Part shown: positions 1-64,000 of the stretch, in pieces | Position numbering within the stretch: position 1 is the first letter of the stretch | How the letters are laid out: each line of letters begins with the position of its first letter | Virus record (IMG/VR): IMGVR_UViG_3300037294_000399 | Span: 1 to 64,000 of that record | Length of the DNA: 64,000 nucleotides | Direction: 5' to 3' (one strand) | Source: a virus | Program-made: the position numbers and the translations under genes | The notes under the pieces: generated by a model | Database searches by the model: none | Seen by the model: the letters and a program-made list of their open reading frames with translations, nothing else | Told to the model about the DNA's origin: nothing

Positions 1-449
1 TCGTATTTTTCAATTTTAGCTAAATCAGATTTAGTTAAAAAATCTGGGCTAGATGTATAACTAGCGACCCCATGGTTCTCTATCATACTTTTTCTAATCT
101 TATTTTTAACGGTTTTTAATTTATTAGTCGAATCAACACCATATTTCTCTAGATTACTATTTTTAGTTTGTTTTACCCTTAATGAATAATCACATTCTTT
201 AGAACATGTTCTTAGTAAGATATTATCTTTATTATGTTCTCTAACTGGTCTATCACAAGTAACACATTTAGGGAATTCAAAAATATCATTTAAAATAAAT
301 TTAATTCTAATTTGGATACTAGTATTCTCTGGAGAAAAATCAGTTAGTTTATTAATTCCCTCAATTTGGGTTGGTGTTAAATTTTTAACAAAGTTGTTCT
401 TAATCCTACCATTACTGGATAAACCTTTCGTTTTTATTAACTATTTCAT
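1..449 (-). pseudogene. Degraded HEG-like zinc-finger gene running off the window
   Basis: Minus strand reads ATG AAA TAG, then ...PKCVTC...RTCSKEC...NLEKYGV, a motif typical of phage endonuclease N-termini; in-frame stop at codon 3. Confidence 0.45.
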
Positions 450-569
450 ATGGTGTATTTAAATTATTTTATTATGTTCATCATCTTAGATGTAAATAAA
501 TACCTAAAAAAGTTGTGAAAGTTAAATTATTTTCGTATCTTTGTTATTATTAATTAAAAATATAAAATT

Positions 570-1220
570 ATGAAAAAATTATTATTAGTTATTGTATTAT
601 TATTTAGTGTGGTTAGTTTTGCACAAGAAATTACTTTACCTAAATTAAATTCTAAAGAATTTAATTGGAAGGATGGTTATGGTAAAGTAAAGGAAGTAAG
701 GTTTGTTTTTCTAGGCGATAAACCTAATATAACGAATAAAATTTTGGAAAATGTCGTCATGTATTCAATGGTCAATGCTAAATCTAGTTTAACAAATCAA
801 CTTACATTTACACCTATAGCTTTAAATGTAATGGAGTATGAAGGTAATGTAATTGGAACTGTCACATTTAGAGGTAAAACTGCTGAACACAATATCCTTA
901 CAATCGTAAAATCTAACGAGATTGAAGAATTTGCAGCAACTTTCCCAGAAAGAACTGAGGAATTATTGAAACTTAAAGAAAACTATGATTTATTGACTGC
1001 AAAGTTAAATATGGTTTGGGATGAGTTGAAAATTTGCAGACCAAAAAATATAAGTAAAGAAGAACAAAAAAAATACGCTATTGCTGTTTTTGAAGTGTGT
1101 AAAACACATAAAGTTGAAAACTTCACTGGTTTATATTTCGGACTTGCACAATACAAGGTTAATTCTGTTGAAGAATTCTTGTTAAATTACGATGATAAAT
1201 TATTATACAAAATCCTTTAA
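570..1220 (+). CDS. Chimeric ORF: signal-peptide protein fused to a probable RNA ligase (Rnl1-type) C-terminal region
   Basis: N-terminal signal peptide MKKLLLVIVLLFSVVSFAQ; abrupt change at TFRG/KTAEHNILTIVKSNEIEEFAATFPER to a helical cytoplasmic-type tail. Confidence 0.45.
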   Translation: MKKLLLVIVLLFSVVSFAQEITLPKLNSKEFNWKDGYGKVKEVRFVFLGDKPNITNKILENVVMYSMVNAKSSLTNQLTFTPIALNVMEYEGNVIGTVTFRGKTAEHNILTIVKSNEIEEFAATFPERTEELLKLKENYDLLTAKLNMVWDELKICRPKNISKEEQKKYAIAVFEVCKTHKVENFTGLYFGLAQYKVNSVEEFLLNYDDKLLYKIL

Positions 1221-1258
1221 CCCACATGGGTTAAGGGATTTTAATTAAACCAAATATT

Positions 1259-1618
1259 ATGGCAATAGATTTTAAAGAAAAATTTGCAAATTTAAAGGCT
1301 AAAGATGCGGAACCTTTATCTCAAGAAGAATTGGGTTATGTTAAGATAATCGAAGATTACATCGATTCACAAATCGAATCTAAATTATCAACTGATAATG
1401 GAGAAGTTTGGGTCAACATCGTATACACTAGGTTCGCATATAATCCAGTATTAAAAAAACCTTTTCCGAACATGACAAACACTAGGCGAAGTTTTTTAAC
1501 TGATGAATTATTGAAACGTTATGAAGATGCCAACTGGTTAATCAAGTGGCAGATTGATGATGGGATGGATGGAAACATGTCTGGAGGTAATTATTTAATT
1601 TTAAAAGGTATGAAATAA
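1259..1618 (+). CDS. Hypothetical protein
   Basis: 119 aa ORF in co-oriented run. Confidence 0.7.
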   Translation: MAIDFKEKFANLKAKDAEPLSQEELGYVKIIEDYIDSQIESKLSTDNGEVWVNIVYTRFAYNPVLKKPFPNMTNTRRSFLTDELLKRYEDANWLIKWQIDDGMDGNMSGGNYLILKGMK

Positions 1619-1863
1619 TGAGAGAACAAATTACAGCCGAATGGGCAAAAAAAACAGCTGAAAGTATTTTAGGTGAGAAAATACAAAAACAAATAGGTGT
1701 GTGTTTAGACGCTATATAAAACGCTGTAAGACAAAATAAAATGTCGTGTAGTATTGGTATCTATGCAAATGCGTTTGTTATAAAAGAGTTGAATAAAAGA
1801 GGGTTCAGTGTTAAACAATATAATAACCAACTTGATGGTAATTATTTAACAATTTCTTGGTAA
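1618..1863 (+). pseudogene. Hypothetical gene with internal TAA at 1717
   Basis: ATG overlaps previous stop; frame continues past TAA to ...DGNYLTISW*, resembling the end of the upstream ORF (GGNYLILK). Confidence 0.55.
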
Positions 1864-2243
1864 TGACACATGAAGAAATGAATTTTTATTTAGCCAGTAT
1901 TGGTGGTTTAAATAGAACATATCGAGGAGACAAAGGTCCAATACTAGACTCTAAAGCTTTTGGTGTTGGTGAAGGGTGGTTACATTTAATTAAAGATATG
2001 GTTGAAGAACTAATCGCTTTAGGTTGGGATAAACGTTTGTTACAATCAAAAGAAAAGTTTGGTGGTTTAAGGTTCTACATCGAAACCTATCCAGAAGGTG
2101 GTCAAGATGTAATTATCAAATATGGAAAAATGTCATACGAAACATGTGAAGAATGTGGTGAGAAAGGTGGTTCTAAAAAAATTAAAGGTTGGATATACAC
2201 ACTATGTGAATATCATGAAAAAGAAAAATATGAAAACGATTAA
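1863..2243 (+). CDS. Conserved phage protein (KEKFGGLRFY motif, C-terminal zinc finger)
   Basis: QSKEKFGGLRFY and CEECG...LCEYH motifs. Confidence 0.75.
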   Translation: MTHEEMNFYLASIGGLNRTYRGDKGPILDSKAFGVGEGWLHLIKDMVEELIALGWDKRLLQSKEKFGGLRFYIETYPEGGQDVIIKYGKMSYETCEECGEKGGSKKIKGWIYTLCEYHEKEKYEND

Positions 2244-2664
2244 CGCACAAGGAATCATAGTAAGTTATGATTTAGAAGCTTTAGCAAATGAAGTTAACAA
2301 TATTCAATATGATAGACAAAATTATGTTGATAACCATAGAACATCTGGTGATGGTGTTTCTCTTCATGAAGGTTCACCAATAGAAGAAGAATTCAATGAG
2401 TTAAGAACTCAATTTGCTAATGATATTCTTGGTTTAGAACCTAGATTGGAAAAATTAATAGAAGATAATTTATTCCTAACTAAAAAAGGTGTCTTGGCTA
2501 AAAACAGACGTAGACCAATCTTAACAGGTGGTAGACAGTTTTATGTAAACGTTATCGATGAATACGACCACGATTTACAATTCGACAAACCTTACCTTAA
2601 ATTGGATAGAATTGGTGACAAGAAAGGTAAACTAATTATTCACGAAATGCAAACAAATTATTAA
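2230..2664 (+). CDS. Hypothetical protein
   Basis: ORF track; ATG 2230 overlaps upstream gene end. Confidence 0.65.
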   Translation: MKTINAQGIIVSYDLEALANEVNNIQYDRQNYVDNHRTSGDGVSLHEGSPIEEEFNELRTQFANDILGLEPRLEKLIEDNLFLTKKGVLAKNRRRPILTGGRQFYVNVIDEYDHDLQFDKPYLKLDRIGDKKGKLIIHEMQTNY

Positions 2665-3290
2665 ATATGTTTCCAAGTTCGATATGTAACTATTTTAAAA
2701 ATACACGCATCTTGAACTTGGAATTTTATTGCCAAATTTTTTTGTGATGTTCCATTAACAAAATATAAATCTCGAATCATTAATACTTGTTGTTCGGTTA
2801 ATTTGGCTTTAGAATTTTTTTCACCTTTTCTTTTTTCACTCATTTTTGCTTTTGCTTTTTCAGATGCTTTTTTACCTAAATTAATATTTTTTAGTTTTAA
2901 TTTTACAGTATCAGTATGTGTCTTGCCAAACATAGGATTATTTTCACCAGAAACATCGTGATGGTTTTTACTAATATTATCTTTATGTTCCTTAGTAAAA
3001 ACAATACCTTTATTACTACAACCTAAACAACCGTCACCACCTTTTGTTATGTTATAACCTATCTTTTTATTTCTAGCATCTAATTTACTTATCCAAAATA
3101 TTTCTTTTTCATTCATATCTTTTTTATCTACACAATTTTCTAAAATTTCTTTTTTAAAATTTTCTTTACCGTATTTTTTTATAGCGTTATTTAAAGCTAA
3201 ACCAGAGCCTAAATATTTAGGGTTATTTTTCGAATCTTGACCAACATAAATTTTATTATTTATTAGATTTGTTGTTTTATAAATTATCAT
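2661..3290 (-). CDS. GIY-YIG homing endonuclease with NUMOD3 repeats
   Basis: IIYKTTNLINNKIYVG, GYNITKGGDG, NPMFGKTH. Confidence 0.9.
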   Translation of the reverse strand: MIIYKTTNLINNKIYVGQDSKNNPKYLGSGLALNNAIKKYGKENFKKEILENCVDKKDMNEKEIFWISKLDARNKKIGYNITKGGDGCLGCSNKGIVFTKEHKDNISKNHHDVSGENNPMFGKTHTDTVKLKLKNINLGKKASEKAKAKMSEKRKGEKNSKAKLTEQQVLMIRDLYFVNGTSQKNLAIKFQVQDACIFKIVTYRTWKHI

Positions 3291-3399
3291 TTTAAATTGT
3301 TTATGAACCTATTGAAGATGTTATTTAATAATAAATACATAAAAACTTGTGAAAGTTAAATATATTTTGTACCTTTGTATAAAATAAAATATATTTAAT

Positions 3400-3912
3400 A
3401 TGGAATACACTGATAAATTACTAAGAGATGCTCTATTTGTTGCTGAAAATGCACATAAAAATCAAAGATACGATGAAATTTTTCCGTATATGAAACACAT
3501 ACATGATGTAATTGATGTTTTAAAACGGTTTGATTTTAAGAGTAATAAAATGTTAATAGCTGCTGCCCTACACGATGCTATCGAAGATGATGGTATTTCT
3601 TACAATGACATCAACAGACACTTTAACACGGAAGTTGCCGAGATGGTTTATTGTGTTACTGATGAGTTAGGTCGTAACAGAAAAGAGAAAAAAATAAAAA
3701 CTCTTCCTAAAACAGCTGGTAACCCAGATGCTATTATTCTTAAATTGGCTGACCGTATTGCTAACATTGAACATGGTGGTAAAATTGATATGTATGCTAA
3801 AGAGTATCAAGAGTTTAAGGGTGCTTTATATTTGAACACACCAGCACATGGTAGACCAATGTGGGAACATTTAGATAAATTATTACAAATTAATTTGGTA
3901 GAGTCAAATTAA
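3400..3912 (+). CDS. HD-domain small alarmone hydrolase (RelA/SpoT hydrolase, Mesh1-like)
   Basis: AHKNQR...PYMKH, AALHDAIED, KLADRIAN. Confidence 0.85.
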   Translation: MEYTDKLLRDALFVAENAHKNQRYDEIFPYMKHIHDVIDVLKRFDFKSNKMLIAAALHDAIEDDGISYNDINRHFNTEVAEMVYCVTDELGRNRKEKKIKTLPKTAGNPDAIILKLADRIANIEHGGKIDMYAKEYQEFKGALYLNTPAHGRPMWEHLDKLLQINLVESN

Positions 3913-3946
3913 TTTATTACCTTTGTATCAACAAAACAAAAAACAT

Positions 3947-4681
3947 ATGAAAATTAAAGACATTTTTGACGAGATTGCTGCTGAAGGTGGTACTAACCAA
4001 AAAATGGTTATTTTAGCTAAATACGCTGACAACGAATTGTTAAAACGAGTATTATATTTGGCAAACTCTAAGAGAGTTAAATTTTACATTAAACGTGTTC
4101 CAGAATACGTTGATGTTAGGAATAAAATCTCCTTGGATGACGCATTAGATGAATTATCAGTGATTAGTAATAGAACACTTACAGGTAGTGCTGCCGTGGC
4201 TCACTTAGTTGATTTATTGTCAATAACTGAACCAGAAGATGCTTATATCTTAGAACGTATCATCGAAAAAGATTGTAAAATAGGTATGGGTACCTCAAAT
4301 ATGAACAAAGTGTTCAAAAACCTTATTGAAGATACACCTTATATGGGTGCCGTATCGTTTGATGAGAAGAAAGCACGCAAGTTGTTTGAGAAAGGTGCCA
4401 AAGGTTATTCACAAGTTAAGATGGATGGTCGTTACTGCAACGCAACAATAGTTAACGGTGAAGTTTATTTGGAAAGCCGCCAAGGTGAACCAACAATCAT
4501 CACTGGTGCAAAGTTGATTGACGATTTAGCTAATTTGAATGAAGTGGTTCTTAATGGTGAATTGACCATGGATGGTTCAAAAGATATTGTATTAAAAATT
4601 GGTGAAATTATAAATATTGATGGGGTTGAGTGTAATGGAGATGAAATATTAGAAAAATTTAATAAAACCATTAAAAATTAA
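3947..4681 (+). CDS. ATP-dependent DNA ligase, N-terminal fragment
   Basis: Motif I KMDGRY, SRQG, motif III LNGEL, then a 34 aa non-ligase tail. Confidence 0.85.
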   Translation: MKIKDIFDEIAAEGGTNQKMVILAKYADNELLKRVLYLANSKRVKFYIKRVPEYVDVRNKISLDDALDELSVISNRTLTGSAAVAHLVDLLSITEPEDAYILERIIEKDCKIGMGTSNMNKVFKNLIEDTPYMGAVSFDEKKARKLFEKGAKGYSQVKMDGRYCNATIVNGEVYLESRQGEPTIITGAKLIDDLANLNEVVLNGELTMDGSKDIVLKIGEIINIDGVECNGDEILEKFNKTIKN

Positions 4682-4734
4682 ACAAGTAATCCGAACAATT
4701 AGATTTTATTAGATATTTATAATAAAAGAATATT

Positions 4735-5736
4735 ATGTATGTCTGTTATTTAATAAAATATAGTGGTGATAAACTACCAAGATTCTATATCGGGTCAACC
4801 TCATTAGATAAAATAAAAAATGGTTATCGTGGTTCAGTAGTTTCAAAAAAATATGGTAAAATTTTTAAAAATGAATTAAAAACAAACCCTCTTTTATTTG
4901 AATATGAGATATTAAGTGAACATACAACCAGAGAAGAAGCTTTAGAAGCTGAATTAATTCAGCAAAAGAAGAACAATGTTGTTAAATCAAAAGATTTTAT
5001 TAATGAATCATACGCATCTGTTAATGGAATGTTTGGTAGAGATGTTTCGGGTGAAGTGAATCCTATGTTTGGTAAAAAACATAGTGAAAAAACTAAGAAA
5101 ATACTCAGCGAAAAACGAGGTAACTTACTAAGATATAGTTTAACTGACGAACATAAATTAATTATTAGTAAAACACATAAAGGTAAAATTGTTAGTGAAG
5201 AAACAAAAAGTAAAATAAGTAATAAAAAAAATGGTACCTTTACTGCTATTGATGAATCTAGAAATTATTTTAATATTGGTAAAAATGATGAGAGGTATTT
5301 AAACGGTGAATTATCTGGTATGACTGTTGGATTTGTTGTTGTTAAAGATATTAATGGTAATAAATTATTAGTTGGTGTTAATGATGAACGTTATTTAAGT
5401 GGTGAATTAGTTCATATTAATAAAGGTAAAGTTATGAGTGATGAAACTAAGGTTAAAATATCCGAATCAAGTAAAGGTAAAATAATAAGTGAAGGGTGTC
5501 GTAAAAAAATATCCGAAGCACATAAAGGTAAAATTAAAGGTCCGTTGAGTGAGGAAATTAAAATTAAAATATCAGAAGCTAATAAAGGTAGAGTTATGAG
5601 CGAAGAAACTAAACAAAAGTTAATTATTAGTAAAACGGGGATGAAATATATTGAACGAATTTGCCCATATTGTAAAAAAGTAGGTCGGGGTGGAAATATG
5701 TTTAGGTATCATTTTGATAATTGTAAATTAAGATAA
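4735..5736 (+). CDS. GIY-YIG (Seg-like) homing endonuclease with NUMOD3 repeats inside the ligase gene
   Basis: VCYLI...FYIGS, repeated HSEKTKKI/SEETKSKIS, C-terminal CPYC. Confidence 0.85.
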   Translation: MYVCYLIKYSGDKLPRFYIGSTSLDKIKNGYRGSVVSKKYGKIFKNELKTNPLLFEYEILSEHTTREEALEAELIQQKKNNVVKSKDFINESYASVNGMFGRDVSGEVNPMFGKKHSEKTKKILSEKRGNLLRYSLTDEHKLIISKTHKGKIVSEETKSKISNKKNGTFTAIDESRNYFNIGKNDERYLNGELSGMTVGFVVVKDINGNKLLVGVNDERYLSGELVHINKGKVMSDETKVKISESSKGKIISEGCRKKISEAHKGKIKGPLSEEIKIKISEANKGRVMSEETKQKLIISKTGMKYIERICPYCKKVGRGGNMFRYHFDNCKLR

Positions 5737-5743
5737 AAATATT

Positions 5744-6583
5744 ATGGTGGAGTTTAAAAAAATTAAAAGGGTTACGAAAAATGAAGATGGTAGTGTAACA
5801 TTGACAATGGATGGTGTACCTCGTTATGAGTCTAACGGTATCATAGCATCAATCATTGATATCTGCGGGAAACGTGAGTCTAGGACTAGTGAAGAAAATA
5901 TCAAAAAAGTCTTAACTTTTGAAGACAAGCATGGTAGTTTTGAGGATGCTTTGGTTAAAATACGTTACACTGTTTGGGATATGATTACTATTGATGAGTA
6001 CAATACTACTAAATCAACTACACCATACAATGTAAGACTTAAAAATCTTTCAGAAACGTTATCAACTATCCAAAACGATAATGTTATGGTGTCAATCATT
6101 GAAAATAGAGAGGTTAATACCTTTGAAGAAGCAATGGAGCACTTCAAAGAAATGCTAGGTCGTGGTGAAGAAGGTACTATCCTTAAAGCACAAACTGGTG
6201 AGTGGAAAGATGGTAAACCAACATGGCAAATCAAACTTAAGTTGGAATTGACATTAGATTTGATGATTACTGGTTTTAATTACGGCACTAAAGGTACTAA
6301 AAATGAAAACGTTGTTAGTTCGTTTAATGCTATGACATCATGTGGTTTATTGAAAACTAGACCACAAGGATTGAAAGAAGATTTAATGAAAGAAATTACA
6401 GAAAGACAAGATGAGTTGTTAGGTACAATCATCGAAGTTAAATGTTCTGGTCTTTCATTTGACAATACTGGTGCTTATTCGTTGTTATATCCAGCGTTTA
6501 AACATTTCAGAGACGATAAGGGTGTTGCCAACTCTTTGGAAGAATGTATTGACATTCAAAATGCGGCTTTAGGTTTATCTTAA
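5744..6583 (+). CDS. ATP-dependent DNA ligase, C-terminal fragment
   Basis: Motif IIIa YTVWD, IV EGTILK, V KLK, OB domain, VI YPAFKHFRDDK. Confidence 0.85.
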   Translation: MVEFKKIKRVTKNEDGSVTLTMDGVPRYESNGIIASIIDICGKRESRTSEENIKKVLTFEDKHGSFEDALVKIRYTVWDMITIDEYNTTKSTTPYNVRLKNLSETLSTIQNDNVMVSIIENREVNTFEEAMEHFKEMLGRGEEGTILKAQTGEWKDGKPTWQIKLKLELTLDLMITGFNYGTKGTKNENVVSSFNAMTSCGLLKTRPQGLKEDLMKEITERQDELLGTIIEVKCSGLSFDNTGAYSLLYPAFKHFRDDKGVANSLEECIDIQNAALGLS

Positions 6584-6610
6584 TTATTAATTTTAAAAAC
6601 AAAAAACAAA

Positions 6611-7084
6611 ATGAAAAAAGTATTATTTTTATTAGTGGCTTTAATTAGCTTAAGTGTAAGTGGACAAACAGTTATATATTTGACAAAAGTAGAAACATCT
6701 AGAAATTTGTTCGTGTCGGTTGGTTTATCAAGAAGTCAAGGTGACTTCGCAACAAATTCATATCCTAGTATTGAATTAGGTTATGTACATGAAAACATTT
6801 CTTATTCTGCGGTATTTGGTCGTGGTGATTTTAATGGAATCTTTAGAAATGGTGACAACTTAGATAACTATTGGTTTGAAGCAAAATTCTCACCTAGTTA
6901 TAGTATTGGTCGATTGAATGGTTTCTTAATAGCTGGTGGTGGTGCGTATTTTAATTCAGACCATTATTTTGCTGAATTAGGTTTAGGGTTGAGTTATACA
7001 CATAATAGATTAACCTATGGGGCTAGTTTTAGTAACTGGGACACCAAAAATTATATAACACCGTTTATTTCGGTTAATTTTTAA
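6611..7084 (+). CDS. Putative outer-membrane beta-barrel protein
   Basis: Signal peptide, alternating beta-strand pattern, terminal Phe. Confidence 0.6.
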   Translation: MKKVLFLLVALISLSVSGQTVIYLTKVETSRNLFVSVGLSRSQGDFATNSYPSIELGYVHENISYSAVFGRGDFNGIFRNGDNLDNYWFEAKFSPSYSIGRLNGFLIAGGGAYFNSDHYFAELGLGLSYTHNRLTYGASFSNWDTKNYITPFISVNF

Positions 7085-7154
7085 GACAATGAAAAAAATG
7101 ATTAAATTCCCGTAACATTTTAATATTCCAGATATTTATTAATAAAGATAAACT

Positions 7155-7904
7155 ATGGAAACAAAAACCTGTAATAAATGTAACGATGAAAAAGAAATCA
7201 TTCATTTTCATAAAAAAAGTAATAACCACGATGGTTATAATACAATCTGTATTGAATGTATAAGTAAACAAAAAAAAGAGTATTACTATAATAATAAATC
7301 TCTTATAAAAGAGAGACAAAAAGATTATTCAAAGCAATATTACGTGAATAATAAGGTTGAGATAAAGGAACATCGGAATAAGTATTATTCCGAGAATAAA
7401 GATGTGTTTGCTAATTATTATATAGAAAATAGAGACAAGATTCTCGAAGACCAAAAAAAATATAGGGAAGAAAATAAAGAATCAATTAAAAAAACGAAAC
7501 AAGAGTATCTTAAGAATAATCCAGAAAAGATTGCTGATTATCGAAAGAAATACTACGATGAAAATAAAGATGCTATCTTAGCCAACAATAGAGCGTGGAA
7601 TAAGAAAAATGCTCACATTGTTGCGTGGAGAAGCGTTCTAAAAAGCCATTTAAGACGAATAGGGAAGAAAAAAGAAGGTCACACAATAGACCTACTTGGT
7701 TATTCGGCACTCGAATTGAAAGAACACATTGAAGCATTATTTGTTGACGGTATGTATTGGGATAATCATGGGGTATGGGAAATAGACCATGTAATGCCAG
7801 TAACTAGTTTTGATTCAGAAACATTACCAAATGTTGTAAATGCGTTATCTAATTTACAACCGTTATGGCGAGCAGATAACAGGAGCAAATATAATAACTA
7901 TTAA
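7155..7904 (+). CDS. HNH-family homing endonuclease
   Basis: N-terminal CxxC...CxxC, K/Y-rich helical repeats, WEIDHVMP...NLQPLW...N. Confidence 0.85.
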   Translation: METKTCNKCNDEKEIIHFHKKSNNHDGYNTICIECISKQKKEYYYNNKSLIKERQKDYSKQYYVNNKVEIKEHRNKYYSENKDVFANYYIENRDKILEDQKKYREENKESIKKTKQEYLKNNPEKIADYRKKYYDENKDAILANNRAWNKKNAHIVAWRSVLKSHLRRIGKKKEGHTIDLLGYSALELKEHIEALFVDGMYWDNHGVWEIDHVMPVTSFDSETLPNVVNALSNLQPLWRADNRSKYNNY

Positions 7905-7916
7905 AAATATACAATT

Positions 7917-8288
7917 ATGAATACAAACAAACGTATGGTTAAATTCCCGTCTATTGAACAATTTAGAACAGTTGTTTCTAACATCAATAGAGATTTTAAC
8001 TTTGTTGGTTTAGATGAAAATGGGGACGCTATTTATGACCCTAGTTTAAAAAAACCAACACTTACATTCAAAGGAACTGTGAAATTACACGGAACCAATG
8101 CTGGCGTGTCTTATAATGAGGTTGATGGTCTTTGGGCACAATCTCGTGAAAATATTATCACACCAGCAGCATCAAAATTAGTAGAAATTGAGTTTGAAGA
8201 TGGCTCAAAACAATTATTTGATGAAAACGCAATTATTAATGGTAAAGTAATTAATGATTTTAAAATAGGTGAGACTATTGTTTTATAG
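7917..8288 (+). CDS. RNA ligase (Rnl2 family), N-terminal fragment
   Basis: FPSIEQF, motif I KLHGTN, QSR, followed by a non-ligase tail. Confidence 0.8.
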   Translation: MNTNKRMVKFPSIEQFRTVVSNINRDFNFVGLDENGDAIYDPSLKKPTLTFKGTVKLHGTNAGVSYNEVDGLWAQSRENIITPAASKLVEIEFEDGSKQLFDENAIINGKVINDFKIGETIVL

Positions 8289-8497
8289 CATACCAATTTT
8301 TATATTTGTAAAAATCTTTATTGGTTAATCTAGTAATAATTCGTTTATTGGTAATGTTTTCATAAAGTTTGGTATAACATCCATATATGAATGGCAAATA
8401 GAGGAAGGGACTATATTTGAAGAAGATTATGTCAAAAACGTAGATGAATACGTATTCACTTTAGATGAATGGTTTGAAAAAAATAAAAAACATAAAA

Positions 8498-9334
8498 ATG
8501 GAAAAGAAAATAAAAAATATTAGAGAAATTAAAACATCTGACAACGCTGGTTTTGCTTTCTTTGTTGAAGCAAACAAAGAAACATTTATTGATTTGATGA
8601 ACCAAGTAAAAACTGAAACTGGTTTGGATTTAGTAACAAACACTATTAGCATTTATGGTGAGTGGTGTGGTGGAAACATCCAAAAGGGTGTTGGTATCAC
8701 CAATTTAGAAAAATCTTTCTTTATTTTTGGTGTTAAGGTAACACCACATACTGAAAATAAAGAAGAATTAACAGAAAACCCAGCGTATTGGGTTGATTAT
8801 AGTTACTTGGAAGCAAGTGATAAAAAAATATATAACATCGATAATTTCAAAACCTTTACTATCGATATCGATTTCAATATGCCACAATTGGTTCAAAACC
8901 AATTGTCTGAAATGACAATCGAGGTTGAAAATGAATGTCCAGTTGCCAAATCTTTTGGTTTCTCTGGTATTGGTGAAGGTATTGTTTGGTCATGTGGCTT
9001 TAAAGGTGTTGTTAATAGGTTCAAAGTAAAGGGTGAAAAACACTCTTCTAGTAAGGTAAAAACACTTGCCGCTGTTGATGTTGAAAAATTGGAGTCTATA
9101 CAAAAATTTGTTGACTATGCTGTAACTAAAAGTCGTTTTAACCAAGCACTTGAAAATGTTTTCCCAAATAATGAACCAATCGACACCAAAAAATTAGGTG
9201 ATGTTATCAGATGGGTGGTTAACGATGTTATCAAAGAAGAAATGGATACTATGGTTAAGAATAAACTTGAACCAAAAGAAATTAACAAATACATTTCTGT
9301 TAGCGTTAGAGATATGTTTTTTAAATTGGTTTAA
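8498..9334 (+). CDS. RNA ligase (Rnl2 family), C-terminal fragment
   Basis: DNAGFA, motif III IYGEW, IIIa FFIF, IV GEGIVW, V FKVKG. Confidence 0.8.
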   Translation: MEKKIKNIREIKTSDNAGFAFFVEANKETFIDLMNQVKTETGLDLVTNTISIYGEWCGGNIQKGVGITNLEKSFFIFGVKVTPHTENKEELTENPAYWVDYSYLEASDKKIYNIDNFKTFTIDIDFNMPQLVQNQLSEMTIEVENECPVAKSFGFSGIGEGIVWSCGFKGVVNRFKVKGEKHSSSKVKTLAAVDVEKLESIQKFVDYAVTKSRFNQALENVFPNNEPIDTKKLGDVIRWVVNDVIKEEMDTMVKNKLEPKEINKYISVSVRDMFFKLV

Positions 9335-9430
9335 GATGGGTGTGAATGGTATTATTATTATCGTATTAATAGTTGCCGCTATCACATCGGTAATAATAAA
9401 AGAAGTTGATAAAAACAAAAATAAAAAGTT

Positions 9431-9640
9431 ATGATACAAATTACAAATAAAGTTTACAGACTTAAAAAAGCGGCAGAAGTTGCTAAAGATATGCCACTTC
9501 CAGCTGGACAAGAAATAGAAATAGTAATGGATGTTGTTTATGTTAACGGACACATGGTTCCACCAGCAATGCAAAACTTATTCTACAATTGGGTCACAGG
9601 AAACCCGACATTATTTGATGATGTCACAAAAAAGTGGTAA
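9431..9640 (+). CDS. Hypothetical protein
   Basis: 69 aa ORF. Confidence 0.6.
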   Translation: MIQITNKVYRLKKAAEVAKDMPLPAGQEIEIVMDVVYVNGHMVPPAMQNLFYNWVTGNPTLFDDVTKKW

Positions 9641-9785
9641 ATGTATAAAAAACTTAAATTAGCTTTAAGTAAATGGTGGAAGCGTCACATATGTGATGAC
9701 TTCCCAAAAGATATTGACGAAACTTTATTTTAAAATATTTGGTTATTTAAAATAAAACAATTACCTTTGTTAAAAATAATAAAAT

Positions 9786-11093
9786 ATGATAGTAAAAGAA
9801 AATGATTTAAGATACGCTAAACTTATTCATGTATCTGTAGATAATGGATTAACTGACAACAGTAATAAAGTTTACGTTATGGAAGAACTTTCTGATGGTA
9901 GAATCAAATGTGAATATGGTCGTGTTGGTAAAAACATGACGACAGTTTATAAAAGCAGTCGTGAATGGGATAAAATTGTTAGGGAAAAAACTTCTAACAA
10001 AAAAGGTTACACGGATGTGACTGATTTATTAGCTGAACCAGTTGTTGATGATTCTAGACCAGTCAATAACAAAGTTGACAGTATCAAAGATGATATTGTT
10101 AGAAAACTAGTTGATGAGTTGATGTCTTTTGCTAACAAATCTATCCAAAGAAACTATAAGGTAACCCAAGAAGCTGTGTCTGAACAACAAGTAAATGTTG
10201 CTCAAGATGTTATCAATGCTATTAGTGGTTTATTGATATTAGGTGTTGATAAAAAACATGTTAATGATATGTTACTTAAACTATATACAATTATCCCTAG
10301 AAGAATGGATAATGTTAAGAGTCATTTAATTAACGATGTAAATACAGATTCTGATTTAGAAACAGCACAAAGATTAATTGGTGAAGAACAAAGTACTTTA
10401 GACACAATGGCTGGACAGGTTGAATTGATTCAACAACAAAAAGAAGCAACTAAAAAAGCGGCAGAAGCTGAAGCTAATGGTGTTGAAGAAGAAGTAGAAG
10501 AAGTAACTATCCTTGACCAAATGGGTTTAAGTATTGAAGTTGAAAATGATGAAGAAACGTTAGCACTTATTAAAAAACTAATGGGTTCAAATGTAAACCA
10601 AATGAAAAAAGTTTACAAGGTTGTTAATACCAAGACACAAGTTAAATTCGACAAGAACTTAGATAAATCAAGGGTTAAAAAGAAACGTCTTTACTGGCAT
10701 GGTTCTAGAAATGAGAACTGGTTCAATATTTTACAAACTGGTTTGCTTATTAGACCTTCTGGTGCGGTTCATACGGGGTCCATGTTTGGTGATGGCGTAT
10801 ATTTTTCAAACAAATCCCAGAAATCAATAGGTTACACGTCCTTGAGAGGAAGCTACTGGACTAAGGGTGGGGACGATAAAGCATATCTTGCTTTATTTGA
10901 CGTACACATTGGTAACCAGAAACACATAACAAACCATACATCTAGTTGTTATTCATTATCCCAAAAAGTCATGGATAAGGAAGGATTCGATAGCGTCTAC
11001 GCACACGGTGGAGCCGATTTACGTAATGATGAGTTCATTGTTTATAAACCAGAGCAATGTACTGTATCACATTTAATAGAAATTGGGAATTAA
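9786..11093 (+). CDS. PARP-like ADP-ribosyltransferase (WGR, regulatory and catalytic domains)
   Basis: YGRVG (WGR), LYTIIPR regulatory motif, H-Y-E triad: YWHGS, GSMFGDGVYF, NDEFIVY. Confidence 0.9.
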   Translation: MIVKENDLRYAKLIHVSVDNGLTDNSNKVYVMEELSDGRIKCEYGRVGKNMTTVYKSSREWDKIVREKTSNKKGYTDVTDLLAEPVVDDSRPVNNKVDSIKDDIVRKLVDELMSFANKSIQRNYKVTQEAVSEQQVNVAQDVINAISGLLILGVDKKHVNDMLLKLYTIIPRRMDNVKSHLINDVNTDSDLETAQRLIGEEQSTLDTMAGQVELIQQQKEATKKAAEAEANGVEEEVEEVTILDQMGLSIEVENDEETLALIKKLMGSNVNQMKKVYKVVNTKTQVKFDKNLDKSRVKKKRLYWHGSRNENWFNILQTGLLIRPSGAVHTGSMFGDGVYFSNKSQKSIGYTSLRGSYWTKGGDDKAYLALFDVHIGNQKHITNHTSSCYSLSQKVMDKEGFDSVYAHGGADLRNDEFIVYKPEQCTVSHLIEIGN

Positions 11094-11341
11094 TGAGAAT
11101 CAAAGCAATATATATTAAAAACCTTAAAATGACAGAAGGTAAAATAGCTTCACAAGTGGCTCATGCTGTTAAAAATTTAGGTTACACACCAATAGACTGC
11201 GATATAGTAGTCTTAGGTGTTTCCACCAAAAAGTTTAATGAACTTATTGAAGAAAACGATTGTTATGTTCAAACAGATAAAGGTTTAACACAAGTTGAAA
11301 GTGGTACACAAACAGCCGCTGCTTGGATTGACAAACACTAA
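11093..11341 (+). CDS. Peptidyl-tRNA hydrolase PTH2 family (compact)
   Basis: MTEGKIASQVAHA and DKGLTQVESGTQT. Confidence 0.8.
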   Translation: MRIKAIYIKNLKMTEGKIASQVAHAVKNLGYTPIDCDIVVLGVSTKKFNELIEENDCYVQTDKGLTQVESGTQTAAAWIDKH

Positions 11342-11350
11342 AATTTTAAA

Positions 11351-12064
11351 ATGGAAATAAAAAAAACAGGTTACGAATGGTGCTTAGATGCAAACATGCG
11401 TATATTAGATATCTCATCTTGGGATACTGAATTAGCTTTCTATGAAGAAGCTTATTACGAAGAAAAAATTGATGTTAAAGAGTTTTACAGGCGTATTGCG
11501 TTGTGTAAAGTCAAACCCAATTCTATGCCTCGTAAAACAATGATGTTCTTGGAGTATAGAATGTATGGTCTTGTACCTTACAATTTAAGTCCTATCCAAC
11601 AAGGTATCCAATTTGGACACTCTGTAGTTGATTATGCTAGAACAGCTGAAGGATTACCACCACATTTTGAGGTTTATAAGAAATGGGCTGATAAAGATAA
11701 AACGTTTATCATCTTGAACGGTGGTACCACAAACAATAACCCAGAAAGACTTGGTAGTTTGAACCAACACATGAATACGCTTCGTGATAATGGGGTTATT
11801 CTACAAGAGTTCCACGAACCAGACTTAGGTGACCAACTTACTGCGTTTGTATTCTTGGTGGATGAAAGAGTTTTTAATCGAACAGTTTATCCAGACTTTG
11901 TTGGGTCACCATACCCATGGCCAATGAATAAGAAACCAACAGAAAAACAATTCTCTCAATGGGAAGTTGAGAACAACAAGAACTATGCTGCTTGGGAAGA
12001 AAAAGTGGGTGGTCCTAAGAACGCTTTTCTTAGAGATTATTTAAGAAATTTGAAGTTGGCTTAA
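11351..12064 (+). CDS. PTH2-like fold phage protein
   Basis: LSPIQQGIQFGHS...IILNGG...FHEPDLGDQLTA. Confidence 0.6.
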   Translation: MEIKKTGYEWCLDANMRILDISSWDTELAFYEEAYYEEKIDVKEFYRRIALCKVKPNSMPRKTMMFLEYRMYGLVPYNLSPIQQGIQFGHSVVDYARTAEGLPPHFEVYKKWADKDKTFIILNGGTTNNNPERLGSLNQHMNTLRDNGVILQEFHEPDLGDQLTAFVFLVDERVFNRTVYPDFVGSPYPWPMNKKPTEKQFSQWEVENNKNYAAWEEKVGGPKNAFLRDYLRNLKLA

Positions 12065-12094
12065 TATTGACTATTCTATTTAGTTTCTATATAT

Positions 12095-12472
12095 TTGCGT
12101 ATGAAAACCAAAGAAAAATACTGTACCGTATTAAATTACTTATCTAAAAACTACACAATAAAAGATGGTAGTTTTTGGGATATTCATGACCCACATAAAG
12201 AACCTTATGATTATATTATAAATTCATTGGCTATAATATTTTCGTTTAACAAGGGGTTATGTAAGCTTTGTTTAAAAATGTGGTCGCTTAAAGAGGGTTT
12301 AAGTTATGAAGAATGGGCTAAACTATCTTCCACTTTAAAATTTACTTGGTCTCCAGTGCTTGTTCAAGACGTTAGTGCATTCCACAATATTTATGCTGAA
12401 GCTGAATTAACAGCGTTATTATCACATGAAATAGCACAAGAAATTGATAGAGAAATTGATAGAGATTTATAA
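12095..12472 (+). CDS. Small protein ending in a gp23-type major capsid fragment
   Basis: LKFTWSPVLVQDVSAFHNIYAEAELTALLSHEIAQEIDREI. Confidence 0.65.
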   Translation: MRMKTKEKYCTVLNYLSKNYTIKDGSFWDIHDPHKEPYDYIINSLAIIFSFNKGLCKLCLKMWSLKEGLSYEEWAKLSSTLKFTWSPVLVQDVSAFHNIYAEAELTALLSHEIAQEIDREIDRDL

Positions 12473-12481
12473 ACAAATTAT

Positions 12482-13015
12482 TTGAATTATCAAATGGACA
12501 ATAGATTAACACTTATTGGTAAGATTAGATTCGAACCAGAAGACAAGACAAAAAAACACAAGAATCAAGCATCATGGAAAAAAATGGCTATGGTGTTCTT
12601 AGATGGTGATATTTGCGAATACTATGCTTGGTTTATTAAGCGTAGATATAATCTAGTGCTAAACAAACCACTCAGAGGTGCCCATATTTCGTTTATAAAT
12701 GATAGTATGAGGGATTTGACCAACAACGGTGAAATAACAGAAGAGGAAGCCTTAAAAAAGTGGGAAGAGGTGAAAAACCGATGGGATGGTAAAGAAATTG
12801 AAATAGTATTGGACCTTAATCCAAAGAGTGACTATGACCACTGGTGGTTAAACATTCCTCATGATGAAAGAGAACTACTACAAAGTATTAGAACTGAATT
12901 AGGTCTTGGTAAACCATACTGGGGAATGCATATGACTATAGGTATAGTTCATCCAAAACATATTGAATATTCTAAGTATATTGTAAATGGTATTGTAAAT
13001 GGTTTCATACCTTAG
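12482..13015 (+). CDS. 2H phosphoesterase family protein
   Basis: Two HxS/T motifs: AHISF, MHMTIG. Confidence 0.7.
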   Translation: MNYQMDNRLTLIGKIRFEPEDKTKKHKNQASWKKMAMVFLDGDICEYYAWFIKRRYNLVLNKPLRGAHISFINDSMRDLTNNGEITEEEALKKWEEVKNRWDGKEIEIVLDLNPKSDYDHWWLNIPHDERELLQSIRTELGLGKPYWGMHMTIGIVHPKHIEYSKYIVNGIVNGFIP

Positions 13016-13700
13016 CGTGTTTATTTAGATTACCCTCATAAATAATTCCATTTATTTCTCTCGTGGTCGCCCATAATGGTTGTAAGTTACTTAACGCATT
13101 AACCACATTCATTGATGTTTCTTTATCAAACTTAGATACTGGTTTTACGTGGTCAATATGCCACTGTCCATAATTATCCCAAGACATACCTTCAGTAAAT
13201 AAAGAAGTAATATGGTTTTTAAGTTCAATAGCTGAATAACCAAGCAAATCAATAGTGTGACCTTCCTTTTGTTTACCAAGTCTAAATAATGTATCGCTAA
13301 TTAAACGCCTCCAAGCTTTTATGTGTTTAATTTTTTCATAATATATACGATTCCATTCTTTAATTTTATCTTTATTATCTTCTCTATATTTCTGTTGATT
13401 TTTTCTAACTTCATCACCTTTTTTTTGGTAGTATTTTTTTCGATATATTCTATGTTTTTCATTAATAGCTTTACGGTTTTTTTCTTTCCATTTTTTTTTA
13501 GCGATAGCACAAATTTCTTTATTTTTGCTAACATACTCTTTAGCTTTTTGTGTAAGACTATTTTTGTTTATTTTTCGATATTCTTTGGTTATCTTAATTC
13601 TACATAATTTACATTGTCCTCTATAACCATCCTTTGAATTTTTCATTTTATGAAATTCAGATAATTCTTTATCTATTTCACATACACTACATTTTTTCAT
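13005..13700 (-). CDS. HNH-family homing endonuclease (paralog of 7155..7904)
   Basis: WHIDHVKP...NALSNLQPLW; shared KEGHTIDLLGYSA. Confidence 0.85.
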   Translation of the reverse strand: MKKCSVCEIDKELSEFHKMKNSKDGYRGQCKLCRIKITKEYRKINKNSLTQKAKEYVSKNKEICAIAKKKWKEKNRKAINEKHRIYRKKYYQKKGDEVRKNQQKYREDNKDKIKEWNRIYYEKIKHIKAWRRLISDTLFRLGKQKEGHTIDLLGYSAIELKNHITSLFTEGMSWDNYGQWHIDHVKPVSKFDKETSMNVVNALSNLQPLWATTREINGIIYEGNLNKHAKV

Positions 13701-13995
13701 ATATTTTGTTTATTATAAATATCTAATATTTTAAGGAAAGTAGAGTTTGGTGGTTAAAAATTTGTTTTATTGTAAAATAATTAGTACCTTTGTTAAAACA
13801 AATATAAATTATCGTGAGAAAAGTATTAGTTAATAAAATAATTAAAAAATTAAAACTAGCTCATGTGGGTATAAAAAATTATGAATGTAAATCGTTTGAA
13901 TGTTCATTAGATAAATTTTCTTATGAGATACTTAAAGATATTGTTTTGGTTAGATTAGAAGAATTAATAAAGAATCCAAATTTAAAAAGATAATT

Positions 13996-14184
13996 TATGA
14001 CAGAGTATGGTGGTTGAATATACCAAATGACGAAAGAAACGGTTTACAGGGTATTCGTAATGAATTAGGATTAGGTAGACCATTCTTTGGTATGCATATG
14101 TCTATTGGCTACGCAAGACCAGGTATTATGGAAGAACATAGTAAATACATTCACTCTATGATTAAAGATGGTTATATACGATAA
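13996..14184 (+). pseudogene. Orphaned alternative C-terminus of the 2H gene
   Basis: YDRVWWLNIPNDERNGLQGIRNELGLGRPFFGMHMSIG... parallels YDHWWLNIPHDERELLQSIRTELGLGKPYWGMHMTIG. Confidence 0.85.
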
Positions 14185-14227
14185 AAGAGAGCATATGCTC
14201 TCTTTTATTTTAATTAATAACTATAAA

Positions 14228-14485
14228 TTATTGTTCGGTTGAAGCATCGTCATCACCTTTAATCTTCTTGGTGAAGATTTTATCAGCTGAGGCTAAACCT
14301 AAACAACCAAACGATAACATTGCCACTGCGTTTACTAGAGAATCTGACGGTTTAATGTCACCACTAGTGTAGCTGTTTACAAACATTGTAATACACAATG
14401 TTAATCCAGCGAAAATACCCATAAACCTCTTAGAGGAGTATGAACCTTTTTCATCTTGGAAAATTTGCGAAAAGAATTTTTTCAT
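14228..14485 (-). CDS. Small two-TM membrane protein (holin-like)
   Basis: SSKRF followed by two hydrophobic helices. Confidence 0.55.
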   Translation of the reverse strand: MKKFFSQIFQDEKGSYSSKRFMGIFAGLTLCITMFVNSYTSGDIKPSDSLVNAVAMLSFGCLGLASADKIFTKKIKGDDDASTEQ

Positions 14486-14619
14486 GTTTTTTTGTTTTTT
14501 TATTTTATGTTATTTTTACATACATGAATTATGTAAAATAAATCACGTATATTAATAAATATAAAAAAAATTGGTTATCTCATAAATTATATGTACCTTT
14601 GTAACTTAATATTGTAAAT

Positions 14620-15813
14620 ATGAAACAAATAACACACGAATACTTAGTAGAAAATGGTTTAATACTTTTTGAAACCATCGTTGGTTCACAAGCATACGGT
14701 ACACAAACTCCAACATCAGACATCGATAAAAAATTTGTCTATATATTACCTATGGATTCAATTTTAGGTACTGGTTATGTTGAACAAATAAATGTAGATA
14801 AAGATTACGTTGGTTGGGAGATTAGACGTTTCCTAGAACTTATGGGTTCAAACAATCCAACGGTTCTTGAACTTCTTAATAGCCCAGAAGATTGTATTGT
14901 ATCAAAACATGAGCTGTTTGACCTTATTCTTGCACACAAAGAAGATTTTATTACAAAAATTTGTAAAGATTCATTCGGTGGGTATGCAAGACAACAAATC
15001 AAGAAAGCCAAAGGATTGAATAAAAAACAAAACTGGGAAAAAGATAAAGTAACTCGAAAAGATTTACTAGATTTTTGTTACATTGTTGATGGTGAAAAAA
15101 CTATCCCATGGAAATCTTGGAATTGTGATAAATATGATGAAAAGTATATTGGTGCTGTTAATCTACCTAACGCTAGAGATGTATATGCATTATTTTATGA
15201 TAGTGTTGCAGAAATGTTACAGTCTGAAAAATATGCTGAAGATTTAAGACAAGTTTATAAAGAAACCCTTAAAAAAGCTGGTAAACCTATGGGTCACCGT
15301 TATAAAGGGTTGGTTAAAACAGGTGAAGGAGCAAACGCTGCTGAATCAAATCAATTACGTCTTTCATCAATACCAAAAGGTGAAAAAAGTATCTGTAATT
15401 TAGTTTACAATAAAGATGCTTACACCACACATTGTAAAGACTACAAAGAGTATCAAGAATGGTTAGAAAACCGTAACGAAACTCGTTATGTTGAAACACA
15501 GGAACATGGACAACGAATTGATGGTAAAAATATGATGCATTGTATTAGACTTATTCGTATGGCTCAAGAAATTGGTAGAGGGGAAGGCGTTCAAGTTCGT
15601 AGACCAGATGCTGAAGAACTATTATCGATTAGACGTGGTGAAGTTGATTTAGAACAACTTATTGATATGGCTGACAAAGCTATTGAAGAAATGGACTCAA
15701 TCTTTGATAATTCAGATTTACCAAGCAAACTTAATAGTGGCATCATCGATGCTCTGTTGGTAAATATTAGAAGAGACTTTTATAACTTGCCAATATCGGC
15801 AACTAATATTTAA
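14620..15813 (+). CDS. Pol-beta-superfamily nucleotidyltransferase (YcgL/Nuc-transf type)
   Basis: GSQAYG...SDID, NPTVLELL, KNMMHCIRL. Confidence 0.8.
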   Translation: MKQITHEYLVENGLILFETIVGSQAYGTQTPTSDIDKKFVYILPMDSILGTGYVEQINVDKDYVGWEIRRFLELMGSNNPTVLELLNSPEDCIVSKHELFDLILAHKEDFITKICKDSFGGYARQQIKKAKGLNKKQNWEKDKVTRKDLLDFCYIVDGEKTIPWKSWNCDKYDEKYIGAVNLPNARDVYALFYDSVAEMLQSEKYAEDLRQVYKETLKKAGKPMGHRYKGLVKTGEGANAAESNQLRLSSIPKGEKSICNLVYNKDAYTTHCKDYKEYQEWLENRNETRYVETQEHGQRIDGKNMMHCIRLIRMAQEIGRGEGVQVRRPDAEELLSIRRGEVDLEQLIDMADKAIEEMDSIFDNSDLPSKLNSGIIDALLVNIRRDFYNLPISATNI

Positions 15814-15817
15814 AAAT

Positions 15818-16318
15818 ATGAATATATTTGACGCACCAAAAGACTGTATCAGAACCAATAGTGGTTTATACGTCAATGTTTTCGAACCAACATCAGAAAT
15901 GATACGTGTAGAAGATATCGCTCACGCATTGGCTTCAATGCCAAGGTTCGGTGGTCACCTTAACAAACACTATTCAGTAGCACAACACAGTGTCAGATGT
16001 TGTGAAATGGCTGTGAGTTTAGAGGACAAAAAAGCGGCCCTTATGCACGATGCTAGTGAAGCGTACATGTTGGACATTCCAACACCAATAAAAGCTAAAC
16101 TACCAGATTATAAAATGTATGAAGCTAGACTTATGGGGTTCATTTCAAGACATTTTGGTTTTGAGTTTCCGTTGTCTGATACTGTACATACAATTGACCG
16201 TGATATGTTATTGCTTGAGTGGGAGAATCTGGTAGTAAACGAAAACGATGAGTTTGAGTGTTGGGACCATGCCACAGCCAAAGCTAGATTTATAGAACAA
16301 TTTAATAAATTGTTTTAA
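15818..16318 (+). CDS. HD phosphohydrolase (YfdR/5'-deoxynucleotidase-like)
   Basis: IAHALA..PRFGGH, YSVAQHS, LMHDASEAY. Confidence 0.85.
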   Translation: MNIFDAPKDCIRTNSGLYVNVFEPTSEMIRVEDIAHALASMPRFGGHLNKHYSVAQHSVRCCEMAVSLEDKKAALMHDASEAYMLDIPTPIKAKLPDYKMYEARLMGFISRHFGFEFPLSDTVHTIDRDMLLLEWENLVVNENDEFECWDHATAKARFIEQFNKLF

Positions 16319-16495
16319 TTAAAAAATGGGTTGTTCTTCAATAAGAAGCTGATACTTTTGTCAGCTTCTTTACAATCATCTATAAATGAAATAACTTGTT
16401 CATCAGTTAGTTCTTCACCATGAATGTTTCCTTCTAAAATTAAATACACATATCCCATAATCAAATATACTAATTTATCCAGGAACTGTCAAGTC

Positions 16496-17233
16496 TTAAA
16501 GCATAGAAATTGCTTTGTTGATATCCTTTAACATTTGAATACAACGATTAGTCAAATAATCAGTATTTTCATCATTCATATAAGCAGTAACGTTTATTGG
16601 TTTATTTGTAAATCTAATAAATTCGTTTTCATGTGACATCCTAGAAAGAACACTAAAATATTCGGATTTAAAAATAAATTCATCTGGGTTGGTGTTGTAG
16701 GCCAAAATAAAAGGAAGTCTTAAATCTTCACGTATAACATCATTTAATAATTTCATCAATCCATCTTCAGTGTCAATATAGTCAATTTTGGCAACAATTT
16801 CGTAAAAACTTTCATAACTACCAAAATTAGCTGCTGACTCATAAGCCATAGACCAACTTTGAACTAAACTATTCGCTTTATAAACATAACGATTACCCTT
16901 TTCAAGTTCAATGGCTTGCTTGTTTTTGATAAAATAAGACATTGGAATCATTGTTCCTCTATAAGTTGTAATATTTTCTGGGACCAATATGTCTGGGTAT
17001 TGATTCATACAACCTTTTAGGTTTGATAAAGCAGAAATAAATTCCTGTGTAGTTTCTTCACCATACATATTATCGGTAAAATCTTTTATTTGCTCTATAT
17101 AATCATTTTCAGTTGGCGTATTACGCTCAGCTCCACCAAATTGGTCACCAAATAATTCATGACCGAAATTCTTAACACAAGATGTTACTTCGTTTTCATT
17201 TACGATGGATTCATATAACTTATAGATTTTCAT
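16496..17233 (-). CDS. Possible R-S-E class ADP-ribosyltransferase
   Basis: TYRG ... QSWS ... ENE in the expected order. Confidence 0.45.
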   Translation of the reverse strand: MKIYKLYESIVNENEVTSCVKNFGHELFGDQFGGAERNTPTENDYIEQIKDFTDNMYGEETTQEFISALSNLKGCMNQYPDILVPENITTYRGTMIPMSYFIKNKQAIELEKGNRYVYKANSLVQSWSMAYESAANFGSYESFYEIVAKIDYIDTEDGLMKLLNDVIREDLRLPFILAYNTNPDEFIFKSEYFSVLSRMSHENEFIRFTNKPINVTAYMNDENTDYLTNRCIQMLKDINKAISML

Positions 17234-17302
17234 AGTGTTACAGTTTATTTACTATAAATATCGAAAAAACTTGTAAAAAAACTTGACAAATCAAAATAAA
17301 TG

Positions 17303-17342
17303 TAGTATCTTTGTGTAACTTTTAGAAATAGAGGTATATTTA
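17303..17342 (+). promoter_or_regulatory. tRNA-operon promoter cassette, copy 1
   Basis: tagtatctttgtgtaacttttagaaatagaggtatattta; TAnnTTTG plus TATTTAT motif; near-identical at 18284 and 31824. Confidence 0.8.
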
Positions 17343-17364
17343 TAGACAAATAAAAACAACAACA

Positions 17365-17442
17365 ATGAAAACTTTTAACAACGCAGTAGTCCTTTTAGTC
17401 TTATGTTTACTAGTAGTAGACAGGATGGGTTATGCATGTTAA
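17365..17442 (+). CDS. Attenuator leader peptide 1 (Val/Leu/Cys): MKTFNNAVVLLVLCLLVVDRMGYAC
   Basis: 11 consecutive V/L/C codons upstream of a terminator and Cys/Leu/Val/Leu tRNAs. Confidence 0.85.
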   Translation: MKTFNNAVVLLVLCLLVVDRMGYAC

Positions 17443-17469
17443 TTAAGTAGTCAAATACGATAACAACTG

Positions 17470-17500
17470 AAACCCATCTAAGCAATTAGGTGGGTTTTTT
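17470..17500 (+). terminator. Attenuator terminator 1
   Basis: aacccatctaa-GCAA-ttaggtgggtt + T run; alternative pairing with gatgggtt 17424-17431. Confidence 0.85.
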
Positions 17501-17507
17501 GCATTAT

Positions 17508-17582
17508 GCACGTGTGGTCGAGTGGTCAAAGGCAACGGATTGCAAATCCGTAAAACCGCTGGTTCGAATCCAGCCACGTGTT
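17508..17582 (+). tRNA. tRNA-Cys(GCA)
   Basis: Cloverleaf; anticodon arm acgga-ttGCAaa-tccgt. Confidence 0.92.
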
Positions 17583-17598
17583 CAAAATAGAAAATAAG

Positions 17599-17883
17599 AT
17601 GGATACAAATGAAGTAAAAAAAGACTTATATAAGTCAAAGAACATGGCTAAATTTAGTCATTATGTAAGTGGGAATTGATACTACACAGTTGAGTTAGCT
17701 ATCGGAACATATCAATTCCCGATATTAACGGTAGAAGAATCAGAATTATATGATTCTGAAGGTAGTGTTAAATTATCCTCAGATTTAGGAACAACAACCT
17801 TTGAGGTAGAAATGAAAGGGTTAGACCTTAACAGATGGATAACAAAAGCCATAGAAAATGAAACATTTATAAAGATAGGGTAA
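17599..17883 (+). pseudogene. Hypothetical gene with internal TGA at 17677
   Basis: Open frame on both sides of a single stop. Confidence 0.55.
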
Positions 17884-17895
17884 AACCTATCATAA

Positions 17896-17979
17896 GCGGA
17901 TATGGGGGAATTGGTAGACCCGCTGGTCTTAGAAACCAGTGCTGAAATAAGCGTGCGAGTTCGAGTCTCGCTATCCGTA
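17896..17979 (+). tRNA. tRNA-Leu(TAG)
   Basis: ctggt-ctTAGaa-accag, long variable arm. Confidence 0.93.
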
Positions 17980-17985
17980 CAACAT

Positions 17986-18063
17986 GCATCTGTAACTCAG
18001 TTGGTTTAGAGTGCTTCCTTTACACGGAAGAAGTCGGGGGTTCGAGTCCCTCCAGATGCACCA
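17986..18063 (+). tRNA. tRNA-Val(TAC)
   Basis: cttcc-ttTACac-ggaag, encoded CCA. Confidence 0.95.
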
Positions 18064-18064
18064 A

Positions 18065-18145
18065 AAGATAGTTACTGCAAACAAAAAGGTTAACAATTTA
18101 TTCGCAAAATAAATCTAAGTGGTTCAATCCCACAAAACTATCTTG
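18065..18145 (+). ncRNA. tRNA-fragment element (anticodon-like GCA arm plus T-arm in a closing stem)
   Basis: aagatagtt/aactatctt stem; atttat-tcGCAaa-ataaat; gtgg-ttcaatc-ccac. Confidence 0.55.
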
Positions 18146-18150
18146 AATTT

Positions 18151-18235
18151 GGCCGAGTGGTGGAACGGTATACACACTAGACTTAAAATCTAGCGGTCCG
18201 AAAGGGCCTTGCGGGTTCGAATCCCGCCTCGGCTA
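18151..18235 (+). tRNA. tRNA-Leu(TAA)
   Basis: ctaga-ctTAAaa-tctag, long variable arm. Confidence 0.93.
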
Positions 18236-18283
18236 CAATAAAATAAAAAAAACACAAAAAGACTTGCTTTTTTAAAATAAATG

Positions 18284-18323
18284 TAGTACCTTTGTGTAAC
18301 TTTTAGAAATAAGAGTATATTTA
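18284..18323 (+). promoter_or_regulatory. tRNA-operon promoter cassette, copy 2
   Basis: tagtacctttgtgtaacttttagaaataagagtatattta. Confidence 0.8.
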
Positions 18324-18364
18324 TTAAACAACAAAGGGGAAACCCACATTAAAAAATAGAAACA

Positions 18365-18454
18365 ATGAAAAAAAATAACAACATATTTGATTTTGCATTT
18401 TTTGCTGCCGAGGCTGATGAAAGCTTGGGAAGGTCATCTATTGTCATAAGTTAA
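18365..18454 (+). CDS. Attenuator leader peptide 2 (Phe/Asp/Ala/Glu): MKKNNNIFDFAFFAAEADESLGRSSIVIS
   Basis: 12 consecutive F/D/A/E codons upstream of a terminator and Phe/Glu/Asp/Ala tRNAs. Confidence 0.85.
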   Translation: MKKNNNIFDFAFFAAEADESLGRSSIVIS

Positions 18455-18477
18455 TGTAAATCATTAAACGAATCGAT

Positions 18478-18512
18478 AAAAGCTCTGACCTAAAAATCAG
18501 AGCTTTTTTTTT
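18478..18512 (+). terminator. Attenuator terminator 2
   Basis: aaaagctctga...tcagagctttt + T run; alternative pairing aggtca 18431-18436 with tgacct 18486-18491. Confidence 0.8.
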
Positions 18513-18596
18513 GTTTAAAAAATAAATAAAAAAAAAATGTAAAAAGTTTGGATGTTTAAAAAATATTTCATACCTTTGCAGAGTCAAAATAGACAA

Positions 18597-18623
18597 GGTA
18601 CCTTAGCTCAGTTGGTAGAGCAA
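18597..18623 (+). pseudogene. 5' half of interrupted tRNA-Phe
   Basis: ggtaccttagctcagttggtagagcaa, matching the intact tRNA-Phe at 21416. Confidence 0.8.
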
Positions 18624-18635
18624 GTTTAAAATAAT

Positions 18636-18709
18636 GGACTTCTGGTGTAAATGGTGTGTCATGCTAGTCTGAAGAACTAGAGGTTTCGGTTCGAGTCCGA
18701 GGGAGTCCA
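18636..18709 (+). tRNA. tRNA-Phe(GAA), divergent copy carried by the insertion
   Basis: ctagt-ctGAAga-actag; acceptor ggacttc/ggagtcc. Confidence 0.8.
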
Positions 18710-18789
18710 CAGATAACTTTTTGTAGAACATAATACAAAGTTTTTAGAGCTTTTAGATATAATTAGATATTTATATAAAAACGTAAATT

Positions 18790-19281
18790 ATGTTATTAGA
18801 AGAATTAGTAAAAAAGGGGTTGAATAATACTGAAATAGGTGAAATTTTAGGTATACATAGAACAACAGTTGCAAAGCAAATAAAAAAAGCTGGCATTGAA
18901 CGTGAAATATCAGATACTTGTGTTATTTGTAAAAGTAAAACAAAATCAACTAGAAAAAGATGTGATAGTTGTAACACTAAAATTAGAAGATACAGGGCAA
19001 AAAAAGCGAGTGTTCAATATTTGGGCGGTAAATGTAAAAAATGTGGTTGGAGTGGAAATTTAGCTGGTTATGATTTTCACCATCTAGACCCAGAAAAAAA
19101 AGATTTTAAACCAAGTGCTAATGAATTAGCAAATAAATCTTGGATTAAAGTAAAAGAGGAATTAGATAAATGTGAATTATTATGTGCAATATGTCATAGA
19201 TTAGAACATAATGATTATGAAAATAAAATATTTTTAAAAATAGCTGATTCAGAAAGTGATGATTTAATTTTTAAAAATTAA
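18790..19281 (+). CDS. HNH endonuclease with N-terminal HTH
   Basis: LGGKCKKCG...DFHHLDP...KCELLCAICH. Confidence 0.88.
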   Translation: MLLEELVKKGLNNTEIGEILGIHRTTVAKQIKKAGIEREISDTCVICKSKTKSTRKRCDSCNTKIRRYRAKKASVQYLGGKCKKCGWSGNLAGYDFHHLDPEKKDFKPSANELANKSWIKVKEELDKCELLCAICHRLEHNDYENKIFLKIADSESDDLIFKN

Positions 19282-19293
19282 AACAAGATGCGG

Positions 19294-19323
19294 GTGTCAC
19301 TGGTTCGAATCCAGTAGGTACCA
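19294..19323 (+). pseudogene. 3' half of interrupted tRNA-Phe
   Basis: gtgtcactggttcgaatccagtaggtacca; aggtacc pairs with ggtacct at 18597. Confidence 0.8.
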
Positions 19324-19407
19324 CAAAAGACAAATAGACCACACCTAGGGTTAGTGATTTAATTAAAGGGTCTCATTCAGTATACAAGTCTGAAATTTGT
19401 CTTTCAT

Positions 19408-19482
19408 GCTGCCATCGTCTAACGGTTAGGACGCTAGGTTTTCAACCTAGAAATCGGAGTTCGATTCTCCGTGGCAGCACCA
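19408..19482 (+). tRNA. tRNA-Glu(TTC)
   Basis: ctagg-ttTTCaa-cctag, CCA. Confidence 0.95.
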
Positions 19483-19576
19483 AGGTTCGATATATGTGTT
19501 GGTTTACGAGATTTGCACATAAAAAGGTTTAACAAAGCGAAAGCTACAGCTTTTTAAGAACCAAAATTATTACTAT

Positions 19577-19648
19577 GGCCCGTTCGTCTAACGGTTAGGA
19601 CGCTAGGTTTTCAACCTAGTAACAGGGGTTCGATTCCCCTACGGGCTA
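19577..19648 (+). tRNA. tRNA-Glu(TTC)
   Basis: ctagg-ttTTCaa-cctag. Confidence 0.93.
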
Positions 19649-19718
19649 CTATCAAGCAAGTGCTGCAACATTTGTAAGAGAAACCAATGAACAGATTGCA
19701 GTTTGGTAAGTTGGTTTT

Positions 19719-19792
19719 TGGGTGTTCGTCTAATTGGTTAAGACGCTGGGCGTTGAGGCTCGGAAATATGGGTTCAAGTCCCATACACTCTA
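19719..19792 (+). tRNA. Glu-like tRNA body with atypical 8-nt anticodon loop
   Basis: Glu-type D arm tcgtctaattggttaagacg; ctggg-cgttgagg-ctcgg; normal T arm. Confidence 0.55.
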
Positions 19793-19800
19793 CTAAAATA

Positions 19801-19875
19801 CGGATTAGAGGTCAAATGGTTAAGATGTCACCCTGTCACGGTGTTCGGAGCGGGTTCGACTCCCGTCTATTCCGC
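19801..19875 (+). tRNA. tRNA-Asp(GTC), divergent
   Basis: cacc-ctGTCac-ggtg; imperfect acceptor. Confidence 0.75.
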
Positions 19876-19932
19876 TAGCAGAAATGGTTGTTAACACCGC
19901 AAACTGAAAATGAAAGAAAGTTAACATAAACT

Positions 19933-20005
19933 GGGGATGTAGCTCAACTGGCTGAGCGTTACCTTTGCAAGGTAAAGGATGTGGGTTCGAATCTCATCAT
20001 CTCCA
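19933..20005 (+). tRNA. tRNA-Ala(TGC)
   Basis: ttacc-ttTGCaa-ggtaa; G3:U70. Confidence 0.93.
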
Positions 20006-20164
20006 CGAAACATCTAGTGAGGTAAGACTGGTAGGCTACTAATCCTAATGCTCGAAAGAGTACTGGAGAGGCTAACGAAAGAACCGAACGAGTAGTTAGT
20101 TGAAGGGATTTGCTTGAAAAATAAGTTTGGTGTAGAGCAAATTGTGTAATTAGATGTTTTAATT

Positions 20165-20241
20165 GGTCTGTTAGTAGAGTTGGTTACAATATCGCACTGT
20201 CACTGCGAAGGTCACGGGTTCGAATCCCGTACAGACCGCCA
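20165..20241 (+). tRNA. tRNA-Asp(GTC)
   Basis: tcgca-ctGTCac-tgcga, GCCA end. Confidence 0.95.
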
Positions 20242-20402
20242 GATAGCCCTCTGATGGTGCACCATCATGGAACGAAGACAGAGATTACAGATGTAGGTTG
20301 AAATAAAAAATACTTTCGGGTACACTTACATGTTGGCGTGGACGCTCTCCGAATCGTAGGTCGGCACAGTTGTAACTCTGGGGGTATTACAAAAGTTACA
20401 TT

Positions 20403-20476
20403 GGGGGATTAGCTCAGCTGGCTAGAGCACTTGCCTTGCACGCAAGGGGTCATCGGTTCGACTCCGATATCCTCCA
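20403..20476 (+). tRNA. tRNA-Ala(TGC)
   Basis: cttgc-ctTGCac-gcaag; G3:U70. Confidence 0.95.
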
Positions 20477-20479
20477 CAA

Positions 20480-20608
20480 CGATGTTGTTGGTGAGTATTC
20501 CGTTCGATTCGGATTTGGTCTTGGTGGCTGTGTGGTTCAAGTCCACGTTAAATAATAGGCAACACAATAGTAGGCATCCGCTCAAGGGTTCGACTCCCTT
20601 AACATCGA
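20480..20608 (+). ncRNA. tRNA-like RNA with three T-loop hairpins
   Basis: Acceptor-like cgatgtt/aacatcg; tccg-ttcgatt-cgga, gtgg-ttcaagt-ccac, aaggg-ttcgact-ccctt. Confidence 0.6.
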
Positions 20609-20613
20609 CAAAT

Positions 20614-20686
20614 TGGGGGATACTTTAATTGGTTAGAAGGCCACCTAGACGGGTGGTAGCGTAGGGTTCGAAACCCTCTCCCTCAA
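20614..20686 (+). tRNA. tRNA-like gene with non-canonical anticodon loop (undetermined)
   Basis: Acceptor tggggga/tccctca and T arm present; ccacc-tagacg-ggtgg loop is not 7 nt. Confidence 0.55.
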
Positions 20687-21114
20687 CTAAAAATAAAAAT
20701 ATTGTTTTACTACTTGATAGTGTAAAATAAATGTAGTACATTTGTATATGAAAAGAAAAATTTTACAATATTTAGCTGATTATATTATTAAACAACTAAA
20801 AACATCTATTGGTGATGATAGAGCATTTAATTTTTACTTAGAAATGGGTATGTGGTTAGATTTTTACGCTTTAAATAGTGATATTGAACTAAATTAAAAA
20901 AAAACAGAAAAATACTTGCAAGTTTAAAAATTAGTTAGTACCTTTGTAATATAAATCGAGAGGGTGTTTGAGAGTAGTAGCTATTAGGAAAGTTCCTCCT
21001 CTTTATCGAAAGATAAATGAAACTTTGTACTGGCGGTGGTATCAAACACAAGGTCGTAAATCTCTGGGGCAGATATGTCACGGAACAAGTCCTCGGTGTG
21101 TCACTGGGGCAAAT

Positions 21115-21191
21115 GGGAGAATAGTTCAGTTGGTAGATAGTCGCTGTCTTCGGAGGGCGAAAGGTCGTTGGTTCGAGTCCAGCTTCTTCCA
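21115..21191 (+). ncRNA. Anticodon-less tRNA mimic with Ala identity
   Basis: Acceptor gggagaa/ttcttcc (G3:U70, A73); D and T arms normal; anticodon arm capped by cUUCGg. Confidence 0.65.
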
Positions 21192-21415
21192 CAATTTAAG
21201 TAGCGTTGCATATAGACCTAGGAAGCTTATGTTGATTTCTATTTAGAGTTGCCGACAACTCAAGTTCGGGGGTTTACGGTTGTACCTTAACAACTAGGTT
21301 AGAGTTCGTTAACCTTCTTCCAAGAGCAAATGACGAATTGGTTTAGTAACATTTATCCACTTCTAGAGAAAAAAAGTTACTAGGGTAAACACTTGGAATA
21401 TGTTTACCCATTAAA

Positions 21416-21488
21416 GGTACCGTAGCTCAGTTGGTAGAGCAATGGACTGAAAATCCATGTGTCACTGGTTCGAATCCAGTCGGTACCA
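21416..21488 (+). tRNA. tRNA-Phe(GAA)
   Basis: atgga-ctGAAaa-tccat. Confidence 0.95.
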
Positions 21489-21496
21489 CAAACATT

Positions 21497-21620
21497 CGGA
21501 AGGTGGCCAAATTGGTAAAGGCGGCAGTAAGTAAAAAAGGTTAACTTGTTTAAAAGTTATGTTCAGCAGAAAAACTACATTGGGAACTGCTATTTGTTGG
21601 TTCGAGTCCAGCCCTTCCGA
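21497..21620 (+). tRNA. tRNA-Pro(TGG)-like gene with a 50-nt insertion in the anticodon arm
   Basis: Acceptor cggaagg/ccttccg; stem gcagt/actgc; removing 21529-21578 leaves loop atTGGga. Confidence 0.65.
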
Positions 21621-21635
21621 CTAAAATAAAAGAGA

Positions 21636-21989
21636 GTGAAGAATGTTTTAATTATTGTTTTATTGACTGTTACATTATTTAGTTGTAAACCAGAAACTAG
21701 TAACGTTGAGGTAAAAGAAGTTCCATTAGATTCAATTTATATTGAAGTGGAAGGAAAACCAGAAACTAGTAACGTTGAAGTAAAAGAAGTTAGGTATTGG
21801 TCTTCTTCTGAAACTAAATTACCAAGAGGTGTGGTTTATAGTTACGATTGTTCAAATAGAAATAAACCGAACCAAAAAATAAAAGATAATTATGTTACGA
21901 TTAAACGAACCAATGGTTATCTTACAATAGTTAAAGATATCGATGAAGATTTATTTTTAAATATTGAAATAGATGATGTAATTGATTAA
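21636..21989 (+). CDS. Lipoprotein with an internal 12-aa duplication
   Basis: Lipobox LFSC; KPETSNVEVKEV twice. Confidence 0.7.
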   Translation: MKNVLIIVLLTVTLFSCKPETSNVEVKEVPLDSIYIEVEGKPETSNVEVKEVRYWSSSETKLPRGVVYSYDCSNRNKPNQKIKDNYVTIKRTNGYLTIVKDIDEDLFLNIEIDDVID

Positions 21990-22180
21990 CAGAAGAGTGA
22001 GCAGCTATAGCCAAGTTGGAACCAGAACCAGCGTTTAGGTCAAAAATACTGGGCTTGCGACTTCTAAATAAAGTCAGAGTGCCCTCAACACTATAATAAA
22101 AGGGGTTTGATAAACCATGTGAGAAATTGCATGAGTTATTACTAGACATTGAAAGCTTATTTCAGCAACAAAAAATCTAT

Positions 22181-22260
22181 AGCCTGTTAAGCTCGTGATA
22201 TGGGTTCGAATCCCATACTGTCCGATATTACTGGGCGGTTAGCTTAATGGTTAGAGCACG
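22181..22260 (+). tRNA. Circularly permuted tRNA-Asn(GTT)
   Basis: 3' part (anticodon loop ctGTTaa, T arm, actgtcc) at 22181-22225 precedes 5' part (gggcggt, D arm, cg) at 22232-22260; joining gives the stem cgagc/gctcg. Confidence 0.75.
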
Positions 22261-22291
22261 AAAAGAAAAAAGTTAAGCTTGTTGTCTAAAT

Positions 22292-22409
22292 ATGAGGGTG
22301 GCTTATTGGAAGAGCACTCCCCCTAAATACGTGTGTAAGGTTCGATTCCTTTTTGGTTTGGAAGCATGGCGTATCGGGAGTTGCGTGGGTTCGAATCCCA
22401 CCCCTTGTA
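22292..22409 (+). ncRNA. tRNA-like RNA with a structured insertion replacing the anticodon loop
   Basis: Acceptor atgaggg/cccttgt; stem ctccc/gggag encloses about 54 nt containing an extra T-loop hairpin aagg-ttcgatt-cctt. Confidence 0.55.
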
Positions 22410-22726
22410 CTAGAACAAACTCAAGTAGTTTAGAGGTGGCTCCCTTTCCCACATTTGGGATATGTAGAAAAAGAGCTGTGGCTGACCACGGGCATCTAAT
22501 TGGGTTAAATACTCAATGATACAGGGGGCGAAGTTAGACGAAAGGTTTCTAGAATCGAGGTATGGGTATTCCCTTGAGTCCCTGTTCTTCTAGTTTTTTG
22601 TTTGTTTTAGTAAAAACAAACTGGTGGACAGTCAGATTGTTAATTCCAATCGACCCAAAAAAAATGACGTTATCATTTGGTAGTGTCATTTTTTATTTGT
22701 ACCTTTGTAATCTAAAAATAAAAGAA

Positions 22727-23200
22727 ATGACATTAAATTATCAATTAGGATTGTATGTTGGTGAATATATAGTAGCATTGCGTTTGCCAACGTTAAGTAC
22801 TGACATGTTAAAAACTAGAACAATCATTGATGTGTCACCAGAAGAAACAGCTGAGTGGGAAGTGTTGGATGCCCAATATGGTCCAATATATATTAGCGAT
22901 AAAGACCCAGATAAAGAAGCTAAAGAAGAAGCTAGAACTAGGATTTTTTATGAAAATCGTAAATGGTATCATAAGTTAGAAGAAAAATATCTACCAGAAA
23001 CTATAAAAGTACAAGTTCCTAGAGTTGTACCAACTAACATGAAGGAATTTACCAAAGGAATTGAGGATACTTTATGGGATAGTGATTTATCACATTATAG
23101 AATTAATGAAGGTTATTTCGAGCAAACATCTAAGTGTGCATGGTGTTCTTATATTATTTTAACAAGACACATAGAAAAAATTCCAGAAAAATTTGCATAA
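22727..23200 (+). CDS. Hypothetical protein
   Basis: ATG downstream of TACCTTTG promoter. Confidence 0.7.
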   Translation: MTLNYQLGLYVGEYIVALRLPTLSTDMLKTRTIIDVSPEETAEWEVLDAQYGPIYISDKDPDKEAKEEARTRIFYENRKWYHKLEEKYLPETIKVQVPRVVPTNMKEFTKGIEDTLWDSDLSHYRINEGYFEQTSKCAWCSYIILTRHIEKIPEKFA

Positions 23201-23259
23201 TTTAAATATTATTCATACCTTTGTACTCAACAAGTAAAAAAAACTTAAAAAAATAAAAA

Positions 23260-23976
23260 ATGGGATTAAAAGATTTATTTATCGTTAGTGATGAAAAACC
23301 TATCGATAAACCAGTACAAGAACCTGTGAAACAATCTGCTCCAAGCACGACAAAGTTTCCTAGTTCTACACCTAAAACGGAAGAAACGACTTCAAATCCG
23401 TTTAGTTCATTCGGTTTTGGTAGTTCACCAACACCTACTTATCAAGCTGCAACTGTAAGCAATGAAGTATTAGCTAAAACCTTAGAAATGTATGAAGCTG
23501 GTTTTGATTCCCTTAACCAACCAGGATACGACTTCTATGAGTTTTTCAAAACTGTAATGGCTGGTGGTGCTGACAACCCAGCAATCTACGGTATGGCTTT
23601 CGGTATGGGTAGTGCAATGGATAAAACTATTACCAAAGACAAATTATTGATGCAGTCTGAATTTTATATTACTGAAATAAACAAAGTTTACAATGACTAT
23701 GTTGCTAAAGGTAATGGTAAAAGACAAGAAGTTATCAACCAAAAGAATCATGAAAACGAATCATTATTAGGTGAATTGAATTTAATGAGACAACAATTAG
23801 AACAACTTCAAGTTCAAATTTCTGACCGTGAAAACAAACTATCTGTAATTGATAGCAAATATGGTCCAATCTTAAATGAAGTTGAAACTAAAATTACCGC
23901 TAATGATTTAGCAAAACAAAAGATAGTTAGTTCTATCGAACAAGTTAAAAACGGAATTATTAATAATTTAAAATAA
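23260..23976 (+). CDS. Coiled-coil protein (transporter-associated operon)
   Basis: LNQPGYDFYEF motif, C-terminal heptads. Confidence 0.75.
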   Translation: MGLKDLFIVSDEKPIDKPVQEPVKQSAPSTTKFPSSTPKTEETTSNPFSSFGFGSSPTPTYQAATVSNEVLAKTLEMYEAGFDSLNQPGYDFYEFFKTVMAGGADNPAIYGMAFGMGSAMDKTITKDKLLMQSEFYITEINKVYNDYVAKGNGKRQEVINQKNHENESLLGELNLMRQQLEQLQVQISDRENKLSVIDSKYGPILNEVETKITANDLAKQKIVSSIEQVKNGIINNLK

Positions 23977-23987
23977 AAAAAAGAGAT

Positions 23988-25118
23988 ATGCAAACTCAAA
24001 CTCAAACAAGGACATCTACTTTAAATGCAAATTTATCGGAGTTGCCAATTTTAAAACACTTTAACCAAAACGAAATCTCAACCAAAGTTGATACGTTTAG
24101 AAAAGGTGAGAAAAACATGTTCTGGTTCTTTAAATTAGCTGCACTTATTGGTGTTGGTTATTTAACTTGGACATATGTGTTACCGCCAGTATTCCAAGCA
24201 ATTGGACAAATGTTAGCAATTGCGGCTACCGCAGTAATGATTGTTGCGGGTGTTATTATGGCCCCAGTAATTGTTAAAGGTATTCGTTTACTTACTAGAG
24301 CGATTCACAAATCACTTATTAAGTATGACCCATTTGCTCAGTTAGAAATTGAAAGACAAAAAATGCTTGTGAATCAAACAACATTCAGAGTTGCTAAAGG
24401 GAACATTGTTCAATTAAAACAAGAAATGGAAATTGAAGCTGATAGGTCACAAAAAGAAGCTGAAAGTGGTCAAACAAGAGTAATCGCTTTGCAAGGTAAA
24501 GCTGAGAAGTTAAAATTTTCCATGGATGAAATGATTAAATCACAAGGTGTTGCTGCTAAAGGTGAAGATGAGTATGTTAACATGGCTGCTGAATTACAAA
24601 AAGTACTTGCAGAAGCACAACGTGTTGCTAACAAATACAACCAATCAAAAAACTTCGTTCAAAAGTACGGTACTCGTGCTAATGTAATGAAAAAAATGGG
24701 TCAAAAATTAACCCTTGTTGAAACTGCGATGGATATTAAAATCCAAGACTTTGATGCAACTATTGATATGTTGAAAAAAGACTACGAGTTCGGTCAAAAA
24801 TCTAATGCTGCAACAACTGCCGCTAAGTCTGCAATGGGCTTCACAAAAGGCTGGGAGTTTGATTATGCCTTGGATGTTGTTACATCTACGATTGCTGCTG
24901 ATATCGCAATCACGGCTGGTAACTTGAAAGATATTGAAAGTATTACAAGCAACTACACGTTAGATTCTGACGAGTTGTATGCTAACTTGAATGCAGTTGC
25001 TGATAAAATTAAAATTGGTACTGATATCATTCCAGATGCTAGTCAGTATTCAAACCCAGAGTACACTTTGTCATCAAGTGACAAATTAAAATCTGGTGGA
25101 TTTGGTGACATGTTCTAA
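23988..25118 (+). CDS. Membrane-anchored coiled-coil protein (PspA-like architecture)
   Basis: Two TM helices followed by long coiled coil. Confidence 0.7.
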   Translation: MQTQTQTRTSTLNANLSELPILKHFNQNEISTKVDTFRKGEKNMFWFFKLAALIGVGYLTWTYVLPPVFQAIGQMLAIAATAVMIVAGVIMAPVIVKGIRLLTRAIHKSLIKYDPFAQLEIERQKMLVNQTTFRVAKGNIVQLKQEMEIEADRSQKEAESGQTRVIALQGKAEKLKFSMDEMIKSQGVAAKGEDEYVNMAAELQKVLAEAQRVANKYNQSKNFVQKYGTRANVMKKMGQKLTLVETAMDIKIQDFDATIDMLKKDYEFGQKSNAATTAAKSAMGFTKGWEFDYALDVVTSTIAADIAITAGNLKDIESITSNYTLDSDELYANLNAVADKIKIGTDIIPDASQYSNPEYTLSSSDKLKSGGFGDMF

Positions 25119-25384
25119 GAAATATTAGATAAAAAACTGTTCGAGTAGCTATTGCGTCTTATCAACCGATTGTAAAGTAGTGGACAAAATATATACGGGA
25201 TTGCTGAGCCTAAATGAGTAAGAAGGAAGTCATAAGAGTTTTAAACCGATAAGGGTAGTTTCTCCGATGGCGAAAAAAAAAAAAGAAAAAAAAAATGACA
25301 AAATGTTTGGTAGATTAAAAAAGAATATGTACCTTTGTCATGTTAAATTAAATAAAGTAAATTTTATAAACTAAAAATAAACAA

Positions 25385-27199
25385 ATGGGAAGAATTTTAA
25401 AACAAGCTAAATTAACAACTTTAGCTGAAAGTGTAATCGTAGCGTTAGGTGTAATCTTAATCTGTGGAATCGTTTATATGGTATCTCCTGGGTTACGAGT
25501 TGAAGTTTCAAAACAATTAACTGGTCTAGAATTAAATAGTGACGAGTTAAACAATGTGACGAGTGGTGCTAAATTACCGTTACCATCTACACAACCATCT
25601 ACCGCTGTTGCGAATCAAGGACTTATTCGTATTGCAGAATATGCTTGGAATGGTAACTCTGGTATGATTGTAGCAAATGGTGGACCACGTACAACACAAG
25701 GGTCTCTTATGGAAGCTGCTGGTGTTAACCTTGAAATCGTAAGACAAGATATGGTTGGTGGGTTACGTGATATGCAAATAAAATTCGTTGAAGAATATGA
25801 TAAAGGTTTTGCTTATCCAAAATCAGACAAATCAGCTTGGGGTGTTAGTATAATGGGTGACGGTGTTCCGTTCTATATTACTACAACACAAAAAGCGTTA
25901 GATGAAAAGTTTGGTAAAAACAAATATCATGTACAAGTTATCGGTGCTTACGGATTATCTTATGGTGAGGATAAATTAATTGGTCCAAAAATTTGGAAAG
26001 AAAACCCACAATCAATGAGAGGTGCTGTAGTTTCTTCTGTAATTGGTGATGGTGACTGGGTTGTTGCGTGTAACTATGCGTTTGCTAATAAAGTACCAGT
26101 AAATCCAGACCCAACAACTTACGATGCAGATGCCTTGAATTTTTTCCCATCACAAGACGATGACTACATCAACTCAGTTAAAGAATTAATCAAATCTCAA
26201 AAAACAGGGTTTATAGTTCCTTTGAAAGAAGTTAAAGATGGTAAATTAACTGGTAAGACAGTAAATAGAAAAATTGATGGTGCAACTACTTGGACTCCTG
26301 GTGATAAGATGGCGTTTGATGCGTTGACTGGGTTTACCGATGTAGTTTCAACTAAAGAGTTCGTTAACCAAATGGCTACTACTTTAGTAGTGATTAAAGA
26401 GTGGGCTTTGCAACATGAAAAAGAAGTTGTGTCTATCTTAAAACAAACTTATACTGCAACTAATCAAATTAAGTTATATGATGAATGGGCTGTAAAAGCT
26501 TCTGAAGCCGTAGCTAAAACTTATGACTTTGAAACACCAGCTTATTGGTATAAAATGTTTAAAGGTCAAAAAGGTACTAAAGATGGTTTAGATTATAATA
26601 TTGGTGGTACACGTGTCTTCAATTATGCTGATGCTATGCAATATTACGGAATTACTGATGGTAACAACCGATACAAAGCAGTTTACAATCAAATCTCTAC
26701 TTATTTGACTGACTTGAACCCAATGGGTTTCAATGAATCAAACCCTAATGGTGTAGTAGCTTATGAAGATGCAGTTAACTTATATTTCTTAAAAAGTGTT
26801 ACCGATGTTGCGGTAGGTAAAGCTGAAAAAATTAACTACGATGGTAATAAGACTAAAGTATTAGCTAGTGGTCAATGGAACATAAACTTTGCAACTGCAA
26901 GTACGTCAATTCAAGGTTCGGATAAAGACTTAGAGGCCATATACAACTTATTAATGCAAGCTGAACAAGCCAAATTGAAAATTGTTGGTCATACCGATAA
27001 CGTAGGTGATTCTGGTTCTAATCTAACATTATCAAAAGGTCGTGCTAATTCAGTTGTTGAGTGCTTAATTAATAGAGGTATTTCTAAAAATCGTTTCCAA
27101 TTGGTTGATGGTAAAGGTGATGCTTCTCCAATTGCGACTAATGCAACTCCAGCTGGTAAAGCTAAGAACAGACGTGTGGAAATCACATTGTTAGACTAA
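25385..27199 (+). CDS. ABC substrate-binding protein (SsuA/TauA-like) with C-terminal OmpA domain
   Basis: N-terminal TM; GHTDNVG...NLTLSKGRA...NRRVEI. Confidence 0.85.
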   Translation: MGRILKQAKLTTLAESVIVALGVILICGIVYMVSPGLRVEVSKQLTGLELNSDELNNVTSGAKLPLPSTQPSTAVANQGLIRIAEYAWNGNSGMIVANGGPRTTQGSLMEAAGVNLEIVRQDMVGGLRDMQIKFVEEYDKGFAYPKSDKSAWGVSIMGDGVPFYITTTQKALDEKFGKNKYHVQVIGAYGLSYGEDKLIGPKIWKENPQSMRGAVVSSVIGDGDWVVACNYAFANKVPVNPDPTTYDADALNFFPSQDDDYINSVKELIKSQKTGFIVPLKEVKDGKLTGKTVNRKIDGATTWTPGDKMAFDALTGFTDVVSTKEFVNQMATTLVVIKEWALQHEKEVVSILKQTYTATNQIKLYDEWAVKASEAVAKTYDFETPAYWYKMFKGQKGTKDGLDYNIGGTRVFNYADAMQYYGITDGNNRYKAVYNQISTYLTDLNPMGFNESNPNGVVAYEDAVNLYFLKSVTDVAVGKAEKINYDGNKTKVLASGQWNINFATASTSIQGSDKDLEAIYNLLMQAEQAKLKIVGHTDNVGDSGSNLTLSKGRANSVVECLINRGISKNRFQLVDGKGDASPIATNATPAGKAKNRRVEITLLD

Positions 27200-27312
27200 G
27201 AATAAATATAAATTAAAAATCCTCAGAGAAATCTGGGGATTTTTTTTGTAAAAAGATTTGGAAGTTCGAATTAAATTTCGTACCTTTGTCTTATAAATTT
27301 TAAAACAATAAA

Positions 27313-28083
27313 ATGAAAAGATTATTTAAACCGTTTGAGCGACTTAAAGGTTCTAGTACAACAACAATACTAGTTTCTTGGTTAGTTATCTTATTTGTGT
27401 TTTGGGGTGTAAATAGCTTAGGAACAACAAACATGTTCCCAACACCAAAACAAGTACTACATGGATTACAAAATTTATGGTGGGAAGGTCTCATTGTTCA
27501 TTTGGGTAGTTCAATTGCGTTGTGTGGTCAAGCAGTATTTATTTCAATAGTGATTTCATTACTATTTGCTTATACGTCAGCAATTCCATTTTTTAAACCA
27601 GTAGGTACCTTTATATCTAAGCTTAGATATTTGCCATTGACGGGTATTGCGTTTTATTTAGCTATAATAATTCAAGATGCTAGAAATCTTCAAGTATGGG
27701 TTCTTGTAGTGTTTATGACAACATTCTTAACTACTGGTCTTATGCAAATGATTAAAGATATACCAGAAGAAGAATTTGACCACGCTAGAACACTTGGGTG
27801 TAACAGATGGGAAACACTTTGGGAAGTTGTAATTAAAGGTCGTATTGACTACGTATTTGAGTTAGTAAGGCAAAACTTAGCTATTGTGTGGATGATGCTT
27901 GTAACTGTTGAATCTATTCTTGTAGCTGCTGGTGGGTTAGGGTTCCTAATTAAAAACAATGATAAGTTAGGTGATGCTGGTAAAGTAATTGCTTTGCAAA
28001 TAATCATAGTAGTGGTAGGGTTGTCTTTGGACTTCATCATCACAAAATTGAGAAAATTAATCTTTAGATATTCAAACTATTAA
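27313..28083 (+). CDS. ABC transporter permease (SsuC/TauC-like)
   Basis: FPTP, RYLP, EAA-like loop ARTLG, GLGFLI. Confidence 0.88.
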   Translation: MKRLFKPFERLKGSSTTTILVSWLVILFVFWGVNSLGTTNMFPTPKQVLHGLQNLWWEGLIVHLGSSIALCGQAVFISIVISLLFAYTSAIPFFKPVGTFISKLRYLPLTGIAFYLAIIIQDARNLQVWVLVVFMTTFLTTGLMQMIKDIPEEEFDHARTLGCNRWETLWEVVIKGRIDYVFELVRQNLAIVWMMLVTVESILVAAGGLGFLIKNNDKLGDAGKVIALQIIIVVVGLSLDFIITKLRKLIFRYSNY

Positions 28084-28086
28084 TAT

Positions 28087-28908
28087 ATGAGTTATAAAGC
28101 AGAACAAACGTTATTATACGTTAAGGACCTAAGTGCTGGTTATGATGGGAAGATTATCCTTAAAGATATATCATTTGAGGAAAAAGACATCGTTAGAGAA
28201 GGGGTAGAATCGACAGGGCAAATAATTGCATTTATTGGTCGCTCTGGTCGTGGTAAATCTACATTGTTTAAAACACTTACTGGTTTATTAAAGCCACTAA
28301 CTGGACAAATGTTGATATCAGATATGTCAACAGATGAAATGGATGACGCTAAAAAATTGTCTGAGGGTGATATAGGTTTTGTGGACCAAAAGTATACGCT
28401 TTTCCGTCACAAAACAATCATACAGATTTGTGAATATGCGTTGCGTAAATCAACACTTACAAAAGAGGAAAAGAAAGTGCTTATCACAGAGTACTTGACT
28501 GATTGGGGTCTTGAAGAACACAAAGATAAATATTCATGTGAGTTATCTGGTGGTCAAAGACAAAGAACAGCAATCATTGAGCAAATGCTTTCGTCTAAAC
28601 GTTTTATGATTCTAGACGAACCATTTTCTGGTTTAGATGTTGGGAATATTGAGAAAGTAAAAGAGTCTTTCAATCGAATTAGCGCTACCAACGAATATAA
28701 TACGATTATTTTTTCAACACATGATTTACGTCTTGCTGCTGAATTGGCTGATAGTATTTACATCGTTGGTTTTCCAGAAGGCACTACTGATTATTCTACT
28801 ATCGTTGGTCACTACGACTTAAAAAAACTAGGATTAGCTTGGCAACCATATGGTGATGGACATACAAGGTTAGTTGAAGAAATGAAACAATTGTTATTGC
28901 ATTCATAA
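28087..28908 (+). CDS. ABC transporter ATPase
   Basis: GRSGRGKST, LSGGQRQR, ILDEPF, STHD. Confidence 0.93.
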   Translation: MSYKAEQTLLYVKDLSAGYDGKIILKDISFEEKDIVREGVESTGQIIAFIGRSGRGKSTLFKTLTGLLKPLTGQMLISDMSTDEMDDAKKLSEGDIGFVDQKYTLFRHKTIIQICEYALRKSTLTKEEKKVLITEYLTDWGLEEHKDKYSCELSGGQRQRTAIIEQMLSSKRFMILDEPFSGLDVGNIEKVKESFNRISATNEYNTIIFSTHDLRLAAELADSIYIVGFPEGTTDYSTIVGHYDLKKLGLAWQPYGDGHTRLVEEMKQLLLHS

Positions 28909-29025
28909 TGAATAAAGAATAAAAAACCATATATTACATCTAAAAAACACATTGAATATATTTATAGTATGTGTTAATGTTAAATTGAGTACCAAAACAT
29001 AATATTAACCTTAAACAAAGATAAA

Positions 29026-29190
29026 ATGAAAAAAATGATTCTTGTTCTTGTTGTGATAGCGTCTTTAACAGCATGTACTGGTAAAGCTAAAACACAAGAT
29101 ACTACTGCTACGGATTCGACAGCGGTAACAATTGATTCAGTTGCTACTAGTGTAGATACTACAACAGTAGATACAACTGCAACTAAATAA
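29026..29190 (+). CDS. Small Thr/Asp-rich lipoprotein
   Basis: MKKMILVLVVIASLTAC lipobox; DTT/DST/DSV repeats. Confidence 0.75.
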   Translation: MKKMILVLVVIASLTACTGKAKTQDTTATDSTAVTIDSVATSVDTTTVDTTATK

Positions 29191-29333
29191 TTATGAGTGG
29201 GGCATTAATTTGCCCCTCTTATACTAGGAAAAATAAGACCCATCATGTGTTTAAAAGCACTAGGTCACGACTAAATATAATACTATGGACAGTGAGAGGA
29301 ACAGTAACGAGAAAAGTGATGGCGACAGTCTGC

Positions 29334-30251
29334 CTAATTTATTAAACCCTTAAATAATACATCAATATCATTAATTTTATTAAATTTAACCCTAATTAAT
29401 TTAGGGTTTTCTTTTTTATTACAATATAAGGTCTTAATTTTATCTCGTTTTTTAACCATTGATAAATTACTATTTTTATGAGTAAATACGCTTATTTCTT
29501 TAAAGTGTTGCTCTCCGTCATATTCAATGCAAATATCGTAATCTGGTAAGTAAAAGTCAAAAGGTAATGGTCTAATATCCCTACAATCTTTAAACTTATG
29601 TTGTTTAACATATTTTATGTTATGCTTATCTAACCATTGTTTAATTGTACGTTCACCTTTAGATTCATTACACATAGGACAACCATTTTTATTTGATATG
29701 TGGTCATTAGGTGTTTGTTCGAATCCACCATGTTTAGGGCAGACGATTCTCACTTTCTTATTAGTTTTTTCGTATGTTACTTTTGAGTAATCGTAAAATA
29801 AACCATGCACATTAGTGGCTTTATTAATAAAATACTCAGTTGACTTGGTTCTACCATTGGCTCTTGTTATTTGTCCACACAATTGACAACCATAACCAAA
29901 TAAATGATTTGATGCTGTTTGTTCAAATTGCCCATGTTCTGGGCATGTTATCTTAATTAGTTCATTAGATTTATTAAACGAAACTAATTTGTAACAATAT
30001 TTGTTATTATGTTTTTCATTTGCTTTAGATATAAAATCAGTTAGTGTTAATTTAGTACCACCATTACATTTTGGACAACTATGATTCCTAACATGACTAT
30101 CTGGTGTTTGTTCAAACTCACCATGATTAGGGCAAATTATTGTTACTTTATTATGTGGTCCTTCATAGGTTACTTTTGAGTAATCATACTTATCACCATG
30201 AGTATTTATAGCTCTGTCGATAAATTTTGTTTGTTTTAATTCTTGTTTCAT
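29334..30251 (-). CDS. Homing endonuclease: DUF723-like zinc repeats plus Vsr/DUF559-like nuclease
   Basis: Repeated YDYSKV...ICPxHGxFxQ; LPFDFYLP...IEYDGEQH. Confidence 0.85.
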   Translation of the reverse strand: MKQELKQTKFIDRAINTHGDKYDYSKVTYEGPHNKVTIICPNHGEFEQTPDSHVRNHSCPKCNGGTKLTLTDFISKANEKHNNKYCYKLVSFNKSNELIKITCPEHGQFEQTASNHLFGYGCQLCGQITRANGRTKSTEYFINKATNVHGLFYDYSKVTYEKTNKKVRIVCPKHGGFEQTPNDHISNKNGCPMCNESKGERTIKQWLDKHNIKYVKQHKFKDCRDIRPLPFDFYLPDYDICIEYDGEQHFKEISVFTHKNSNLSMVKKRDKIKTLYCNKKENPKLIRVKFNKINDIDVLFKGLIN

Positions 30252-30359
30252 ATGTTTCTGTATAATAAATATCTAGGTTTTCGATAAAAACCGTTTCTAA
30301 CACAAAATAGTTTCGAAATATTTGCATTTTAATTAAATTTTTAGTACCTTTGCTTATAA

Positions 30360-30875
30360 ATGAAAAAATTAGAAATATATAGTAAATCTCATTCAATCGA
30401 AGACTGGGAGAAAATAATAAGATTAAAATTCTACGATATACCATTCAGAACTAGAGGAGATGATATTTATAAAATTTTAGGTACTGATGATAAGGAAAAA
30501 AATATAATAAATGAAGCATCACTATTAATTTATAGTAAAGATATTGGTGTATTATCTTTTGAAGATGCTTGTAATAAATTGCAAATTTCAAATGTAATTC
30601 AAAATATTCCCAATGAGTTTGTAGCTGGATATAAGTTAAAGATTATAATCAAAGCACTTAACGAAGGTTGGGTACCAGATTGGAATAACTCTAATCAACT
30701 TAAGTATTTTAACTATTTTAATATGAAGGGTGGTTTTTCGTATTTTTATACTTATTATTACGCTACTAATACGATTGTTCCCTCGGCCCTTTTATTTAAG
30801 AACTTTGATTTAGCTCTTTACTGTGGTAAACAATTTGAATATTTATTTGAAGAATATTATAAACAAATATTATAA
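30360..30875 (+). CDS. Hypothetical phage protein
   Basis: ALNEGWVPDWNN motif. Confidence 0.65.
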   Translation: MKKLEIYSKSHSIEDWEKIIRLKFYDIPFRTRGDDIYKILGTDDKEKNIINEASLLIYSKDIGVLSFEDACNKLQISNVIQNIPNEFVAGYKLKIIIKALNEGWVPDWNNSNQLKYFNYFNMKGGFSYFYTYYYATNTIVPSALLFKNFDLALYCGKQFEYLFEEYYKQIL

Positions 30876-30926
30876 TCTTTATATTTATATTAAAATAAGA
30901 TAGTGTAAATTTAATTATGGATAAAA

Positions 30927-31358
30927 GTGATAATGATAAACAGGAAGGTGATAGGTACACTATGTTTGGTTCTGGCCAGCTTTCTAAACCCGTTTGGGTT
31001 CGATATTTTGGTTTTCAAACTAACTCAGTTAACCAACGACTATTGGAGTACAATGTACGTGCTATATTTATTAGCATTCCTATCGTTCTCTTTGTCTTAC
31101 TTGTTCTTTAAAACTGGGAAACGAAAAATAGGTAACTTATCAATTACTTTGGCACTATTTTTAAATCCTTTGGGTTATGATTTGGTTGTTCACGGTATCA
31201 TGTTACTAACAAAAAGTTATTGGTTAACAATGACTATAATGTATGCGATAACAACATTATTCTTTGGGTTGTTTGCTTATTTTGAAAACATAAAATTCAT
31301 TAGTCGTGTTAAAAATATACATATAAAAATTAAAAATAAATTTAGTAAAAATGGATAA
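30927..31358 (+). CDS. Membrane protein with internal repeat
   Basis: FLNPFGFD / FLNPLGYD duplicated two-TM unit. Confidence 0.7.
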   Translation: MIMINRKVIGTLCLVLASFLNPFGFDILVFKLTQLTNDYWSTMYVLYLLAFLSFSLSYLFFKTGKRKIGNLSITLALFLNPLGYDLVVHGIMLLTKSYWLTMTIMYAITTLFFGLFAYFENIKFISRVKNIHIKIKNKFSKNG

Positions 31359-31815
31359 ATCTTTTGATGACCTATTCAACCAATTTTTTGGTGGTAAAAG
31401 AAATAAAAAAAACTCTGATGATAAACCAACTGATTTTAATAAAGCCAAAAATGAGAATATCAAAAAAATGATTGATATGATATCTAATATGGAAGAAGTT
31501 ACTGGTTCACATATTGCTGGTCAGATTGATGATGGATTAGGTGAACCAAACCAAGTTGAATATTATGAAGAAGATGGAATGTATTTTGAAAAGAAAACAT
31601 GGAAAGTATTTGGTGGTGAAATGGTAAAAGTAATCATGTCAGATGAACCATTTAACGAATATGCGGAAGAAAATAAAGAATCTCAGTTAACATTACAAGA
31701 ACAATTAGAGGATGCTGTAAAAAATGAAAACTATGAAATGGCAGCAAAATTAATGGGTTTAATAAAAAAAGAAGAAAAAAAACAAAAAAAAATACAAAAA
31801 GACTTGCTTTTATAA
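31351..31815 (+). CDS. UVR (UvrB/C motif) domain protein
   Basis: LEDAVKNENYEMAAKL. Confidence 0.7.
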   Translation: MDKSFDDLFNQFFGGKRNKKNSDDKPTDFNKAKNENIKKMIDMISNMEEVTGSHIAGQIDDGLGEPNQVEYYEEDGMYFEKKTWKVFGGEMVKVIMSDEPFNEYAEENKESQLTLQEQLEDAVKNENYEMAAKLMGLIKKEEKKQKKIQKDLLL

Positions 31816-31823
31816 AATAAAAG

Positions 31824-31863
31824 TAGTACCTTTGTGTAACTTTTAGAAATAGAGGTATATTTA
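31824..31863 (+). promoter_or_regulatory. tRNA-operon promoter cassette, copy 3
   Basis: tagtacctttgtgtaacttttagaaatagaggtatattta. Confidence 0.8.
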
Positions 31864-31897
31864 TTAGAAAAGAGGTAAAACTCACAAACAAAAAATT

Positions 31898-31999
31898 ATG
31901 AAAACAACAACGACATATCAAACGCAATATCAACCGAAGGGCGGGAAGCCTCAAGGGAAGACTGGGTATGTCATGTTTGAAGACGTGATATTAGGATAA
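31898..31999 (+). CDS. Attenuator leader peptide 3 (Lys/Thr/Tyr/Gln/Pro/Gly): MKTTTTYQTQYQPKGGKPQGKTGYVMFEDVILG
   Basis: Residues 2-24 use only K,T,Y,Q,P,G; downstream tRNAs are Pro, Gln, Tyr, Thr, Gly, Lys. Confidence 0.88.
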   Translation: MKTTTTYQTQYQPKGGKPQGKTGYVMFEDVILG

Positions 32000-32024
32000 A
32001 ATTATAAACGTATAATTTTTACAC

Positions 32025-32057
32025 AACCCAGTCAGAGAAATCTAGGCTGGGTTTTTT
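32025..32057 (+). terminator. Attenuator terminator 3
   Basis: aacccagtcaga-GAAA-tctaggctgggtt + T run; alternative pairing gactgggt 31960-31967 with acccagtc 32026-32033. Confidence 0.85.
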
Positions 32058-32064
32058 ATTTTAT

Positions 32065-32140
32065 CTAGGTGTGGGAAAGTTGGTAATCCGCATGGTTTGG
32101 GACCATGAGACCGCAAGTTCGACCCTTGCCACTTAGACCA
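32065..32140 (+). tRNA. tRNA-Pro(TGG)
   Basis: catgg-ttTGGga-ccatg, CCA. Confidence 0.92.
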
Positions 32141-32198
32141 GAAGAGACTGTTACCAATTCATAGAACTACATGTTGTGAGCGTAGAATTGGAAATTAT

Positions 32199-32272
32199 CG
32201 AGTAGTATAGGAGCGGTTTATCTAACCTACCTTGGACGTAGGAGCACGCTGGTTCAAATCCAGCCTATTCGA
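32199..32272 (+). tRNA. tRNA-Pro(TGG), divergent
   Basis: cctac-ctTGGac-gtagg. Confidence 0.8.
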
Positions 32273-32276
32273 CTAA

Positions 32277-32348
32277 TGAAGAATCGTCTAATTAATAAGA
32301 CAAACACGTTAAAGTGTTAAATGTAGGTGTGAATCCTACTTCTTCTAC
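32277..32348 (+). pseudogene. Degenerate tRNA
   Basis: Cloverleaf outline with 6-nt loop aacac-gttaaa-gtgtt and altered T loop. Confidence 0.45.
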
Positions 32349-32356
32349 TAATATAA

Positions 32357-32427
32357 TGTCGTATAGTGTAATGGCAGCACGTCTGGTTTTGAGCCAGAAG
32401 ATATAGGTTCGACCCCTGTTATGACAA
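32357..32427 (+). tRNA. tRNA-Gln(TTG)
   Basis: tctgg-ttTTGag-ccaga; U1-A72. Confidence 0.88.
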
Positions 32428-32558
32428 CAAAACGAGATAACCCTTTTGAGTGGGGCGGTACTAAGAGTAATTAACTTAGTTTGTGGGTTCGAATTCTATT
32501 ACCTCCACGATATGCTGTTAGATTTTAAGCTTTATTGGTAAAGGTAAAAAATTATTAT

Positions 32559-32641
<83 letters not shown>

Positions 32642-32703
32642 CTGTGAAATAGGTGAGATTAAATAAATGGGTCTGAGGGAGTCCATTAAGGAACCCTCTC
32701 CAT

Positions 32704-32777
32704 GCTCTGTACGCACGAAAGGTGGTGCACTGGATTTGTAACCCAGAATAGAATCGGTTCGATTCCGATACAGAGCT
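32704..32777 (+). tRNA. tRNA-Thr(TGT)
   Basis: ctgga-ttTGTaa-cccag; acceptor gctctgt/acagagc. Confidence 0.85.
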
Positions 32778-32825
32778 CAATAAATAAGTATAATACGCAT
32801 TGAAATATACGTATTATACCAAAAT

Positions 32826-32899
32826 GCGGATATAGCTCAATTGATTAGAGCACTAGCCTTCCAAGCTGGGGGTTGTGGGTTTGAGTCCCACTATCCGCT
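32826..32899 (+). tRNA. tRNA-Gly(TCC)
   Basis: ctagc-ctTCCaa-gctgg. Confidence 0.92.
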
Positions 32900-32973
32900 C
32901 TAGTTTAAAAATCGTTGCATGTAGCGAAGATAGTCAAGCTAACTATCACCCAGTTAAGCGATTCTGGGTAAAT

Positions 32974-33036
32974 GCGAGAGTAGCTCAGTGGTAGAGCATC
33001 TGGTTACCAACTAGAGGGTCGTTGGTTCGAACCCCA
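32974..33036 (+). pseudogene. Truncated tRNA-Gly(ACC)
   Basis: gcgagag start, tctgg-ttACCaa-ctaga, 3' acceptor strand missing. Confidence 0.6.
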
Positions 33037-33188
33037 CAAATGTATATTACAATATACAAAAAGATATAAAAACAGTAAAATGTATATTATAATATACAAA
33101 ACAAAATGATTATGAAAACAACAAAATTGGTATAATAGAACATTATAAATACCTTCATTGGTTCAAATCCAATCGGGGGTACTAAAAA

Positions 33189-33260
33189 TCCCTCGTAGCA
33201 AACTGGCGTAGGCAATAGACTTTTAATCTATGGGGCTGGGTTCGACTCCCAGCGGGGGAA
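33189..33260 (+). tRNA. tRNA-Lys(TTT)
   Basis: ataga-ctTTTaa-tctat. Confidence 0.9.
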
Positions 33261-33756
33261 CAATTAGTTGATAATCAAGTCACTAAACTATATTTTGCAC
33301 AATAAAGTAGATTGGTTTATTGTGCAATTTTTGCTTTATTATAATACTATTTGGTCTGTATTTTTTATTAATATTTCATATATTTATAATAAAACAACAA
33401 TGTGAAAGACTTACTGAAAGTGTTACTTAGAGAGAACATATTAACTGAGATTGATTGGAATGAAAAATACAAAGATGTTTCTAAACAACCAACGAAAAAG
33501 GTAAAGTTGTGTTCATCAACGGTAAAAATGGCGCTAACGAATTAAAAAATCGTTTAGGTAAACTTTACAATGTTGAACCTTCTACTATATTAACTTATGA
33601 TGAAATGTTAAGTATGCCAGAAGGTGAACCATTATCATATAATGTTATCGTAAATCCTAAAGGTGATGGCGATAGAGGAGCACAAAGAAATGATATTAAA
33701 ACTAGTTTCTTATTGTTTCATTAAAAAAAAAATACTATGGATATTAAAAAAAAAAA

Positions 33757-34302
33757 TTGAGAAGTGCTTTATTAAAAGAAGGTAAACACAAAACACATAA
33801 AAATGAGTATGGTTGTCTAATGGTTTATTTAGATGTTACCAAAGAAGATTGGAATGAGTTACAGGACATGATTGATGATGATGACTTATATGTTGATAAA
33901 GAAGACCCAAGCTACGGTAGAGAGAATGAACCACATGCAACGGTTTTATTTGGTTTTCATGCAGACGTTAAAGATGTAGATATAGAAAAAGAGATTTATA
34001 AGGTTAAAACACCTAAAATTGGTTTTAAAGGTATATCAGCATTTAGCAATGAAAAGTTTGATGTGTTGAAGTTTGATGTTGATAGTGAAGATATGCATAA
34101 AATGAATTCAAAATTTAAGCAATTCCCACACACAAATAATTTCCCAGATTACCACCCACATGTTACTATTGCGTATTTAAAACCAAAAACTGCTGATAAA
34201 TACATAAAGAAAATGAAAGGTATGGAAGAAATGCCAATCAAACTAGATAAGTTGGTTTATTCAAAACCAGATGGTGATAAAAAAACCTACGAATTAAAAT
34301 AA
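33757..34302 (+). CDS. 2H phosphoesterase, T4 gp57B/Acb1-like
   Basis: EPHATV and YHPHVTIAY; located beside a tRNA cluster like T4 57B. Confidence 0.7.
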   Translation: MRSALLKEGKHKTHKNEYGCLMVYLDVTKEDWNELQDMIDDDDLYVDKEDPSYGRENEPHATVLFGFHADVKDVDIEKEIYKVKTPKIGFKGISAFSNEKFDVLKFDVDSEDMHKMNSKFKQFPHTNNFPDYHPHVTIAYLKPKTADKYIKKMKGMEEMPIKLDKLVYSKPDGDKKTYELK

Positions 34303-34328
34303 AAAAGGGCCTTGAGCCCTTTTTTTTA

Positions 34329-34475
34329 TTACTTACCTTGTCCGTTATACTTTTTTAAGTAGCTTTTAGAACGTTTAAGTTTGGAGGATTTACATTTTGA
34401 ATGTATACTTGGTCTTTTTTTTCTGGTTTTTTGGTTTGCACCAGAAGATGTTGAAGTTTGTTTTGCTTTTGCCAT
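34329..34475 (-). CDS. Small basic protein
   Basis: MAKAKQ...KSYLKKYNGQGK, preceded by GTATTTAT motif. Confidence 0.55.
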   Translation of the reverse strand: MAKAKQTSTSSGANQKTRKKRPSIHSKCKSSKLKRSKSYLKKYNGQGK

Positions 34476-34549
34476 AATAACTATTTTTTCTAATAAATAC
34501 TTGCATTTTTTCTTTTATTTGTGTATATTTGTAAAAAAACATAAATTAT

Positions 34550-34825
34550 ATGAAAAACACTATTTATATCGATATCGATACGGAAAGAGAACAACCGATT
34601 CTTATTGGAAAAGGTCCAGAAACATCACCACCAGAAACTAGGGAAGAAGCTGGTAAAATGATAGTTGAAGACATTGCATGTGTATGTGATGCACTAATTA
34701 ATTTGATACATGTAGCTGACCAAAATAGTTACGGTACCAAAGAAAGTTTAATTGAAAAAGTTAAAGGTCAGTTAAATGAGTACTTGTCAAATCCAACACC
34801 AAAAGATAACGAAAAATCAGAGTAA
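34550..34825 (+). CDS. Hypothetical protein
   Basis: 91 aa ORF. Confidence 0.65.
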   Translation: MKNTIYIDIDTEREQPILIGKGPETSPPETREEAGKMIVEDIACVCDALINLIHVADQNSYGTKESLIEKVKGQLNEYLSNPTPKDNEKSE

Positions 34826-35038
34826 TGATGGTTGGAAGAGATATTAATAACTGAAGACCAGAGAAAGAGAGCTAAAGAGCTTTACGAGTTCAATGTGTTG
34901 AACGGGTCAGTAACAGAAGGTAAAGGTAATGAAGTAGGTGCCTTGGGTGAAATTATTGTTTAAACATAGGTGAACTTGAAAATAAGTCTAAAAAGATTTG
35001 GAAGAAACAAATTAATTTAGTACCTTTGTTAAAAATAA

Positions 35039-35473
35039 TTGATTATGATTATAGACAAAACACAAAAAGATAAATTAACCGCTGTGCATTCGTTTACCGT
35101 TTTACCTCAAGACTTAAATTATGCAGATACTTTATTTGGGGGGAAAATAATGGCTGAGATGGATATTGCTGGTGTTAAAGTTGTAAGACGTGCTTTGTAT
35201 GGTACAGGTGCTGAAGGTTCGGTTACCGCAAGTGTTGATAGAATAGATTTTAAAAAACCAGCTTTCTTGGGTGATTAAATCACCATGATTGCCGAAATTA
35301 AAACGTTAGGTAAATCCAGCATTCAAATAAAAATTAGTGTGTCTAGAGAAAGTATTCAAGGGTTTATTGAAGACATATGTGCGGCTAATTTTACTTTTGT
35401 TGCTATGAAAGATAAGAAATCTTATCCACATGGGTTAAATTTTGATAAATTAGAAATTAAGGATGATGAGTGA
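35039..35473 (+). pseudogene. Acyl-CoA thioesterase (hotdog fold) with internal TAA at 35276
   Basis: DLNYADTLFGGKIMAEMD, VTASVDRIDFKKP...GD*, then in-frame GKSSI...FTFVAM. Confidence 0.75.
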
Positions 35474-36533
35474 ATCTAAAAAAAAAGCAAAGGAAAAAAG
35501 TGTTTTGGTAATTAAATCATGTGTTAATTGTAACCATATCAAATGTGCTAAATTATATTTAGATTTATATCTTTTAAGGTTCAATGACCTAGAATCATAT
35601 AATGAGTTATTACTTATCTACGATAAAAAGAAACAAGTCTTAAATTGTGAAAAACTATAATATGGTTGAGTTAGGTGAATTTACTATAGAGGAAATAATA
35701 GAACACTTAGAGTGGGAAGCTGATAATATAACGTTACATGAATTTAAGAAATTAAAAGAAATAGTAAAAGATGTTGACGAAGTTTTTAGTGAAAAAACAT
35801 TGGCCGAAAATTACTTGTACCAAAAAATATTATCTTTAGAATGTGCAATCGATAGATGGAAGTTGGATATCATATTAGAAAATTTACATAAACACACCTA
35901 TAATGAAATTTGTGAATTTTTTGAAAATAAATAAATAAATAAATATAATAAGTGATTATGGATGTAACATTTAGAAAAGAAATACACGGTAAAGAACTTT
36001 ACCTATATAACGCTAAAGGTGAACTAATATTTAAGCGTTGGTTAAATCAAAATAGGTCAGTGGTTTTTGATGTGATGACCTATGATAAACACACCCTAGT
36101 TTCGATAACAGATAAAATGTTGGAGGATGATAAAGGTAGTCAAAAAAGTACATAAAAAGTTGCATATTGTTAAATTAGTTAGTACCTTTGTTATATTATG
36201 AGTGATGAAAGAAAAAAAGCTGATAAAAAACCAGTTCCTAAATTGGAACCCAAAAAAAGGGTTGCGCCAATTCCCGTTCCAAAGGTAGAACCTAAGAAAC
36301 GAGCAGAGGTTAAACTTATAGCCAAGGAAATTCCTAAACCAATTATTCTAGAACCAACTGAAAAAGTTAAAAGGTCTGAAAATAAATATGTTAGAATATC
36401 TTTAGATGCTAAACAAGAAGAAAGAAAAGAGTTTAGTGAAAAAATGCAAAGGGGCGAATTAAAATTAGCTTATTATGCGATAGATGGTGATAAAAGTTAT
36501 CACTATTATTTAGTAATGAAAAAATAAACGGAT

Positions 36534-36929
36534 ATGACTTTAAAAGAGCAAATCAATGCGGGTTTCATGACTGCATTTAAAGCAAAAGATATGGAAAGAA
36601 AAAACTTCTTAGGTCTTGTTAAAGGTGAAATCCAAAATGAAGAAGGAAGAGGTACAGTAACTACTGATGGAAGTGTTTTGATTATTCTTAGAAAATTAGA
36701 AAAATCTATTAAACAAACAAACTCACCGCAGTCGTTAGTTGAATTGGAATATTTAAAACCTTATTTACCAAATCTTATGAGTGAAGACCAAATCAAAACA
36801 ATTATTCAAGGTTATAAAGAATCTGGTTTAACTAATACTGGTCAAATTATGGGCCAATTTAACAAAGAACACAAAGGGTTAGCTGATAATAAATTAGTTT
36901 CTGAAATTATTAAAGAATTGTTGCCTTAA
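36534..36929 (+). CDS. GatB/YqeY domain protein
   Basis: AFKAKD...LKPYLPNLMSE...GQIMG. Confidence 0.8.
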   Translation: MTLKEQINAGFMTAFKAKDMERKNFLGLVKGEIQNEEGRGTVTTDGSVLIILRKLEKSIKQTNSPQSLVELEYLKPYLPNLMSEDQIKTIIQGYKESGLTNTGQIMGQFNKEHKGLADNKLVSEIIKELLP

Positions 36930-37303
36930 TGTGGGTTTTTCTTTACATATTATTAGTACATTGGGTTGCTGATTTCTTATTACAAACTAGACACATGGCA
37001 ACTAGAAAAAGTGAAAGTAATTATTACCTTAATTTTCATGTTACGATTTATTCGTTTACGACTATTGTGTTATGGGTTTTATTTTTATTAACTATAGGTG
37101 TTCACGTTACTAAAATTAGTATATTATTATCATTTGGTGTAACCTTTGCAACACATTGGTTGACTGATTATGTTACCAGTAGACAAACAAGTAAATTTTA
37201 TAAAGCTGAAAATTATAAGGGTTTTTTTGATATGATTGGTTTTGACCAATTAATCCATGTTTTAATATTATTTTTAACATACAATTACATCATATTAAAT
37301 TAA
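36929..37303 (+). CDS. DUF3307 membrane protein
   Basis: HWVADFLLQ, HWLTD, DQLIH. Confidence 0.8.
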   Translation: MWVFLYILLVHWVADFLLQTRHMATRKSESNYYLNFHVTIYSFTTIVLWVLFLLTIGVHVTKISILLSFGVTFATHWLTDYVTSRQTSKFYKAENYKGFFDMIGFDQLIHVLILFLTYNYIILN

Positions 37304-37343
37304 AATTATGAATTAAGAACAAATCCATGCTAACTTAGATAAC

Positions 37344-37874
37344 ATGTTGGCAGACCATAAATCTAAAAAATTCCTTAATCATTTAGTTAGAGCTTACATG
37401 CCAGTAACTAATATTGAAAAAGTTTGGGATACACCAACAGGTGATTTCAAATGTGTTTTAACGAGAGAACCATTGTTTTCTTTGCAAGATATATTAAAAG
37501 GTGTCCAAACTGAAGAATATAAAGTTGCTTTAATGAACAATCTTAAAACAATGTTTGATGAAAACGCTAAAACATCCAACCCAATCACTGAAGTAATTGG
37601 AGATAAAAAAATGGGTCTTACTGGTAAAGATACAACAACTTTTATGACAGTTGAGGCGTTTCAAAGTTTTTATGATTGGGTAATGACAAAAGTGTTAAGA
37701 GGCGATAAACACATCAATTGGTTGGTTAGGGGTATAAACCGAAACTTTTCTGATAACTCTACAAATAGCCCTGTTGTTCAAGTAAAAGAAACTAAAAGTA
37801 GTAAAGCAACCTATACATTAGGTGATGCTAGTGAAGCTTTATTAAAATTAAAAGAAAAATTAGAAAATAAATGA
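37344..37874 (+). CDS. Hypothetical protein
   Basis: 176 aa ORF. Confidence 0.65.
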   Translation: MLADHKSKKFLNHLVRAYMPVTNIEKVWDTPTGDFKCVLTREPLFSLQDILKGVQTEEYKVALMNNLKTMFDENAKTSNPITEVIGDKKMGLTGKDTTTFMTVEAFQSFYDWVMTKVLRGDKHINWLVRGINRNFSDNSTNSPVVQVKETKSSKATYTLGDASEALLKLKEKLENK

Positions 37875-38461
37875 GAATAAAATTAGATGACCAAAATATA
37901 TGGTTTACTTCAGATTGTCACTTTTGTCATACAAATGTGATTAAGTATGATAACCGTCCATTTAATGATGTCGAAGAAATGAATGAAAAGTTAATACTTA
38001 ACTGGAATTCAGTTGTTGGTGAAAAAGATGTAGTGTTTTATTTAGGTGACCTATCATTCGATAGGGGTGGTGGGAACACTGAAAGAATAGTAAATGAATT
38101 GAACGGAAAGATTCATTACATACTTGGGAATCACGATGACGAAAGAGATATACGTAAATTAAATCGTTTTGAAAGTATTAGTGATTATATCAACTTATCA
38201 GTTAATGATTTGGATAACCCAAGAAAAAAACAAGGTATTGTTATGATGCACTACCCTATTTTATCGTGGGATAAAGCACACCATGGTGATTGGCATCTGC
38301 ATGGTCATTCCCATCAAAGTCTTGTTACTCAGAATCCAGAATACTACAAACGTAAAGTTTTAGATATGGGTTGTAATGGATGGGGTTATAAACCAGTTAG
38401 TTACAATGAAATAAAAACAATAATGAACATAAAAGAAATAGAAAGAATTGACCATCATTAA
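37871..38461 (+). CDS. Calcineurin-like metallophosphoesterase
   Basis: SDCHFCH, LGD, GNHD, HGHSH. Confidence 0.9.
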   Translation: MRIKLDDQNIWFTSDCHFCHTNVIKYDNRPFNDVEEMNEKLILNWNSVVGEKDVVFYLGDLSFDRGGGNTERIVNELNGKIHYILGNHDDERDIRKLNRFESISDYINLSVNDLDNPRKKQGIVMMHYPILSWDKAHHGDWHLHGHSHQSLVTQNPEYYKRKVLDMGCNGWGYKPVSYNEIKTIMNIKEIERIDHH

Positions 38462-38481
38462 TCAAATTTAAAAATAAAAAA

Positions 38482-39873
38482 ATGAGTGAAAATAAAAAAA
38501 AGAATACTGAAGTGACAAATTCAAATAAAAATCGTGAAACTAGACTACCTAAAAATTTAGAGGATTTAGTTAGAGGTTTACCAACAATGGATGTTGAAAC
38601 GATGAATGAAGTTGCTATTGCAATAGCGTTAAGTGAGGATGAAACTTTCGAAAACCCAAATGATTCATTTTCAAATCAAACATATGATAGTGATGAAGAA
38701 GATGATGAACCGTACTTAACTAATTCATACACTGAAGAAGTTAGTTTTATTGAGTTTGCAATTATCAACGCTTATTTACATTCAGTGATGAAGGGTAAAC
38801 AAAGTGGTATGGTTGTAAATAGTTACGGTACTAGTGATAATATTGGTAGAGTAGAGTTTGGGGGTAATTTTGAGGTTACAGGTTCTTACTGGTTCATTTG
38901 TAAATTAGAAGATGATGAGAATGATTATATCTTTCAAACAAAAATGTTTTTAGATGGTCGAAATGACTTAATCAATCAATTCCATTTAACTTCTAAAAAA
39001 GGTATTGAGTTCAATGATTTCGAAAAACTAATGAAGAAAATCAAAACCCTTGCGTTCAACGAGTCTGAATACAAAGGTAAATGTATCAAAGTTAAATTGA
39101 GAGAAGGTCGTTTCAAAGGTATTGAAATCATCGATATTAAAGCTGCCAGTAACGAACTTATCCTTAATGATGTTCAAATGAAATTCATAGAACACTTTAT
39201 ATCACGTGTGGCTAGAGGTGGTAATGCAAGATACTTACTTAATGGTGAACCAGGAACTGGAAAAACAGAATCGATTCGTGAGATTGCTAGAAAACTTATC
39301 CCTAACGTAACATTTGTTATACCAGACTTCGGTAACTCTGAAGACTTAACGTCAATCATGGAAGCATGTGAGATTTTTGAGAACGCTGTAATCATCATGG
39401 ATGATATTGACTTGTACTTAGGTTCAAGAGACAATGGTAGCTACACTCGTTTGTTAGGTCAATTCTTATCGTTCTTTGATGGGGTTAAGAAAAGAAAAAT
39501 TAGTTTATTGGCTTCTACCAATGACAAAGGTTTAGTTGATAAAGCGGCTGAAAGACCTGGACGTTTTAACTTCACGTTAGATTATAGTTTCTTAGATGAC
39601 GAACAAATAATCAAAGTATGTAACATTCACTTACCAGAGCAATGGAAGGTTCAAGAAGTATACGATGCACTTTCTGGTAAAATAAACGGTAAAAAAGTTA
39701 ACATTACAGGTGCTTTCATAGCAAACTTAGCTGATAACATCAAAGAGATGTCTGAGGATGATGCTGAATGGGGTATTGACGATACTGTTAGTTTAATTAA
39801 AGAATCATACAAAGGGTTTTACTCAAGCCAAGTGGAAAAAGAGAAACAAACAATGGGTTTCCAAGTTAAATAA
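38482..39873 (+). CDS. AAA+ ATPase
   Basis: GEPGTGKT, IIMDDID, STN, RPGRF. Confidence 0.9.
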   Translation: MSENKKKNTEVTNSNKNRETRLPKNLEDLVRGLPTMDVETMNEVAIAIALSEDETFENPNDSFSNQTYDSDEEDDEPYLTNSYTEEVSFIEFAIINAYLHSVMKGKQSGMVVNSYGTSDNIGRVEFGGNFEVTGSYWFICKLEDDENDYIFQTKMFLDGRNDLINQFHLTSKKGIEFNDFEKLMKKIKTLAFNESEYKGKCIKVKLREGRFKGIEIIDIKAASNELILNDVQMKFIEHFISRVARGGNARYLLNGEPGTGKTESIREIARKLIPNVTFVIPDFGNSEDLTSIMEACEIFENAVIIMDDIDLYLGSRDNGSYTRLLGQFLSFFDGVKKRKISLLASTNDKGLVDKAAERPGRFNFTLDYSFLDDEQIIKVCNIHLPEQWKVQEVYDALSGKINGKKVNITGAFIANLADNIKEMSEDDAEWGIDDTVSLIKESYKGFYSSQVEKEKQTMGFQVK

Positions 39874-39942
39874 AAAACGTCTCGATAATTTGTTTTATCG
39901 AGATTTTTTTTGTACCTTTGTACTATCAAAACAAACTCAAAT

Positions 39943-40011
39943 ATGGATATTAGAAAAAACATAGAACCAACAGATTTTGAAGTTGGGGTCATAATAGGGC
40001 GATTTATTTAA
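39943..40011 (+). pseudogene. Orphaned N-terminus of the NMNAT gene
   Basis: MDIRKNIEPTDFEVGVIIGRFI* parallels EVGVVVGRFQ at 40870. Confidence 0.85.
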
Positions 40012-40091
40012 TTTATTTCTTTTTGAAATAGGTTTTATTATAGGTTAGTTGATATTTATTATTAAATAACAATTAATAATTTTAAAATAAA

Positions 40092-40865
40092 ATGGAAAAT
40101 AAACCCGTAGTGTATAAAATCACAAATTTGATTAACAATAAAAAATATGTTGGTAGTGCTAAATCATTTATTAAACGTAAAAAAGACCATTTAAATAGAT
40201 TAAAAAATAATAAACACCATTCTAAAAAGTTACAAAATTCTTTTAACAAATATGGTGAAGACGCTTTTGAATTTAATATTTTAGAAGTTGTAGAAGATAT
40301 CAATCTATTAATTCAAACCGAACAAAAATGGATTGATGAATTAAAACCAGAGTATAATATGACATTAATCGCTGGATTAAATAGTCATTTAGGTATGAAA
40401 CGTTCAAATGAAACTAAAAAGAAAATTAGTGATGCTTTGACTGGTAGAAAATTGAGTGATGAACATAAAGAAAAAGTTAGGCAAACGCTAACTGGTAAAA
40501 AATTTAGTGAAGAACGTAAAGAAAAACACAAAAAGGCTTTAAATGAGTCGACAAAATTTAAAGAAATGTTAAAATCAAAAGAAAGAAACGAAAAAATTAA
40601 ACAAACTAGATTAAAAAACGGAGGGTACATCGTTACCTATGAAACAAAAAAATTAATAAGTGAAACGTTAAAAAAACAAAATCTACAATCAGCTATTAGT
40701 GTTGAAATAGAAAAATATAGTTTAGATGGTGGTTTTATTGAATCTTATCCGAGTATGCTCAAAGCTGAAAACGATAATAACATAGGTAGAGGTTGTTTGT
40801 ATTATAATTTGGTTAAAAATAAAAAAGAAGAGTATAAAGGATTTATTTGGAAATTTAAAAATTAA
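40092..40865 (+). CDS. GIY-YIG homing endonuclease
   Basis: VVYKITNLINNKKYVGS, NUMOD3 and NUMOD1-like motifs. Confidence 0.9.
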   Translation: MENKPVVYKITNLINNKKYVGSAKSFIKRKKDHLNRLKNNKHHSKKLQNSFNKYGEDAFEFNILEVVEDINLLIQTEQKWIDELKPEYNMTLIAGLNSHLGMKRSNETKKKISDALTGRKLSDEHKEKVRQTLTGKKFSEERKEKHKKALNESTKFKEMLKSKERNEKIKQTRLKNGGYIVTYETKKLISETLKKQNLQSAISVEIEKYSLDGGFIESYPSMLKAENDNNIGRGCLYYNLVKNKKEEYKGFIWKFKN

Positions 40866-40869
40866 TTAT

Positions 40870-41874
40870 ATGGAAATTAAAAACTATAAAGAAGAAATAA
40901 TTAAAAATGCAGAAGTTGGTGTTGTTGTGGGGAGATTTCAAACAAACCGATTACATACAGGACATATTGACTTGATTAGCCACGTCCTATCAAATCATAA
41001 AAAAACTGTACTTATCCTAGGTGTGTCTAGAGTACAAAACACCAAGAAAAACCCTTTGGATTTTGCTAGTCGTAAAGCTATGATTCAAAAATTGTTTCCT
41101 AGTTTAATGATTTTACCAGTAATGGACCAAAGATACGATGAGAAATGGAGTTCAGAAATTGATTCAGCTATTTCTATGCCGTTTGGTGAAAAGAAAACAG
41201 TTATCTATGGTAGCCGTGATTCATTTATTCCTCATTACAAAGGTAAGTTTCAAGTTATTGAGTTAGAAGCTATTCCTTACCATAACGCCACAAACATTAG
41301 AGCAGATATTGCTAAAGAAACTATTGACTCTACTGATTTTAGGTCTGGTGTTATCTACTCAGCATTCAATCAAAGACCAGTTTCTTATCCAACAGTTGAT
41401 ATCTGTGCATACAACGATGATGGTGAGATTCTTATGGGTAGAAAACCTAACGAGAAGTATTGGAGATTCGTTGGTGGGTTTGTTGACCCGACAGATGAAA
41501 GCTATGAAAAAGCAGCTTTGAGAGAGTTTCATGAAGAAACTGGTGGTAATTGTGTTATCAGCGACTTAAAATATATCTTAAGTCACAGAGTAAAAGATTG
41601 GAGATATGCCAAAGAAGAGTCTGGGATAATGACTACTTTATTCTTGGGGCGCAGAAATATGGGTTACGCAAAAGCTAGTGATGATATCGCAGATGTTAAA
41701 TGGTTTCCAATTAGGGAGTTCAGCAACTTTGATACTGTTAGAACTAAAGTAATGCCAGAACACCGTGAAATGATGTTAGCTTTGGTTAACAAAGTGTACA
41801 GCGAAAAACTTATACCAAATATTGGTGAAAGATTAGCTGAAAGAACTGATAATGTAACTTACATTGGTGAATAA
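40870..41874 (+). CDS. nadM: Bifunctional NMN adenylyltransferase / Nudix hydrolase
   Basis: GRFQ..HTGH, NPL, NATNIR; Nudix box GGFVD...ALREFHEETG. Confidence 0.9.
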   Translation: MEIKNYKEEIIKNAEVGVVVGRFQTNRLHTGHIDLISHVLSNHKKTVLILGVSRVQNTKKNPLDFASRKAMIQKLFPSLMILPVMDQRYDEKWSSEIDSAISMPFGEKKTVIYGSRDSFIPHYKGKFQVIELEAIPYHNATNIRADIAKETIDSTDFRSGVIYSAFNQRPVSYPTVDICAYNDDGEILMGRKPNEKYWRFVGGFVDPTDESYEKAALREFHEETGGNCVISDLKYILSHRVKDWRYAKEESGIMTTLFLGRRNMGYAKASDDIADVKWFPIREFSNFDTVRTKVMPEHREMMLALVNKVYSEKLIPNIGERLAERTDNVTYIGE

Positions 41875-41894
41875 TATTAAATAAAAATAAAAAT

Positions 41895-42329
41895 ATGGGT
41901 TTACAAAAAAAAGTAATTGAAAAATTAGAAACTGCAATAGAAAACAAAGATTGGGTGTCTATTGAAGATATTCAAAAGTATCTTAGCAAAGCATTAACAA
42001 AACCGAACAACTTGATTTTGTGTTCAGATGCTTACAAATATTCACATCACAGATTCTATGGTGGTGAAATGACCAAGATGGTATCTTACTTGGAATCAAG
42101 AGGTGGTAAATTCTCTGAGACAGTATTCTACGGATTACAAATCTTCTTAAAACAATACTTAGAAGGTGTTGCCATTACGAAAGAAGAAGTTGATGAAGCA
42201 TTTGACTATTTAGGTACAAAGCACGGTGTGTTTGGCCGTGACGATGTATTCGATAGAACAAAATTCGATTATATTATCGAGATGTATGATGGTAAATTAC
42301 CTATCAGCCTAAAAGCAGTTCCAGAAGGT
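41895..42329 (+). CDS. nadV: Nicotinamide phosphoribosyltransferase, exon 1
   Basis: SDAYKYSH, FYGLQ, KAVPEG. Confidence 0.9.
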
Positions 42330-43299
42330 TAACAAATGTAGCCATTCATACTAGTAATAGTATGTCTAAAGAAATCTAATTGCTGGGAACCCCTTAGAGC
42401 CTTTAACACTACAACGTAGATAGCAATATCAAGCGTGAATGTTTGAAAAGATAAAGGATTGGGAAATCAGCAGCGAAGTTTCTAAATTTAATTTCAATTA
42501 ATTAGTGCGTTTTTAAAAGTTTATGATATTTATTAATAAACGCATTAATCATGAGAGAGTATAAAAAAGGGAAAGAATCACCATTGTTTAAAGATTTAAC
42601 TGGTGAAAAGTTTGGTAAATTAACAGCTAAAAACTACATTTACGATGACACAAAGAAATATAAAAAACATATGTGGATTTGTGATTGTGATTGTGGTAAT
42701 GAAGCTAAAGTTAGAACCAATGAATTAACAAAGGGTGAAAGAACACAGTGTAAACAATGTTCAATCAATGAAGTATCAAAAACTAGAACAAGACCAGATA
42801 ATGGTGCATTAATAACAAGAGTTATTAAACAGTATAAAGCTGGTGCTAAAAGAAGAGGTTATGAATTCTTATTAACAGATGAAAAACTAAAGGAATTAAT
42901 TTTTTCAAATTGTTATTATTGTGGTGAAGAACCAAAAATAAATAAGGGTGAAGAACGTTATTTTAGAGGTGGTTTAGAGTTTAAAAGAAATGGAATTGAT
43001 AGATTGAATAATAAAATTGGTTATACAAATGAAAATGTTGTTACTTGTTGTGAAACATGTAATAGAGCTAAAATGTGTTTAGAGCATGATGATTTTTTAA
43101 CCCTTATTAATAAAATATACTTAAATTTAGAAAAACGTTCAACGACTATCCCACAAGGGAGTACAGAACAAGCTAATGGTTCTGGAAATGGTTTTGACCC
43201 TAGTAAATAGGGTTTTGATATAGTCTAGTCTTTATCTAAAGATAAAGCAGTTCGTAAGAGAACGTATTCAACTGTTGCGAGTTGAGTAGAATGTAAACG
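42330..43299 (+). mobile_element. Group I intron in NAMPT carrying an HNH ORF
   Basis: 5' exon ends in U; P aattgctgggaa, Q aatcagcagc, R gttcaacgactat, S gatatagtctag; terminal G 43299; splicing restores AVPEG|SVVGTKNVLF. Confidence 0.92.
42551..43210 (+). CDS. Intron-encoded HNH endonuclease
   Basis: DLTGEKFGKL, CDCG, NGIDRLNN..GY...NVVTCCETCN. Confidence 0.88.
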   Translation: MREYKKGKESPLFKDLTGEKFGKLTAKNYIYDDTKKYKKHMWICDCDCGNEAKVRTNELTKGERTQCKQCSINEVSKTRTRPDNGALITRVIKQYKAGAKRRGYEFLLTDEKLKELIFSNCYYCGEEPKINKGEERYFRGGLEFKRNGIDRLNNKIGYTNENVVTCCETCNRAKMCLEHDDFLTLINKIYLNLEKRSTTIPQGSTEQANGSGNGFDPSK

Positions 43300-44418
43300 T
43301 CAGTAGTTGGAACTAAAAATGTTTTGTTCGTTATCGAATCTTTAGATGAGAACTGCGCATGGTTAACCAATTTTTTAGAAACTATCTTGTTGCAAGTATG
43401 GTATCCAATTACGGTTGCTACACTTTCAAGAGAAGTTCGTAAAATCGTAGATGCTAGTTTTCAAAAAAACACATCATATGATACTGGGTTAAGAGAGTTT
43501 CTGGTTGATTACGTGTTGAATGACTTCGGTTTCCGTGGTGTATCGTCTGTACAATCAGCTGGTATTGGTGGGTCTGCTCACTTGGTAAACTTTAGAGGTT
43601 CTGATACAATCATGGCATCTAAATACATCAGAGATTACTACAATACAGAAACAGTTTATGGGTTATCTATCCCAGCAACTGAACACTCTATCATGACACT
43701 TAAAGGTGAAGAAGGTGAATTGGAAATGATGAAACGAGTACTTACAACATTCCCTACTGGGTTAGTTGCGTGTGTATCTGATTCATACAATATCTTTCGT
43801 GCATGTTCTGAGTATTGGGGAACTGAATTGAGAGACTTAGTACTATCTCGCCCATCAGAACCAGGAAATCAACTAGTTATCCGTCCAGATTCTGGTGACG
43901 TGTTAATGACATTGAAAGAAATTTTCACTATATTATTCGACAAATTCGGTTACACAGTAAACGATAAGGGTTATAAAGTGTTACCACCACAAGTTCGTGT
44001 GATTCAAGGTGATGGTGTTAATCTAGATTCAATTAAAGAAATCTACGCATTGTTAGAGGAAGAAAAAATATCACCAGAAAACTTAGCTTTAGGTATGGGT
44101 GGTAAATTATTACAAGCAGTGGACCGAGACACATGTGCATTTGCTACCAAAGCTTGTACAGCCGTAGTTGACGGTGTTGAAGTTGAAGTACAGAAAAATC
44201 CTACCGAAATGGACGAGAATGGGAATTTAACAAAAAGTTTCAAAAAGTCTAAAAAGGGTAGATTGAAGTTGGTAAAAACTGATAACGGTTATATTACTTT
44301 AACTTCTAAAGATGAAGGATTCGAAGAAGCTAAGGATGAACTCGTAGAGGTTTTCCGCATGGGAGATATTCTTAAAGAGTGGTCTTTTGAGGAAATCCGT
44401 GAGAGAGCCAAAATTTAA
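43300..44418 (+). CDS. nadV: Nicotinamide phosphoribosyltransferase, exon 2
   Basis: DFGFRG, PATEHS, VSDSY, IRPDSG, QGDG, KKSKKG. Confidence 0.92.
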   Translation, partial: SVVGTKNVLFVIESLDENCAWLTNFLETILLQVWYPITVATLSREVRKIVDASFQKNTSYDTGLREFLVDYVLNDFGFRGVSSVQSAGIGGSAHLVNFRGSDTIMASKYIRDYYNTETVYGLSIPATEHSIMTLKGEEGELEMMKRVLTTFPTGLVACVSDSYNIFRACSEYWGTELRDLVLSRPSEPGNQLVIRPDSGDVLMTLKEIFTILFDKFGYTVNDKGYKVLPPQVRVIQGDGVNLDSIKEIYALLEEEKISPENLALGMGGKLLQAVDRDTCAFATKACTAVVDGVEVEVQKNPTEMDENGNLTKSFKKSKKGRLKLVKTDNGYITLTSKDEGFEEAKDELVEVFRMGDILKEWSFEEIRERAKI

Positions 44419-44433
44419 CTAATAAAAGCCATT

Positions 44434-45345
44434 CTATAGAATGGCTTTTATGTTTTTTAATATATCATCTTCATCATGTTTGATACTAATTAGGTTAATC
44501 TTTTTGAAACTACAATAATCAAGTTTTATCTTATCTTTCTTTTGTCGGTCCTTTAAACCCAATACACCACCCCATTGTTGTATAGTTTCAAAGTGTTGTC
44601 TACCTTGATATTCAATACATGTATTATATTTTGGTAAATAGAAATCGAATGGTAATGGTCTTTTATCTCTACAATCTGGAAATCTGTGTTGTGGTGTAAA
44701 TTCAATATCATTTTCAAGTAACCATTCTAAAATTTTTTCTTCACCTTTGGATATTATACATAATGGACATCTAGTACCACTTTTATGGTTCGATGGTAAT
44801 TGTTCAAAATCACCATGTTTAGAACAGATAATAGTAACCTTGGTCCTATTATCAACATAATTTACTTTAGAGTAATCATATTTGTTTCCGTGAACCAATT
44901 TAGCTTTTTTAATAAAAGTATCTGTATCGTCACTAAAATCGTTTGAAACCTTATCTAATGAACATTGTTTACAACCACTACCATTTAAATGATTAGTGGC
45001 TTTTTGTGTAAATTCACCATGCAACGGACATTCTATAGTAATACAATTTAATGCACCAATATAATTTATGTTACTATAATTGTAAAAAAAACCATGAATT
45101 TTTTCAGCTTTTTCAATAAATTTATTTCTAGTTGTTTTTGTGCTATTTCTACCACATGAATAGCATCCGTAACCCTTTAAGTGACCATTTGGTGTTTGTT
45201 CAAATTCTCCATGAATAGGACATATAATGATTACTTTAATATTTCTATTGGTATAGTTAACTTTAGTGTAATCATATTTATCACTATGTAGAATAGTTGC
45301 CTCAATAACAAACTCAGCTGTTGTTTTACGTTTCTCAGCACCCAT
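44434..45345 (-). CDS. Homing endonuclease (DUF723-like repeats plus Vsr/DUF559-like nuclease)
   Basis: Paralog of 29334..30251; LPFDFYLP...IEYQGRQH. Confidence 0.85.
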   Translation of the reverse strand: MGAEKRKTTAEFVIEATILHSDKYDYTKVNYTNRNIKVIIICPIHGEFEQTPNGHLKGYGCYSCGRNSTKTTRNKFIEKAEKIHGFFYNYSNINYIGALNCITIECPLHGEFTQKATNHLNGSGCKQCSLDKVSNDFSDDTDTFIKKAKLVHGNKYDYSKVNYVDNRTKVTIICSKHGDFEQLPSNHKSGTRCPLCIISKGEEKILEWLLENDIEFTPQHRFPDCRDKRPLPFDFYLPKYNTCIEYQGRQHFETIQQWGGVLGLKDRQKKDKIKLDYCSFKKINLISIKHDEDDILKNIKAIL

Positions 45346-45497
45346 TATTTAAGAGAATTAAAATGTTGTTCTAATAACCAGTTAATTAATTTAGATTTAT
45401 TGATTTTTTCATCAGACATTAATTCATAATTATCTTTTGAAATAGATAACGATATTTTTGTTTTTTTATCTTCTTGTGGTTTTATTTTTCTTCCCAT
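45345..45497 (-). CDS. Small ribbon-helix-helix-like protein
   Basis: KISLSIS...INKSKLINWLL; stop overlaps HEG start. Confidence 0.6.
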   Translation of the reverse strand: MGRKIKPQEDKKTKISLSISKDNYELMSDEKINKSKLINWLLEQHFNSLK

Positions 45498-45567
45498 GAT
45501 ATTTTATTTAAGTATTTGTTATACTAATAAATATCTAGAAATAATATAAAAGTCATAAAATTATGAA

Positions 45568-45705
45568 TTATTTTAATTTTTTATCTTCATAGTGTTTGGT
45601 TAATAACTCATCGATAAGTTTAGAACGATTATAATTACCCTCATCTATTTTTTTAATTAGGTTTTTATCTATGGCTACACCAATAATTTTATTTTCTTGT
45701 TTCAT
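45568..45705 (-). CDS. Small ribbon-helix-helix-like protein
   Basis: KIIGVAID...NRSKLIDELL. Confidence 0.55.
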   Translation of the reverse strand: MKQENKIIGVAIDKNLIKKIDEGNYNRSKLIDELLTKHYEDKKLK

Positions 45706-45778
45706 AATCTTTTTATATAAATATATGTTTTTTATTGATATTGTAAATTAAATGTTGTATCTTTGTAAAAAATATAAT

Positions 45779-46087
45779 ATGATAAAATTAAGTGATACAC
45801 AAAACTTTGCAACCAAAGCATGTTATGCCATTGTAAATGGTGAAGAAAAGAACATAATCAAGTCACCAACTGAAATGGACGCTAACGGTAACATTACAAA
45901 ATCATTTAAGAAATCAAAACAAGGTTTGCTTAAATTGGTTAAGAATGAAGATGGTACCTTTAGAACAGTAACTTCAATGGATACTGAGTTCAACAATGTT
46001 ACAGACGAGTTGGTAGAAGTATTTAGAAACGGTATAATCACTAAAGAATGGACATTCGAAGAAGTGAGAGAACGAGCAAAACTTTAA
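45779..46087 (+). pseudogene. Orphaned alternative C-terminus of NAMPT
   Basis: DTQNFATKAC...KSFKKSKQG...EEVRERAKL parallels the last ~97 aa of 43300..44418. Confidence 0.88.
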
Positions 46088-46089
46088 TT

Positions 46090-46584
46090 ATGGGAACAAA
46101 AAACGTTACAATAACAGACGAGTTTGTGTTCTTTTGGAATGGGGTTTACAGTCAATGGCATCCATCAAAGTTTGTAATTGCTGGAATCACTTACACTAGT
46201 TGCGAACAATACATGATGGCACAAAAAGCTTTATATTTCAAAGATATGGAAGTATATGAAACTATCATGGTTTCTAACAACCCAAAAGAACAAAAAGCTT
46301 TGGGTCGTAGTGTTAAAAATTTTGACACTAAGCGTTGGAATGAAGTATGTAGAGAATTTGTTTATCAAGGTAACTTGGCCAAGTTTACACAAAATTATAA
46401 CTTTAAATCGACACTATTAGCGACTGAAGATAAAGAAATTGTTGAAGCAAGTCCCTACGATAAAATATGGGGAATTGGAATGGGTATTGAGCACCGAAAT
46501 ATTGAAGATAAGAGCAAATGGGAAGGTCTTAATTGGTTAGGTGAAGCTATTATGCGAGTAAGAGAAACTTTAAAACAAAAATAA
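46090..46584 (+). CDS. NADAR family protein
   Basis: SQW, EQYMMAQKA, LGRSV, KFTQN, VEASPYDKIWGIG, GLNWLG. Confidence 0.92.
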   Translation: MGTKNVTITDEFVFFWNGVYSQWHPSKFVIAGITYTSCEQYMMAQKALYFKDMEVYETIMVSNNPKEQKALGRSVKNFDTKRWNEVCREFVYQGNLAKFTQNYNFKSTLLATEDKEIVEASPYDKIWGIGMGIEHRNIEDKSKWEGLNWLGEAIMRVRETLKQK

Positions 46585-46586
46585 AT

Positions 46587-47036
46587 ATGATAAAATACAT
46601 TGATGGTGACTTAGTTAAAGATGCCGAATTATTTGATGTGGTTGCACACTGTTGTAACTGCTTCTGTAGTATGGGTGCTGGTATAGCCCCACAAATCAAA
46701 AATAAATTTCCAGAAGCTTACGAGGTTGATTGTGAAACAATAAAAGGTGGTAAAAGTAAGTTAGGTACAATTACCTATACCGAAAACACGACACCTATAA
46801 TTGTTAATTTGTATGGTCAATATGACTATACTGTAAGACGAAATGGCCAAATGGATTTAGATTATGATGCTTTACGTTCTGCGTTAAGAGAAATGAAAAA
46901 CCAATTTACGGGGTTACTTTTTGGTATGCCACTTATTGGTTGTGGGCTTGCTGGGGGTGATTGGGATGTGATTGAGGCAATCATTGAAGAAGAACTAGAA
47001 GGTGAAAGAGTGATTGTGGTAAATTACGTTCCCTAA
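46587..47036 (+). CDS. Macrodomain (ADP-ribose processing) protein
   Basis: GDL, HCCNC..MGAGIA, PLIGCGLAGGDW. Confidence 0.92.
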   Translation: MIKYIDGDLVKDAELFDVVAHCCNCFCSMGAGIAPQIKNKFPEAYEVDCETIKGGKSKLGTITYTENTTPIIVNLYGQYDYTVRRNGQMDLDYDALRSALREMKNQFTGLLFGMPLIGCGLAGGDWDVIEAIIEEELEGERVIVVNYVP

Positions 47037-47146
47037 TTTATTTCACTAAAACATTTGATTTATGTAAATTTTTTAGTACCTTTGTAATATAAAAGTAATG
47101 TTCTTAGATATTAAAGATAAAATAATAAGTTTTTCGGACAAATAAT

Positions 47147-47590
47147 ATGAGTATAATAAAATCAATAAATGTAAATCATTTTGGGTATATGGTTTCTAAA
47201 AACTGGGATAGAACTTTTTGGGCGTTTGATATCCATGGCACCATACTTAAACCTAATTACGAATATGGTAACACTCCAGATGAGTTTTACCCTATGGCAA
47301 AAGAAACCTTGCAATTAATTAGCAAGTTGCCAGATGTTGTTATGTTTTTATATACATGTTCTCACCCACATGAAGTCAATGAGTATTTAGCTTTATTCAA
47401 AGCTAACGATATTCTATTCAAGTATGTCAACGATAATCCAGAGGTGCCTACTCAACCAGATGGTTATGGGAACTACGATAAAAAACCTTATATGAATGTT
47501 TTGTTTGAAGACAAAGCTGGTTTTGACCCAATCACTGATTGGTCAGAGGTTTATGATTTATTAACTAAACACTATGGCGAGTTTAAATAA
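47147..47590 (+). CDS. HAD-like protein
   Basis: FDIHGT, KPY...EDKAGF. Confidence 0.7.
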   Translation: MSIIKSINVNHFGYMVSKNWDRTFWAFDIHGTILKPNYEYGNTPDEFYPMAKETLQLISKLPDVVMFLYTCSHPHEVNEYLALFKANDILFKYVNDNPEVPTQPDGYGNYDKKPYMNVLFEDKAGFDPITDWSEVYDLLTKHYGEFK

Positions 47591-47945
47591 CCCTTACAAT
47601 TTATCTTTCGATGATAGTCGAAAAGATTATATAAAAATAAAAACGGTTAATGATGAAACTGTTTTGATGTCAGCAGATGATTTGAAAGCTATTATGGTTG
47701 ATTACCTAAAGACAGAAATAGATTTTTTCGTTGATGGTATCACTGAACAAGATAAAATAAAATTCAAAGACCGTTTAGATTTTAAGCTAAAGCAAATCGA
47801 AAATGATATATTAAGACACATTGATGATAAGATAAATTGTATTACTGAAAAAATAATTTCAAATTGTACCACTAGAATCATTGAAGGTGAAGTTGACCGA
47901 AGAATTAACGAAAAATTAAAAATTAAATACGATGTTAGAATTTAA
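47574..47945 (+). CDS. Hypothetical protein
   Basis: 123 aa ORF. Confidence 0.6.
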   Translation: MASLNNPYNLSFDDSRKDYIKIKTVNDETVLMSADDLKAIMVDYLKTEIDFFVDGITEQDKIKFKDRLDFKLKQIENDILRHIDDKINCITEKIISNCTTRIIEGEVDRRINEKLKIKYDVRI

Positions 47946-48122
47946 AACCCCAATACCAGTAATTGTTGAAGAAGACAAAGAAGGTTATGCTATTTATGTC
48001 GCTAATGGTGGAACATTTGAAAACGATATCTGGTGTGTGGTTTTATGTGATGGTGGTATTGTTAGACATTATCTTAGTAACCAAATTAAAATTTATAAGA
48101 ACTTAACCTTTAAGATTACAAA

Positions 48123-48425
48123 ATGAAAAAATTAATTATATTATTTGCGTTTTTTACGCTATTATTAATAACTGGATGTGCTGATGTTTCACAAATCCAA
48201 TATATGAATCCTAGTGAGCATGTATATGGCTTTTGGGGTGGTACATGGCATGGTATGATTACGATACCTTCATTTATCGGTAGTCTTATCTGGAATGATG
48301 TAGCTATCTATGCTGTTAATAATAACGGTGGGTGGTATGATTTCGGTTTCATCGGTGGGTTTTATTTAATAGTTAAAGTTATCAAAACCATGATTCTTGG
48401 GGTTAAATCGGCTGTTCAGAAGTAA
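48123..48425 (+). CDS. Membrane lipoprotein
   Basis: Lipobox ITGC; GFWGGTWHG...WYDFGF. Confidence 0.7.
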   Translation: MKKLIILFAFFTLLLITGCADVSQIQYMNPSEHVYGFWGGTWHGMITIPSFIGSLIWNDVAIYAVNNNGGWYDFGFIGGFYLIVKVIKTMILGVKSAVQK

Positions 48426-49153
48426 TGAAAAAGAAAGTAGTTATATTTACAGGTGCTGGAATAAGCAAAGAATCTGGTGTTGATACATTCAGAGATTCGG
48501 TAGATGGCCTTTGGGAAAACCATAAGATTGAAGAAGTTTGTACTCTTGATGGTTGGAGAAAAGACCGTGAGAAAGTACTTAACTTTTACAATGACCGCAG
48601 AAGACAAATGCCAAGTGTTGAACCTAACAATGCACATAAAGCATTGGCTAGGTTAGAAGAAGACTTTGATGTAACTATCGTTACACAAAATGTTGATGAT
48701 TTGCACGAAAGAGGTGGGTCCACTAACATCATTCACTTGCATGGTGAGTTAACTAAAGCTAGGAGTTCTTATTTAACTGGTAATCTTTTAAAAGTTAAGT
48801 TAGATTCTATTGACATTGGTTATTCTGATATTAATATTGGTGATAAATGCGAGAAGTATGGTGCACAATTAAGACCACACATTGTATGGTTTGGTGAATA
48901 TCCTTTTGATATAAATAAAGCTTATGATGCTTTTTTAACAGCTGATATTGTAATAATTGTTGGAACTAGTTTACAAATTGGTTATACCTTAAGTTTTTTT
49001 GATAACCTACCGAAAGGTTTTAACGTAATATACATTGACCCTAACCCTAGTCATGATTTAGACACACTTGATTTAAACATTGAGTACGTAGAGAAAAGTG
49101 CTGTTGAAGGGGTGACAGAAATTGTGGAAAGAATTATTAACGAACAAAATTAA
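48425..49153 (+). CDS. cobB: Sir2/CobB NAD-dependent deacylase
   Basis: TGAGISKESG..TFR, TQNVDDLHERGG, HLHG, RPHIVWFGE, VGTS. Confidence 0.92.
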   Translation: MKKKVVIFTGAGISKESGVDTFRDSVDGLWENHKIEEVCTLDGWRKDREKVLNFYNDRRRQMPSVEPNNAHKALARLEEDFDVTIVTQNVDDLHERGGSTNIIHLHGELTKARSSYLTGNLLKVKLDSIDIGYSDINIGDKCEKYGAQLRPHIVWFGEYPFDINKAYDAFLTADIVIIVGTSLQIGYTLSFFDNLPKGFNVIYIDPNPSHDLDTLDLNIEYVEKSAVEGVTEIVERIINEQN

Positions 49154-49157
49154 ATAT

Positions 49158-49505
49158 ATGCATTATTTTTTAGATGGTACAATTAAACAAATTGGAGAGA
49201 TACAGGAATTTGGTAACTTTAAAAAGAGAGAATTTGTTGTAAAAACAGAAGAACAATACCCAGAGATTGTTAAGTTAGAATTTATTAATGAAAACGTTGA
49301 AACGTTAGAAAGATTTAGCCTTAATGAAGTAGTAACAGTTGCTTTTGTGGTTAAAGGAAACGAACATAACGGTAAATTTTATAACAATTTAAGGGCAATA
49401 GCTATTTGTGAGTATATGGATAATAGAGTTGAGAAAGAACAAGCGAAAGCTAAAAAAGAAAATAAAAGGGTTCAAGCATTATTGGACGCTAAGGTAAAAA
49501 ATTAA
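49158..49505 (+). CDS. DUF3127 OB-fold protein (Bacteroidota)
   Basis: FKKREFVV..EQYPE...GNEHNGKFYNNL. Confidence 0.75.
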   Translation: MHYFLDGTIKQIGEIQEFGNFKKREFVVKTEEQYPEIVKLEFINENVETLERFSLNEVVTVAFVVKGNEHNGKFYNNLRAIAICEYMDNRVEKEQAKAKKENKRVQALLDAKVKN

Positions 49506-49509
49506 TAAA

Positions 49510-49878
49510 ATGTCAGTACTAAAATTAGAACTAAAAAAAGAACACGTAACATTGTTATCAAAATTACGTTGGTCGATGAAAGATAACATTATTTCTGGTG
49601 TTAAACATGATGGTGAAGAATATATGCCACCATTTAATGGTGATAGTCTTTACGAAGAGGTTGACCTTATATTGAATGGTATGCCAGCAGATTTTGACCC
49701 ATTTACTACAGAAGAACCTAGAGAATATTCAGAGGAACAAAAAGCCGAATGGGATAAATTATATTCTGAATTACCGATGGCTTTAGATATCATATTACAC
49801 AACAATAGTTTTGAGTTGGGAACGTATAAAACAAAATTTCATGACCGAATGTGGAAAAAAATAAATAATATTTTGTAA
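49510..49878 (+). CDS. Hypothetical protein
   Basis: 122 aa ORF. Confidence 0.65.
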   Translation: MSVLKLELKKEHVTLLSKLRWSMKDNIISGVKHDGEEYMPPFNGDSLYEEVDLILNGMPADFDPFTTEEPREYSEEQKAEWDKLYSELPMALDIILHNNSFELGTYKTKFHDRMWKKINNIL

Positions 49879-49918
49879 ATTAAATTAATGGTTGTGCCTT
49901 TGTTAAAAATATGCCAAT

Positions 49919-50122
49919 ATGATAGAATCAGTTGATTATTTTGGTGGTACAAGTGGTTTAAAAGAACAACAGAAGAAAGATAAAATAAAAAAAGATTACT
50001 GTGACAATAATAAAATAAAGTTAATAATAATAAAATACAATGAAAAAACAGATAATTTATTAACTAAAATAAATAAAATAAATAAAATAAATAAAATTTT
50101 AAAAAATAATGGTAAAAATTAA
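49919..50122 (+). pseudogene. C-terminal remnant of a Vsr-like HEG
   Basis: FGG..GLKEQQKKDKIKKDYC...IIIKY matches the ends of 44434 and 51704 ORFs. Confidence 0.7.
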
Positions 50123-51722
50123 ATTTAAAGATTTAACTGAAATTGAAATTGAGAAATTTAGGTTAGAATATGTTAATAGGTTAGAAAATAATTTAACAGT
50201 TGAGAAATTAGCAATTAAAATTAGTAATGACTTAGGGTTATCGGAAAGAACCGTTAGAAAATGGTTTAAAAAATTAAACTTCAAAGAAAAAGTTGAAATT
50301 GAACCAGAACAGTATGTAAAAGCCAAAACAAGAGTCCATGACGGGACTAAAAAACGTTTTATAATAAGTTGGGCCCAGAACAATACACCTGTTCATACTG
50401 GTTTGATGAAAAACTTAGAAGCTTATGGTGAATTTATCGATGCTGATATCCATATCATAGCTGGTAGGTATAGAAACCCTACTAGTATGTGGACAAATCA
50501 ACAAGAAGAATCAGAATTTTGGGTTTCAGAGGTATTACCATACTTAGACGCTAATAGACATGACATACATAAGTATGTGTCTATTATGTCAGATATTAAG
50601 ATTCAACCAACTGCTGTGAACCCAATGACTGGGTTACAAGCGTTGAGTGGTATTAATTCTTGTGTGTTTGGTAGTCCAAAGGTTCAATTAGAAATGATTC
50701 CAGTATTAGAAGGTAACAACCCTAAAATGATGACTACTACTGGTGCGGTAACTAAAAAGAATTATACTGATTCTAAAGCTGGTAAAACTGGTGACTTCCA
50801 TCATACATTTGGTTTTGTTATCGTTGAGATTAAAGATGATAATACTTTTTTCCTAAGACAGGTAACTGCTGATGACAAAACAGGTAACTTTACTGATTTA
50901 TATTATCGAGTTGAAAAAGGTGAAGTAAGTGAAGTAACTAAATTTGCTGCGGCTATCTTAGGTGATATTCACTACGGACATCATGACCAAGAAGTTTTAG
51001 ATACAACGCTTAGTTTATTTGAACGAGTAAAACCACAGCACGTTATATTACATGACGTATTTGATGGTTCTTCAATTAGTCATCATGAGATGAAAGACCC
51101 TTTCATTCAATACGGTAAAGAAATATCTGGCACCAACGACTTAGGTAAAGAGGTTGATTTTATGTTGGAATCTTTAAAGTCGTTTGAAAAGTTTGATAAT
51201 GTGGTTATTGTTAGAAGTAATCATGATGATTTCTTAGACCGTTGGCTTAAGAATGAAGATTGGAAGAAACAACCAACATACAAAAATTCTAGGCTTTATA
51301 TGAAAATGTCTGATATGTTATTAGAACAATATGCTAATGACCCATACAACGTAAAAGGTGTAATCCCAAGTATCATCAATCAGAAGTTTCCTAAGTTTAT
51401 CACACTAGGTCGAAGTGCTTCTTATCGAGTTAAAGATTGGGAACTGGGTCAACATGGTGATATTGGTTCAAATGGTAGTCGAGGTTCATTATTACAATTC
51501 AGAAAATTAAACACTAAGATTGTTGTTGGACATTACCACTCGCCTGGTCGTAAGGACGGAGCGTTAGCCGTAGGTACATCAACAAAATTAAGGGTAGGTT
51601 ATAACAGAGGTGCGAGTTCATGGTTACAATCACATGTTATCATCCACACAGATGGTCGAGCCCAACACATAAATTTTATGCTAGATAAAGACGGTAACTT
51701 GGGTTATACTACTTTTGAATAA
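50109..51722 (+). CDS. HTH plus metallophosphoesterase protein
   Basis: LSERTVRKW; GDIH, HD, SNHD, QHG, GHYHS. Confidence 0.8.
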   Translation: MVKIKFKDLTEIEIEKFRLEYVNRLENNLTVEKLAIKISNDLGLSERTVRKWFKKLNFKEKVEIEPEQYVKAKTRVHDGTKKRFIISWAQNNTPVHTGLMKNLEAYGEFIDADIHIIAGRYRNPTSMWTNQQEESEFWVSEVLPYLDANRHDIHKYVSIMSDIKIQPTAVNPMTGLQALSGINSCVFGSPKVQLEMIPVLEGNNPKMMTTTGAVTKKNYTDSKAGKTGDFHHTFGFVIVEIKDDNTFFLRQVTADDKTGNFTDLYYRVEKGEVSEVTKFAAAILGDIHYGHHDQEVLDTTLSLFERVKPQHVILHDVFDGSSISHHEMKDPFIQYGKEISGTNDLGKEVDFMLESLKSFEKFDNVVIVRSNHDDFLDRWLKNEDWKKQPTYKNSRLYMKMSDMLLEQYANDPYNVKGVIPSIINQKFPKFITLGRSASYRVKDWELGQHGDIGSNGSRGSLLQFRKLNTKIVVGHYHSPGRKDGALAVGTSTKLRVGYNRGASSWLQSHVIIHTDGRAQHINFMLDKDGNLGYTTFE

Positions 51723-52292
51723 GTTAATTTATCACCAACATTGTCATTATATTTAATAATAATAAGTGGAATATTGTTTAGTAAACAATATTCCCTTTTT
51801 ATTTTATCATTAATTTTCCTAGAATTAAACCCTTGAACCCCACCAAAATGTTCAACTACTTTATAATGTTGAATCCCGTTAAATTCAATACAAATATTAA
51901 AATCTGGTAAATAGAAATCAAAAGGTAATTTTAATTTATTTTTACAATTATTAAATTTATATTGTGGTAAATAATTGATATTAAATGACTCTAAAAAAAA
52001 CTCTAATTTTTTTTTCACCTAGTGATTCATTACAAGTTGGGCAACCATTACCATTCTTATGATTATTTGGTGTTTGGTTAAAAACCCCGTGTTTTAAACA
52101 TTTTATAATTATTTTTTTATGGGCTGAAACATAAATAACTTTAGAATAATCATATGTTTCACCATGTATTTTTTTAAAATCGTTAATTAATTTTAAGATT
52201 GTTGGTTTTTCTAACCCAGCACATTGTTTACAACCTTGGCCATTTTTATGGTTATTAATTGTTTGTGTGAAATTACCACTTTTTTTTATCAT
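51704..52292 (-). pseudogene. Truncated, frameshifted DUF723/Vsr-like HEG
   Basis: Two overlapping frames joined at a homopolymer run near 52010. Confidence 0.75.
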
Positions 52293-52331
52293 TTACTTGC
52301 ATAATTTAAAATATAGTAGTACCTTTGTAAT

Positions 52332-52763
52332 ATGAAAAATACAATTGAAATCAACGTGGATTTTGACGGAACGTGTGTTACGCACGACTACCCAAGAGTT
52401 GGTCATGATATAGGTGCGATTACTGTTTTAAAAAAATTAGTTGAGAATGGTCATAGACTTATTCTTTTTACTATGAGAAGTGATGGTAGCGGTTTTGAAA
52501 GACTTGACGGTACTGTTGATAACCATGGTTTAAGCGATGCAATAAATTGGTTTAAAGAAAATGAAATACCTTTGTATGGTATTCAAACGAATCCAACTCA
52601 GTTGAATTGGACGACATCACCTAAAAGCTATGCTCCGTTAATGATTGACGATAGTGCTTTAGGTTGCCCTTTGAAAATGGACCTTAGTGTTTCACCAAGA
52701 CCATTTGTTGATTGGGTTAAAGTAGAAGAAATATTAACTGAAATGGGTTTAATAAATGTATAA
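52332..52763 (+). CDS. HAD-family phosphatase (BT0820-like)
   Basis: VDFDGT, FTMR, K...IDD. Confidence 0.8.
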   Translation: MKNTIEINVDFDGTCVTHDYPRVGHDIGAITVLKKLVENGHRLILFTMRSDGSGFERLDGTVDNHGLSDAINWFKENEIPLYGIQTNPTQLNWTTSPKSYAPLMIDDSALGCPLKMDLSVSPRPFVDWVKVEEILTEMGLINV

Positions 52764-52921
52764 AGTATCAATAGCACATTTAAAAGCTTTTAAAGAAGCG
52801 TTACAAGAATCAAATAGGTTACTTAAAATTACGTTAGAAACTTTTGATGACGATGTAATTAAACGGGCCATTTACTCTAACGATAAACAAATTAAAATAA
52901 TTACTGAACAATTCCACATAG

Positions 52922-53254
52922 ATGAAACAAGAAATTAGCTTTGACGAATTTTTAGAAATCGAAAGCAAACTAGAAATTAAAGTTGGTCTAATCACAGAAG
53001 CGTCATCAATACCAAAAAGCTACGGTATTAAAATGATTGTTGATTTTGGTGATGGTGATATTAGAAGTGTTTTTACCAATTTAGGTAAAACATATAAACC
53101 AGAACAATTTATTAACTTCACAACAAATTTTGTAACTAATTTAACGCCTTTTGAAATTAAAGGAGTTTTAAGTCAAGCAATGATTTTACCACCAAAGAAT
53201 ATTTCTGGTGGTGAAGAATTTGGCGAGTTATTAGTTGGTACTAAAATAATTTAA
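52922..53254 (+). CDS. tRNA-binding OB-fold protein (CsaA/Trbp111-like)
   Basis: ISFDEF..LEIKVG, VDFG, NL.P..IKGVLSQAMIL. Confidence 0.8.
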   Translation: MKQEISFDEFLEIESKLEIKVGLITEASSIPKSYGIKMIVDFGDGDIRSVFTNLGKTYKPEQFINFTTNFVTNLTPFEIKGVLSQAMILPPKNISGGEEFGELLVGTKII

Positions 53255-53255
53255 A

Positions 53256-53711
53256 ATGGCAAAAACAATAGCAGCGGGTCTTTTTATCGTAAGAAAAAAT
53301 AAAAAGTTATTAGTAGCTCACCCAACAAATCACAAACCCGATTTTTGGAGTATTCCAAAAGGAAAAGTTGAGTTTAATGAAACATTCTTAGAAGGGGCTT
53401 TGCGTGAAACGTATGAAGAAACAAACCTAGAATTAACTGATTCTACCAATTTTGATATTTTTCCGATGTTAGGTGTTAATTACGGACATAAGAAAAAAAT
53501 TCTTTACCCATTTTTGTATTTGGAAAAAGAAGAATCGACATTTAATTGGGATGAACAAGAACTTAAATGTAATTCTAATGTTCCAGCTGAACGTGGTGGT
53601 TTTCCAGAAATGGACGATTATAAATGGGTTACTTTAGATGAAGCTAGAGGCTTATTGCATGAAACGCAAGTTGCCTGTATTGATAAAATTTTAGAAACAA
53701 TAAATAAATAA
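53256..53711 (+). CDS. Nudix hydrolase
   Basis: WSIPKG...GALRETYEET, FPEMD. Confidence 0.88.
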   Translation: MAKTIAAGLFIVRKNKKLLVAHPTNHKPDFWSIPKGKVEFNETFLEGALRETYEETNLELTDSTNFDIFPMLGVNYGHKKKILYPFLYLEKEESTFNWDEQELKCNSNVPAERGGFPEMDDYKWVTLDEARGLLHETQVACIDKILETINK

Positions 53712-53811
53712 ATAAAAAAAAATGGGTAAGGCGTTGCCATTAGGTGAGTCTGTGACCTCCGAAGCCCAACCCATCGGCTCTGCCGTGGGTTGGTAGTTCA
53801 CTTGGACATGT

Positions 53812-54144
53812 ATGCAGACTAACTCGAATCAAGCGACAGTAATTACTGGTATCAACTACGCATATGCTTATGATGGTTACGGTAGTGCAATGGTACCTAA
53901 ACCTAAAAAAGGTATTTCTGCTTTTGCTAAAAACATCATTGATAAAATACATGATGATAGTGAAGACAGTGAAGACAGTAATATGGTAAGCGAAGAGAGA
54001 GTAATGCCTTCTAAACCAATAAGAGTTAAATCAGTTGATAGAATTAGCCATTCTGATATTAGTGAAAGCTTTTTACGAAGTGATTCATTCATTGAATCAT
54101 ATAGTGGTTCAGAAGGAATTTCAGAAGGCCCTTCACAAGGATAA
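53812..54144 (+). CDS. Hypothetical Ser-rich ORF behind a GC-rich structured leader
   Basis: 110 aa ORF; start uncertain. Confidence 0.4.
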   Translation: MQTNSNQATVITGINYAYAYDGYGSAMVPKPKKGISAFAKNIIDKIHDDSEDSEDSNMVSEERVMPSKPIRVKSVDRISHSDISESFLRSDSFIESYSGSEGISEGPSQG

Positions 54145-54620
54145 AAACAAATAAATTTAAAGAGTATGTATAACAAAATAAGACATATTGGTGATGGAAA
54201 ATTCGAAGCAGTAATGCCAGACGGAGAAATCAAGTCTGTTGGTCCCAACATTAGTGGTATGATTCGTTATACATACTTTGAAGATTATACATTACCACCA
54301 ATTGGTTGGTCAGTTACACGAGAAAAATTGTTGAACGATTACCAAGAAAAGGTAATACCAGATATTATTGCTGGTAAAATAACACCAAATACTATGAATG
54401 GTTAAATGTTAATAAGAAAAAAGGTAGATTTAGGGGAATATATCATCGACATAGAATACGATGACGTAACTGGTGCAATTGAAGTGACCGTATTAGACGA
54501 ACTTGAAGGAGTAATTGAATCTATTACTATTAATAACACAGACGATTCTAGTGATGACGAAGATAATAATGATGATGTAGGTTTTAACGATTACACTATC
54601 AACTTGAATTAAAATGTTTC

Positions 54621-55082
54621 ATGGAAAAATCAAAAGAAATACAAGCACCAAATGATTTGACATTCGCTAAAAACAATAAATGTATTTTTTTGGCTGGGTC
54701 AATCGAAATGGGTAAAGCCGAGAATTGGCAAAAAAGAATAGTAGACGAGTTATCTGATAAAGGTTACACGTTTTTAAACCCAAGAAGAGATGACTGGGAC
54801 AGCTCATGGGAGCAAAAAATTGAGAATAAACAATTCAATGAACAAGTATCTTGGGAATTGAAAGCGTTAGAGATGGCAGACATCATTTTGATGTACTTTG
54901 ACCCTAACACGCAATCACCAATTTCATTGTTGGAATTGGGACTACACGCCAAAGATGGCAAACTAATCGTTTTATGTCCAGAAGGTTTCTGGAGAAAAGG
55001 CAACGTTGATATCGTATGTGAGAAATACGGGGTTAAACAGGTTGAATCGTTTGAAGAATTAATCAAAGCAATTAATGAGTAA
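54621..55082 (+). CDS. Nucleoside 2-deoxyribosyltransferase-like protein
   Basis: FLAGSI, WQ, NPRR, QVSWE, SPISLLELG. Confidence 0.85.
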   Translation: MEKSKEIQAPNDLTFAKNNKCIFLAGSIEMGKAENWQKRIVDELSDKGYTFLNPRRDDWDSSWEQKIENKQFNEQVSWELKALEMADIILMYFDPNTQSPISLLELGLHAKDGKLIVLCPEGFWRKGNVDIVCEKYGVKQVESFEELIKAINE

Positions 55083-55569
55083 AAAAAGAAGAGAACATAA
55101 ACTTAATTCAGAGATAACAGCAAGTGAATTGCGTATTACTGATGAGGGAATAATGGCATTAGCTGATGCCATTAAATTAGCCAAATCAAAAGAACTTGAT
55201 TTGGTTATGATTAACGAAAAAGCGCAACCACCTGTTTGTCGTATAATGAATTATGAAAAGTTTATATACGAACAAAGTAAAAAACCTAAGAATAAAACAC
55301 TTGACATGAAAGAAATCAAACTAGGACCTAATACGTCTGAGAATGATTTGAACTACAGAATCAAACACATGGTTGAGTTTTTACAAAAAGGTCATAGGGT
55401 TAAAATTAGTCTTCAATTTAGGGGTCGACAAATGCAACATATTGACATTGGTCAAGAACAAATTCTTAAGATGATACTTGCTGTTGAACAATATGGTAGT
55501 CCAGAGGCTATGCCTAAGTTAGAAGGTAAAAAAATGTTCGCCACGATTAAACCAAAACCGTCTAAATAA
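55075..55569 (+). CDS. infC: Translation initiation factor IF-3
   Basis: LDLV...PPVCRIMNYEKF, KEIKLGP, FRGRQ. Confidence 0.92.
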   Translation: MSKKRREHKLNSEITASELRITDEGIMALADAIKLAKSKELDLVMINEKAQPPVCRIMNYEKFIYEQSKKPKNKTLDMKEIKLGPNTSENDLNYRIKHMVEFLQKGHRVKISLQFRGRQMQHIDIGQEQILKMILAVEQYGSPEAMPKLEGKKMFATIKPKPSK

Positions 55570-55708
55570 CTTTTACTAGTCTTAGGGTTATATGTAATGT
55601 TGTATATTAGTTTTTTTAATATCTCGATTAATTTTTTCTTTATTATTCTCACGCCAAAGTTTAGAACGTTCTCTAGCTAAAATTTTATTTTCTTCTGGTG
55701 TCATATCA

Positions 55709-55846
55709 TTACAAATTTTTAATTAGGTCCTCAATAAATTTAGATTTATTATTTGTTAATTTTTCTAATTTTAAATTAGTTTCATTAGATAAAGTAATAC
55801 TAACTTTTACTTTTTTATCTTCTTTTGGTAATTTAGGTCGTGCCAT
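55709..55846 (-). CDS. Small ribbon-helix-helix-like protein
   Basis: MARPK...KVSITLS...NKSKFIEDLI. Confidence 0.55.
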   Translation of the reverse strand: MARPKLPKEDKKVKVSITLSNETNLKLEKLTNNKSKFIEDLIKNL

Positions 55847-55945
55847 ATTTTATTCTTTGTTAATAAATATCACGAAAAAATAAAAAAAGTAGCATTTAAA
55901 CAAGATTTTTATTTACTTATAATAAAAATGAGTTAAAATTAACTC

Positions 55946-56401
55946 ATGGAAAAATTCATATACACTTACTTATCGGAAAATTATTATATACAAACTAGTG
56001 ATGTTGGGAACCAAGGTATCTATCAAAGGTATGATGACTTAAGAATCCCAATTCCATTCAATGGTGATAGGCTTGTAAAAGATATCACAACCGTTTTTGG
56101 TGTTACTAAAGTTGAAGCCAAAGGTTACATAAGTGGATGGGCACAAGTTGTCGAACCTAATATTAATTTAGATTTTTATTGGAAAATTGCTGAAGTATTT
56201 GGTAACCTTGTGTTTCCAGTAATTCAAAACATTGCCGCAAGTACAATTTCACGAGATTTAATTAGCGTTCAATCAATGTCAGCACCAACGGGTGAGTTGT
56301 ATTACATAGATTATGTTTACTCAAACAAAAATATATTTGAAAAGGTTATTAAATTTTTACAAAATATTTATAAACGAATATTTGGAATATTCAAAAATTA
56401 A
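55946..56401 (+). CDS. Small protein containing a gp23-type major capsid fragment
   Basis: FPVIQNIAASTISRDLISVQSMSAPTGELYYIDY. Confidence 0.6.
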   Translation: MEKFIYTYLSENYYIQTSDVGNQGIYQRYDDLRIPIPFNGDRLVKDITTVFGVTKVEAKGYISGWAQVVEPNINLDFYWKIAEVFGNLVFPVIQNIAASTISRDLISVQSMSAPTGELYYIDYVYSNKNIFEKVIKFLQNIYKRIFGIFKN

Positions 56402-56428
56402 GATTACCTTTGTAAAAGAAAAAAAAGA

Positions 56429-56932
56429 ATGAAATTTGATATATTAAAAACAAGACGGGGGAAACTTTCAGAAAAACTAAATAATGAGATTCAAAAACCC
56501 AAACCAAACATTGAAAATGTTTTAAGAATCATAGATGATTATGAAAAAAATAACTTGGAAACTATAGATAAATTAAAGAAAGAAAAGTTATTTGAAACAA
56601 AAAGAATAAGTGGTGCGCTTAAACAAACAATAAATGCACATTCAAATATAACAAAAGAATTAATTGGGAGTGCAACTAAAAGAATAATGGGTGCGTTAAA
56701 ATCAAATGATTTAACTCAATCCCAAAAAATTTGTAAAAAAATTAGTAGTATTTATCATACTTTTATAAATATAATTATATTTATAATTAAACTAGAGTTT
56801 ATGAAAACAAATAAAGATAAAATATCTGTAACTATTTCAAATAAAAATAATGAGTTATTAAATAACTTATCTATTAATAAATCTAAATTAATAGATAAGT
56901 TATTAGATAATTATTTCAAAAAGATTGATTAA
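56429..56932 (+). CDS. Hypothetical protein read through into an RHH-like ORF
   Basis: Internal MKTNKDKISVTIS...INKSKLIDKLL from 56801. Confidence 0.6.
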   Translation: MKFDILKTRRGKLSEKLNNEIQKPKPNIENVLRIIDDYEKNNLETIDKLKKEKLFETKRISGALKQTINAHSNITKELIGSATKRIMGALKSNDLTQSQKICKKISSIYHTFINIIIFIIKLEFMKTNKDKISVTISNKNNELLNNLSINKSKLIDKLLDNYFKKID

Positions 56933-56934
56933 TT

Positions 56935-57720
56935 ATGGGTTGTATTATTGAAAATATATCAATAGAAAATAACTATAACGTTATTTATGGTTTGTTAGAA
57001 CCAAACACACATGAGATTAAATATATTGGTAAAACAATTAATTTAAAAGAAAGAGTTAGGAAACATTTACAACCGTCAAAATTGGTTAAAAAGAATTATA
57101 AAAACAATTGGTTAAATAAATTAATTAAAAATAACGAGAGACCAATTGTTGTTGTTCTAGAAAATTGTTCAAGTGAAGAAAACTTAAATGATGCAGAGAT
57201 TAAATGGATTTCTCACTACTTGGATATAGGTTGTAGTTTAACAAATGCAACTATAGGTGGTGATGGTGGTAAAATGTTACCCGAATCGATTACCAAAATG
57301 AAGATGACCAAAAAAGAAAACCCTCAAACACCGTACTGGTTAAATAAAGTTTTTAGTGAAACACATCGAAATAATATATCGTGTGGGAAAAAAGGTTATA
57401 CACCAACAATTGAAACTCGTAATAAATTGTCAGAATCACACAAGGGTTTAAATATTTGGAGTAAGGGTAAACAATTAAGTTTAGAAATTAAAGAAAAAAT
57501 GAGTATGAGTAAGTCTGGTAAACCAAAAAATTTAACTCCAGTTTATCAATTATCATTAAATAACGAAATAATAAAGGAATGGGGTAACCCATACGAAGCC
57601 GAGCAATTTCTATCAATAAGTCGAGGAAAAATAAATTCTGTTTGTAATGGAAAAAGAAAAACGACTGGTGGTTTTAAATGGGTTTATATCAAAGACTATA
57701 AGGATGGCGATGAAAATTAA
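56935..57720 (+). CDS. GIY-YIG homing endonuclease
   Basis: VIYGL...KYIGKT, LTNATIGGDG, NUMOD1-like C-terminus. Confidence 0.88.
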   Translation: MGCIIENISIENNYNVIYGLLEPNTHEIKYIGKTINLKERVRKHLQPSKLVKKNYKNNWLNKLIKNNERPIVVVLENCSSEENLNDAEIKWISHYLDIGCSLTNATIGGDGGKMLPESITKMKMTKKENPQTPYWLNKVFSETHRNNISCGKKGYTPTIETRNKLSESHKGLNIWSKGKQLSLEIKEKMSMSKSGKPKNLTPVYQLSLNNEIIKEWGNPYEAEQFLSISRGKINSVCNGKRKTTGGFKWVYIKDYKDGDEN

Positions 57721-57736
57721 AATAAAAAAAATAATA

Positions 57737-57901
57737 CCAATAACTTCAGTGTTGATTGGTTCAGCAACAAAAAGAATACATGGTGCTCTTTTAAGTAATG
57801 GTTCAAAACATAATCACTATCTAAGGGTTCACAAAGCAACATTAATGCTAATAACAATGGTTTTAATAGTGGCAAGTGTATTTGTGGTATTAATAAAATA
57901 A
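57737..57901 (+). pseudogene. Orphaned alternative C-terminus of the 56429 gene
   Basis: ITSVLIGSATKRIHGALLSN parallels ITKELIGSATKRIMGALKSN. Confidence 0.8.
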
Positions 57902-57914
57902 AGTTTTAAATTAA

Positions 57915-58757
57915 ATGACAAAATTAACAGCTATCTTTAAAGAAAATTGGGGTTCAATATTATTTTCATATTTCCTTTTTTCGATGCAATCCATTTTTAT
58001 ATTGATTTACCCAAAAGTTTTAGGTGAATCAATTGACCACTTGATAGCTAAAGATTATTCTTTTATGTTTTATCTGGTTTTAACTTTTTTTGGTATGATG
58101 ATTTTTAATTATTTTAGTAGAGTTTATGATACTATAGTTTTCTCTAGAATATATAGACGTTTTGCTTCTATTGAAACTAGTAAACAGTTTGATAATAATA
58201 TTGAAACAACTAAAATTAATGGTAGATTAACATTAATGTCTAGTATTGTTAACTTTTTTGAACGAGATATGGTTAGTATACTTAACGCTGCTTTTGGTCT
58301 AATTGGTTCAATTTATTTTATATCTTTAGTTGACGCAACATTAGTACCTTATTTAATTTTTAGTGGTGTATTAACGTTAATAATTAGTTATTATTTTTCA
58401 CCAAAAATAGCGTTAATAACTAAAGATTCGAATGATATATCTGAAGAACAAACTGACATCATCAACCAACGAAAAATATCATTAGTAAATAATTTGTTAA
58501 GAAGAAAACAATCATTATCTGTTAAATTGTCTAATCTAGATGCTAAATTCTTTTTTCTTATTCAATTTATTGCTTATGGAACAGTGACAGCTCTATTAAC
58601 ATATTATGTAGTATTCAATAATGTAAGTGTGGGTAGCGTATTCTCAACTTATAGGTATCTTTTTGACTTTGTGGTTTCTGTGTCGATACTACCACACATA
58701 ATAATATCATTTATTAACATTAAAGACGTAATTAAACGTTTAGAAACAGAAAATTAG
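57915..58757 (+). CDS. ABC-transporter transmembrane-domain-only protein
   Basis: About six TM helices; RVYDTIVFSRIY, FFE. Confidence 0.7.
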   Translation: MTKLTAIFKENWGSILFSYFLFSMQSIFILIYPKVLGESIDHLIAKDYSFMFYLVLTFFGMMIFNYFSRVYDTIVFSRIYRRFASIETSKQFDNNIETTKINGRLTLMSSIVNFFERDMVSILNAAFGLIGSIYFISLVDATLVPYLIFSGVLTLIISYYFSPKIALITKDSNDISEEQTDIINQRKISLVNNLLRRKQSLSVKLSNLDAKFFFLIQFIAYGTVTALLTYYVVFNNVSVGSVFSTYRYLFDFVVSVSILPHIIISFINIKDVIKRLETEN

Positions 58758-58761
58758 AATT

Positions 58762-58821
58762 ATGGAAAATATAAATAAATTATCGGTATTTGATTTTGAT
58801 GGAACGTTGGTTGTAAAATAA
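58762..58821 (+). pseudogene. Orphaned N-terminus of the HAD gene
   Basis: MENINKLSVFDFDGTLVVK* parallels MEKKITRLAVFDFDGTLL at 59559. Confidence 0.85.
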
Positions 58822-58867
58822 ATTTGATTTTGAGAAATATTGTGATATTTATTAATAAAACAATATT

Positions 58868-59554
58868 ATGGAAAAAAAGATTTGTCAAATTTATAAAATA
58901 GTTTCGCCATCTGGTAGAATTTATATCGGTAAAACGAGTAATTTAAAATTAAGACTTGATTATTATAGACGTTTAAAATGTAAAAAACAACCATTAATAT
59001 ATTACTCATTATTAAAATATGGTTTTAGCGGTCATAGTTTTGATGTTATATACGAAGGTGAACATTCGTTAAATGAAATAAATGAAATTGAAATCAATTA
59101 TATAAATGAATATAATTCTTTTCATGGTAATAATGAAAACGGAATGAATTTAACATTAGGTGGTGATGGTGGTTTTGGTGTTATTTATTCAGAGGAACGT
59201 AAACAAAAAATAAGAGAAGCAAATAAAAATAGAGTTTATAACCCACATTCAGAAGAAACAAAAAAATTAATTTCTGAAAATAGAAAAAAAACTGGTAAAA
59301 CTTTAGCTCACCAGAAAGCTATTGATAACCTTAGAGGTAAAAAAATAATTAAATCTGAAGAATGGGTTAAAAATAATGCTGAAAGTATTAAAAAACCTAT
59401 TTTACAATACGATTTAAATAACAATTTTATTAAAGAATGGAAAAGTGCACAAGATGTTGAGAATGAACTTGGGTTGTCTAGAAAAAACATTAGTGCAAAT
59501 TTAAGAAATAAAACAAAACACGCTTATAAATACATTTGGAAATATAAAAACTAA
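58868..59554 (+). CDS. GIY-YIG homing endonuclease
   Basis: QIYKIVSPSGRIYIG, MNLTLGGDG. Confidence 0.9.
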   Translation: MEKKICQIYKIVSPSGRIYIGKTSNLKLRLDYYRRLKCKKQPLIYYSLLKYGFSGHSFDVIYEGEHSLNEINEIEINYINEYNSFHGNNENGMNLTLGGDGGFGVIYSEERKQKIREANKNRVYNPHSEETKKLISENRKKTGKTLAHQKAIDNLRGKKIIKSEEWVKNNAESIKKPILQYDLNNNFIKEWKSAQDVENELGLSRKNISANLRNKTKHAYKYIWKYKN

Positions 59555-59558
59555 TATT

Positions 59559-60083
59559 ATGGAAAAAAAAATAACTAGACTAGCTGTTTTCGATTTTGAC
59601 GGCACTTTATTAATGACACCTCTTCCAGAATTTGGTAAAAAAGAATACCAAGAAAAAACTGGAAAGGTTTGGCCTTTCCCTGGATGGTGGGGACAACCTT
59701 TGAGCTTAGATATGGATATCTTTGATATGCCAACGGTGCCAATGGTTACTTCAGCATATAAGAAAGAGAAAGTTAACGCAAACACATGTATGGTTATGTT
59801 GACTGGTCGAATAGTGAAGCTAGGTGACTTGGTAAAGAAAATCTTAGACGCAAAAGGGTTAATATTCGATGAGTACCATTTCAACAGAGGTGGTAGTACT
59901 GATGTTGCTAAAATAAAAACAATGGAATCATTGTTAGAAAAATATGCTAACGTAAATGAATTAGAAGCTTGGGATGACCGTAAGGAGCATATCCCAATAT
60001 TTCAAGAATTTGGTGATAAGTTGGTTAAAGCTGGTCGATTAACGAGTTTTAAAATTAATTTAGTTCCAGCACATAGACATTAA
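59559..60083 (+). CDS. HAD phosphatase (RNA-repair-associated type)
   Basis: FDFDGTL..TP, WW, LTGR, K, WDDR. Confidence 0.8.
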   Translation: MEKKITRLAVFDFDGTLLMTPLPEFGKKEYQEKTGKVWPFPGWWGQPLSLDMDIFDMPTVPMVTSAYKKEKVNANTCMVMLTGRIVKLGDLVKKILDAKGLIFDEYHFNRGGSTDVAKIKTMESLLEKYANVNELEAWDDRKEHIPIFQEFGDKLVKAGRLTSFKINLVPAHRH

Positions 60084-60093
60084 TAAAAAGAGA

Positions 60094-60738
60094 TTAATAT
60101 TGGTCTCTTTTTATATTTCTATTAGTATAACTACAAAGTGGTTGTAGATTGGTGTAGTGATTAAGTTTAATAACGTCTTCTTCACACATTGCTGAACTAA
60201 GTGGTAGTATATGGTCAATATCCCAAGCAGTATTAATTTCTTTGGGTACCCCATTCCAATTACCACGATTTTTCCAATTCATCCATTGTTCAAACTTAGA
60301 TTCGATATGGGTTTTAAATTCTTCATAAGAACACCCAAGTATTTCATACGACCTAGATTTTCTATAAAAACCTTTTTTCTTTAAACTTTGATTTATTGAT
60401 GCGGAAACACATCTCTTTAGTTTATAAAGAATATCAGTACTCATCATTTTCTTTACATAACCATATTTAGCTTTTTTATGTTTTTCTGGGTTTTCTAACC
60501 CCCATAATTTCTTTTTTAAATTTAATTTTTCTTTATTTTTAATAGCATATTCTTTATCTTTTTTTTTCTTTTTTTCTTTATCTAATTTTTCGTATTTATT
60601 TTTATTAATGATTAAACGTTCTTCATCACTTAAAGCATTATATCTAGCTTTTTGTTGTTTTGATATTCTTAATTTATTTTTTTTACGATATTCCATATCG
60701 TAAAGTCTTTTAGCTTCTTTTTTTTCTTCTAGTGTCAT
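60094..60738 (-). CDS. HNH-family homing endonuclease
   Basis: ILGCS, WDIDHILP, NHYTNLQPLC. Confidence 0.85.
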   Translation of the reverse strand: MTLEEKKEAKRLYDMEYRKKNKLRISKQQKARYNALSDEERLIINKNKYEKLDKEKKKKKDKEYAIKNKEKLNLKKKLWGLENPEKHKKAKYGYVKKMMSTDILYKLKRCVSASINQSLKKKGFYRKSRSYEILGCSYEEFKTHIESKFEQWMNWKNRGNWNGVPKEINTAWDIDHILPLSSAMCEEDVIKLNHYTNLQPLCSYTNRNIKRDQY

Positions 60739-60836
60739 AATTTATATTTATTATAAATATCCACATATTTTTAAAAAGACGATAGAATTGAACATTATTA
60801 TTTGGATATATAAAAAATTAATAGTACCTTTGTAAT

Positions 60837-61145
60837 ATGAAAGAATATATTTTATGCGCAGCCAATCATTATGATGATGGTAAAGAGATGGTTCATGGAC
60901 CAAAAAACATTGAAAGTGGATTTGTAATTTGTGGTAGAAGACACCATAACTGTATTAGCATGTTTGCTGAAATGGTTGGGTTTCCATATGATGAAAACGC
61001 ACATGCTTTGATGCGAACTGAAAGACAAGGGTTCTTAACCAATACTGATAGATTTGTTGAACGTGAAGAAGCGGCACAAATCGCTTTTGAGGCTGGGCAA
61101 ATAACACAACACAAAATAGTGTTGTTCTCTGAAGACTTATATTAA
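60837..61145 (+). CDS. Conserved phage protein
   Basis: GRRH, QGFLT..RFVEREEA, LFSEDLY. Confidence 0.75.
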   Translation: MKEYILCAANHYDDGKEMVHGPKNIESGFVICGRRHHNCISMFAEMVGFPYDENAHALMRTERQGFLTNTDRFVEREEAAQIAFEAGQITQHKIVLFSEDLY

Positions 61146-61660
61146 TGATAGACAAAAAAATCATAGATAAACTAATTGAACGTGATGGAAAATACGATTT
61201 CATCAAATTGGTTCAGTTTATGGTGGGTTCTGAATTTGTTTATAAAGATAGAAAACTTAGAGGACCTTTGGCCATTGCTACGCTTAATGGTGTATTGTTG
61301 GATATGTCGGTGATTAATAGATACCATGACAAGTTGGTTTACTTCATATTGCTTCACGAAACTGCACACATGAAACGTATTAGTAGAATGGGTAAAGACT
61401 TGATGTTAGCTAATTTATCAATAGAAGACTTTAATGAATTCACAGCACATATCTTTGAAGAAGAAATTTTTGCAGACAGATACGCATGTAGATTGTTCTA
61501 CCACTTCAACAAGGAAATCTACCCATGGTATGAAACACAACAATTAAACCTAAAATATAAACAAGAACAGTATGGGCCAATGGCTAGAATGTATTACGGG
61601 AAAATACAAAATAACGAAGAAAAGTACAATGAGATGATTAATGATTTCATTGTCGATTAA
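61145..61660 (+). CDS. Zincin metallopeptidase-like protein
   Basis: LLHETAH ... EEIFADRYA. Confidence 0.7.
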   Translation: MIDKKIIDKLIERDGKYDFIKLVQFMVGSEFVYKDRKLRGPLAIATLNGVLLDMSVINRYHDKLVYFILLHETAHMKRISRMGKDLMLANLSIEDFNEFTAHIFEEEIFADRYACRLFYHFNKEIYPWYETQQLNLKYKQEQYGPMARMYYGKIQNNEEKYNEMINDFIVD

Positions 61661-61669
61661 TAAAAAAGA

Positions 61670-63652
61670 ATGATTAAAATAAACGATATATTAGAAGGAA
61701 GACTAAGCATGAACGCTAGTGGGTCCGCATATTTGGTGAGTGAGAATTTACCAAAAGACATTTATGTCCATAAAACCAACACTAACCATGCGTTGCATTT
61801 GGATAAGGTAAAGATTGAAGTAATGGCTGGTCAAGGTCGTACACTTGAGGGTAAAGTAATTGAGGTGGTTGAACGCTTTAGAACTGAGTTTGTTGGTGTA
61901 ATCCAAATAAACCCTAAATTTGCTTTCTTTGTTCCAGATAGCAACAAACTACCTATTGACTTTTTTATTCCATTAAACAAGACAATGGGTGCTACAGAAG
62001 GCCAAAAAGTAATTGCAAGTATAACTGAATGGAAAGAAGGTGCTAAAAACCCTAACGGTGAAGTTATAAGAATTATAGGTAATGCTGGTGAACACGAAAC
62101 TGAGATACATAGTATTTTAGAAGAATATGGTTTACCTTACGATTTTGAAACAGATGTAATCATGGAGGCCAATTTAATTTCCACAGAAATCACACAAGAA
62201 GAAATTGATAAACGTAGAGATATGCGTGATATACTTACCTTCACAATTGACCCAGCTGACGCCAAAGACTTTGACGATGCGTTGAGTGTGGAATGGGTTG
62301 ACGGTGAGTTGTATGTTGGTGTTCATATTGCCGATGTATCACATTACTTACGTCCAGATACCGAATTGGATAAAGAAGCTTTTGCCAGAGGTACAAGTGT
62401 TTACTTAGTTGATAGATGTGTCCCTATGCTTCCAGAGAACTTATCTAACGGTTTGTGTTCGTTAAGACCTAACGAAGATAAATTATGTTTTTCTGCTATT
62501 TTTAAGTTAGACCACAATGGTCATGTGTTAGAAGAATGGTTTGGTAGAACCGTAATTAATTCTGACCACAGATTTACCTACGAAGAAGCACAAGCTATCA
62601 TTGAATTAGATAAGCTACCTAAAGACGATGTTGAGGGTAGAACCAAAATACTATTGGAAGACACTGGTTTAAGGTTATTAGGTTGGGACCCAGCTAGAAA
62701 ACTAGCCGATGCTGTATTGGCGTTGAACAAGATAGCTAAAAAGATGCGTAAAGTTCGTTTGATAAAAGGTTCTTTATCATTTGATAAACAAGAGGTCAAA
62801 TTCAAATTGGATGAGAATAGTAAACCAACTGGGATTATATTCAAGGTTGCCAAAGACTCAAACAAACTTATTGAAGAATACATGTTGTTAGCGAATAAAC
62901 ACGTAGCTCAGTTCATCAACACGAAAGGTTTACCCAACGTGAATAGAGCACACGATAAACCTAACGAAGAAAAGTTAGCAGCGTTAAAAGACTTTATTGT
63001 TCAGTTTGGTTACGATATTAAAATCGATACACCAGAAGAAACTACAAAAACACTTAACAAATTGTTAACGGATGTGCGTGGTACTGCTGAAGAAGATATG
63101 GTTAATAACTTAGTTGTTAGGACAATGCAAAAAGCAAACTATACGACAAAAAACATTGGTCACTATGGTTTAGGTTTTGCTAACTATTCACACTTTACTA
63201 GTCCAATCAGACGTTACAGTGATATATTAGTTCATAGATTGTTAGCTTTGTATTTGGATGAGAACAAGAAAACAACACCTAAGTTAGAGAAGTTAGAAAC
63301 TAGATGTATTCATTTATCTGAAAGAGAAAAGAAAGCACAGAAAGCTGAACGTGACTCAATCAAATTCATGCAATGTATTTACATGAGTGAACACATAGGT
63401 AAAGTATTTGAAGGTATCGTTACATCAGTTGCTGAGTATGGTGTTTTCGTTGAAATACTTGAGAACAAATGCGAAGGACTTATTAAGTTATCTGAAATTT
63501 CTGGTGATACATATCAAGTTGATATGAGTAACTATTGTGTTAAAGGGTATAACACAGGTGATAAGATTCGTTTGGGTGATATGGTTCACGTTGTAGTTTC
63601 TAGTGTAGATATCGATAAAAAGAATATTAATTTAACAATGATTCGATTATAG
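61670..63652 (+). CDS. rnr: Ribonuclease R
   Basis: TIDPADAKDFDDA, HIADVS, YSHFTSPIRRY, C-terminal S1. Confidence 0.95.
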   Translation: MIKINDILEGRLSMNASGSAYLVSENLPKDIYVHKTNTNHALHLDKVKIEVMAGQGRTLEGKVIEVVERFRTEFVGVIQINPKFAFFVPDSNKLPIDFFIPLNKTMGATEGQKVIASITEWKEGAKNPNGEVIRIIGNAGEHETEIHSILEEYGLPYDFETDVIMEANLISTEITQEEIDKRRDMRDILTFTIDPADAKDFDDALSVEWVDGELYVGVHIADVSHYLRPDTELDKEAFARGTSVYLVDRCVPMLPENLSNGLCSLRPNEDKLCFSAIFKLDHNGHVLEEWFGRTVINSDHRFTYEEAQAIIELDKLPKDDVEGRTKILLEDTGLRLLGWDPARKLADAVLALNKIAKKMRKVRLIKGSLSFDKQEVKFKLDENSKPTGIIFKVAKDSNKLIEEYMLLANKHVAQFINTKGLPNVNRAHDKPNEEKLAALKDFIVQFGYDIKIDTPEETTKTLNKLLTDVRGTAEEDMVNNLVVRTMQKANYTTKNIGHYGLGFANYSHFTSPIRRYSDILVHRLLALYLDENKKTTPKLEKLETRCIHLSEREKKAQKAERDSIKFMQCIYMSEHIGKVFEGIVTSVAEYGVFVEILENKCEGLIKLSEISGDTYQVDMSNYCVKGYNTGDKIRLGDMVHVVVSSVDIDKKNINLTMIRL

Positions 63653-63700
63653 TATTGATTTACACCAAAAAAAAGATTACACTGGTAAAAAATTAATACC

Positions 63701-64000
63701 ATGACTGACGAAAAATTAATTACAGATTTCCTAGAAAAAAACTACAGAGTAATTGCTAATGATACTTATTTTAAAGTAGCCGAGATAGATAGTTATAAAC
63801 GTATAACGCTGAGTGAATTTTTGGATACGTTTAAAACTATCTTTGGTGATTTTACAACACTTGATAATGAAACTAGTATTGAGCTATTTCAGAAATGGTT
63901 TAGCTTTCATAAGCGTATATTAACAAAAAAACTTACAGAGTATTTAGAGACATTAGATATGTCTGAGGGTAGTGTTAAACTACTTTTTAAAGCTGTTAAT
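63701..64000 (+). CDS. Hypothetical protein, partial
   Basis: Open to window end; starts MTDEKLITDFLEKNY. Confidence 0.6.
   Translation, partial: MTDEKLITDFLEKNYRVIANDTYFKVAEIDSYKRITLSEFLDTFKTIFGDFTTLDNETSIELFQKWFSFHKRILTKKLTEYLETLDMSEGSVKLLFKAVN

Follow-up and report, generated by a model that had tools for sequence, protein, structure and literature searches.

The window analysed here, 64,000 nucleotides (positions 1 to 64,000) of the virus record IMGVR_UViG_3300037294_000399, holds three paralogous units, each composed of a shared promoter/5'UTR cassette followed by a leader, a terminator and tRNA genes. By protein similarity its closest relatives are huge uncultured phages (~50% identity), and a blastn search against 50,697 phage records returned matches to the tRNAs alone. 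The features of the second unit, hereafter unit 2, and of its two sisters are collected in Table 1. An RNA-repair-type gene, RlaP (14620-15813), is located just upstream of the tRNA units.

Table 1. Features of unit 2 and its sister units, in window coordinates
Feature	Position	Strand	Description
Sister unit 1	17306-17503	+	Cassette, V/L/C leader (17365-17442), terminator; then tRNAs Cys, Leu, Val, Leu
Promoter P1	18287-18294	+	-7 box TACCTTTG, Bacteroidota type TAnnTTTG
5'UTR cassette	18291-18324	+	34 nt, conserved, common to all attenuator units
Leader ORF, unit 2	18365-18454	+	29 codons; MKKNNNIFDFAFFAAEADESLGRSSIVIS; 9 peptide variants among relatives
Putative sensing block FDFAFFAAEADE	18386-18421	+	12 consecutive F/D/A/E codons
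Predicted antiterminator, 5' strands	18431-18456	+	Helices P1 18431-18436, P1b 18438-18439, P2 18441-18447, P3 18450-18456
Predicted antiterminator, 3' strands	18462-18491	+	Helices P3 18462-18469, P2 18472-18479, P1b 18481-18482, P1 18486-18491
Intrinsic terminator, unit 2	18478-18512	+	11-bp stem 18478-18507, 8-nt loop, 9 T ending at 18512
Predicted bypass promoter P2	18546-18578	+	TTTG, 21 nt, TACCTTTG
Split tRNA-Phe(GAA)	18598-19325	+	Broken at the anticodon arm; break points by BLAST
Insert in tRNA-Phe	18624-19293	+	670 bp; carries divergent tRNA-Phe 18636-18710 and ORF 18790-19281
tRNA array	19408-20477	+	Glu 19408, Glu 19577, odd tRNA-like 19719, Asp 19802, Ala 19933, Asp 20165, Ala 20403
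Sister unit 3	31827-32052	+	Cassette, T/Y/Q/P/K/G leader (31898-31999), terminator; then tRNAs Pro x2, Gln, Tyr, Thr, Gly, Lys

The unit 2 leader and its tRNA genes

The initial annotation described a block of 12 codons, all for Phe, Asp, Ala or Glu, in front of a strong terminator and the matching tRNAs, and each of these elements was located. Across all six reading frames of the 96-kb record, no stretch of F/D/A/E residues exceeds this one of 12 (the runner-up has 7), and ~0.002 such runs are expected by chance per genome. The coincidence between the F/D/A/E leader and its tRNAs is far beyond chance. Among the unit 2 variants, the block has 4, 3 and 13 variable states at codon positions 1, 2 and 3, respectively, and 31 of 36 replacements stay within the F/D/A/E set, compared to 25% expected (p = 3e-14, not corrected for the tree). 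The block thus evolves like translated sequence selected for its composition.

The leader also carries NNN at residues 4-6, which had been suggested to relate to a permuted tRNA-Asn noted at 22181. This link was not borne out: relatives carry RTLTN, KTVNN or RTITN in its place, an N at position 5-6 is common to the leaders of three families, and canonical Asn tRNAs are found behind family 4 leaders (20/20).

ARAGORN and Rfam agreed on tRNA-Phe at 18636 and 21416, and on the two Glu, two Asp and two Ala genes of the array. The tRNAs listed previously were all called, but the tRNA-Phe at 18636 lies within an insert, and the first tRNA-Phe after the leader is itself split. The homologue of this split gene is uninterrupted in one relative (L004, 679-752). 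Several tRNA-like genes are odd.

Leader families in related phages

For comparison, 49 distinct units were collected on contigs of related phages and fall into four leader families, the first three of which are represented in the window by units 1 (V/L/C), 2 (F/D/A/E) and 3 (T/Y/Q/P/K/G). The fourth, found in relatives, has an N/I/H/M/S/W/R leader before His, Trp, Ile, Met, Asn, Arg and Ser tRNAs, and one 233-kb contig carries all four families. The codon blocks of the four families partition all 20 amino acids. Across the distinct units of all families, 296 of 311 canonical downstream tRNAs belong to the set of their own leader; for family 2 the count is 61/69, the 8 off-set tRNAs being Met, Pro, His and Ser. 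Split codon boxes appear in leader and array alike (Leu, CTN + TTR with tag + taa; Arg, AGA + CGY with tct + acg; Ser, TCG + AGT with tga + gct; Gly, GGC + GGG with acc + tcc). The core of the initial annotation, a leader-peptide attenuator that names its own tRNAs, finds strong support in this comparison: the same rule is obeyed by both sister units of the window and by the fourth family, the four blocks divide the amino acids without overlap, and the block evolves as translated sequence under selection for composition.

Other parts of the unit are also conserved. An intrinsic terminator lies 23-35 nt past the stop codon in 49/49 distinct units. An exact 22-mer inside the 5'UTR cassette occurs in the 96-kb record only at 17309, 18290 and 31830, and the cassette was located in 7 viral contigs and 46 metagenome stretches. 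In families 1, 3 and 4 an antiterminator exclusive of the terminator is clearly present. The cognate duplexes between leader and terminator arm reach ~-14 kcal/mol in these families, compared to -8 to -11 kcal/mol across families, and compensatory changes are visible in them. In the window, the antiterminator duplex has -14.3 kcal/mol in unit 1 and -15.5 kcal/mol in unit 3, values reached by 0.8% and 0.2% of shuffles, respectively.

Terminator, predicted antiterminator and promoters of unit 2

The unit 2 terminator has a folding energy of -13.9 kcal/mol (z -5.25). Its predicted competitor is a composite stem, interrupted between helices, whose 3' strands take up 7 positions of the 11-nt terminator 5' arm and whose helix P3 includes the leader stop codon (18452-18454) in its 5' strand. 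In nascent-transcript folds the composite stem reaches -14.5 kcal/mol (z -4.05), a value attained by 0/200 shuffles. It was found again in 10 of 11 unit 2 variants, and 72.6% of the antiterminator cells in the unit 2 alignment are paired, compared to 28-43% with the partners slid. The antiterminator had previously been described as a pairing of only 6 bp, between AGGTCA (18431-18436) and TGACCT (18486-18491). The two hexamers are complementary and on their own no better than chance, but they form part of the longer, conserved composite stem.

Unit 2 is the weakest switch. Its simple duplex between leader and arm (-8.8 kcal/mol) is not above shuffled arms, 17% of which reach this value, nor above cross-family or non-cognate pairs. 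Pairing in the composite stem is conserved, and compensatory change is not significant: two-sided changes occur in 3 pairs, and the score is reached by 231/500 shuffles, in a count made on a MAFFT alignment with the structure of the window, in which the rows L014 and L039, out of register in helix P2, lower the count. One variant (L007) breaks helix P1 with AAGTCA and another (L071) breaks helix P2. A different arrangement was also considered, in which the leader segment AAAGCTTGG would mimic the terminator 5' arm and trap the 3' arm; it is true of some variants, fails in G001 and L029, and was rejected.

The effect of a ribosome was modelled by masking nascent-transcript folds. In the model, every A-site position within 18386-18416 allows the antiterminator to form, and with the ribosome at the stop codon it is reduced to the 6-bp helix P1. 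When a masked ribosome was combined with equilibrium folding, the terminator won in every case, so the switch would have to be kinetic.

The TACCTTTG box is found at both 18287 and 18571. It has 40 copies in the window, compared to 7.6 expected, and frequently lies just 5' of ORF starts; given this excess and position, it is probably the general -7 promoter box of the phage. The host-type promoter that the initial annotation placed at 18571, past the terminator, was recovered: its box is kept in the closest relatives, and is present in 5 and missing from 6 of the 11 unit 2 variants. Judged from its sequence, this bypass promoter appears to be real and lineage-specific. In none of the family 1 or family 3 units does a TAnnTTTG box lie between terminator and first tRNA, and in most of them this space is just 7-21 nt (12 nt each for the two such units in the window). 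Four of the 11 unit 2 variants likewise have no box and 16-21 nt of room. With no promoter box and so little space, the tRNAs of those units and variants can only arise by readthrough. In the window, where a further TACCTTTG-type box is found at 20939, the boxes at 18571 and 20939 mean that much of the expression of the unit 2 array may not depend on the attenuator.

Proposed switch and its relation to known systems

Considering the anatomy of the unit, the match of leader to tRNAs, the conservation and the pattern of selection, all of which were observed, unit 2 is probably a multivalent, ribosome-mediated (leader-peptide) transcription attenuator that gates Phe, Glu, Asp and Ala tRNA genes. 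We infer translation of the leader, a different fold when the ribosome stalls, and altered readthrough. In this model, promoter P1 would start the transcript, and the 29-codon leader would be its first product. Fast reading of the Phe/Asp/Ala/Glu block would bring the ribosome to the stop codon at 18452, where it would melt or cover helices P2 and P3 of the antiterminator, and the terminator would form and end transcription. If tRNA-Phe, -Asp, -Ala or -Glu decoded slowly, the ribosome would linger, the distal leader would pair with the terminator 5' arm, and RNA polymerase would continue into the Phe/Glu/Asp/Ala tRNA genes. More of these tRNAs would thus be made when their codons are read slowly, and because the products are the tested tRNAs, the loop would gauge decoding capacity by negative feedback. 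In the window phage and its closest relatives, the second promoter at 18571, below the terminator, would supply a basal tRNA transcript to which the attenuator adds.

More tentatively, and with what we regard as nearly an even chance of being correct, the four paralogous leaders together may constitute a complete, codon-resolved decoding gauge for all 20 amino acids, each leader testing the isoacceptors behind it, with which a giant phage runs a closed-loop tRNA supply independent of its host. Such a gauge would be triggered by a host pool that misfits the codon usage of the phage or has been depleted, for instance through anticodon nucleases or shut-off of the host.

The same switch could instead read aminoacylation, that is, amino acid starvation rather than tRNA abundance, like the attenuators of biosynthetic operons, with no closed loop and the extra tRNA made for another reason. 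The anatomy of the unit cannot separate the two signals, and a shortage of charged tRNA acts on a leader-peptide attenuator regardless of its cause, as in trp, his and ilv attenuation. However, extra uncharged tRNA does not relieve an amino acid shortage, and both the pairing of leader codons with downstream isoacceptors and the split of the 20 amino acids among the tRNA arrays fit a test of those tRNAs better, and we consider this alternative unlikely.

Less likely again is that a translated, tRNA-matched leader acts after transcription, the position of the ribosome controlling precursor processing or stability, or occlusion of promoter P2, while the terminator mainly ends the unit 1 operon. 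No terminator lies between the last unit 1 tRNA (which ends at 18236) and promoter P1, so unit 1 transcripts may end at 18512; unit 2 also has its own bypass promoter, and its antiterminator is without covariation support. These points are weighed against the units of families 3 and 4, which share the leader-terminator design although they stand behind protein genes and not tRNA arrays, the segments of families 1, 3 and 4 that are clearly complementary to the arm and show compensatory changes, and the lack of a TAnnTTTG box behind the terminator in any family 1 or family 3 unit. That the short ORF and terminator are a free-standing small gene for a peptide or small RNA, incidentally resembling the tRNAs, would suit a unit with its own promoter and terminator and window tRNAs with another promoter, but is very improbable given the rarity of such runs, a rule that holds in three window units and four families elsewhere, and residues permuted within their set, which speak against a sequence-specific peptide.

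To our knowledge, the usual view places the control of tRNA genes at promoters, through growth rate or repressors, and gives no part to translation of a matched test message. A leader that lists its own tRNAs would sense decoding speed directly and act back on the supply of tRNA, which would bring a new kind of target under trp/his-type attenuation, a textbook mechanism. It bears on why phages carry tRNAs and how their use is timed. The attenuator model predicts that adding cognate tRNAs should lower readthrough. The signature of cassette, matched leader and terminator could be used to find regulated tRNA arrays in metagenomes, and the four leaders would be a natural set of orthogonal switches specific to amino acid groups.

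Multivalent sensing by one leader, as proposed for unit 2, is known from the enterobacterial attenuators of ilvGMEDA (Ile/Val/Leu) and thr (Thr/Ile), whereas trpL, hisL, pheL and leuL each sense a single amino acid and unit 2 would sense four. Enterobacterial attenuators and unit 2 have in common a short translated leader (predicted in unit 2), a run of regulatory codons and an intrinsic terminator. Our model adds two further parallels: the terminator 5' arm would be captured by an alternative pairing, and termination would be favoured once a ribosome reaches the stop codon. The enterobacterial operons encode enzymes, whereas the phage units regulate tRNA genes, so that the output is the sensed molecule; the phage system is also phage-borne, with four paralogous leaders that divide the 20 amino acids, and the predicted unit 2 antiterminator is a composite interrupted stem where the enterobacterial attenuators have one helix. 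The phage leaders are related to known leaders neither in sequence nor by Rfam family: an Rfam cmscan of 15000-35000 with E up to 1 gave tRNA and chance-level hits only, with no Phe, His, Leu, Thr or Trp leader and no T-box.

In Escherichia coli, pheST with its pheM leader is a case of a Phe-codon attenuator over a component of the translation apparatus and not a biosynthetic enzyme. It is cellular and controls a synthetase through one amino acid, whereas unit 2 would control tRNAs through four. An attenuator at the E. coli tRNA-Phe genes was ruled out, as pheV and pheU are preceded by a promoter alone, with no leader or terminator.

No account of leader-peptide control of tRNA genes was found in a literature search, the nearest case being the trn operon of Anabaena sp. 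PCC 7120. This supernumerary tRNA array is silent by default and induced on impaired translation (PMC8421152), under the control of the protein repressor TrcR (PMC10272220). It is one array, not amino-acid-specific and without a codon-matched leader, in contrast to the matched sub-arrays of the phage. T-box riboswitches, like the proposed phage switch, are termination switches that read the state of a tRNA, for one amino acid and at translation-related genes. However, they bind uncharged tRNA directly, with a conserved T-box sequence and no ORF, whereas the phage element evolves as coding sequence.

Unit 2 and its surroundings

The layout described for unit 2 in the initial annotation (leader, codon block, terminator and tRNA array) is borne out by the sequence. 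The terminator hairpin folds at -13.9 kcal/mol (z -5.25), and the unit-2 leader contains the longest F/D/A/E run anywhere in the 96-kb record when all six frames are translated (12 residues; runner-up, 7), such runs being expected by chance ~0.002 times per genome. The leaders of the paralogous units 1 and 3 are likewise the genome's longest runs of their own amino acid sets (11 versus 8, and 23 versus 9, respectively).

Features of the proposed attenuator units in the window
Feature	Position	Description
Unit-1 leader	17365-17442	peptide MKTFNNAVVLLVLCLLVVDRMGYAC; tRNAs Cys, Leu(tag), Val, Leu(taa)
Unit-2 leader ORF	18365-18454	encodes MKKNNNIFDFAFFAAEADESLGRSSIVIS
Unit-2 F/D/A/E block	18386-18421	codons 8-19; Phe, Asp, Ala, Glu only
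P1 helix	18431-18436 with 18486-18491	nascent fold; 2-bp step next
P2 helix	18441-18447 with 18472-18479	UUGUCAU with conserved TTGATA directly 5' of terminator
P3 helix	18450-18456 with 18462-18469	contains leader stop codon
Unit-2 terminator	18478-18507	11-bp hairpin; 9-T run to 18512; 26 nt past leader stop codon
Unit-2 bypass promoter	18546-18578	TTTG-21-TACCTTTG
Unit-2 tRNAs		Phe 18636; Glu 19408, 19577; Asp 19802, 20165; Ala 19933, 20403; Phe 21416 (ARAGORN and Rfam agree)
Unit-3 leader	31898-31999	peptide MKTTTTYQTQYQPKGGKPQGKTGYVMFEDVILG; tRNAs Pro x2, Gln, Tyr, Thr, Gly, Lys

The source is a 96.3-kb viral contig from IMG/VR with a completeness rating of 27%, and the phage is therefore probably a giant one. 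The box TAYCTTTG, which we take to be a -7 promoter element of the Bacteroidota type, occurs 40 times in the window versus 7.6 expected, frequently directly 5' of ORF starts, and we infer that the host belongs to the Bacteroidota. An exact 22-mer directly 3' of the box has only three copies in the genome (17309, 18290 and 31830), each followed by the same series of elements: a short ORF, a terminator and an array of tRNA genes. A 34-nt stretch directly 3' of the box (18291-18324; also 17310-17343 and 31831-31864) is better conserved than the leaders, is common to all four leader families and many contigs, and has no other copy in the genome; it may serve in ribosome loading, cause a pause or be bound by a factor. 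A small GNRA-type hairpin, GGGGAAACCC (18336-18345), lies ~20 nt 5' of the leader ATG and varies among units with compensation (GGGTTAAAACCC, GAGGTAAAACTC, GGAGAAATCC).

The first tRNA-Phe of the array (18598-19325) is split at the anticodon arm, where an insert of 670 bp (18624-19293) has replaced 16 nt, while its homologue in the near-twin contig L004 (679-752) is intact. The insert carries a divergent tRNA-Phe(GAA) (18636-18710), which shares 48 of 75 positions with the displaced gene, and an ORF (18790-19281) with HNH-like Cys/His motifs, for which Pfam returned weak HTH matches only. Two tRNA-like genes are unusual: that at 20614-20687 has an anticodon loop of 8 nt (anticodon 'agac' in ARAGORN), is not reported by the Rfam tRNA model and keeps its position in five lineages (L004 2880-2953 included); that at 19719-19793 has a 6-nt loop, and its L004 counterpart, 75 nt long, is read as 'Ser(tga)' and lacks a long variable arm. 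Directly upstream of the tRNA units lie two adjoining ORFs (14620-16318), one of them coding for an RNA-repair nucleotidyltransferase of the RlaP type (PF10127, E 5e-24), and a full RNase R/RNB protein is encoded at 61670-63652, which suggests that functions in RNA and tRNA maintenance are grouped in this neighbourhood.

Leader families and their tRNAs

Relatives were sought by scans with a degenerate 5'UTR motif, which added 7 viral contigs and 46 metagenome stretches and gave 49 distinct units in four leader families. The leader set is V/L/C in family 1 and T/Y/Q/P/K/G in family 3; family 2, that of unit 2, has the core IFDFAFFAAE[AE]D; and the family-4 leader, MRTINIHMISISNWRRNSH, absent from this incomplete record, precedes His, Trp, Ile, Met, Asn, Arg and Ser tRNAs. 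All four families are present on one 233-kb contig, and their sets do not overlap and sum to all 20 amino acids. In several family-4 units (L009 ~8620-8800, L024, L027, L061 and others) the terminator is separated from the first tRNA by a conserved ORF of ~57 aa (M.ELVRKLG...GY.GEL.F.KE.G), whose small protein product would therefore come under the control of the attenuator as well.

Tabulating downstream tRNA identity by leader family gives an almost block-diagonal matrix: 296 of 311 canonical tRNAs belong to the set of the leader that precedes them (98% in family 1, 88% in family 2 and 97% in each of families 3 and 4). The match extends to codons, in that for amino acids with two codon boxes the leader uses both and the array contains both isoacceptor types: Leu (CTN+TTR in the leader, tag+taa in the array), Arg (AGA+CGY, tct+acg), Ser (TCG+AGT, tga+gct) and Gly (GGC+GGG, acc+tcc). 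The family-2 block shows 4, 3 and 13 extra states at codon positions 1, 2 and 3, and 11 synonymous codon variants versus 6 amino-acid variants. Across families, 31 of 36 within-block replacements keep to the set of their family, versus 25% from single-base changes (binomial p 3e-14; shared ancestry is not corrected for, and one-codon shifts may account for some of the replacements). Residues are also permuted within the set (NIHMISISNW, NMHIISISNW, NIHMNSINIW), which points to selection on composition, not peptide sequence. Anatomy, leader-tRNA match, conservation and selection pattern are all observed for unit 2.

A suggested tie between N4-N6 of the unit-2 leader and the tRNA-Asn-like element at 22181 found no support, since these residues are not conserved (relatives read RTLTN, KTVNN and RTITN), leaders of families 1, 2 and 4 share an N at position 5-6, and all 20 canonical Asn tRNAs lie behind family-4 leaders.

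Terminators, predicted antiterminators and bypass promoters

A strong terminator follows the stop codon by 23-35 nt in 49/49 units. In families 1, 3 and 4, a distal-leader segment is complementary to the terminator 5' arm; cognate duplexes average ~-14 kcal/mol versus -8 to -11 across families, shuffled arms match the cognate duplex in 0.8% (window unit 1) and 0.2% (unit 3) of cases, and plain compensatory changes occur (GATGGGTT/AACCCATC versus GATGGGGG/CCCCCATC; GAGTCGGGT/ACCCGACT versus GGTCAAGG/CCTTAGACC). The antiterminator is weaker in unit 2. The 6-bp AGGTCA/TGACCT pairing noted initially is present (-8.8 kcal/mol) but does not exceed chance, as 17% of shuffled arms reach it, and in the duplex comparison family-2 cognate duplexes (-9.0) were not better than cross-family pairs.

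Folding of the nascent unit-2 transcript before the 3' arm exists gave a longer, interrupted stem composed of P1, P2 and P3 (-14.5 kcal/mol, z -4.05), equalled by 0/200 dinucleotide shuffles. Of 11 family-2 variants, 10 are predicted to fold with this architecture, which occupies 60-80% of the arm; in P3 the window and L004 differ by a G-C to A-U exchange. By formal count 72.6% of cells are paired, versus 28-43% with slid partners, yet covariation in the stem is not significant (both sides change in 3 pairs), so that the predicted antiterminator is conserved across family-2 variants and plausible, short of proven.

No TAnnTTTG box lies between terminator and first tRNA in any family-1 or family-3 unit, where this gap is mostly 7-21 nt (12 nt each in window units 1 and 3); judged from sequence, readthrough would be the only route to synthesis of these tRNAs. 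In family 2, four variants have gaps of 16-21 nt without a box, and in five (the window, L004, L007, L044 and L071) the spacer contains a good TTTG-21-TACCTTTG promoter; this bypass promoter is thus lineage-specific. The initial caveat about a promoter after the terminator therefore holds for this phage, in which the attenuator would add to a basal transcript. Two variants with the bypass promoter have mismatched antiterminators (AAGTCA in P1, L007 13937-14085; TTAATA in P2, L071 294-445); anecdotally, these may reflect relaxed constraint once such a promoter exists. A further TACCTTTG box inside the array (20939-20946; counterpart in L004 at 4143) lies 5' of an odd tRNA-like gene (21115) and the distal tRNA-Phe (21416), which may therefore be outside attenuator control.

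Proposed switch and comparison with known systems

With the modelled ribosomal A site anywhere in 18386-18416 the composite stem forms, and with the ribosome at the stop codon P1 alone remains. The terminator wins in equilibrium folding, and control must therefore be kinetic, as in classical cases. The proposed switch would run through leader translation, stalling, fold choice and readthrough. A block read fast would bring the ribosome to the stop codon, opening P2 and P3 and letting the terminator form; a block read slowly would leave the distal leader free to capture the terminator arm, and the polymerase would continue into the tRNA genes. Since the tRNAs produced are those tested, the loop should keep decoding capacity for the four amino acids at a set point.

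This analysis contributes for this window the partition of all 20 amino acids among four leader families, the contingency table of tRNAs, the test for replacements within a set, the chance-level result for the 6-bp pairing in unit 2, a model of the composite stem and the distribution of the bypass promoter across lineages. An Rfam scan placed unit 2 in no Rfam leader or T-box family, and full-text literature searches found no leader-peptide control of tRNA genes. Unit 2 would work like ilvGMEDA and thr, which are multivalent leader attenuators, and is unlike the E. coli tRNA-Phe genes, which have no such leader. The nearest published regulated tRNA array is the Anabaena trn operon, which translational stress induces via the repressor TrcR (PMC8421152, PMC10272220); where that operon relies on a repressor, we propose a codon-matched leader for unit 2.

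What the first reader, a model, noticed from the sequence alone, without database searches (positions are those of the whole stretch)
18597..19323. tRNA-Phe split at its anticodon arm by an HNH cassette carrying a different tRNA-Phe
The 5' half (18597-18623) and 3' half (19294-19323) match the intact tRNA-Phe at 21416, with a compensatory acceptor change (ggtacct/aggtacc versus ggtaccg/cggtacc); the anticodon arm is gone. Between them lie a sequence-unrelated tRNA-Phe(GAA) and an HNH gene. The insertion destroys a tRNA and supplies the same anticodon, which also keeps the match to leader 2.
Basis: partly seen in the sequence, partly recalled or inferred. Interest (0 to 1): 0.75.

Follow-up and report, generated by a model that had tools for sequence, protein, structure and literature searches.

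The report
Homing nuclease cassette splits phage tRNA-Phe
In the tRNA gene array of a large uncultured phage, a selfish DNA-cutting-enzyme (HNH) gene that travels with its own phenylalanine tRNA has landed in the middle of a resident phenylalanine tRNA gene, leaving two dead halves, while a close relative still has the gene whole.

Summary
Window 18597-18623 and 19294-19323 are the two ends of a tRNA-Phe gene. Between them lie an unrelated but well-formed tRNA-Phe(GAA) (18636-18710) and an intact HTH/zinc-ribbon/HNH ORF (18790-19281).

- **Uninterrupted allele:** the close relative L013 has the same gene whole at the same place, with identical halves and about 97% identical flanks.
- **Corrected boundary:** the anticodon arm is not wholly gone. 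19285-19293 are positions 35-43 of a different tRNA-Phe allele. The insertion is therefore 18624-19284 (661 bp) and replaces only positions 28-34.
- **Not an intron:** there is no ribozyme and no room for one, and the exons cannot make a tRNA.
- **The HNH family:** it lives in phage tRNA arrays. The window's clade sits next to tRNA-Phe genes (12 of 23 close loci against 3 of 99 distant ones). Other loci carry orphan tRNA-Phe stumps broken at the same place. Distant members sit in true group I introns of tRNAs.

The best reading is a free-standing homing endonuclease that targets the tRNA-Phe anticodon-arm region and carries a substitute tRNA. Cleavage, immunity and tRNA function are inferred, not shown. 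An intact paralogue (21416) weakens the need for a substitute.

This scan has already noted HNH cassettes splitting tRNA-Gly, tRNA-Pro and tRNA-Leu in other phages. The cargo tRNA and the uninterrupted allele are what this case adds.

The parts
18547..18578 (+). Promoter-like motif (TTTG, 20 nt, TACCTTTG; Bacteroidota type) just upstream of the split tRNA. It would drive the 5' stump, the cargo tRNA and read-through into the HNH gene.
   Evidence: 16 such motifs on the + strand and 19 on both strands, against a mean of about 4 (both strands) in shuffled sequence; 14 of the + strand motifs end in TACCTTTG. The motif is conserved in L013. Function is inferred.
18597..18623 (+). 5' stump of the resident tRNA-Phe: acceptor 5' strand, D arm, positions 1-27.
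   Evidence: 27/27 identical to the intact L013 orthologue. 26/27 to the paralogue at 21416.
18624..18635 (+). Left junction: a 12-nt AT-rich spacer between the stump and the cargo tRNA.
   Evidence: Absent from L013.
18636..18710 (+). Cargo tRNA-Phe(GAA), of foreign sequence type.
   Evidence: ARAGORN cloverleaf: 7-bp acceptor stem, perfect 5-bp anticodon stem, A73, weak D stem. Rfam tRNA 50.8 bits. 45/78 identical to the canonical gene. Absent from the 20.7 kb of L013.
18766..18781 (+). Phage-type promoter-like motif (GATATTTAT...) a few bases before the HNH start codon.
   Evidence: the 9-mer occurs 13 times in the window, 11 of them within about 45 nt upstream of an ATG. It also stands before the HNH genes of L017, L019, L031 and L167.
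18790..19281 (+). Intact ORF of 163 aa: N-terminal helix-turn-helix, zinc ribbon, HNH nuclease domain. Putative free-standing homing endonuclease.
   Evidence: phrog_2255 HNH endonuclease, E 7e-24. Weak HTH_38/HTH_23 matches at residues 3-33. 99 homologues, up to 80% identical, with invariant Cys and His residues. AF2 pLDDT 90.5. Best structural matches are HNH domains, Z 3.3-4.1.
19285..19293 (+). Nine bases equal to positions 35-43 of a different tRNA-Phe allele: either a co-converted donor flank or a relic of the original arm.
   Evidence: Exact match to the tRNA-Phe genes of L014 (4003-4078) and L182. 4 of 9 differ from L013, while the next 34 nt have no differences and the background is 1.7%.
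19294..19323 (+). 3' stump of the resident tRNA-Phe: variable loop, T arm, acceptor 3' strand, discriminator.
   Evidence: 30/30 identical to the L013 orthologue. 29/30 to the paralogue.
21416..21489 (+). Intact paralogous canonical tRNA-Phe(GAA). It makes the split copy dispensable and is a possible self-target.
   Evidence: Rfam 77.5 bits. Identical to the L013 orthologue of the split gene at positions 8-65.

Best explanation
This is a free-standing HNH homing-endonuclease cassette sitting inside a phage tRNA-Phe gene. It is not an intron.

**Shown by comparison**
- A 661-bp block (spacer, complete foreign-type tRNA-Phe, phage promoter motif, HNH ORF) occupies the place of positions 28-34 of a canonical tRNA-Phe gene.
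- The close relative L013 has the uninterrupted gene at the same site.
- The nine bases next to the right end of the block belong to another tRNA-Phe allele.
- The window's HNH belongs to a clade that sits beside or inside tRNA-Phe genes in many unrelated phage contigs. Several of those contigs carry orphan tRNA-Phe stumps broken in the same region.

**Inferred mechanism**
1. During co-infection the nuclease cuts or nicks the DNA of canonical tRNA-Phe genes around the junction of the D arm and the anticodon arm.
2. The break is repaired from the cassette-bearing genome. This copies in the nuclease gene, its neighbouring tRNA-Phe and a short stretch of donor flank.
3. The interrupted target can no longer be cut.
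4. The cargo tRNA differs throughout the D arm and anticodon stem, so it is immune. It keeps a GAA-anticodon tRNA expressed from the old tRNA promoter.
5. The two stumps are dead remnants. They also serve as homology arms for further homing.
For: **Uninterrupted allele.** L013 has stumps identical at 27/27 and 30/30 and flanks 95-98% identical.

**More distant relatives.** L014 and L015 have intact tRNA-Phe genes, and no HNH homologue was found in their records, which are incomplete.

**Right junction.** 19285-19293 equals positions 35-43 of another allele. 4 of 9 bases differ from L013, against 0 of the next 34 and a 1.7% background.

**The ORF looks functional.** It is intact and all family-invariant Cys and His residues are present.

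**Family context.**
- Of 23 non-redundant loci with at least 110 bits to the window HNH, 12 have tRNA-Phe as the nearest neighbour within 300 bp. Of 99 weaker loci, 3 do (Fisher p = 3.5e-8). Phe makes up 24 of 421 tRNAs in these loci.
- 15 of 16 Phe-adjacent HNHs fall in one 35-row clade with support 99, and that clade holds the window's HNH.
- L028, L030 and L031 of that clade also carry aberrant or split tRNA-Phe genes that ARAGORN missed.

**Stumps elsewhere.**
- 5' stumps end at positions 23-27 in L017/L185, L018, L006 and L035.
- In L006 and L031 the 3' pieces begin at positions 33-35. L038 and L039 carry shorter 3' fragments that begin further downstream.

**A second event at the same site.** In L017/L185 a 63% identical HNH (73% at the DNA level) sits after the identical 5' stump, downstream of the homologous leader region. 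There it is followed by a complete variant tRNA-Phe.

**Intron-borne relatives.** Distant family members lie in genuine group I introns in tRNA anticodon loops (L172, 62 bits). This fits a family of tRNA-gene homing enzymes.

**Precedent.** T4 SegB is a homing endonuclease in the tRNA cluster whose 27-bp site contains a conserved tRNA motif (PMC2330249).
Against: - **No activity data.** Cleavage, its position and immunity are all inferred.
- **A possible self-target.** The same genome keeps a canonical tRNA-Phe at 21416 that is identical at positions 8-65 to the presumed target. Either the enzyme needs context outside the tRNA, or it cuts its own genome and is tolerated, or the target is not what I infer.
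- **Compensation is not required.** That same paralogue means the cargo tRNA is not needed to replace the lost gene.
- **Polarity is unresolved.** A related HNH sits at the same site in the more distant L017 lineage, and the anticodon arm of L013 equals that of its own paralogue. L013 may therefore have lost the cassette by gene conversion from the paralogue rather than never having had it.
- **No donor found.** No contig with the same tRNA-plus-HNH unit in another context was recovered.
- **The cargo tRNA is imperfect.** Its D stem is weak.
- **The position of the extra tRNA varies.** In L017, L006 and L035 the odd tRNA-Phe lies outside the stump rather than inside the cassette, so cargo status is not uniform.
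Confidence: 0.7

Rival explanations
1. An ORF-bearing intron (group I or another kind) is spliced out to give a working tRNA-Phe.
For: Distant members of the same HNH family do sit in real group I introns in tRNA anticodon loops (L172, 62 bits; L047, 38 bits). [quoted passage not shown]
Against: There is no Intron_gpI match in 16500-34000 at E <= 1. Outside the ORF the insert has only 166 + 3 nt, and 75 of those are a tRNA, so a ribozyme core cannot fit. Joining the two stumps leaves positions 28-34 missing: no 5' strand of the anticodon stem and no complete anticodon.
Confidence: 0.03
2. The split is an accidental illegitimate recombination in a recombination-prone tRNA array. The HNH gene and its tRNA are passengers, and the nuclease plays no part in choosing the site.
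For: The left junction shows no clear homology. Phage tRNA arrays are full of duplications and pseudo-tRNAs. No cleavage data exist.
Against: The same kind of break, in the same region of tRNA-Phe and next to related HNH genes, recurs in several unrelated contigs. Adjacency to tRNA-Phe is specific to one clade. An orthologous site in L017 is occupied by a related HNH.
Confidence: 0.12
3. The element is the same, but the history is reversed. The cassette is old at this site, and L013 regained an intact gene when its paralogous tRNA-Phe served as template for gene conversion across the two stumps. This is homing-endonuclease loss, not a never-invaded allele.
For: A 63% identical HNH occupies the same position, after an identical 5' stump, in the more distant L017/L185 lineage. 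The L013 gene carries an anticodon arm identical to its own paralogue, whereas the nine surviving bases in the window are of another type, one also seen in L014's paralogue and in L182.
Against: Base 27 of the window's stump is the L013-type A, not the C expected of the other allele. Independent homing into the same site is what such elements do. The cassettes in the window and in L017 differ in content and order.
Confidence: 0.3

Closest known systems
Phage T4/T6 SegB, a free-standing GIY-YIG homing endonuclease in the tRNA gene cluster (PMC2330249; PMC13096335)
   Same: Both are free-standing nuclease genes lodged among phage tRNA genes. The SegB recognition site contains a conserved tRNA motif. 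SegB homing carries neighbouring tRNA genes into the recipient, and SegB homologues are statistically associated with tRNAs.
   Different: The nuclease fold is different (HNH, not GIY-YIG). SegB lies between tRNA genes, whereas this one lies inside one and destroys it. SegB shows no isotype preference, whereas this clade is tied to tRNA-Phe. SegB activity is demonstrated; this enzyme's is not.
HNH-encoding group I introns in tRNA anticodon loops (here L172 in tRNA-Asn; tRNA group I introns mapped in bioRxiv 10.1101/2020.01.27.920355)
   Same: The HNH family is the same, the host gene is of the same kind, and the region is the same (the anticodon loop).
   Different: The window has no ribozyme and no way to restore the tRNA by splicing. 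Function is kept, if at all, by a second tRNA carried in the DNA insert.
Free-standing homing endonucleases that split protein-coding genes (HNH genes splitting a ribonucleotide reductase and an RNA polymerase subunit gene in Pseudomonas phages, PMC5418858; 'fractured genes', PMC2677866)
   Same: A homing endonuclease gene is inserted inside a conserved gene without an intron or intein, leaving the gene in two pieces.
   Different: In those cases the two protein pieces are still made, and in some cases reassembled. Here the RNA gene is dead and a separate complete copy of another sequence type comes with the insert.
tRNA-targeting integrative elements that restore the tRNA gene they interrupt (general knowledge)
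   Same: A mobile element lands in a tRNA gene and supplies sequence that keeps that tRNA function available.
   Different: Those use an integrase and replace only the 3' end with a near-identical copy. Here there is no integrase, the break is in the anticodon arm, and the replacement is a whole, unrelated tRNA gene.

Membership tests
HNH (beta-beta-alpha-metal) endonuclease superfamily | Significant match to curated HNH profiles | tested here: met
   PHROGs: phrog_2255 (E 7e-24), phrog_35854 and phrog_3106 (about 4e-18), all annotated HNH endonuclease. Pfam gave no HNH hit for the window protein itself at E <= 0.01, but several homologues carry PF01844.
HNH (beta-beta-alpha-metal) endonuclease superfamily | Catalytic His and metal-binding His/Cys residues conserved | tested here: met
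   In 26 sequences H97, H98, H136, H140 and the Cys pairs C82/C85 and C132/C135 are invariant, and all are present in the window ORF.
HNH (beta-beta-alpha-metal) endonuclease superfamily | HNH fold | tested here: inconclusive
   The model is confident (pLDDT 90.5). The best structural matches are HNH domains (Cap5, Cas9, Gme nicking endonuclease, McrA), but only at Z 3.3-4.1. Foldseek found nothing at E <= 0.001.
Free-standing homing endonuclease gene | Presence/absence polymorphism at one site between close relatives | tested here: met
   L013 has the uninterrupted gene with near-identical flanks.
Free-standing homing endonuclease gene | Not inside a self-splicing intron or intein | tested here: met
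   No group I intron match and no space for a ribozyme.
Free-standing homing endonuclease gene | Co-conversion of flanking target sequence | tested here: inconclusive
   The nine bases next to the insert are of another allele: 4 of 9 differ from L013, then 0 of 34. A relic of the original allele explains this equally well.
Free-standing homing endonuclease gene | Site-specific cleavage of the allele that lacks the gene, and biased inheritance in mixed infection | not testable with these tools
   Needs purified protein and a cross. The phage is uncultured.
Group I intron with homing endonuclease ORF | Ribozyme core, and exons that join into a complete tRNA | tested here: not met
   No Intron_gpI match at E <= 1. 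Positions 28-34 are missing from the joined stumps.
SegB-type (GIY-YIG) tRNA-cluster homing endonuclease | GIY-YIG catalytic domain | tested here: not met
   The protein matches HNH families only. A weak GIY-YIG/NUMOD3 ORF is present in L013 at a different site.
tRNA (for 18636-18710) | Covariance-model score above the Rfam gathering score, and a cloverleaf with anticodon GAA | tested here: met
   50.8 bits against 29. The ARAGORN cloverleaf has A73 but a weak D stem.
tRNA (for 18636-18710) | Processed, CCA-tailed and charged with phenylalanine | not testable with these tools
   No RNA data are available.

The most novel reading that the evidence does not exclude
A clade of HNH homing endonucleases is specialised on the DNA of tRNA-Phe genes and moves as a unit with its own cleavage-immune tRNA-Phe. 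Each invasion kills the resident allele and installs a different one, which amounts to gene replacement by homing for a non-coding RNA gene. If so, such elements would help explain why large phages carry double, divergent sets of tRNAs. They could also spread tRNA variants that resist host anticodon nucleases.
Probability: 0.35. Interest if true: 0.7.

Novelty: new variant of a known kind. Interest (0 to 1): 0.55.

Why it matters
Homing endonucleases are known to live among phage tRNA genes, and SegB shows they can recognise tRNA-gene motifs. This case gives a clean natural before-and-after pair for something slightly different: a nuclease gene that lands inside a tRNA gene without an intron and brings a whole substitute tRNA of the same anticodon.

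- **Testable enzymology.** The case defines a target region (positions 23-35 of tRNA-Phe).
- **Isotype specificity.** The nuclease clade is linked to one tRNA isotype.
- **Array evolution.** It offers a concrete mechanism for the turnover, duplication and pseudogene litter seen in jumbo-phage tRNA arrays.
- **Annotation.** Orphan tRNA halves next to HNH genes should be read as homing scars, not as split or permuted functional tRNAs.

Tried and rejected
- **Group I intron:** an Rfam scan of 16500-34000 at E <= 1 found none.
- **Cargo tRNA elsewhere:** a degenerate pattern for the cargo tRNA in IMG/VR gave 0 matches.
- **Cultured relatives:** a DNA search of GenBank phages with the 4.2-kb array found only generic tRNA matches and no close relative. 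A protein search found homologues at no more than about 47% identity, annotated only as HNH endonuclease, again inside tRNA arrays.
- **Solved structures:** a sequence search matched only the N-terminal HTH (resolvase-like) and, weakly, McrA.
- **TGGACT microhomology:** the start of the cargo tRNA shares TGGACT with the lost anticodon stem. I considered this as a junction microhomology and dropped it, because 11 nt separate it from the break.
- **Pairing of the insert ends:** as a processing helix this gives only 4-5 AT pairs in the window, so I rejected it. L031 does have such a helix.
- **Tree building:** the careful and quick tree builds timed out. The tree cited is FastTree.
- **Literature:** full-text searches found no paper describing a homing endonuclease cassette with a replacement tRNA inside a tRNA gene. 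The library is incomplete.

Full report
**Setting.** The window is the first 64 kb of a 96-kb IMG/VR virus record judged 27% complete, so it is a fragment of a very large phage. Positions 17.5-21.5 kb and 32-33.3 kb hold dense tRNA arrays, all on the + strand. Many tRNAs occur twice in divergent versions.

**The observation.** Window 18597-18623 and 19294-19323 reproduce the two ends of the intact tRNA-Phe(GAA) at 21416-21489, at 26/27 and 29/30. The only two differences are at positions 7 and 66, which pair with each other. Two features lie between the ends.
- A tRNA-Phe(GAA) at 18636-18710 is called by both ARAGORN and Rfam (50.8 bits). It has a full acceptor stem, a perfect anticodon stem, A73 and a weak D stem. 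It is 45/78 identical to the canonical gene, no more than it is to tRNAs of other isotypes.
- A 163-aa ORF at 18790-19281 matches HNH endonuclease families (phrog_2255, E 7e-24).

**An uninterrupted allele exists.** A protein just upstream of the array led to four syntenic contigs.
- The closest is L013, with 94% protein identity. It has the same tRNA order. At the homologous place it carries an intact tRNA-Phe whose ends are 27/27 and 30/30 identical to the window's stumps, including the T7:A66 pair.
- The flanks are 98% identical over the 600 nt to the left and 95% over the 130 nt to the right.
- The more distant relatives L014 and L015 also have intact tRNA-Phe genes followed by tRNA-Glu. 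No homologue of this HNH was found in their records of 233 kb and 137 kb, which are 64% and 39% complete.

**Corrected boundary.**
- Together with the following variable loop they match exactly positions 35-48 of tRNA-Phe genes of related phages that have a different anticodon stem (L014 4003-4078 and L182/L183).
- Against L013 these nine bases differ at 4 positions. The next 34 bases differ at none, and the background divergence is 1.7%.
- The inserted block is therefore 18624-19284 (661 bp), and only positions 28-34 of the tRNA are missing.
- The nine bases have two possible origins. They may be a short tract copied from a donor in which the cassette already sat in a tRNA-Phe anticodon loop. 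Alternatively they may be a relic of the gene's original arm.

**Not an intron.** Rfam finds no group I intron here at E <= 1. Outside the ORF the insert has only 166 + 3 nt, of which 75 are the tRNA. The stumps cannot be joined into a tRNA.

**The protein.** It has an N-terminal helix-turn-helix (weak HTH_38/HTH_23 matches; resolvase-type HTH by PDB sequence search). A four-cysteine ribbon and an HNH domain follow.
- In 26 aligned homologues the His and Cys residues of the HNH motif are invariant, and all are present in the window ORF.
- The AlphaFold model is confident (pLDDT 90.5).
- Its best structural matches are HNH domains, but the scores are weak (Z 3.3-4.1).

**The family lives on tRNA genes.** The family has 99 detectable homologues in the large protein collection and several hundred loci in IMG/VR and JGI contigs.
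- I reduced 160 fetched loci to 122 non-redundant ones. Among the 23 closest to the window protein, 12 have an ARAGORN-called tRNA-Phe as nearest neighbour within 300 bp. Among the other 99, 3 do (Fisher p = 3.5e-8). Phe is only 24 of the 421 tRNAs in these loci.
- On a FastTree phylogeny, 15 of the 16 Phe-adjacent genes fall in one clade of 35 (support 99), and that clade contains the window's gene.
- Three members of that clade scored as having no tRNA-Phe in fact carry aberrant or interrupted tRNA-Phe genes (L028, L030, L031).
- More distant members sit next to Met, Ile, Pro, Asn, Arg or Val tRNAs. Some lie in genuine group I introns within tRNA anticodon loops (L172, 62 bits, tRNA-Asn; L047, 38 bits).
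- In cultured phages, homologues of about 35% identity are annotated only as HNH endonuclease and again sit flush against tRNAs. Examples are Acinetobacter phage Aci05 and Klebsiella phage DP.

**The same scar elsewhere.** Orphan tRNA-Phe pieces next to related HNH genes recur.
- 5' stumps end right after the D arm, at positions 23-27, in L017/L185, L018, L006 and L035.
- In L006 and L031 the 3' pieces begin at positions 33-35. L038 and L039 carry shorter 3' fragments that begin further downstream.
- In most of these loci a complete tRNA-Phe of variant sequence stands directly before or after the nuclease gene.
- L017/L185 is especially telling. It shares the window's upstream leader region (72% over 186 nt) and an identical 5' stump. 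It has a 63% identical HNH (73% at the DNA level) at the same position, but the HNH is followed by a complete variant tRNA-Phe instead of a 3' stump.

**Expression signals.**
- A Bacteroidota-type promoter motif stands at 18547-18578, in front of the stump. It is one of 16 on the + strand (19 on both strands, against about 4 in shuffled sequence). Fourteen of the + strand motifs end in TACCTTTG.
- A second motif, GATATTTAT, occurs 13 times in the window, 11 of them within about 45 nt upstream of an ATG. One copy stands before the HNH gene, and the motif also precedes the HNH genes of L017, L019, L031 and L167.
- The cargo tRNA is therefore placed to be transcribed from the old tRNA promoter. 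This is inference.

**Most likely mechanism.**
- *Shown:* insertion polymorphism, an intact nuclease gene, clade-level linkage to tRNA-Phe, recurrent breaks in one region, and a junction-adjacent tract of another allele.
- *Inferred:* the enzyme cuts or nicks canonical tRNA-Phe DNA near the junction of the D arm and the anticodon arm. Repair from a cassette-bearing genome copies in the nuclease gene with its own tRNA-Phe. The disrupted site and the divergent cargo tRNA are immune. The cargo tRNA keeps GAA decoding available.

**Difficulties.**
- *Self-target.* The genome retains a canonical tRNA-Phe at 21416, identical at positions 8-65 to the presumed target. Either recognition needs context outside the tRNA, or self-cutting is tolerated. 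SegB does act on its own genome (PMC13096335).
- *Redundancy.* That same paralogue means replacement is not strictly required.
- *Polarity.* This is open. A related HNH sits at the same site in L017, and the anticodon arm of L013 equals that of its own paralogue. L013 may therefore have lost the cassette through gene conversion from the paralogue.
- *No donor.* No donor contig was found, and the closest homologues could not be placed on contigs.

**Comparison with what is known.**
- *SegB of T4/T6.* This is the nearest characterised system: a homing endonuclease in the tRNA cluster whose site includes a conserved tRNA motif and which carries tRNA genes with it (PMC2330249). Its homologues are tRNA-associated without isotype preference (PMC13096335).
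- *How this case differs.* The fold is different. The gene sits inside a tRNA gene, it has an isotype-linked clade, and it carries a whole substitute tRNA.
- *Intron-borne relatives.* These are a known kind (bioRxiv 10.1101/2020.01.27.920355).
- *Earlier notes from this scan.* They describe HNH cassettes splitting tRNA-Gly and tRNA-Pro, and a 27-base tRNA-Leu stump, in other phages. I did not re-test these, but they agree.
- *Classification.* I class this as a new variant of a known kind.

Noticed in passing
L013:7663-8331 (minus strand); window 19483-19576: L013 carries a 213-222 aa ORF with weak SegE-type GIY-YIG and NUMOD3 matches between the two tRNA-Glu genes. The window has only 94 bp there. 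The two close relatives therefore each hold a different nuclease gene at a different spot in the same array.
   Followed up: partly
window 18365-18454, terminator 18478-18507: A 29-aa ORF rich in Phe, Asp, Ala and Glu, followed by a strong terminator hairpin, lies upstream of the split tRNA. Its nucleotide sequence is identical in L013. It is conserved as a peptide (about 22/29) in L017, where the DNA is only 72% identical. The attenuation idea was not tested.
   Followed up: partly
window, 16 sites on the + strand, e.g. 3894, 9738, 13761, 18547, 22676: A promoter-like motif (TTTG, 20 nt, TACCTTTG) recurs 16 times on the + strand, 14 of them with the near-invariant second element TACCTTTG. There are 19 on both strands, against about 4 in shuffles. 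The motif is of the Bacteroidota type and hints at the host phylum.
   Followed up: partly
window, 13 sites, e.g. 4712, 7131, 17262(-), 18766, 42525, 58844: A second motif, GATATTTAT followed by an A/T-rich run, occurs 13 times, 11 of them within about 45 nt upstream of an ATG. It is probably a phage-specific promoter and is shared with HNH genes in other contigs.
   Followed up: partly
L172:2364-2990: A tRNA-Asn(GTT) is interrupted between anticodon positions 35 and 36 by a group I intron (Rfam 62 bits) that encodes a distant member of this HNH family.
   Followed up: partly
L031:2400-3010: An HNH gene lies inside a tRNA-Phe-like gene at the anticodon loop. The two ends of the insert are complementary over about 14 nt, so the RNA ends could be brought together. 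No group I match was found.
   Followed up: no
L019:2978-3053; L027:2546-2621: The tRNA-Phe genes directly downstream of the HNH have odd anticodon loops: an extra base and no canonical CTGAA. ARAGORN reads a four-base anticodon in L027. This could be target-site immunity or decay.
   Followed up: no
L030:2310-2420; L028:2270-2345: Upstream of the HNH genes closest to the window's subclade are tRNA-Phe-like genes that ARAGORN misses. One has a 19-nt insertion in the D loop and one has a defective anticodon stem.
   Followed up: no
L013:4578-4651 (minus strand): The second canonical tRNA-Phe of L013 has a G in place of C25, which breaks a D-stem pair. Otherwise it equals window 21416-21489.
   Followed up: no
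window 22292-22409, 32704-32777, 32981-33037: Rfam calls further tRNA-like genes here that ARAGORN does not. The first is 118 nt long, so it carries a long insertion.
   Followed up: no
L013:5129-6024 (minus strand); window 20688-21114: L013 has two extra ORFs (183 and 114 aa) between two odd tRNAs, where the window has about 430 bp. This is another indel in the array.
   Followed up: no

What the first reader, a model, noticed from the sequence alone, without database searches (positions are those of the whole stretch)
21497..21620. tRNA-Pro with a 50-nt insert that is the unpermuted form of the element flanking tRNA-Asn
The insert aagtaaaaaaggt-taacttg-tttaa-aagtta-tgttcagcag-aaaaactac matches the Asn flanks read circularly: aaaagaaaaaagt-taagcttg ... 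aagctta-tttcagcaac-aaaaaatctat. The shared plan is an A-run, a stem, TTCAGCA, an A-run and CTAY. It is too small for a group I or II intron and has no BHB motif. Inference: a new tiny tRNA intron, or a mobile RNA domain grafted into the anticodon arm.
Basis: partly seen in the sequence, partly recalled or inferred. Interest (0 to 1): 0.75.

Follow-up and report, generated by a model that had tools for sequence, protein, structure and literature searches.

The report
Phage tRNA carrying Ro60-like docking handle
A proline tRNA gene of an uncultured giant lake phage is interrupted beside its anticodon by a small folded RNA "handle" that most likely docks a phage relative of the RNA-surveillance protein Ro60 and is probably not a classical intron, a tRNA-plus-handle layout I did not find in the papers searched.

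Summary
Window 21497-21620 is a well-formed tRNA-Pro only if 50-52 nt next to the anticodon are removed, and 16 distinct homologues in other phage contigs keep both the cloverleaf and the insert.

The insert has a 6-7 bp stem, then single-stranded UUCAGCA(A/G), then A-rich linkers. It is a loop-closed copy of a module that, opened at the stem's far end, brackets three other cargoes: the permuted tRNA-Asn (22143-22288), a mini cargo (18065-18145), and anticodon-arm hairpins or other tRNAs in dozens of related jumbo-phage contigs. The stem covaries freely.

Loop-closed copies interrupt at least four tRNA bodies, always on the 5' side of the anticodon arm (26/27 to 32/33).

Complete relatives encode a DUF2828/DUF7788 protein. 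Its predicted fold matches Ro60 best, and its gene is directly flanked by handle RNAs. No BHB motif, EndA, RtcB, classical TROVE gene or Rfam family fits.

My reading is a Y-RNA-like docking handle grafted into a tRNA (about 0.55). A true excised intron stays open (about 0.25).

Earlier reports of this scan reached the same handle/DUF2828 reading on other phage DNA. I re-tested its key points here. The 96-kb fragment that holds the window (27% complete) shows no DUF2828 gene.

The parts
21497..21527 (+). 5' part of tRNA-Pro: acceptor 5' strand (C1), D arm, 5' strand of the anticodon stem (GGCAG)
   Evidence: ARAGORN with introns. Pairs across the insert covary in 16 homologues.
21528..21579 (+). 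Insert, a loop-closed handle module. A-rich linker J2 21529-21541; stem 5' strand 21542-21547; loop 21548-21553; stem 3' strand 21554-21559; motif UUCAGCAG 21562-21569; A-rich linker J1 21570-21579. The first 5 nt and last 6 nt can pair (helix P0).
   Evidence: Sequence. The hairpin appears in the minimum-energy and centroid folds. Stem pairs 51:64 and 52:63 of alignment A2 change on both sides. P0 compensations were read off.
21580..21620 (+). 3' part of tRNA-Pro: anticodon-loop nucleotides UUGGGAA (U33, GGG), 3' strand of the anticodon stem, variable loop, T arm, acceptor 3' strand (G72), A73
   Evidence: Among homologues only position 34 of the anticodon varies (GGG, UGG, AGG, CGG).
22143..22288 (+). 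Permuted tRNA-Asn(GUU) inside the open form of the same handle. Outer helix 22143-22148 with 22283-22288; handle stem 22153-22159 with 22274-22280; motif UUCAGCAA 22161-22168; anticodon hairpin 22181-22195; T arm 22200-22216; acceptor 3' strand 22217-22223; linker 22224-22232; acceptor 5' strand 22233-22239; D arm to 22260; A-rich linker 22261-22273.
   Evidence: Sequence. The fold shows both closing helices, z = -2.7. It is kept in L120 and L122-L125 with compensatory changes and swapped tRNA bodies. Rfam YrlA matches only the tRNA-like part, 23.7 bits against a cut-off of 69.
18066..18143 (+). Third, open copy of the handle. Stem 18066-18072 with 18137-18143; motif UACUGCAA 18073-18080. It encloses only an anticodon-arm-like hairpin (loop UCGCAAA) and a T arm.
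   Evidence: Homologues in G001, G002 and L120 keep the handle and T arm but carry other anticodon-like loops.

Best explanation
The insert is a docking handle for a protein. It is not an intron of any known class. It has a short stem followed at once by single-stranded U(U/A)C(A/U)GCA(A/G) and A-rich linkers, and it is one conserved module.

Where its ends are free (open form), it closes small RNAs whose cargo is an anticodon-arm hairpin, an anticodon arm plus T arm, or a whole circularly permuted tRNA such as the Asn gene at 22143-22288. Where it is capped by a loop (closed form), it sits inside an ordinary tRNA, always on the 5' side of the anticodon arm, as in tRNA-Pro at 21497-21620.

Both gene layouts give the same folded object: an L-shaped tRNA body, anticodon nucleotides exposed next to the handle, and the handle projecting from the anticodon stem. 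If RNase P opens the acceptor loop of the permuted form, as happens in Mycobacterium smegmatis YrlA, the two products become equivalent with no ligation.

I infer that the handle binds the phage's Ro60-like protein (DUF2828/DUF7788, a helical ring domain plus vWA). The particle would then work like a Ro60/Y-RNA particle, with the handle holding the protein and the tRNA-shaped cargo engaging tRNA-recognising factors. Candidate factors are ProRS, RNase P, the CCA enzyme, the phage RNA ligase and RlaP, or host anticodon nucleases.

Shown here:
- the module, its covarying stem and its four layouts;
- the selection on the tRNA body;
- the Ro60-like fold of DUF2828;
- the gene-RNA adjacency and co-occurrence.

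Inferred:
- physical binding of handle and protein;
- that the handle stays in the mature RNA;
- the downstream role.
For: 1. One module, four layouts.
2. The stem covaries. Copies found with a pattern that does not constrain the stem pair 7/7 in 12 of 17 cases, with 12 different strands. In the Pro type, two stem pairs change on both sides.
3. In the cargo-poor copies the handle encloses only a 4-bp hairpin with loop CUUUUAA. These were found in 23 viral contigs. Excision there would leave nothing usable.
4. G001 (100% complete) and G002 encode DUF2828+DUF7788. The AlphaFold model matches Ro60/TROVE first: Foldseek ranks 1-12, E from 6.5e-9 to 1.7e-5; VIA Z 16.0, 14.7 and 14.3 against at most 11 for plain vWA domains.
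5. A handle RNA starts just after the DUF2828 stop codon in G001 and G002 and in G016 and G017. Two or three lie just upstream of the gene in G013, G015, G039 and G041.
6. Co-occurrence: 6 of 7 handle-bearing records at least 50% complete have DUF2828. Only 2 of 22 control phage records do, and both of those carry handle RNAs beside the gene.
7. Handle-bearing tRNAs always sit beside ordinary genes for the same anticodon family: Pro(UGG) x2 in the window, Asn x2-3 and Asp x2 in G001 and G002.
8. RNA-library contigs bridge the insert unspliced, and no joint skipping it was listed (weak evidence).
9. The architecture equals that of Dictyostelium Class I RNAs, a short end-joining stem plus a conserved motif next to its 5' strand (PMC7919456). 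Rfam's Class I model hits a sibling handle RNA at 24.7 bits.
10. YrlA sets a precedent for a permuted tRNA mimic on a Ro60-binding stem that is cut by RNase P and given CCA (PMC4201824).
Against: - No DUF2828 gene lies in the 96-kb fragment that holds the window. The fragment is only 27% complete, so this is open.
- Binding is inferred from neighbourhood only.
- Deleting the module restores a canonical 5-bp anticodon stem and a 7-nt loop with U33 in several independent tRNA bodies and at several positions. That is what an intron would require.
- The Pro type keeps bacterial tRNA-Pro identity marks (C1:G72 or U1:A72, A73, G35, G36) while position 34 varies freely. This points to charging or decoding.
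- The AlphaFold model is only moderate (pLDDT 67.8, pTM 0.48; TM-scores to Ro60 0.31-0.37).
- The Class I and YrlA models score below their Rfam cut-offs.
Confidence: 0.55

Rival explanations
1. It is a true intervening sequence. The module is recognised by an endonuclease, either phage-encoded, host-encoded, or acting within the Ro60-like particle. It is cut out on both sides, and the tRNA halves are sealed by the phage Rnl2-type RNA ligase (with RlaP and phosphoesterases) or by host RtcB. This would yield a decoding tRNA-Pro(GGG). The permuted Asn would be circularised the same way and then opened by RNase P and RNase Z.
For: - Precise removal gives canonical anticodon arms at 26/27, 29/30, 31/32 and in the permuted Asn.
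- An insert inside the anticodon stem is hard to reconcile with ribosomal decoding.
- Anticodon-stem pairs that span the insert covary.
- Only wobble position 34 varies in the Pro type.
- The phage encodes an RNA ligase (phrog_548, 8465-9334, with its motif-I piece in 7917-8288), an RlaP nucleotidyltransferase and an HD phosphohydrolase near the tRNA cluster.
- The break at 28/29 or 29/30 would leave a nick in a duplex, which is the preferred Rnl2 substrate (my own knowledge).
Against: - No spliced form was seen; contigs from RNA libraries keep the insert.
- There is no BHB motif, no EndA and no RtcB in G000-G004.
- No handle-free allele of the Pro-type or Asp-type tRNA exists in IMG/VR.
- The same handle closes RNAs with no tRNA to splice.
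- There is no conserved sequence at the would-be splice sites.
- Ordinary copies of the same isoacceptor families are present.
- Some copies would give 8-9-nt loops (L247, L306).
Confidence: 0.25
2. It is an anticodon-loop decoy or sensor. The particle displays anticodon loops of tRNAs that host anticodon nucleases attack (Lys, Asn, Asp, Glu, Tyr, Pro, Met, Cys). It would soak up or report the nuclease, or bring cut tRNA to the phage ligase. This refines the main reading rather than replacing it.
For: - Every cargo, however reduced, keeps a 7-nt anticodon-type loop at a roughly fixed distance (about 20 nt) from the handle stem.
- The CUUUUAA hairpin is invariant in 16 distinct copies while the handle stem varies.
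- Position 34, at or next to the usual cleavage site, is the most variable base.
- RNA-repair genes lie nearby.
- Jumbo phages are known to stock tRNAs and RNA repair against such attacks (PMC7824862).
Against: It is purely inferential. No nuclease, cleavage product or binding was examined. The Asp/Glu and Pro bodies keep full acceptor and T arms, which a loop decoy would not need.
Confidence: 0.1
3. It is a processing spacer. The module is a cis signal for host RNases that separates neighbouring tRNAs in the long operon transcripts. It has no partner protein of its own, and the interrupted tRNAs are by-products of recombination.
For: - Cargo-poor copies exactly fill tRNA-tRNA spacers.
- The chimera L299 joins the 5' half of a Pro-type tRNA to the 3' half of another tRNA through the module. 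This shows recombination within it.
Against: - It does not explain the invariant motif.
- It does not explain the linkage to DUF2828.
- It does not explain the long-term conservation and covariation of interrupted tRNAs.
Confidence: 0.05
4. It is a dead tRNA gene, disrupted by a small DNA insertion and decaying.
For: Redundant normal tRNA-Pro genes exist. The region is full of endonuclease-driven rearrangements.
Against: - 16 diverged homologues keep all four tRNA helices, with 14 compensated pairs.
- The insert has no inverted terminal repeats or target duplication.
- The module is conserved across contigs from many lakes.
Confidence: 0.03

Closest known systems
YrlA-type bacterial and phage Y RNAs with Ro60/Rsr (Rfam RF02553; Chen et al. 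2014, PMC4201824; phage phiLo Ro60 with Yrl1/Yrl2, PMC12135203)
   Same: It is a small RNA with a protein-binding closing stem plus a tRNA-shaped domain. The permuted Asn has the same T arm, closed acceptor, D arm order. The partner protein predicted here has the Ro60 fold. The RNA genes lie next to the protein gene. The setting is RNA repair.
   Different: The handle sequence and stems differ: YrlA scores 23.7-41.2 bits against a cut-off of 69, with non-canonical stems. The protein is DUF2828/DUF7788, not Pfam TROVE. The cargo keeps a real anticodon loop. In the Pro gene the layout is inside-out, with free acceptor ends and a loop-capped handle.
Class I RNAs of dictyostelid amoebae (Rfam RF01414; Kjellin et al. 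2021, PMC7919456)
   Same: A short stem joins the 5' and 3' ends, with structure but not sequence kept. A conserved single-stranded motif ending in CAGCAA lies directly 3' of the stem's 5' strand. The rest is variable, and the 3' end reads CUG.
   Different: Those are eukaryotic RNAs of 42-65 nt, reported as unique to Dictyostelia, with no tRNA cargo. The model score here is below the cut-off (24.7 against 41.5, on a sibling RNA). The insert in tRNA-Pro is the circularly permuted form.
Protein-spliced tRNA introns and permuted tRNA genes of Archaea and the red alga Cyanidioschyzon merolae (BHB motif, EndA/Sen endonuclease, RtcB)
   Same: Short inserts sit at non-canonical positions of the anticodon arm. 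Permuted genes have a leader and trailer that reconstitute the intron structure. Removal restores a canonical tRNA.
   Different: There is no bulge-helix-bulge. No EndA or RtcB was found. The setting is a bacteriophage. The same element also occurs without any tRNA. No spliced product is known.
Group I introns in bacterial and phage tRNA anticodon loops
   Same: An intervening sequence lies in the anticodon region of a tRNA gene of a bacterial system.
   Different: 50 nt is about a quarter of the smallest group I intron. There is no P1-P9 core and no Rfam intron match.

Membership tests
BHB-type (archaeal/eukaryal) tRNA intron | Two 3-nt bulges separated by a 4-bp helix at the exon-intron borders | tested here: not met
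   Inspection, and the fold. The 5' border abuts the anticodon stem with 0-1 free nt. The 3' border precedes a 6-7-nt bulge. The short helix P0 has 5 bp and a 1-nt bulge.
BHB-type (archaeal/eukaryal) tRNA intron | EndA/Sen-type splicing endonuclease (PF01974) available | tested here: not met
   No match in G000-G004, including the 100% complete G001. The host genome is unknown.
BHB-type (archaeal/eukaryal) tRNA intron | The insert is absent from the mature tRNA | not testable with these tools
   Only contigs from RNA libraries were available. They keep the insert at low depth. Raw small-RNA reads are needed.
Group I intron | Catalytic core of about 200 nt or more, recognisable by Rfam | tested here: not met
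   The insert is 50-52 nt. There was no intron family in cmscan of 16000-35000.
YrlA Y RNA (RF02553) | Reaches the Rfam gathering score of 69 bits | tested here: not met
   23.7 bits for the window's permuted Asn and 41.2 bits for its G001 homologue. The match rests on the tRNA-like part. There is no hit on 21497-21620.
YrlA Y RNA (RF02553) | Encoded beside a TROVE (PF05731) Ro60 gene | tested here: not met
   No PF05731 match in G000-G004. A DUF2828 protein with a Ro60-like fold is present instead.
Dictyostelium Class I RNA (RF01414) | Short end-joining stem plus a conserved motif (U3, C6, C9, A10, A11 of CCUUACAGCAA) directly 3' of its 5' strand | tested here: met
   The open copies (22153-22168 with 22274-22280; 18066-18080 with 18137-18143) show stem + U(U/A)C(A/U)GCAA. 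The motif rule comes from PMC7919456. In the Pro insert the same parts are present in permuted order.
Dictyostelium Class I RNA (RF01414) | Reaches the Rfam gathering score of 41.5 bits | tested here: not met
   The best score is 24.7 bits, E = 0.012, on a sibling handle RNA in L270. There is no hit in the window.
CAGCAA-handle RNAs paired with a DUF2828 Ro60-like protein (unpublished; noted repeatedly by this scan) | Covarying stem with the motif immediately 3' of its 5' strand | tested here: met
CAGCAA-handle RNAs paired with a DUF2828 Ro60-like protein (unpublished; noted repeatedly by this scan) | DUF2828 gene in the same genome, next to handle RNAs | tested here: inconclusive
   This is met in the relatives G001, G002, G013, G015, G016, G017, G039 and G041. 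It was not found in the window's own 96-kb fragment, which is 27% complete.
CAGCAA-handle RNAs paired with a DUF2828 Ro60-like protein (unpublished; noted repeatedly by this scan) | The protein has the Ro60 fold (helical ring + vWA) | tested here: met
   Foldseek top 12 hits are all Ro60/TROVE. VIA Z 14-16 over 209-326 residues. The model is of moderate confidence.
CAGCAA-handle RNAs paired with a DUF2828 Ro60-like protein (unpublished; noted repeatedly by this scan) | The handle physically binds the protein | not testable with these tools
   No protein-RNA complex tool was available. This needs EMSA or co-purification.

The most novel reading that the evidence does not exclude
The handle-bearing tRNAs are matured at their acceptor ends, charged (here by ProRS) and held by the Ro60-like particle. 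This would make a phage-built tRNA surveillance and counter-defence machine. Alternatively, the particle itself directs a protein-guided cut-and-seal of tRNA. That would be the first non-ribozyme tRNA splicing pathway in a bacterial system, and it would explain permuted tRNA genes in phages.
Probability: 0.2. Interest if true: 0.9.

Novelty: new variant of a known kind. Interest (0 to 1): 0.68.

Why it matters
This gives a likely RNA partner, and a testable function, to DUF2828. That is a very large protein family of unknown function, with more than 8000 relatives at E <= 1e-10 in one capped search. It extends the Ro60/Y-RNA principle to a new protein branch and a new RNA handle. It links that handle to the unexplained Class I RNAs of social amoebae. 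It also shows a wiring not described in the papers I could search: real-looking tRNAs, permuted or not, carrying a protein-docking arm in the anticodon stem. For annotation, tRNA finders miss these genes or give them wrong anticodons. If the arm proves to be excised, bacterial viruses would have a protein-dependent tRNA splicing route.

Tried and rejected
- A loose pattern scan (TTCAGCA-NN-AAAAA-N-CTA) of IMG/VR gave 118 loci, all chance hits in coding DNA.
- Two scans of 185,579 prokaryote species genomes for the commonest closed handle and for the CUUUUAA-cargo copy gave nothing real. The single hit, in Flavobacterium aerium, lies inside an ORF, has no closing stem and has no tRNA nearby. 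The module therefore looks phage-borne, but other stem variants were not searched.
- I looked for handle-free alleles of the Pro-type and Asp-type tRNAs. None was found.
- Metatranscriptome contigs (X19-X22) listed no joint that skips the insert and no back-joint for the Asn. Contigs cannot show absence of a spliced form, and mature tRNAs are poorly assembled.
- Hammerhead, hairpin, twister, pistol and HDV-like cores were compared from memory only, and nothing matched. No Rfam ribozyme hit lies on the module.
- A K-turn, a T-loop, or pairing of UUCAGCAA with tRNA or rRNA segments: no consistent partner was found.
- ORFs 22562-25118 next to the RNA cluster have no Pfam or PHROG match, so no candidate nuclease emerged.
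- The minimum-energy fold of the interrupted tRNA is not better than that of shuffles (z = -0.7). In the window's copy GCAG of the motif can pair with the 3' strand of the anticodon stem. Other copies, with GCAA or GCAU, lack this, so I treat it as incidental.

Full report
**Setting**

The window is the first 64 kb of a 96-kb IMG/VR fragment with 31% G+C, estimated 27% complete. It has T4-like genes and Bacteroidota-type promoters, and it carries large tRNA clusters: 21 genes by ARAGORN, more by Rfam. Near the clusters lie an RlaP nucleotidyltransferase (14620-15813) and an HD phosphohydrolase (15818-16318). An Rnl2-type RNA ligase also lies there, apparently split between 7917-8288 and 8465-9334.

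**The observation**

ARAGORN in intron mode finds a 73-nt tRNA-Pro at 21497-21620 once 52 nt are removed after the 5' strand of the anticodon stem. The border can slide by 1-2 nt.

The insert reads as follows:
- A-rich linker, 21529-21541
- stem TAACTT/AAGTTA, 21542-21547 with 21554-21559
- UUCAGCAG, 21562-21569
- A-rich linker ending CUACA

At 22143-22288 the gene order is:
- closing strands and UUCAGCAA
- anticodon hairpin (CUGUUAA), T arm, acceptor 3' strand
- an 8-9-nt linker
- acceptor 5' strand, D arm, A-run
- closing strands

This is a circularly permuted tRNA-Asn whose leader and trailer form the same module, opened at the stem's far end.

Taken alone, the sequence similarity between the two copies is no better than that of other A-rich windows of this genome. 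The case rests on structure, context and comparison.

**Comparative data**

Neighbouring ORFs led to related contigs. These include a complete 362-kb genome (G001) and a 233-kb one (G002).

The permuted Asn is kept in five relatives. The handle stem changes in a compensated way (AAGCUUA/UAAGCUU, AAGAUUA/UAAUCUU, AAGAUUG/CAAUCUU). A second outer helix also covaries. The tRNA body is swapped between close relatives while the anticodon hairpin and handle stay.

Pattern scans of IMG/VR and JGI metagenomes found the closed form in many contigs.

Sixteen distinct Pro-type genes align into a cloverleaf plus handle stem. In that alignment 96.1% of cells are paired and 14 pairs change on both sides. 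No shuffle out of 500 does as well, and slid controls pair at 31-53%.

These genes keep C1:G72 (or U1:A72), A73, U33, G35 and G36. Position 34 takes all four bases.

The first five and last six nucleotides of the insert can pair, with compensated differences between subgroups (read off).

The closed handle also interrupts other tRNAs:
- an Asp(GUC)/Glu(UUC, CUC) body at 29/30
- a Tyr(GUA)-type body at 31/32
- another Tyr body at 26/27

It is always on the 5' side of the anticodon arm. One chimera (L299) joins halves of two different tRNAs through the module.

I found no handle-free allele of the Pro or Asp type. Neither of the two handle variants searched has a true copy in 185,579 prokaryote species genomes.

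**The module also stands without a tRNA**

Open copies enclose an anticodon-like hairpin plus a T arm. The window has one at 18066-18143, and relatives carry other loops at the same place.

Other open copies enclose only a 4-bp hairpin with loop CUUUUAA. These exactly fill a tRNA-tRNA spacer and occur in 23 viral contigs.

In those copies, which were found without constraining the stem, the stem pairs 7/7 in 12 of 17 cases with 12 different strands. A further helix forms between the linkers.

Splicing would make no sense for these copies. A shared protein- or factor-binding handle explains all four layouts.

**The partner**

Notes from earlier reports of this scan said that stem-plus-CAGCAA handles travel with DUF2828, a Ro60-like protein. 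I tested this here.

- PF11443 is absent from the window's fragment. It is present in G001 and G002, together with DUF7788.
- The AlphaFold model (pLDDT 67.8) has a helical N-terminal half and an alpha/beta C-terminal half.
- Foldseek's first twelve PDB matches are all Ro60/TROVE proteins, E from 6.5e-9 to 1.7e-5 over the full length. They include phage phiLo Ro60, Xenopus and human Ro60, and Deinococcus Rsr.
- VIA-align gives Z 16.0, 14.7 and 14.3 for these, above plain vWA domains.
- In G001 and G002 a handle RNA with about 170 nt of cargo begins just after the DUF2828 stop codon and ends at a terminator. G016 and G017 show the same.
- In G013, G015, G039 and G041 two or three handle RNAs lie just upstream of the gene.
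- Six of seven handle-bearing records at least 50% complete have the gene. Two of 22 control phage records have it, and both of those turned out to carry handle RNAs beside it.
- Classical TROVE, RtcB and EndA are absent from G000-G004.

**Relation to known RNAs**

Rfam has no family for the module.

YrlA matches the permuted Asn only through its tRNA-like part, at 23.7 and 41.2 bits against a cut-off of 69. YrlA does share the T arm, closed acceptor, D arm layout. In M. smegmatis it is cut by RNase P and receives CCA (PMC4201824).

The handle has the build of Dictyostelium Class I RNAs: a short end-joining stem plus a motif ending in CAGCAA beside its 5' strand (PMC7919456). Rfam's Class I model hits a sibling handle RNA at 24.7 bits, below its cut-off.

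I found no paper on DUF2828 and RNA, or on permuted or handle-bearing tRNA genes in bacteriophages.

**Expression**

In four metatranscriptome assemblies, contigs bridge the Pro insert unspliced, at a depth like that of neighbouring ORFs. Contigs over the permuted Asn region have 10-50 times that depth. No joint skipping the insert was listed. Contigs cannot exclude a spliced form.

**Verdict**

The insert is a loop-closed copy of a conserved handle. Most likely it docks a phage Ro60-like protein. That makes this gene an inside-out, Y-RNA-like tRNA chimera, and the permuted Asn its YrlA-like counterpart.

Excision remains a live alternative, for three reasons:
- removal always restores a canonical anticodon arm;
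- an arm inside the anticodon stem should block decoding;
- the phage carries an RNA ligase.

The two ideas could be combined if the particle assists cutting and sealing.

Noticed in passing
window 22292-22410: A second interrupted tRNA lies directly after the permuted Asn. Rfam tRNA scores 43.4 bits over 118 nt, and ARAGORN calls Leu(UAA) with a 47-nt insert at 37/38. The insert contains a T-arm-like hairpin (AAGGUUCGAUUCCUU), not the CAGCAA handle. It is conserved in L122-L124.
   Followed up: partly
window 22428-22500 (and on to about 22560): This stretch is almost invariant in four metatranscriptome assemblies, and its contigs have the highest depth of the region (130-670 against about 4 for ORFs). 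No Rfam hit. It may be another abundant small RNA.
   Followed up: no
L259 2197-2268 (-), in G001: An HDV-like ribozyme match (RF02682, 32.3 bits, cut-off 44) lies 3 nt downstream of a tRNA. The layout is that of ribozymes that trim tRNA 3' ends in gut phages.
   Followed up: no
window 7917-8288 and 8465-9334: The Rnl2-type RNA ligase seems split. Motif-I residues (profile positions 6-33) lie in a 123-aa ORF, and the rest (positions 36-170; phrog_548) lies in the next ORF 176 nt downstream.
   Followed up: partly
window 18597-19323: The two halves of a tRNA-Phe closely matching the one at 21416 are separated by about 670 bp. That stretch holds a different tRNA-Phe and a 163-aa ORF with HTH and Cys/His motifs.
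   Followed up: no
L299 (JGI contig Ga0315284_10318100), around 100-126: A chimeric gene: the 5' half of a Pro-type tRNA, the handle, then the 3' half of a different tRNA whose acceptor strand does not match. It is direct evidence for recombination within the handle, and a possible route to permuted genes.
   Followed up: partly
G001 about 64480-64660 (-) and G002 about 227860-228010 (-): A large handle RNA with about 170 nt of cargo lies between the DUF2828 stop codon and an intrinsic terminator. Its motif reads UGCAGCAA or UUCUGCAA, and it has an outer 8-bp helix. The cargo shows no evident tRNA shape.
   Followed up: partly
window 19719-19793, 20614-20687; genome 70114-70212: tRNA-shaped genes with anticodon loops of unusual size (ARAGORN '???' with 2- or 4-base anticodons). 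The 'agac' one is conserved in G001, G002 and L120.
   Followed up: no
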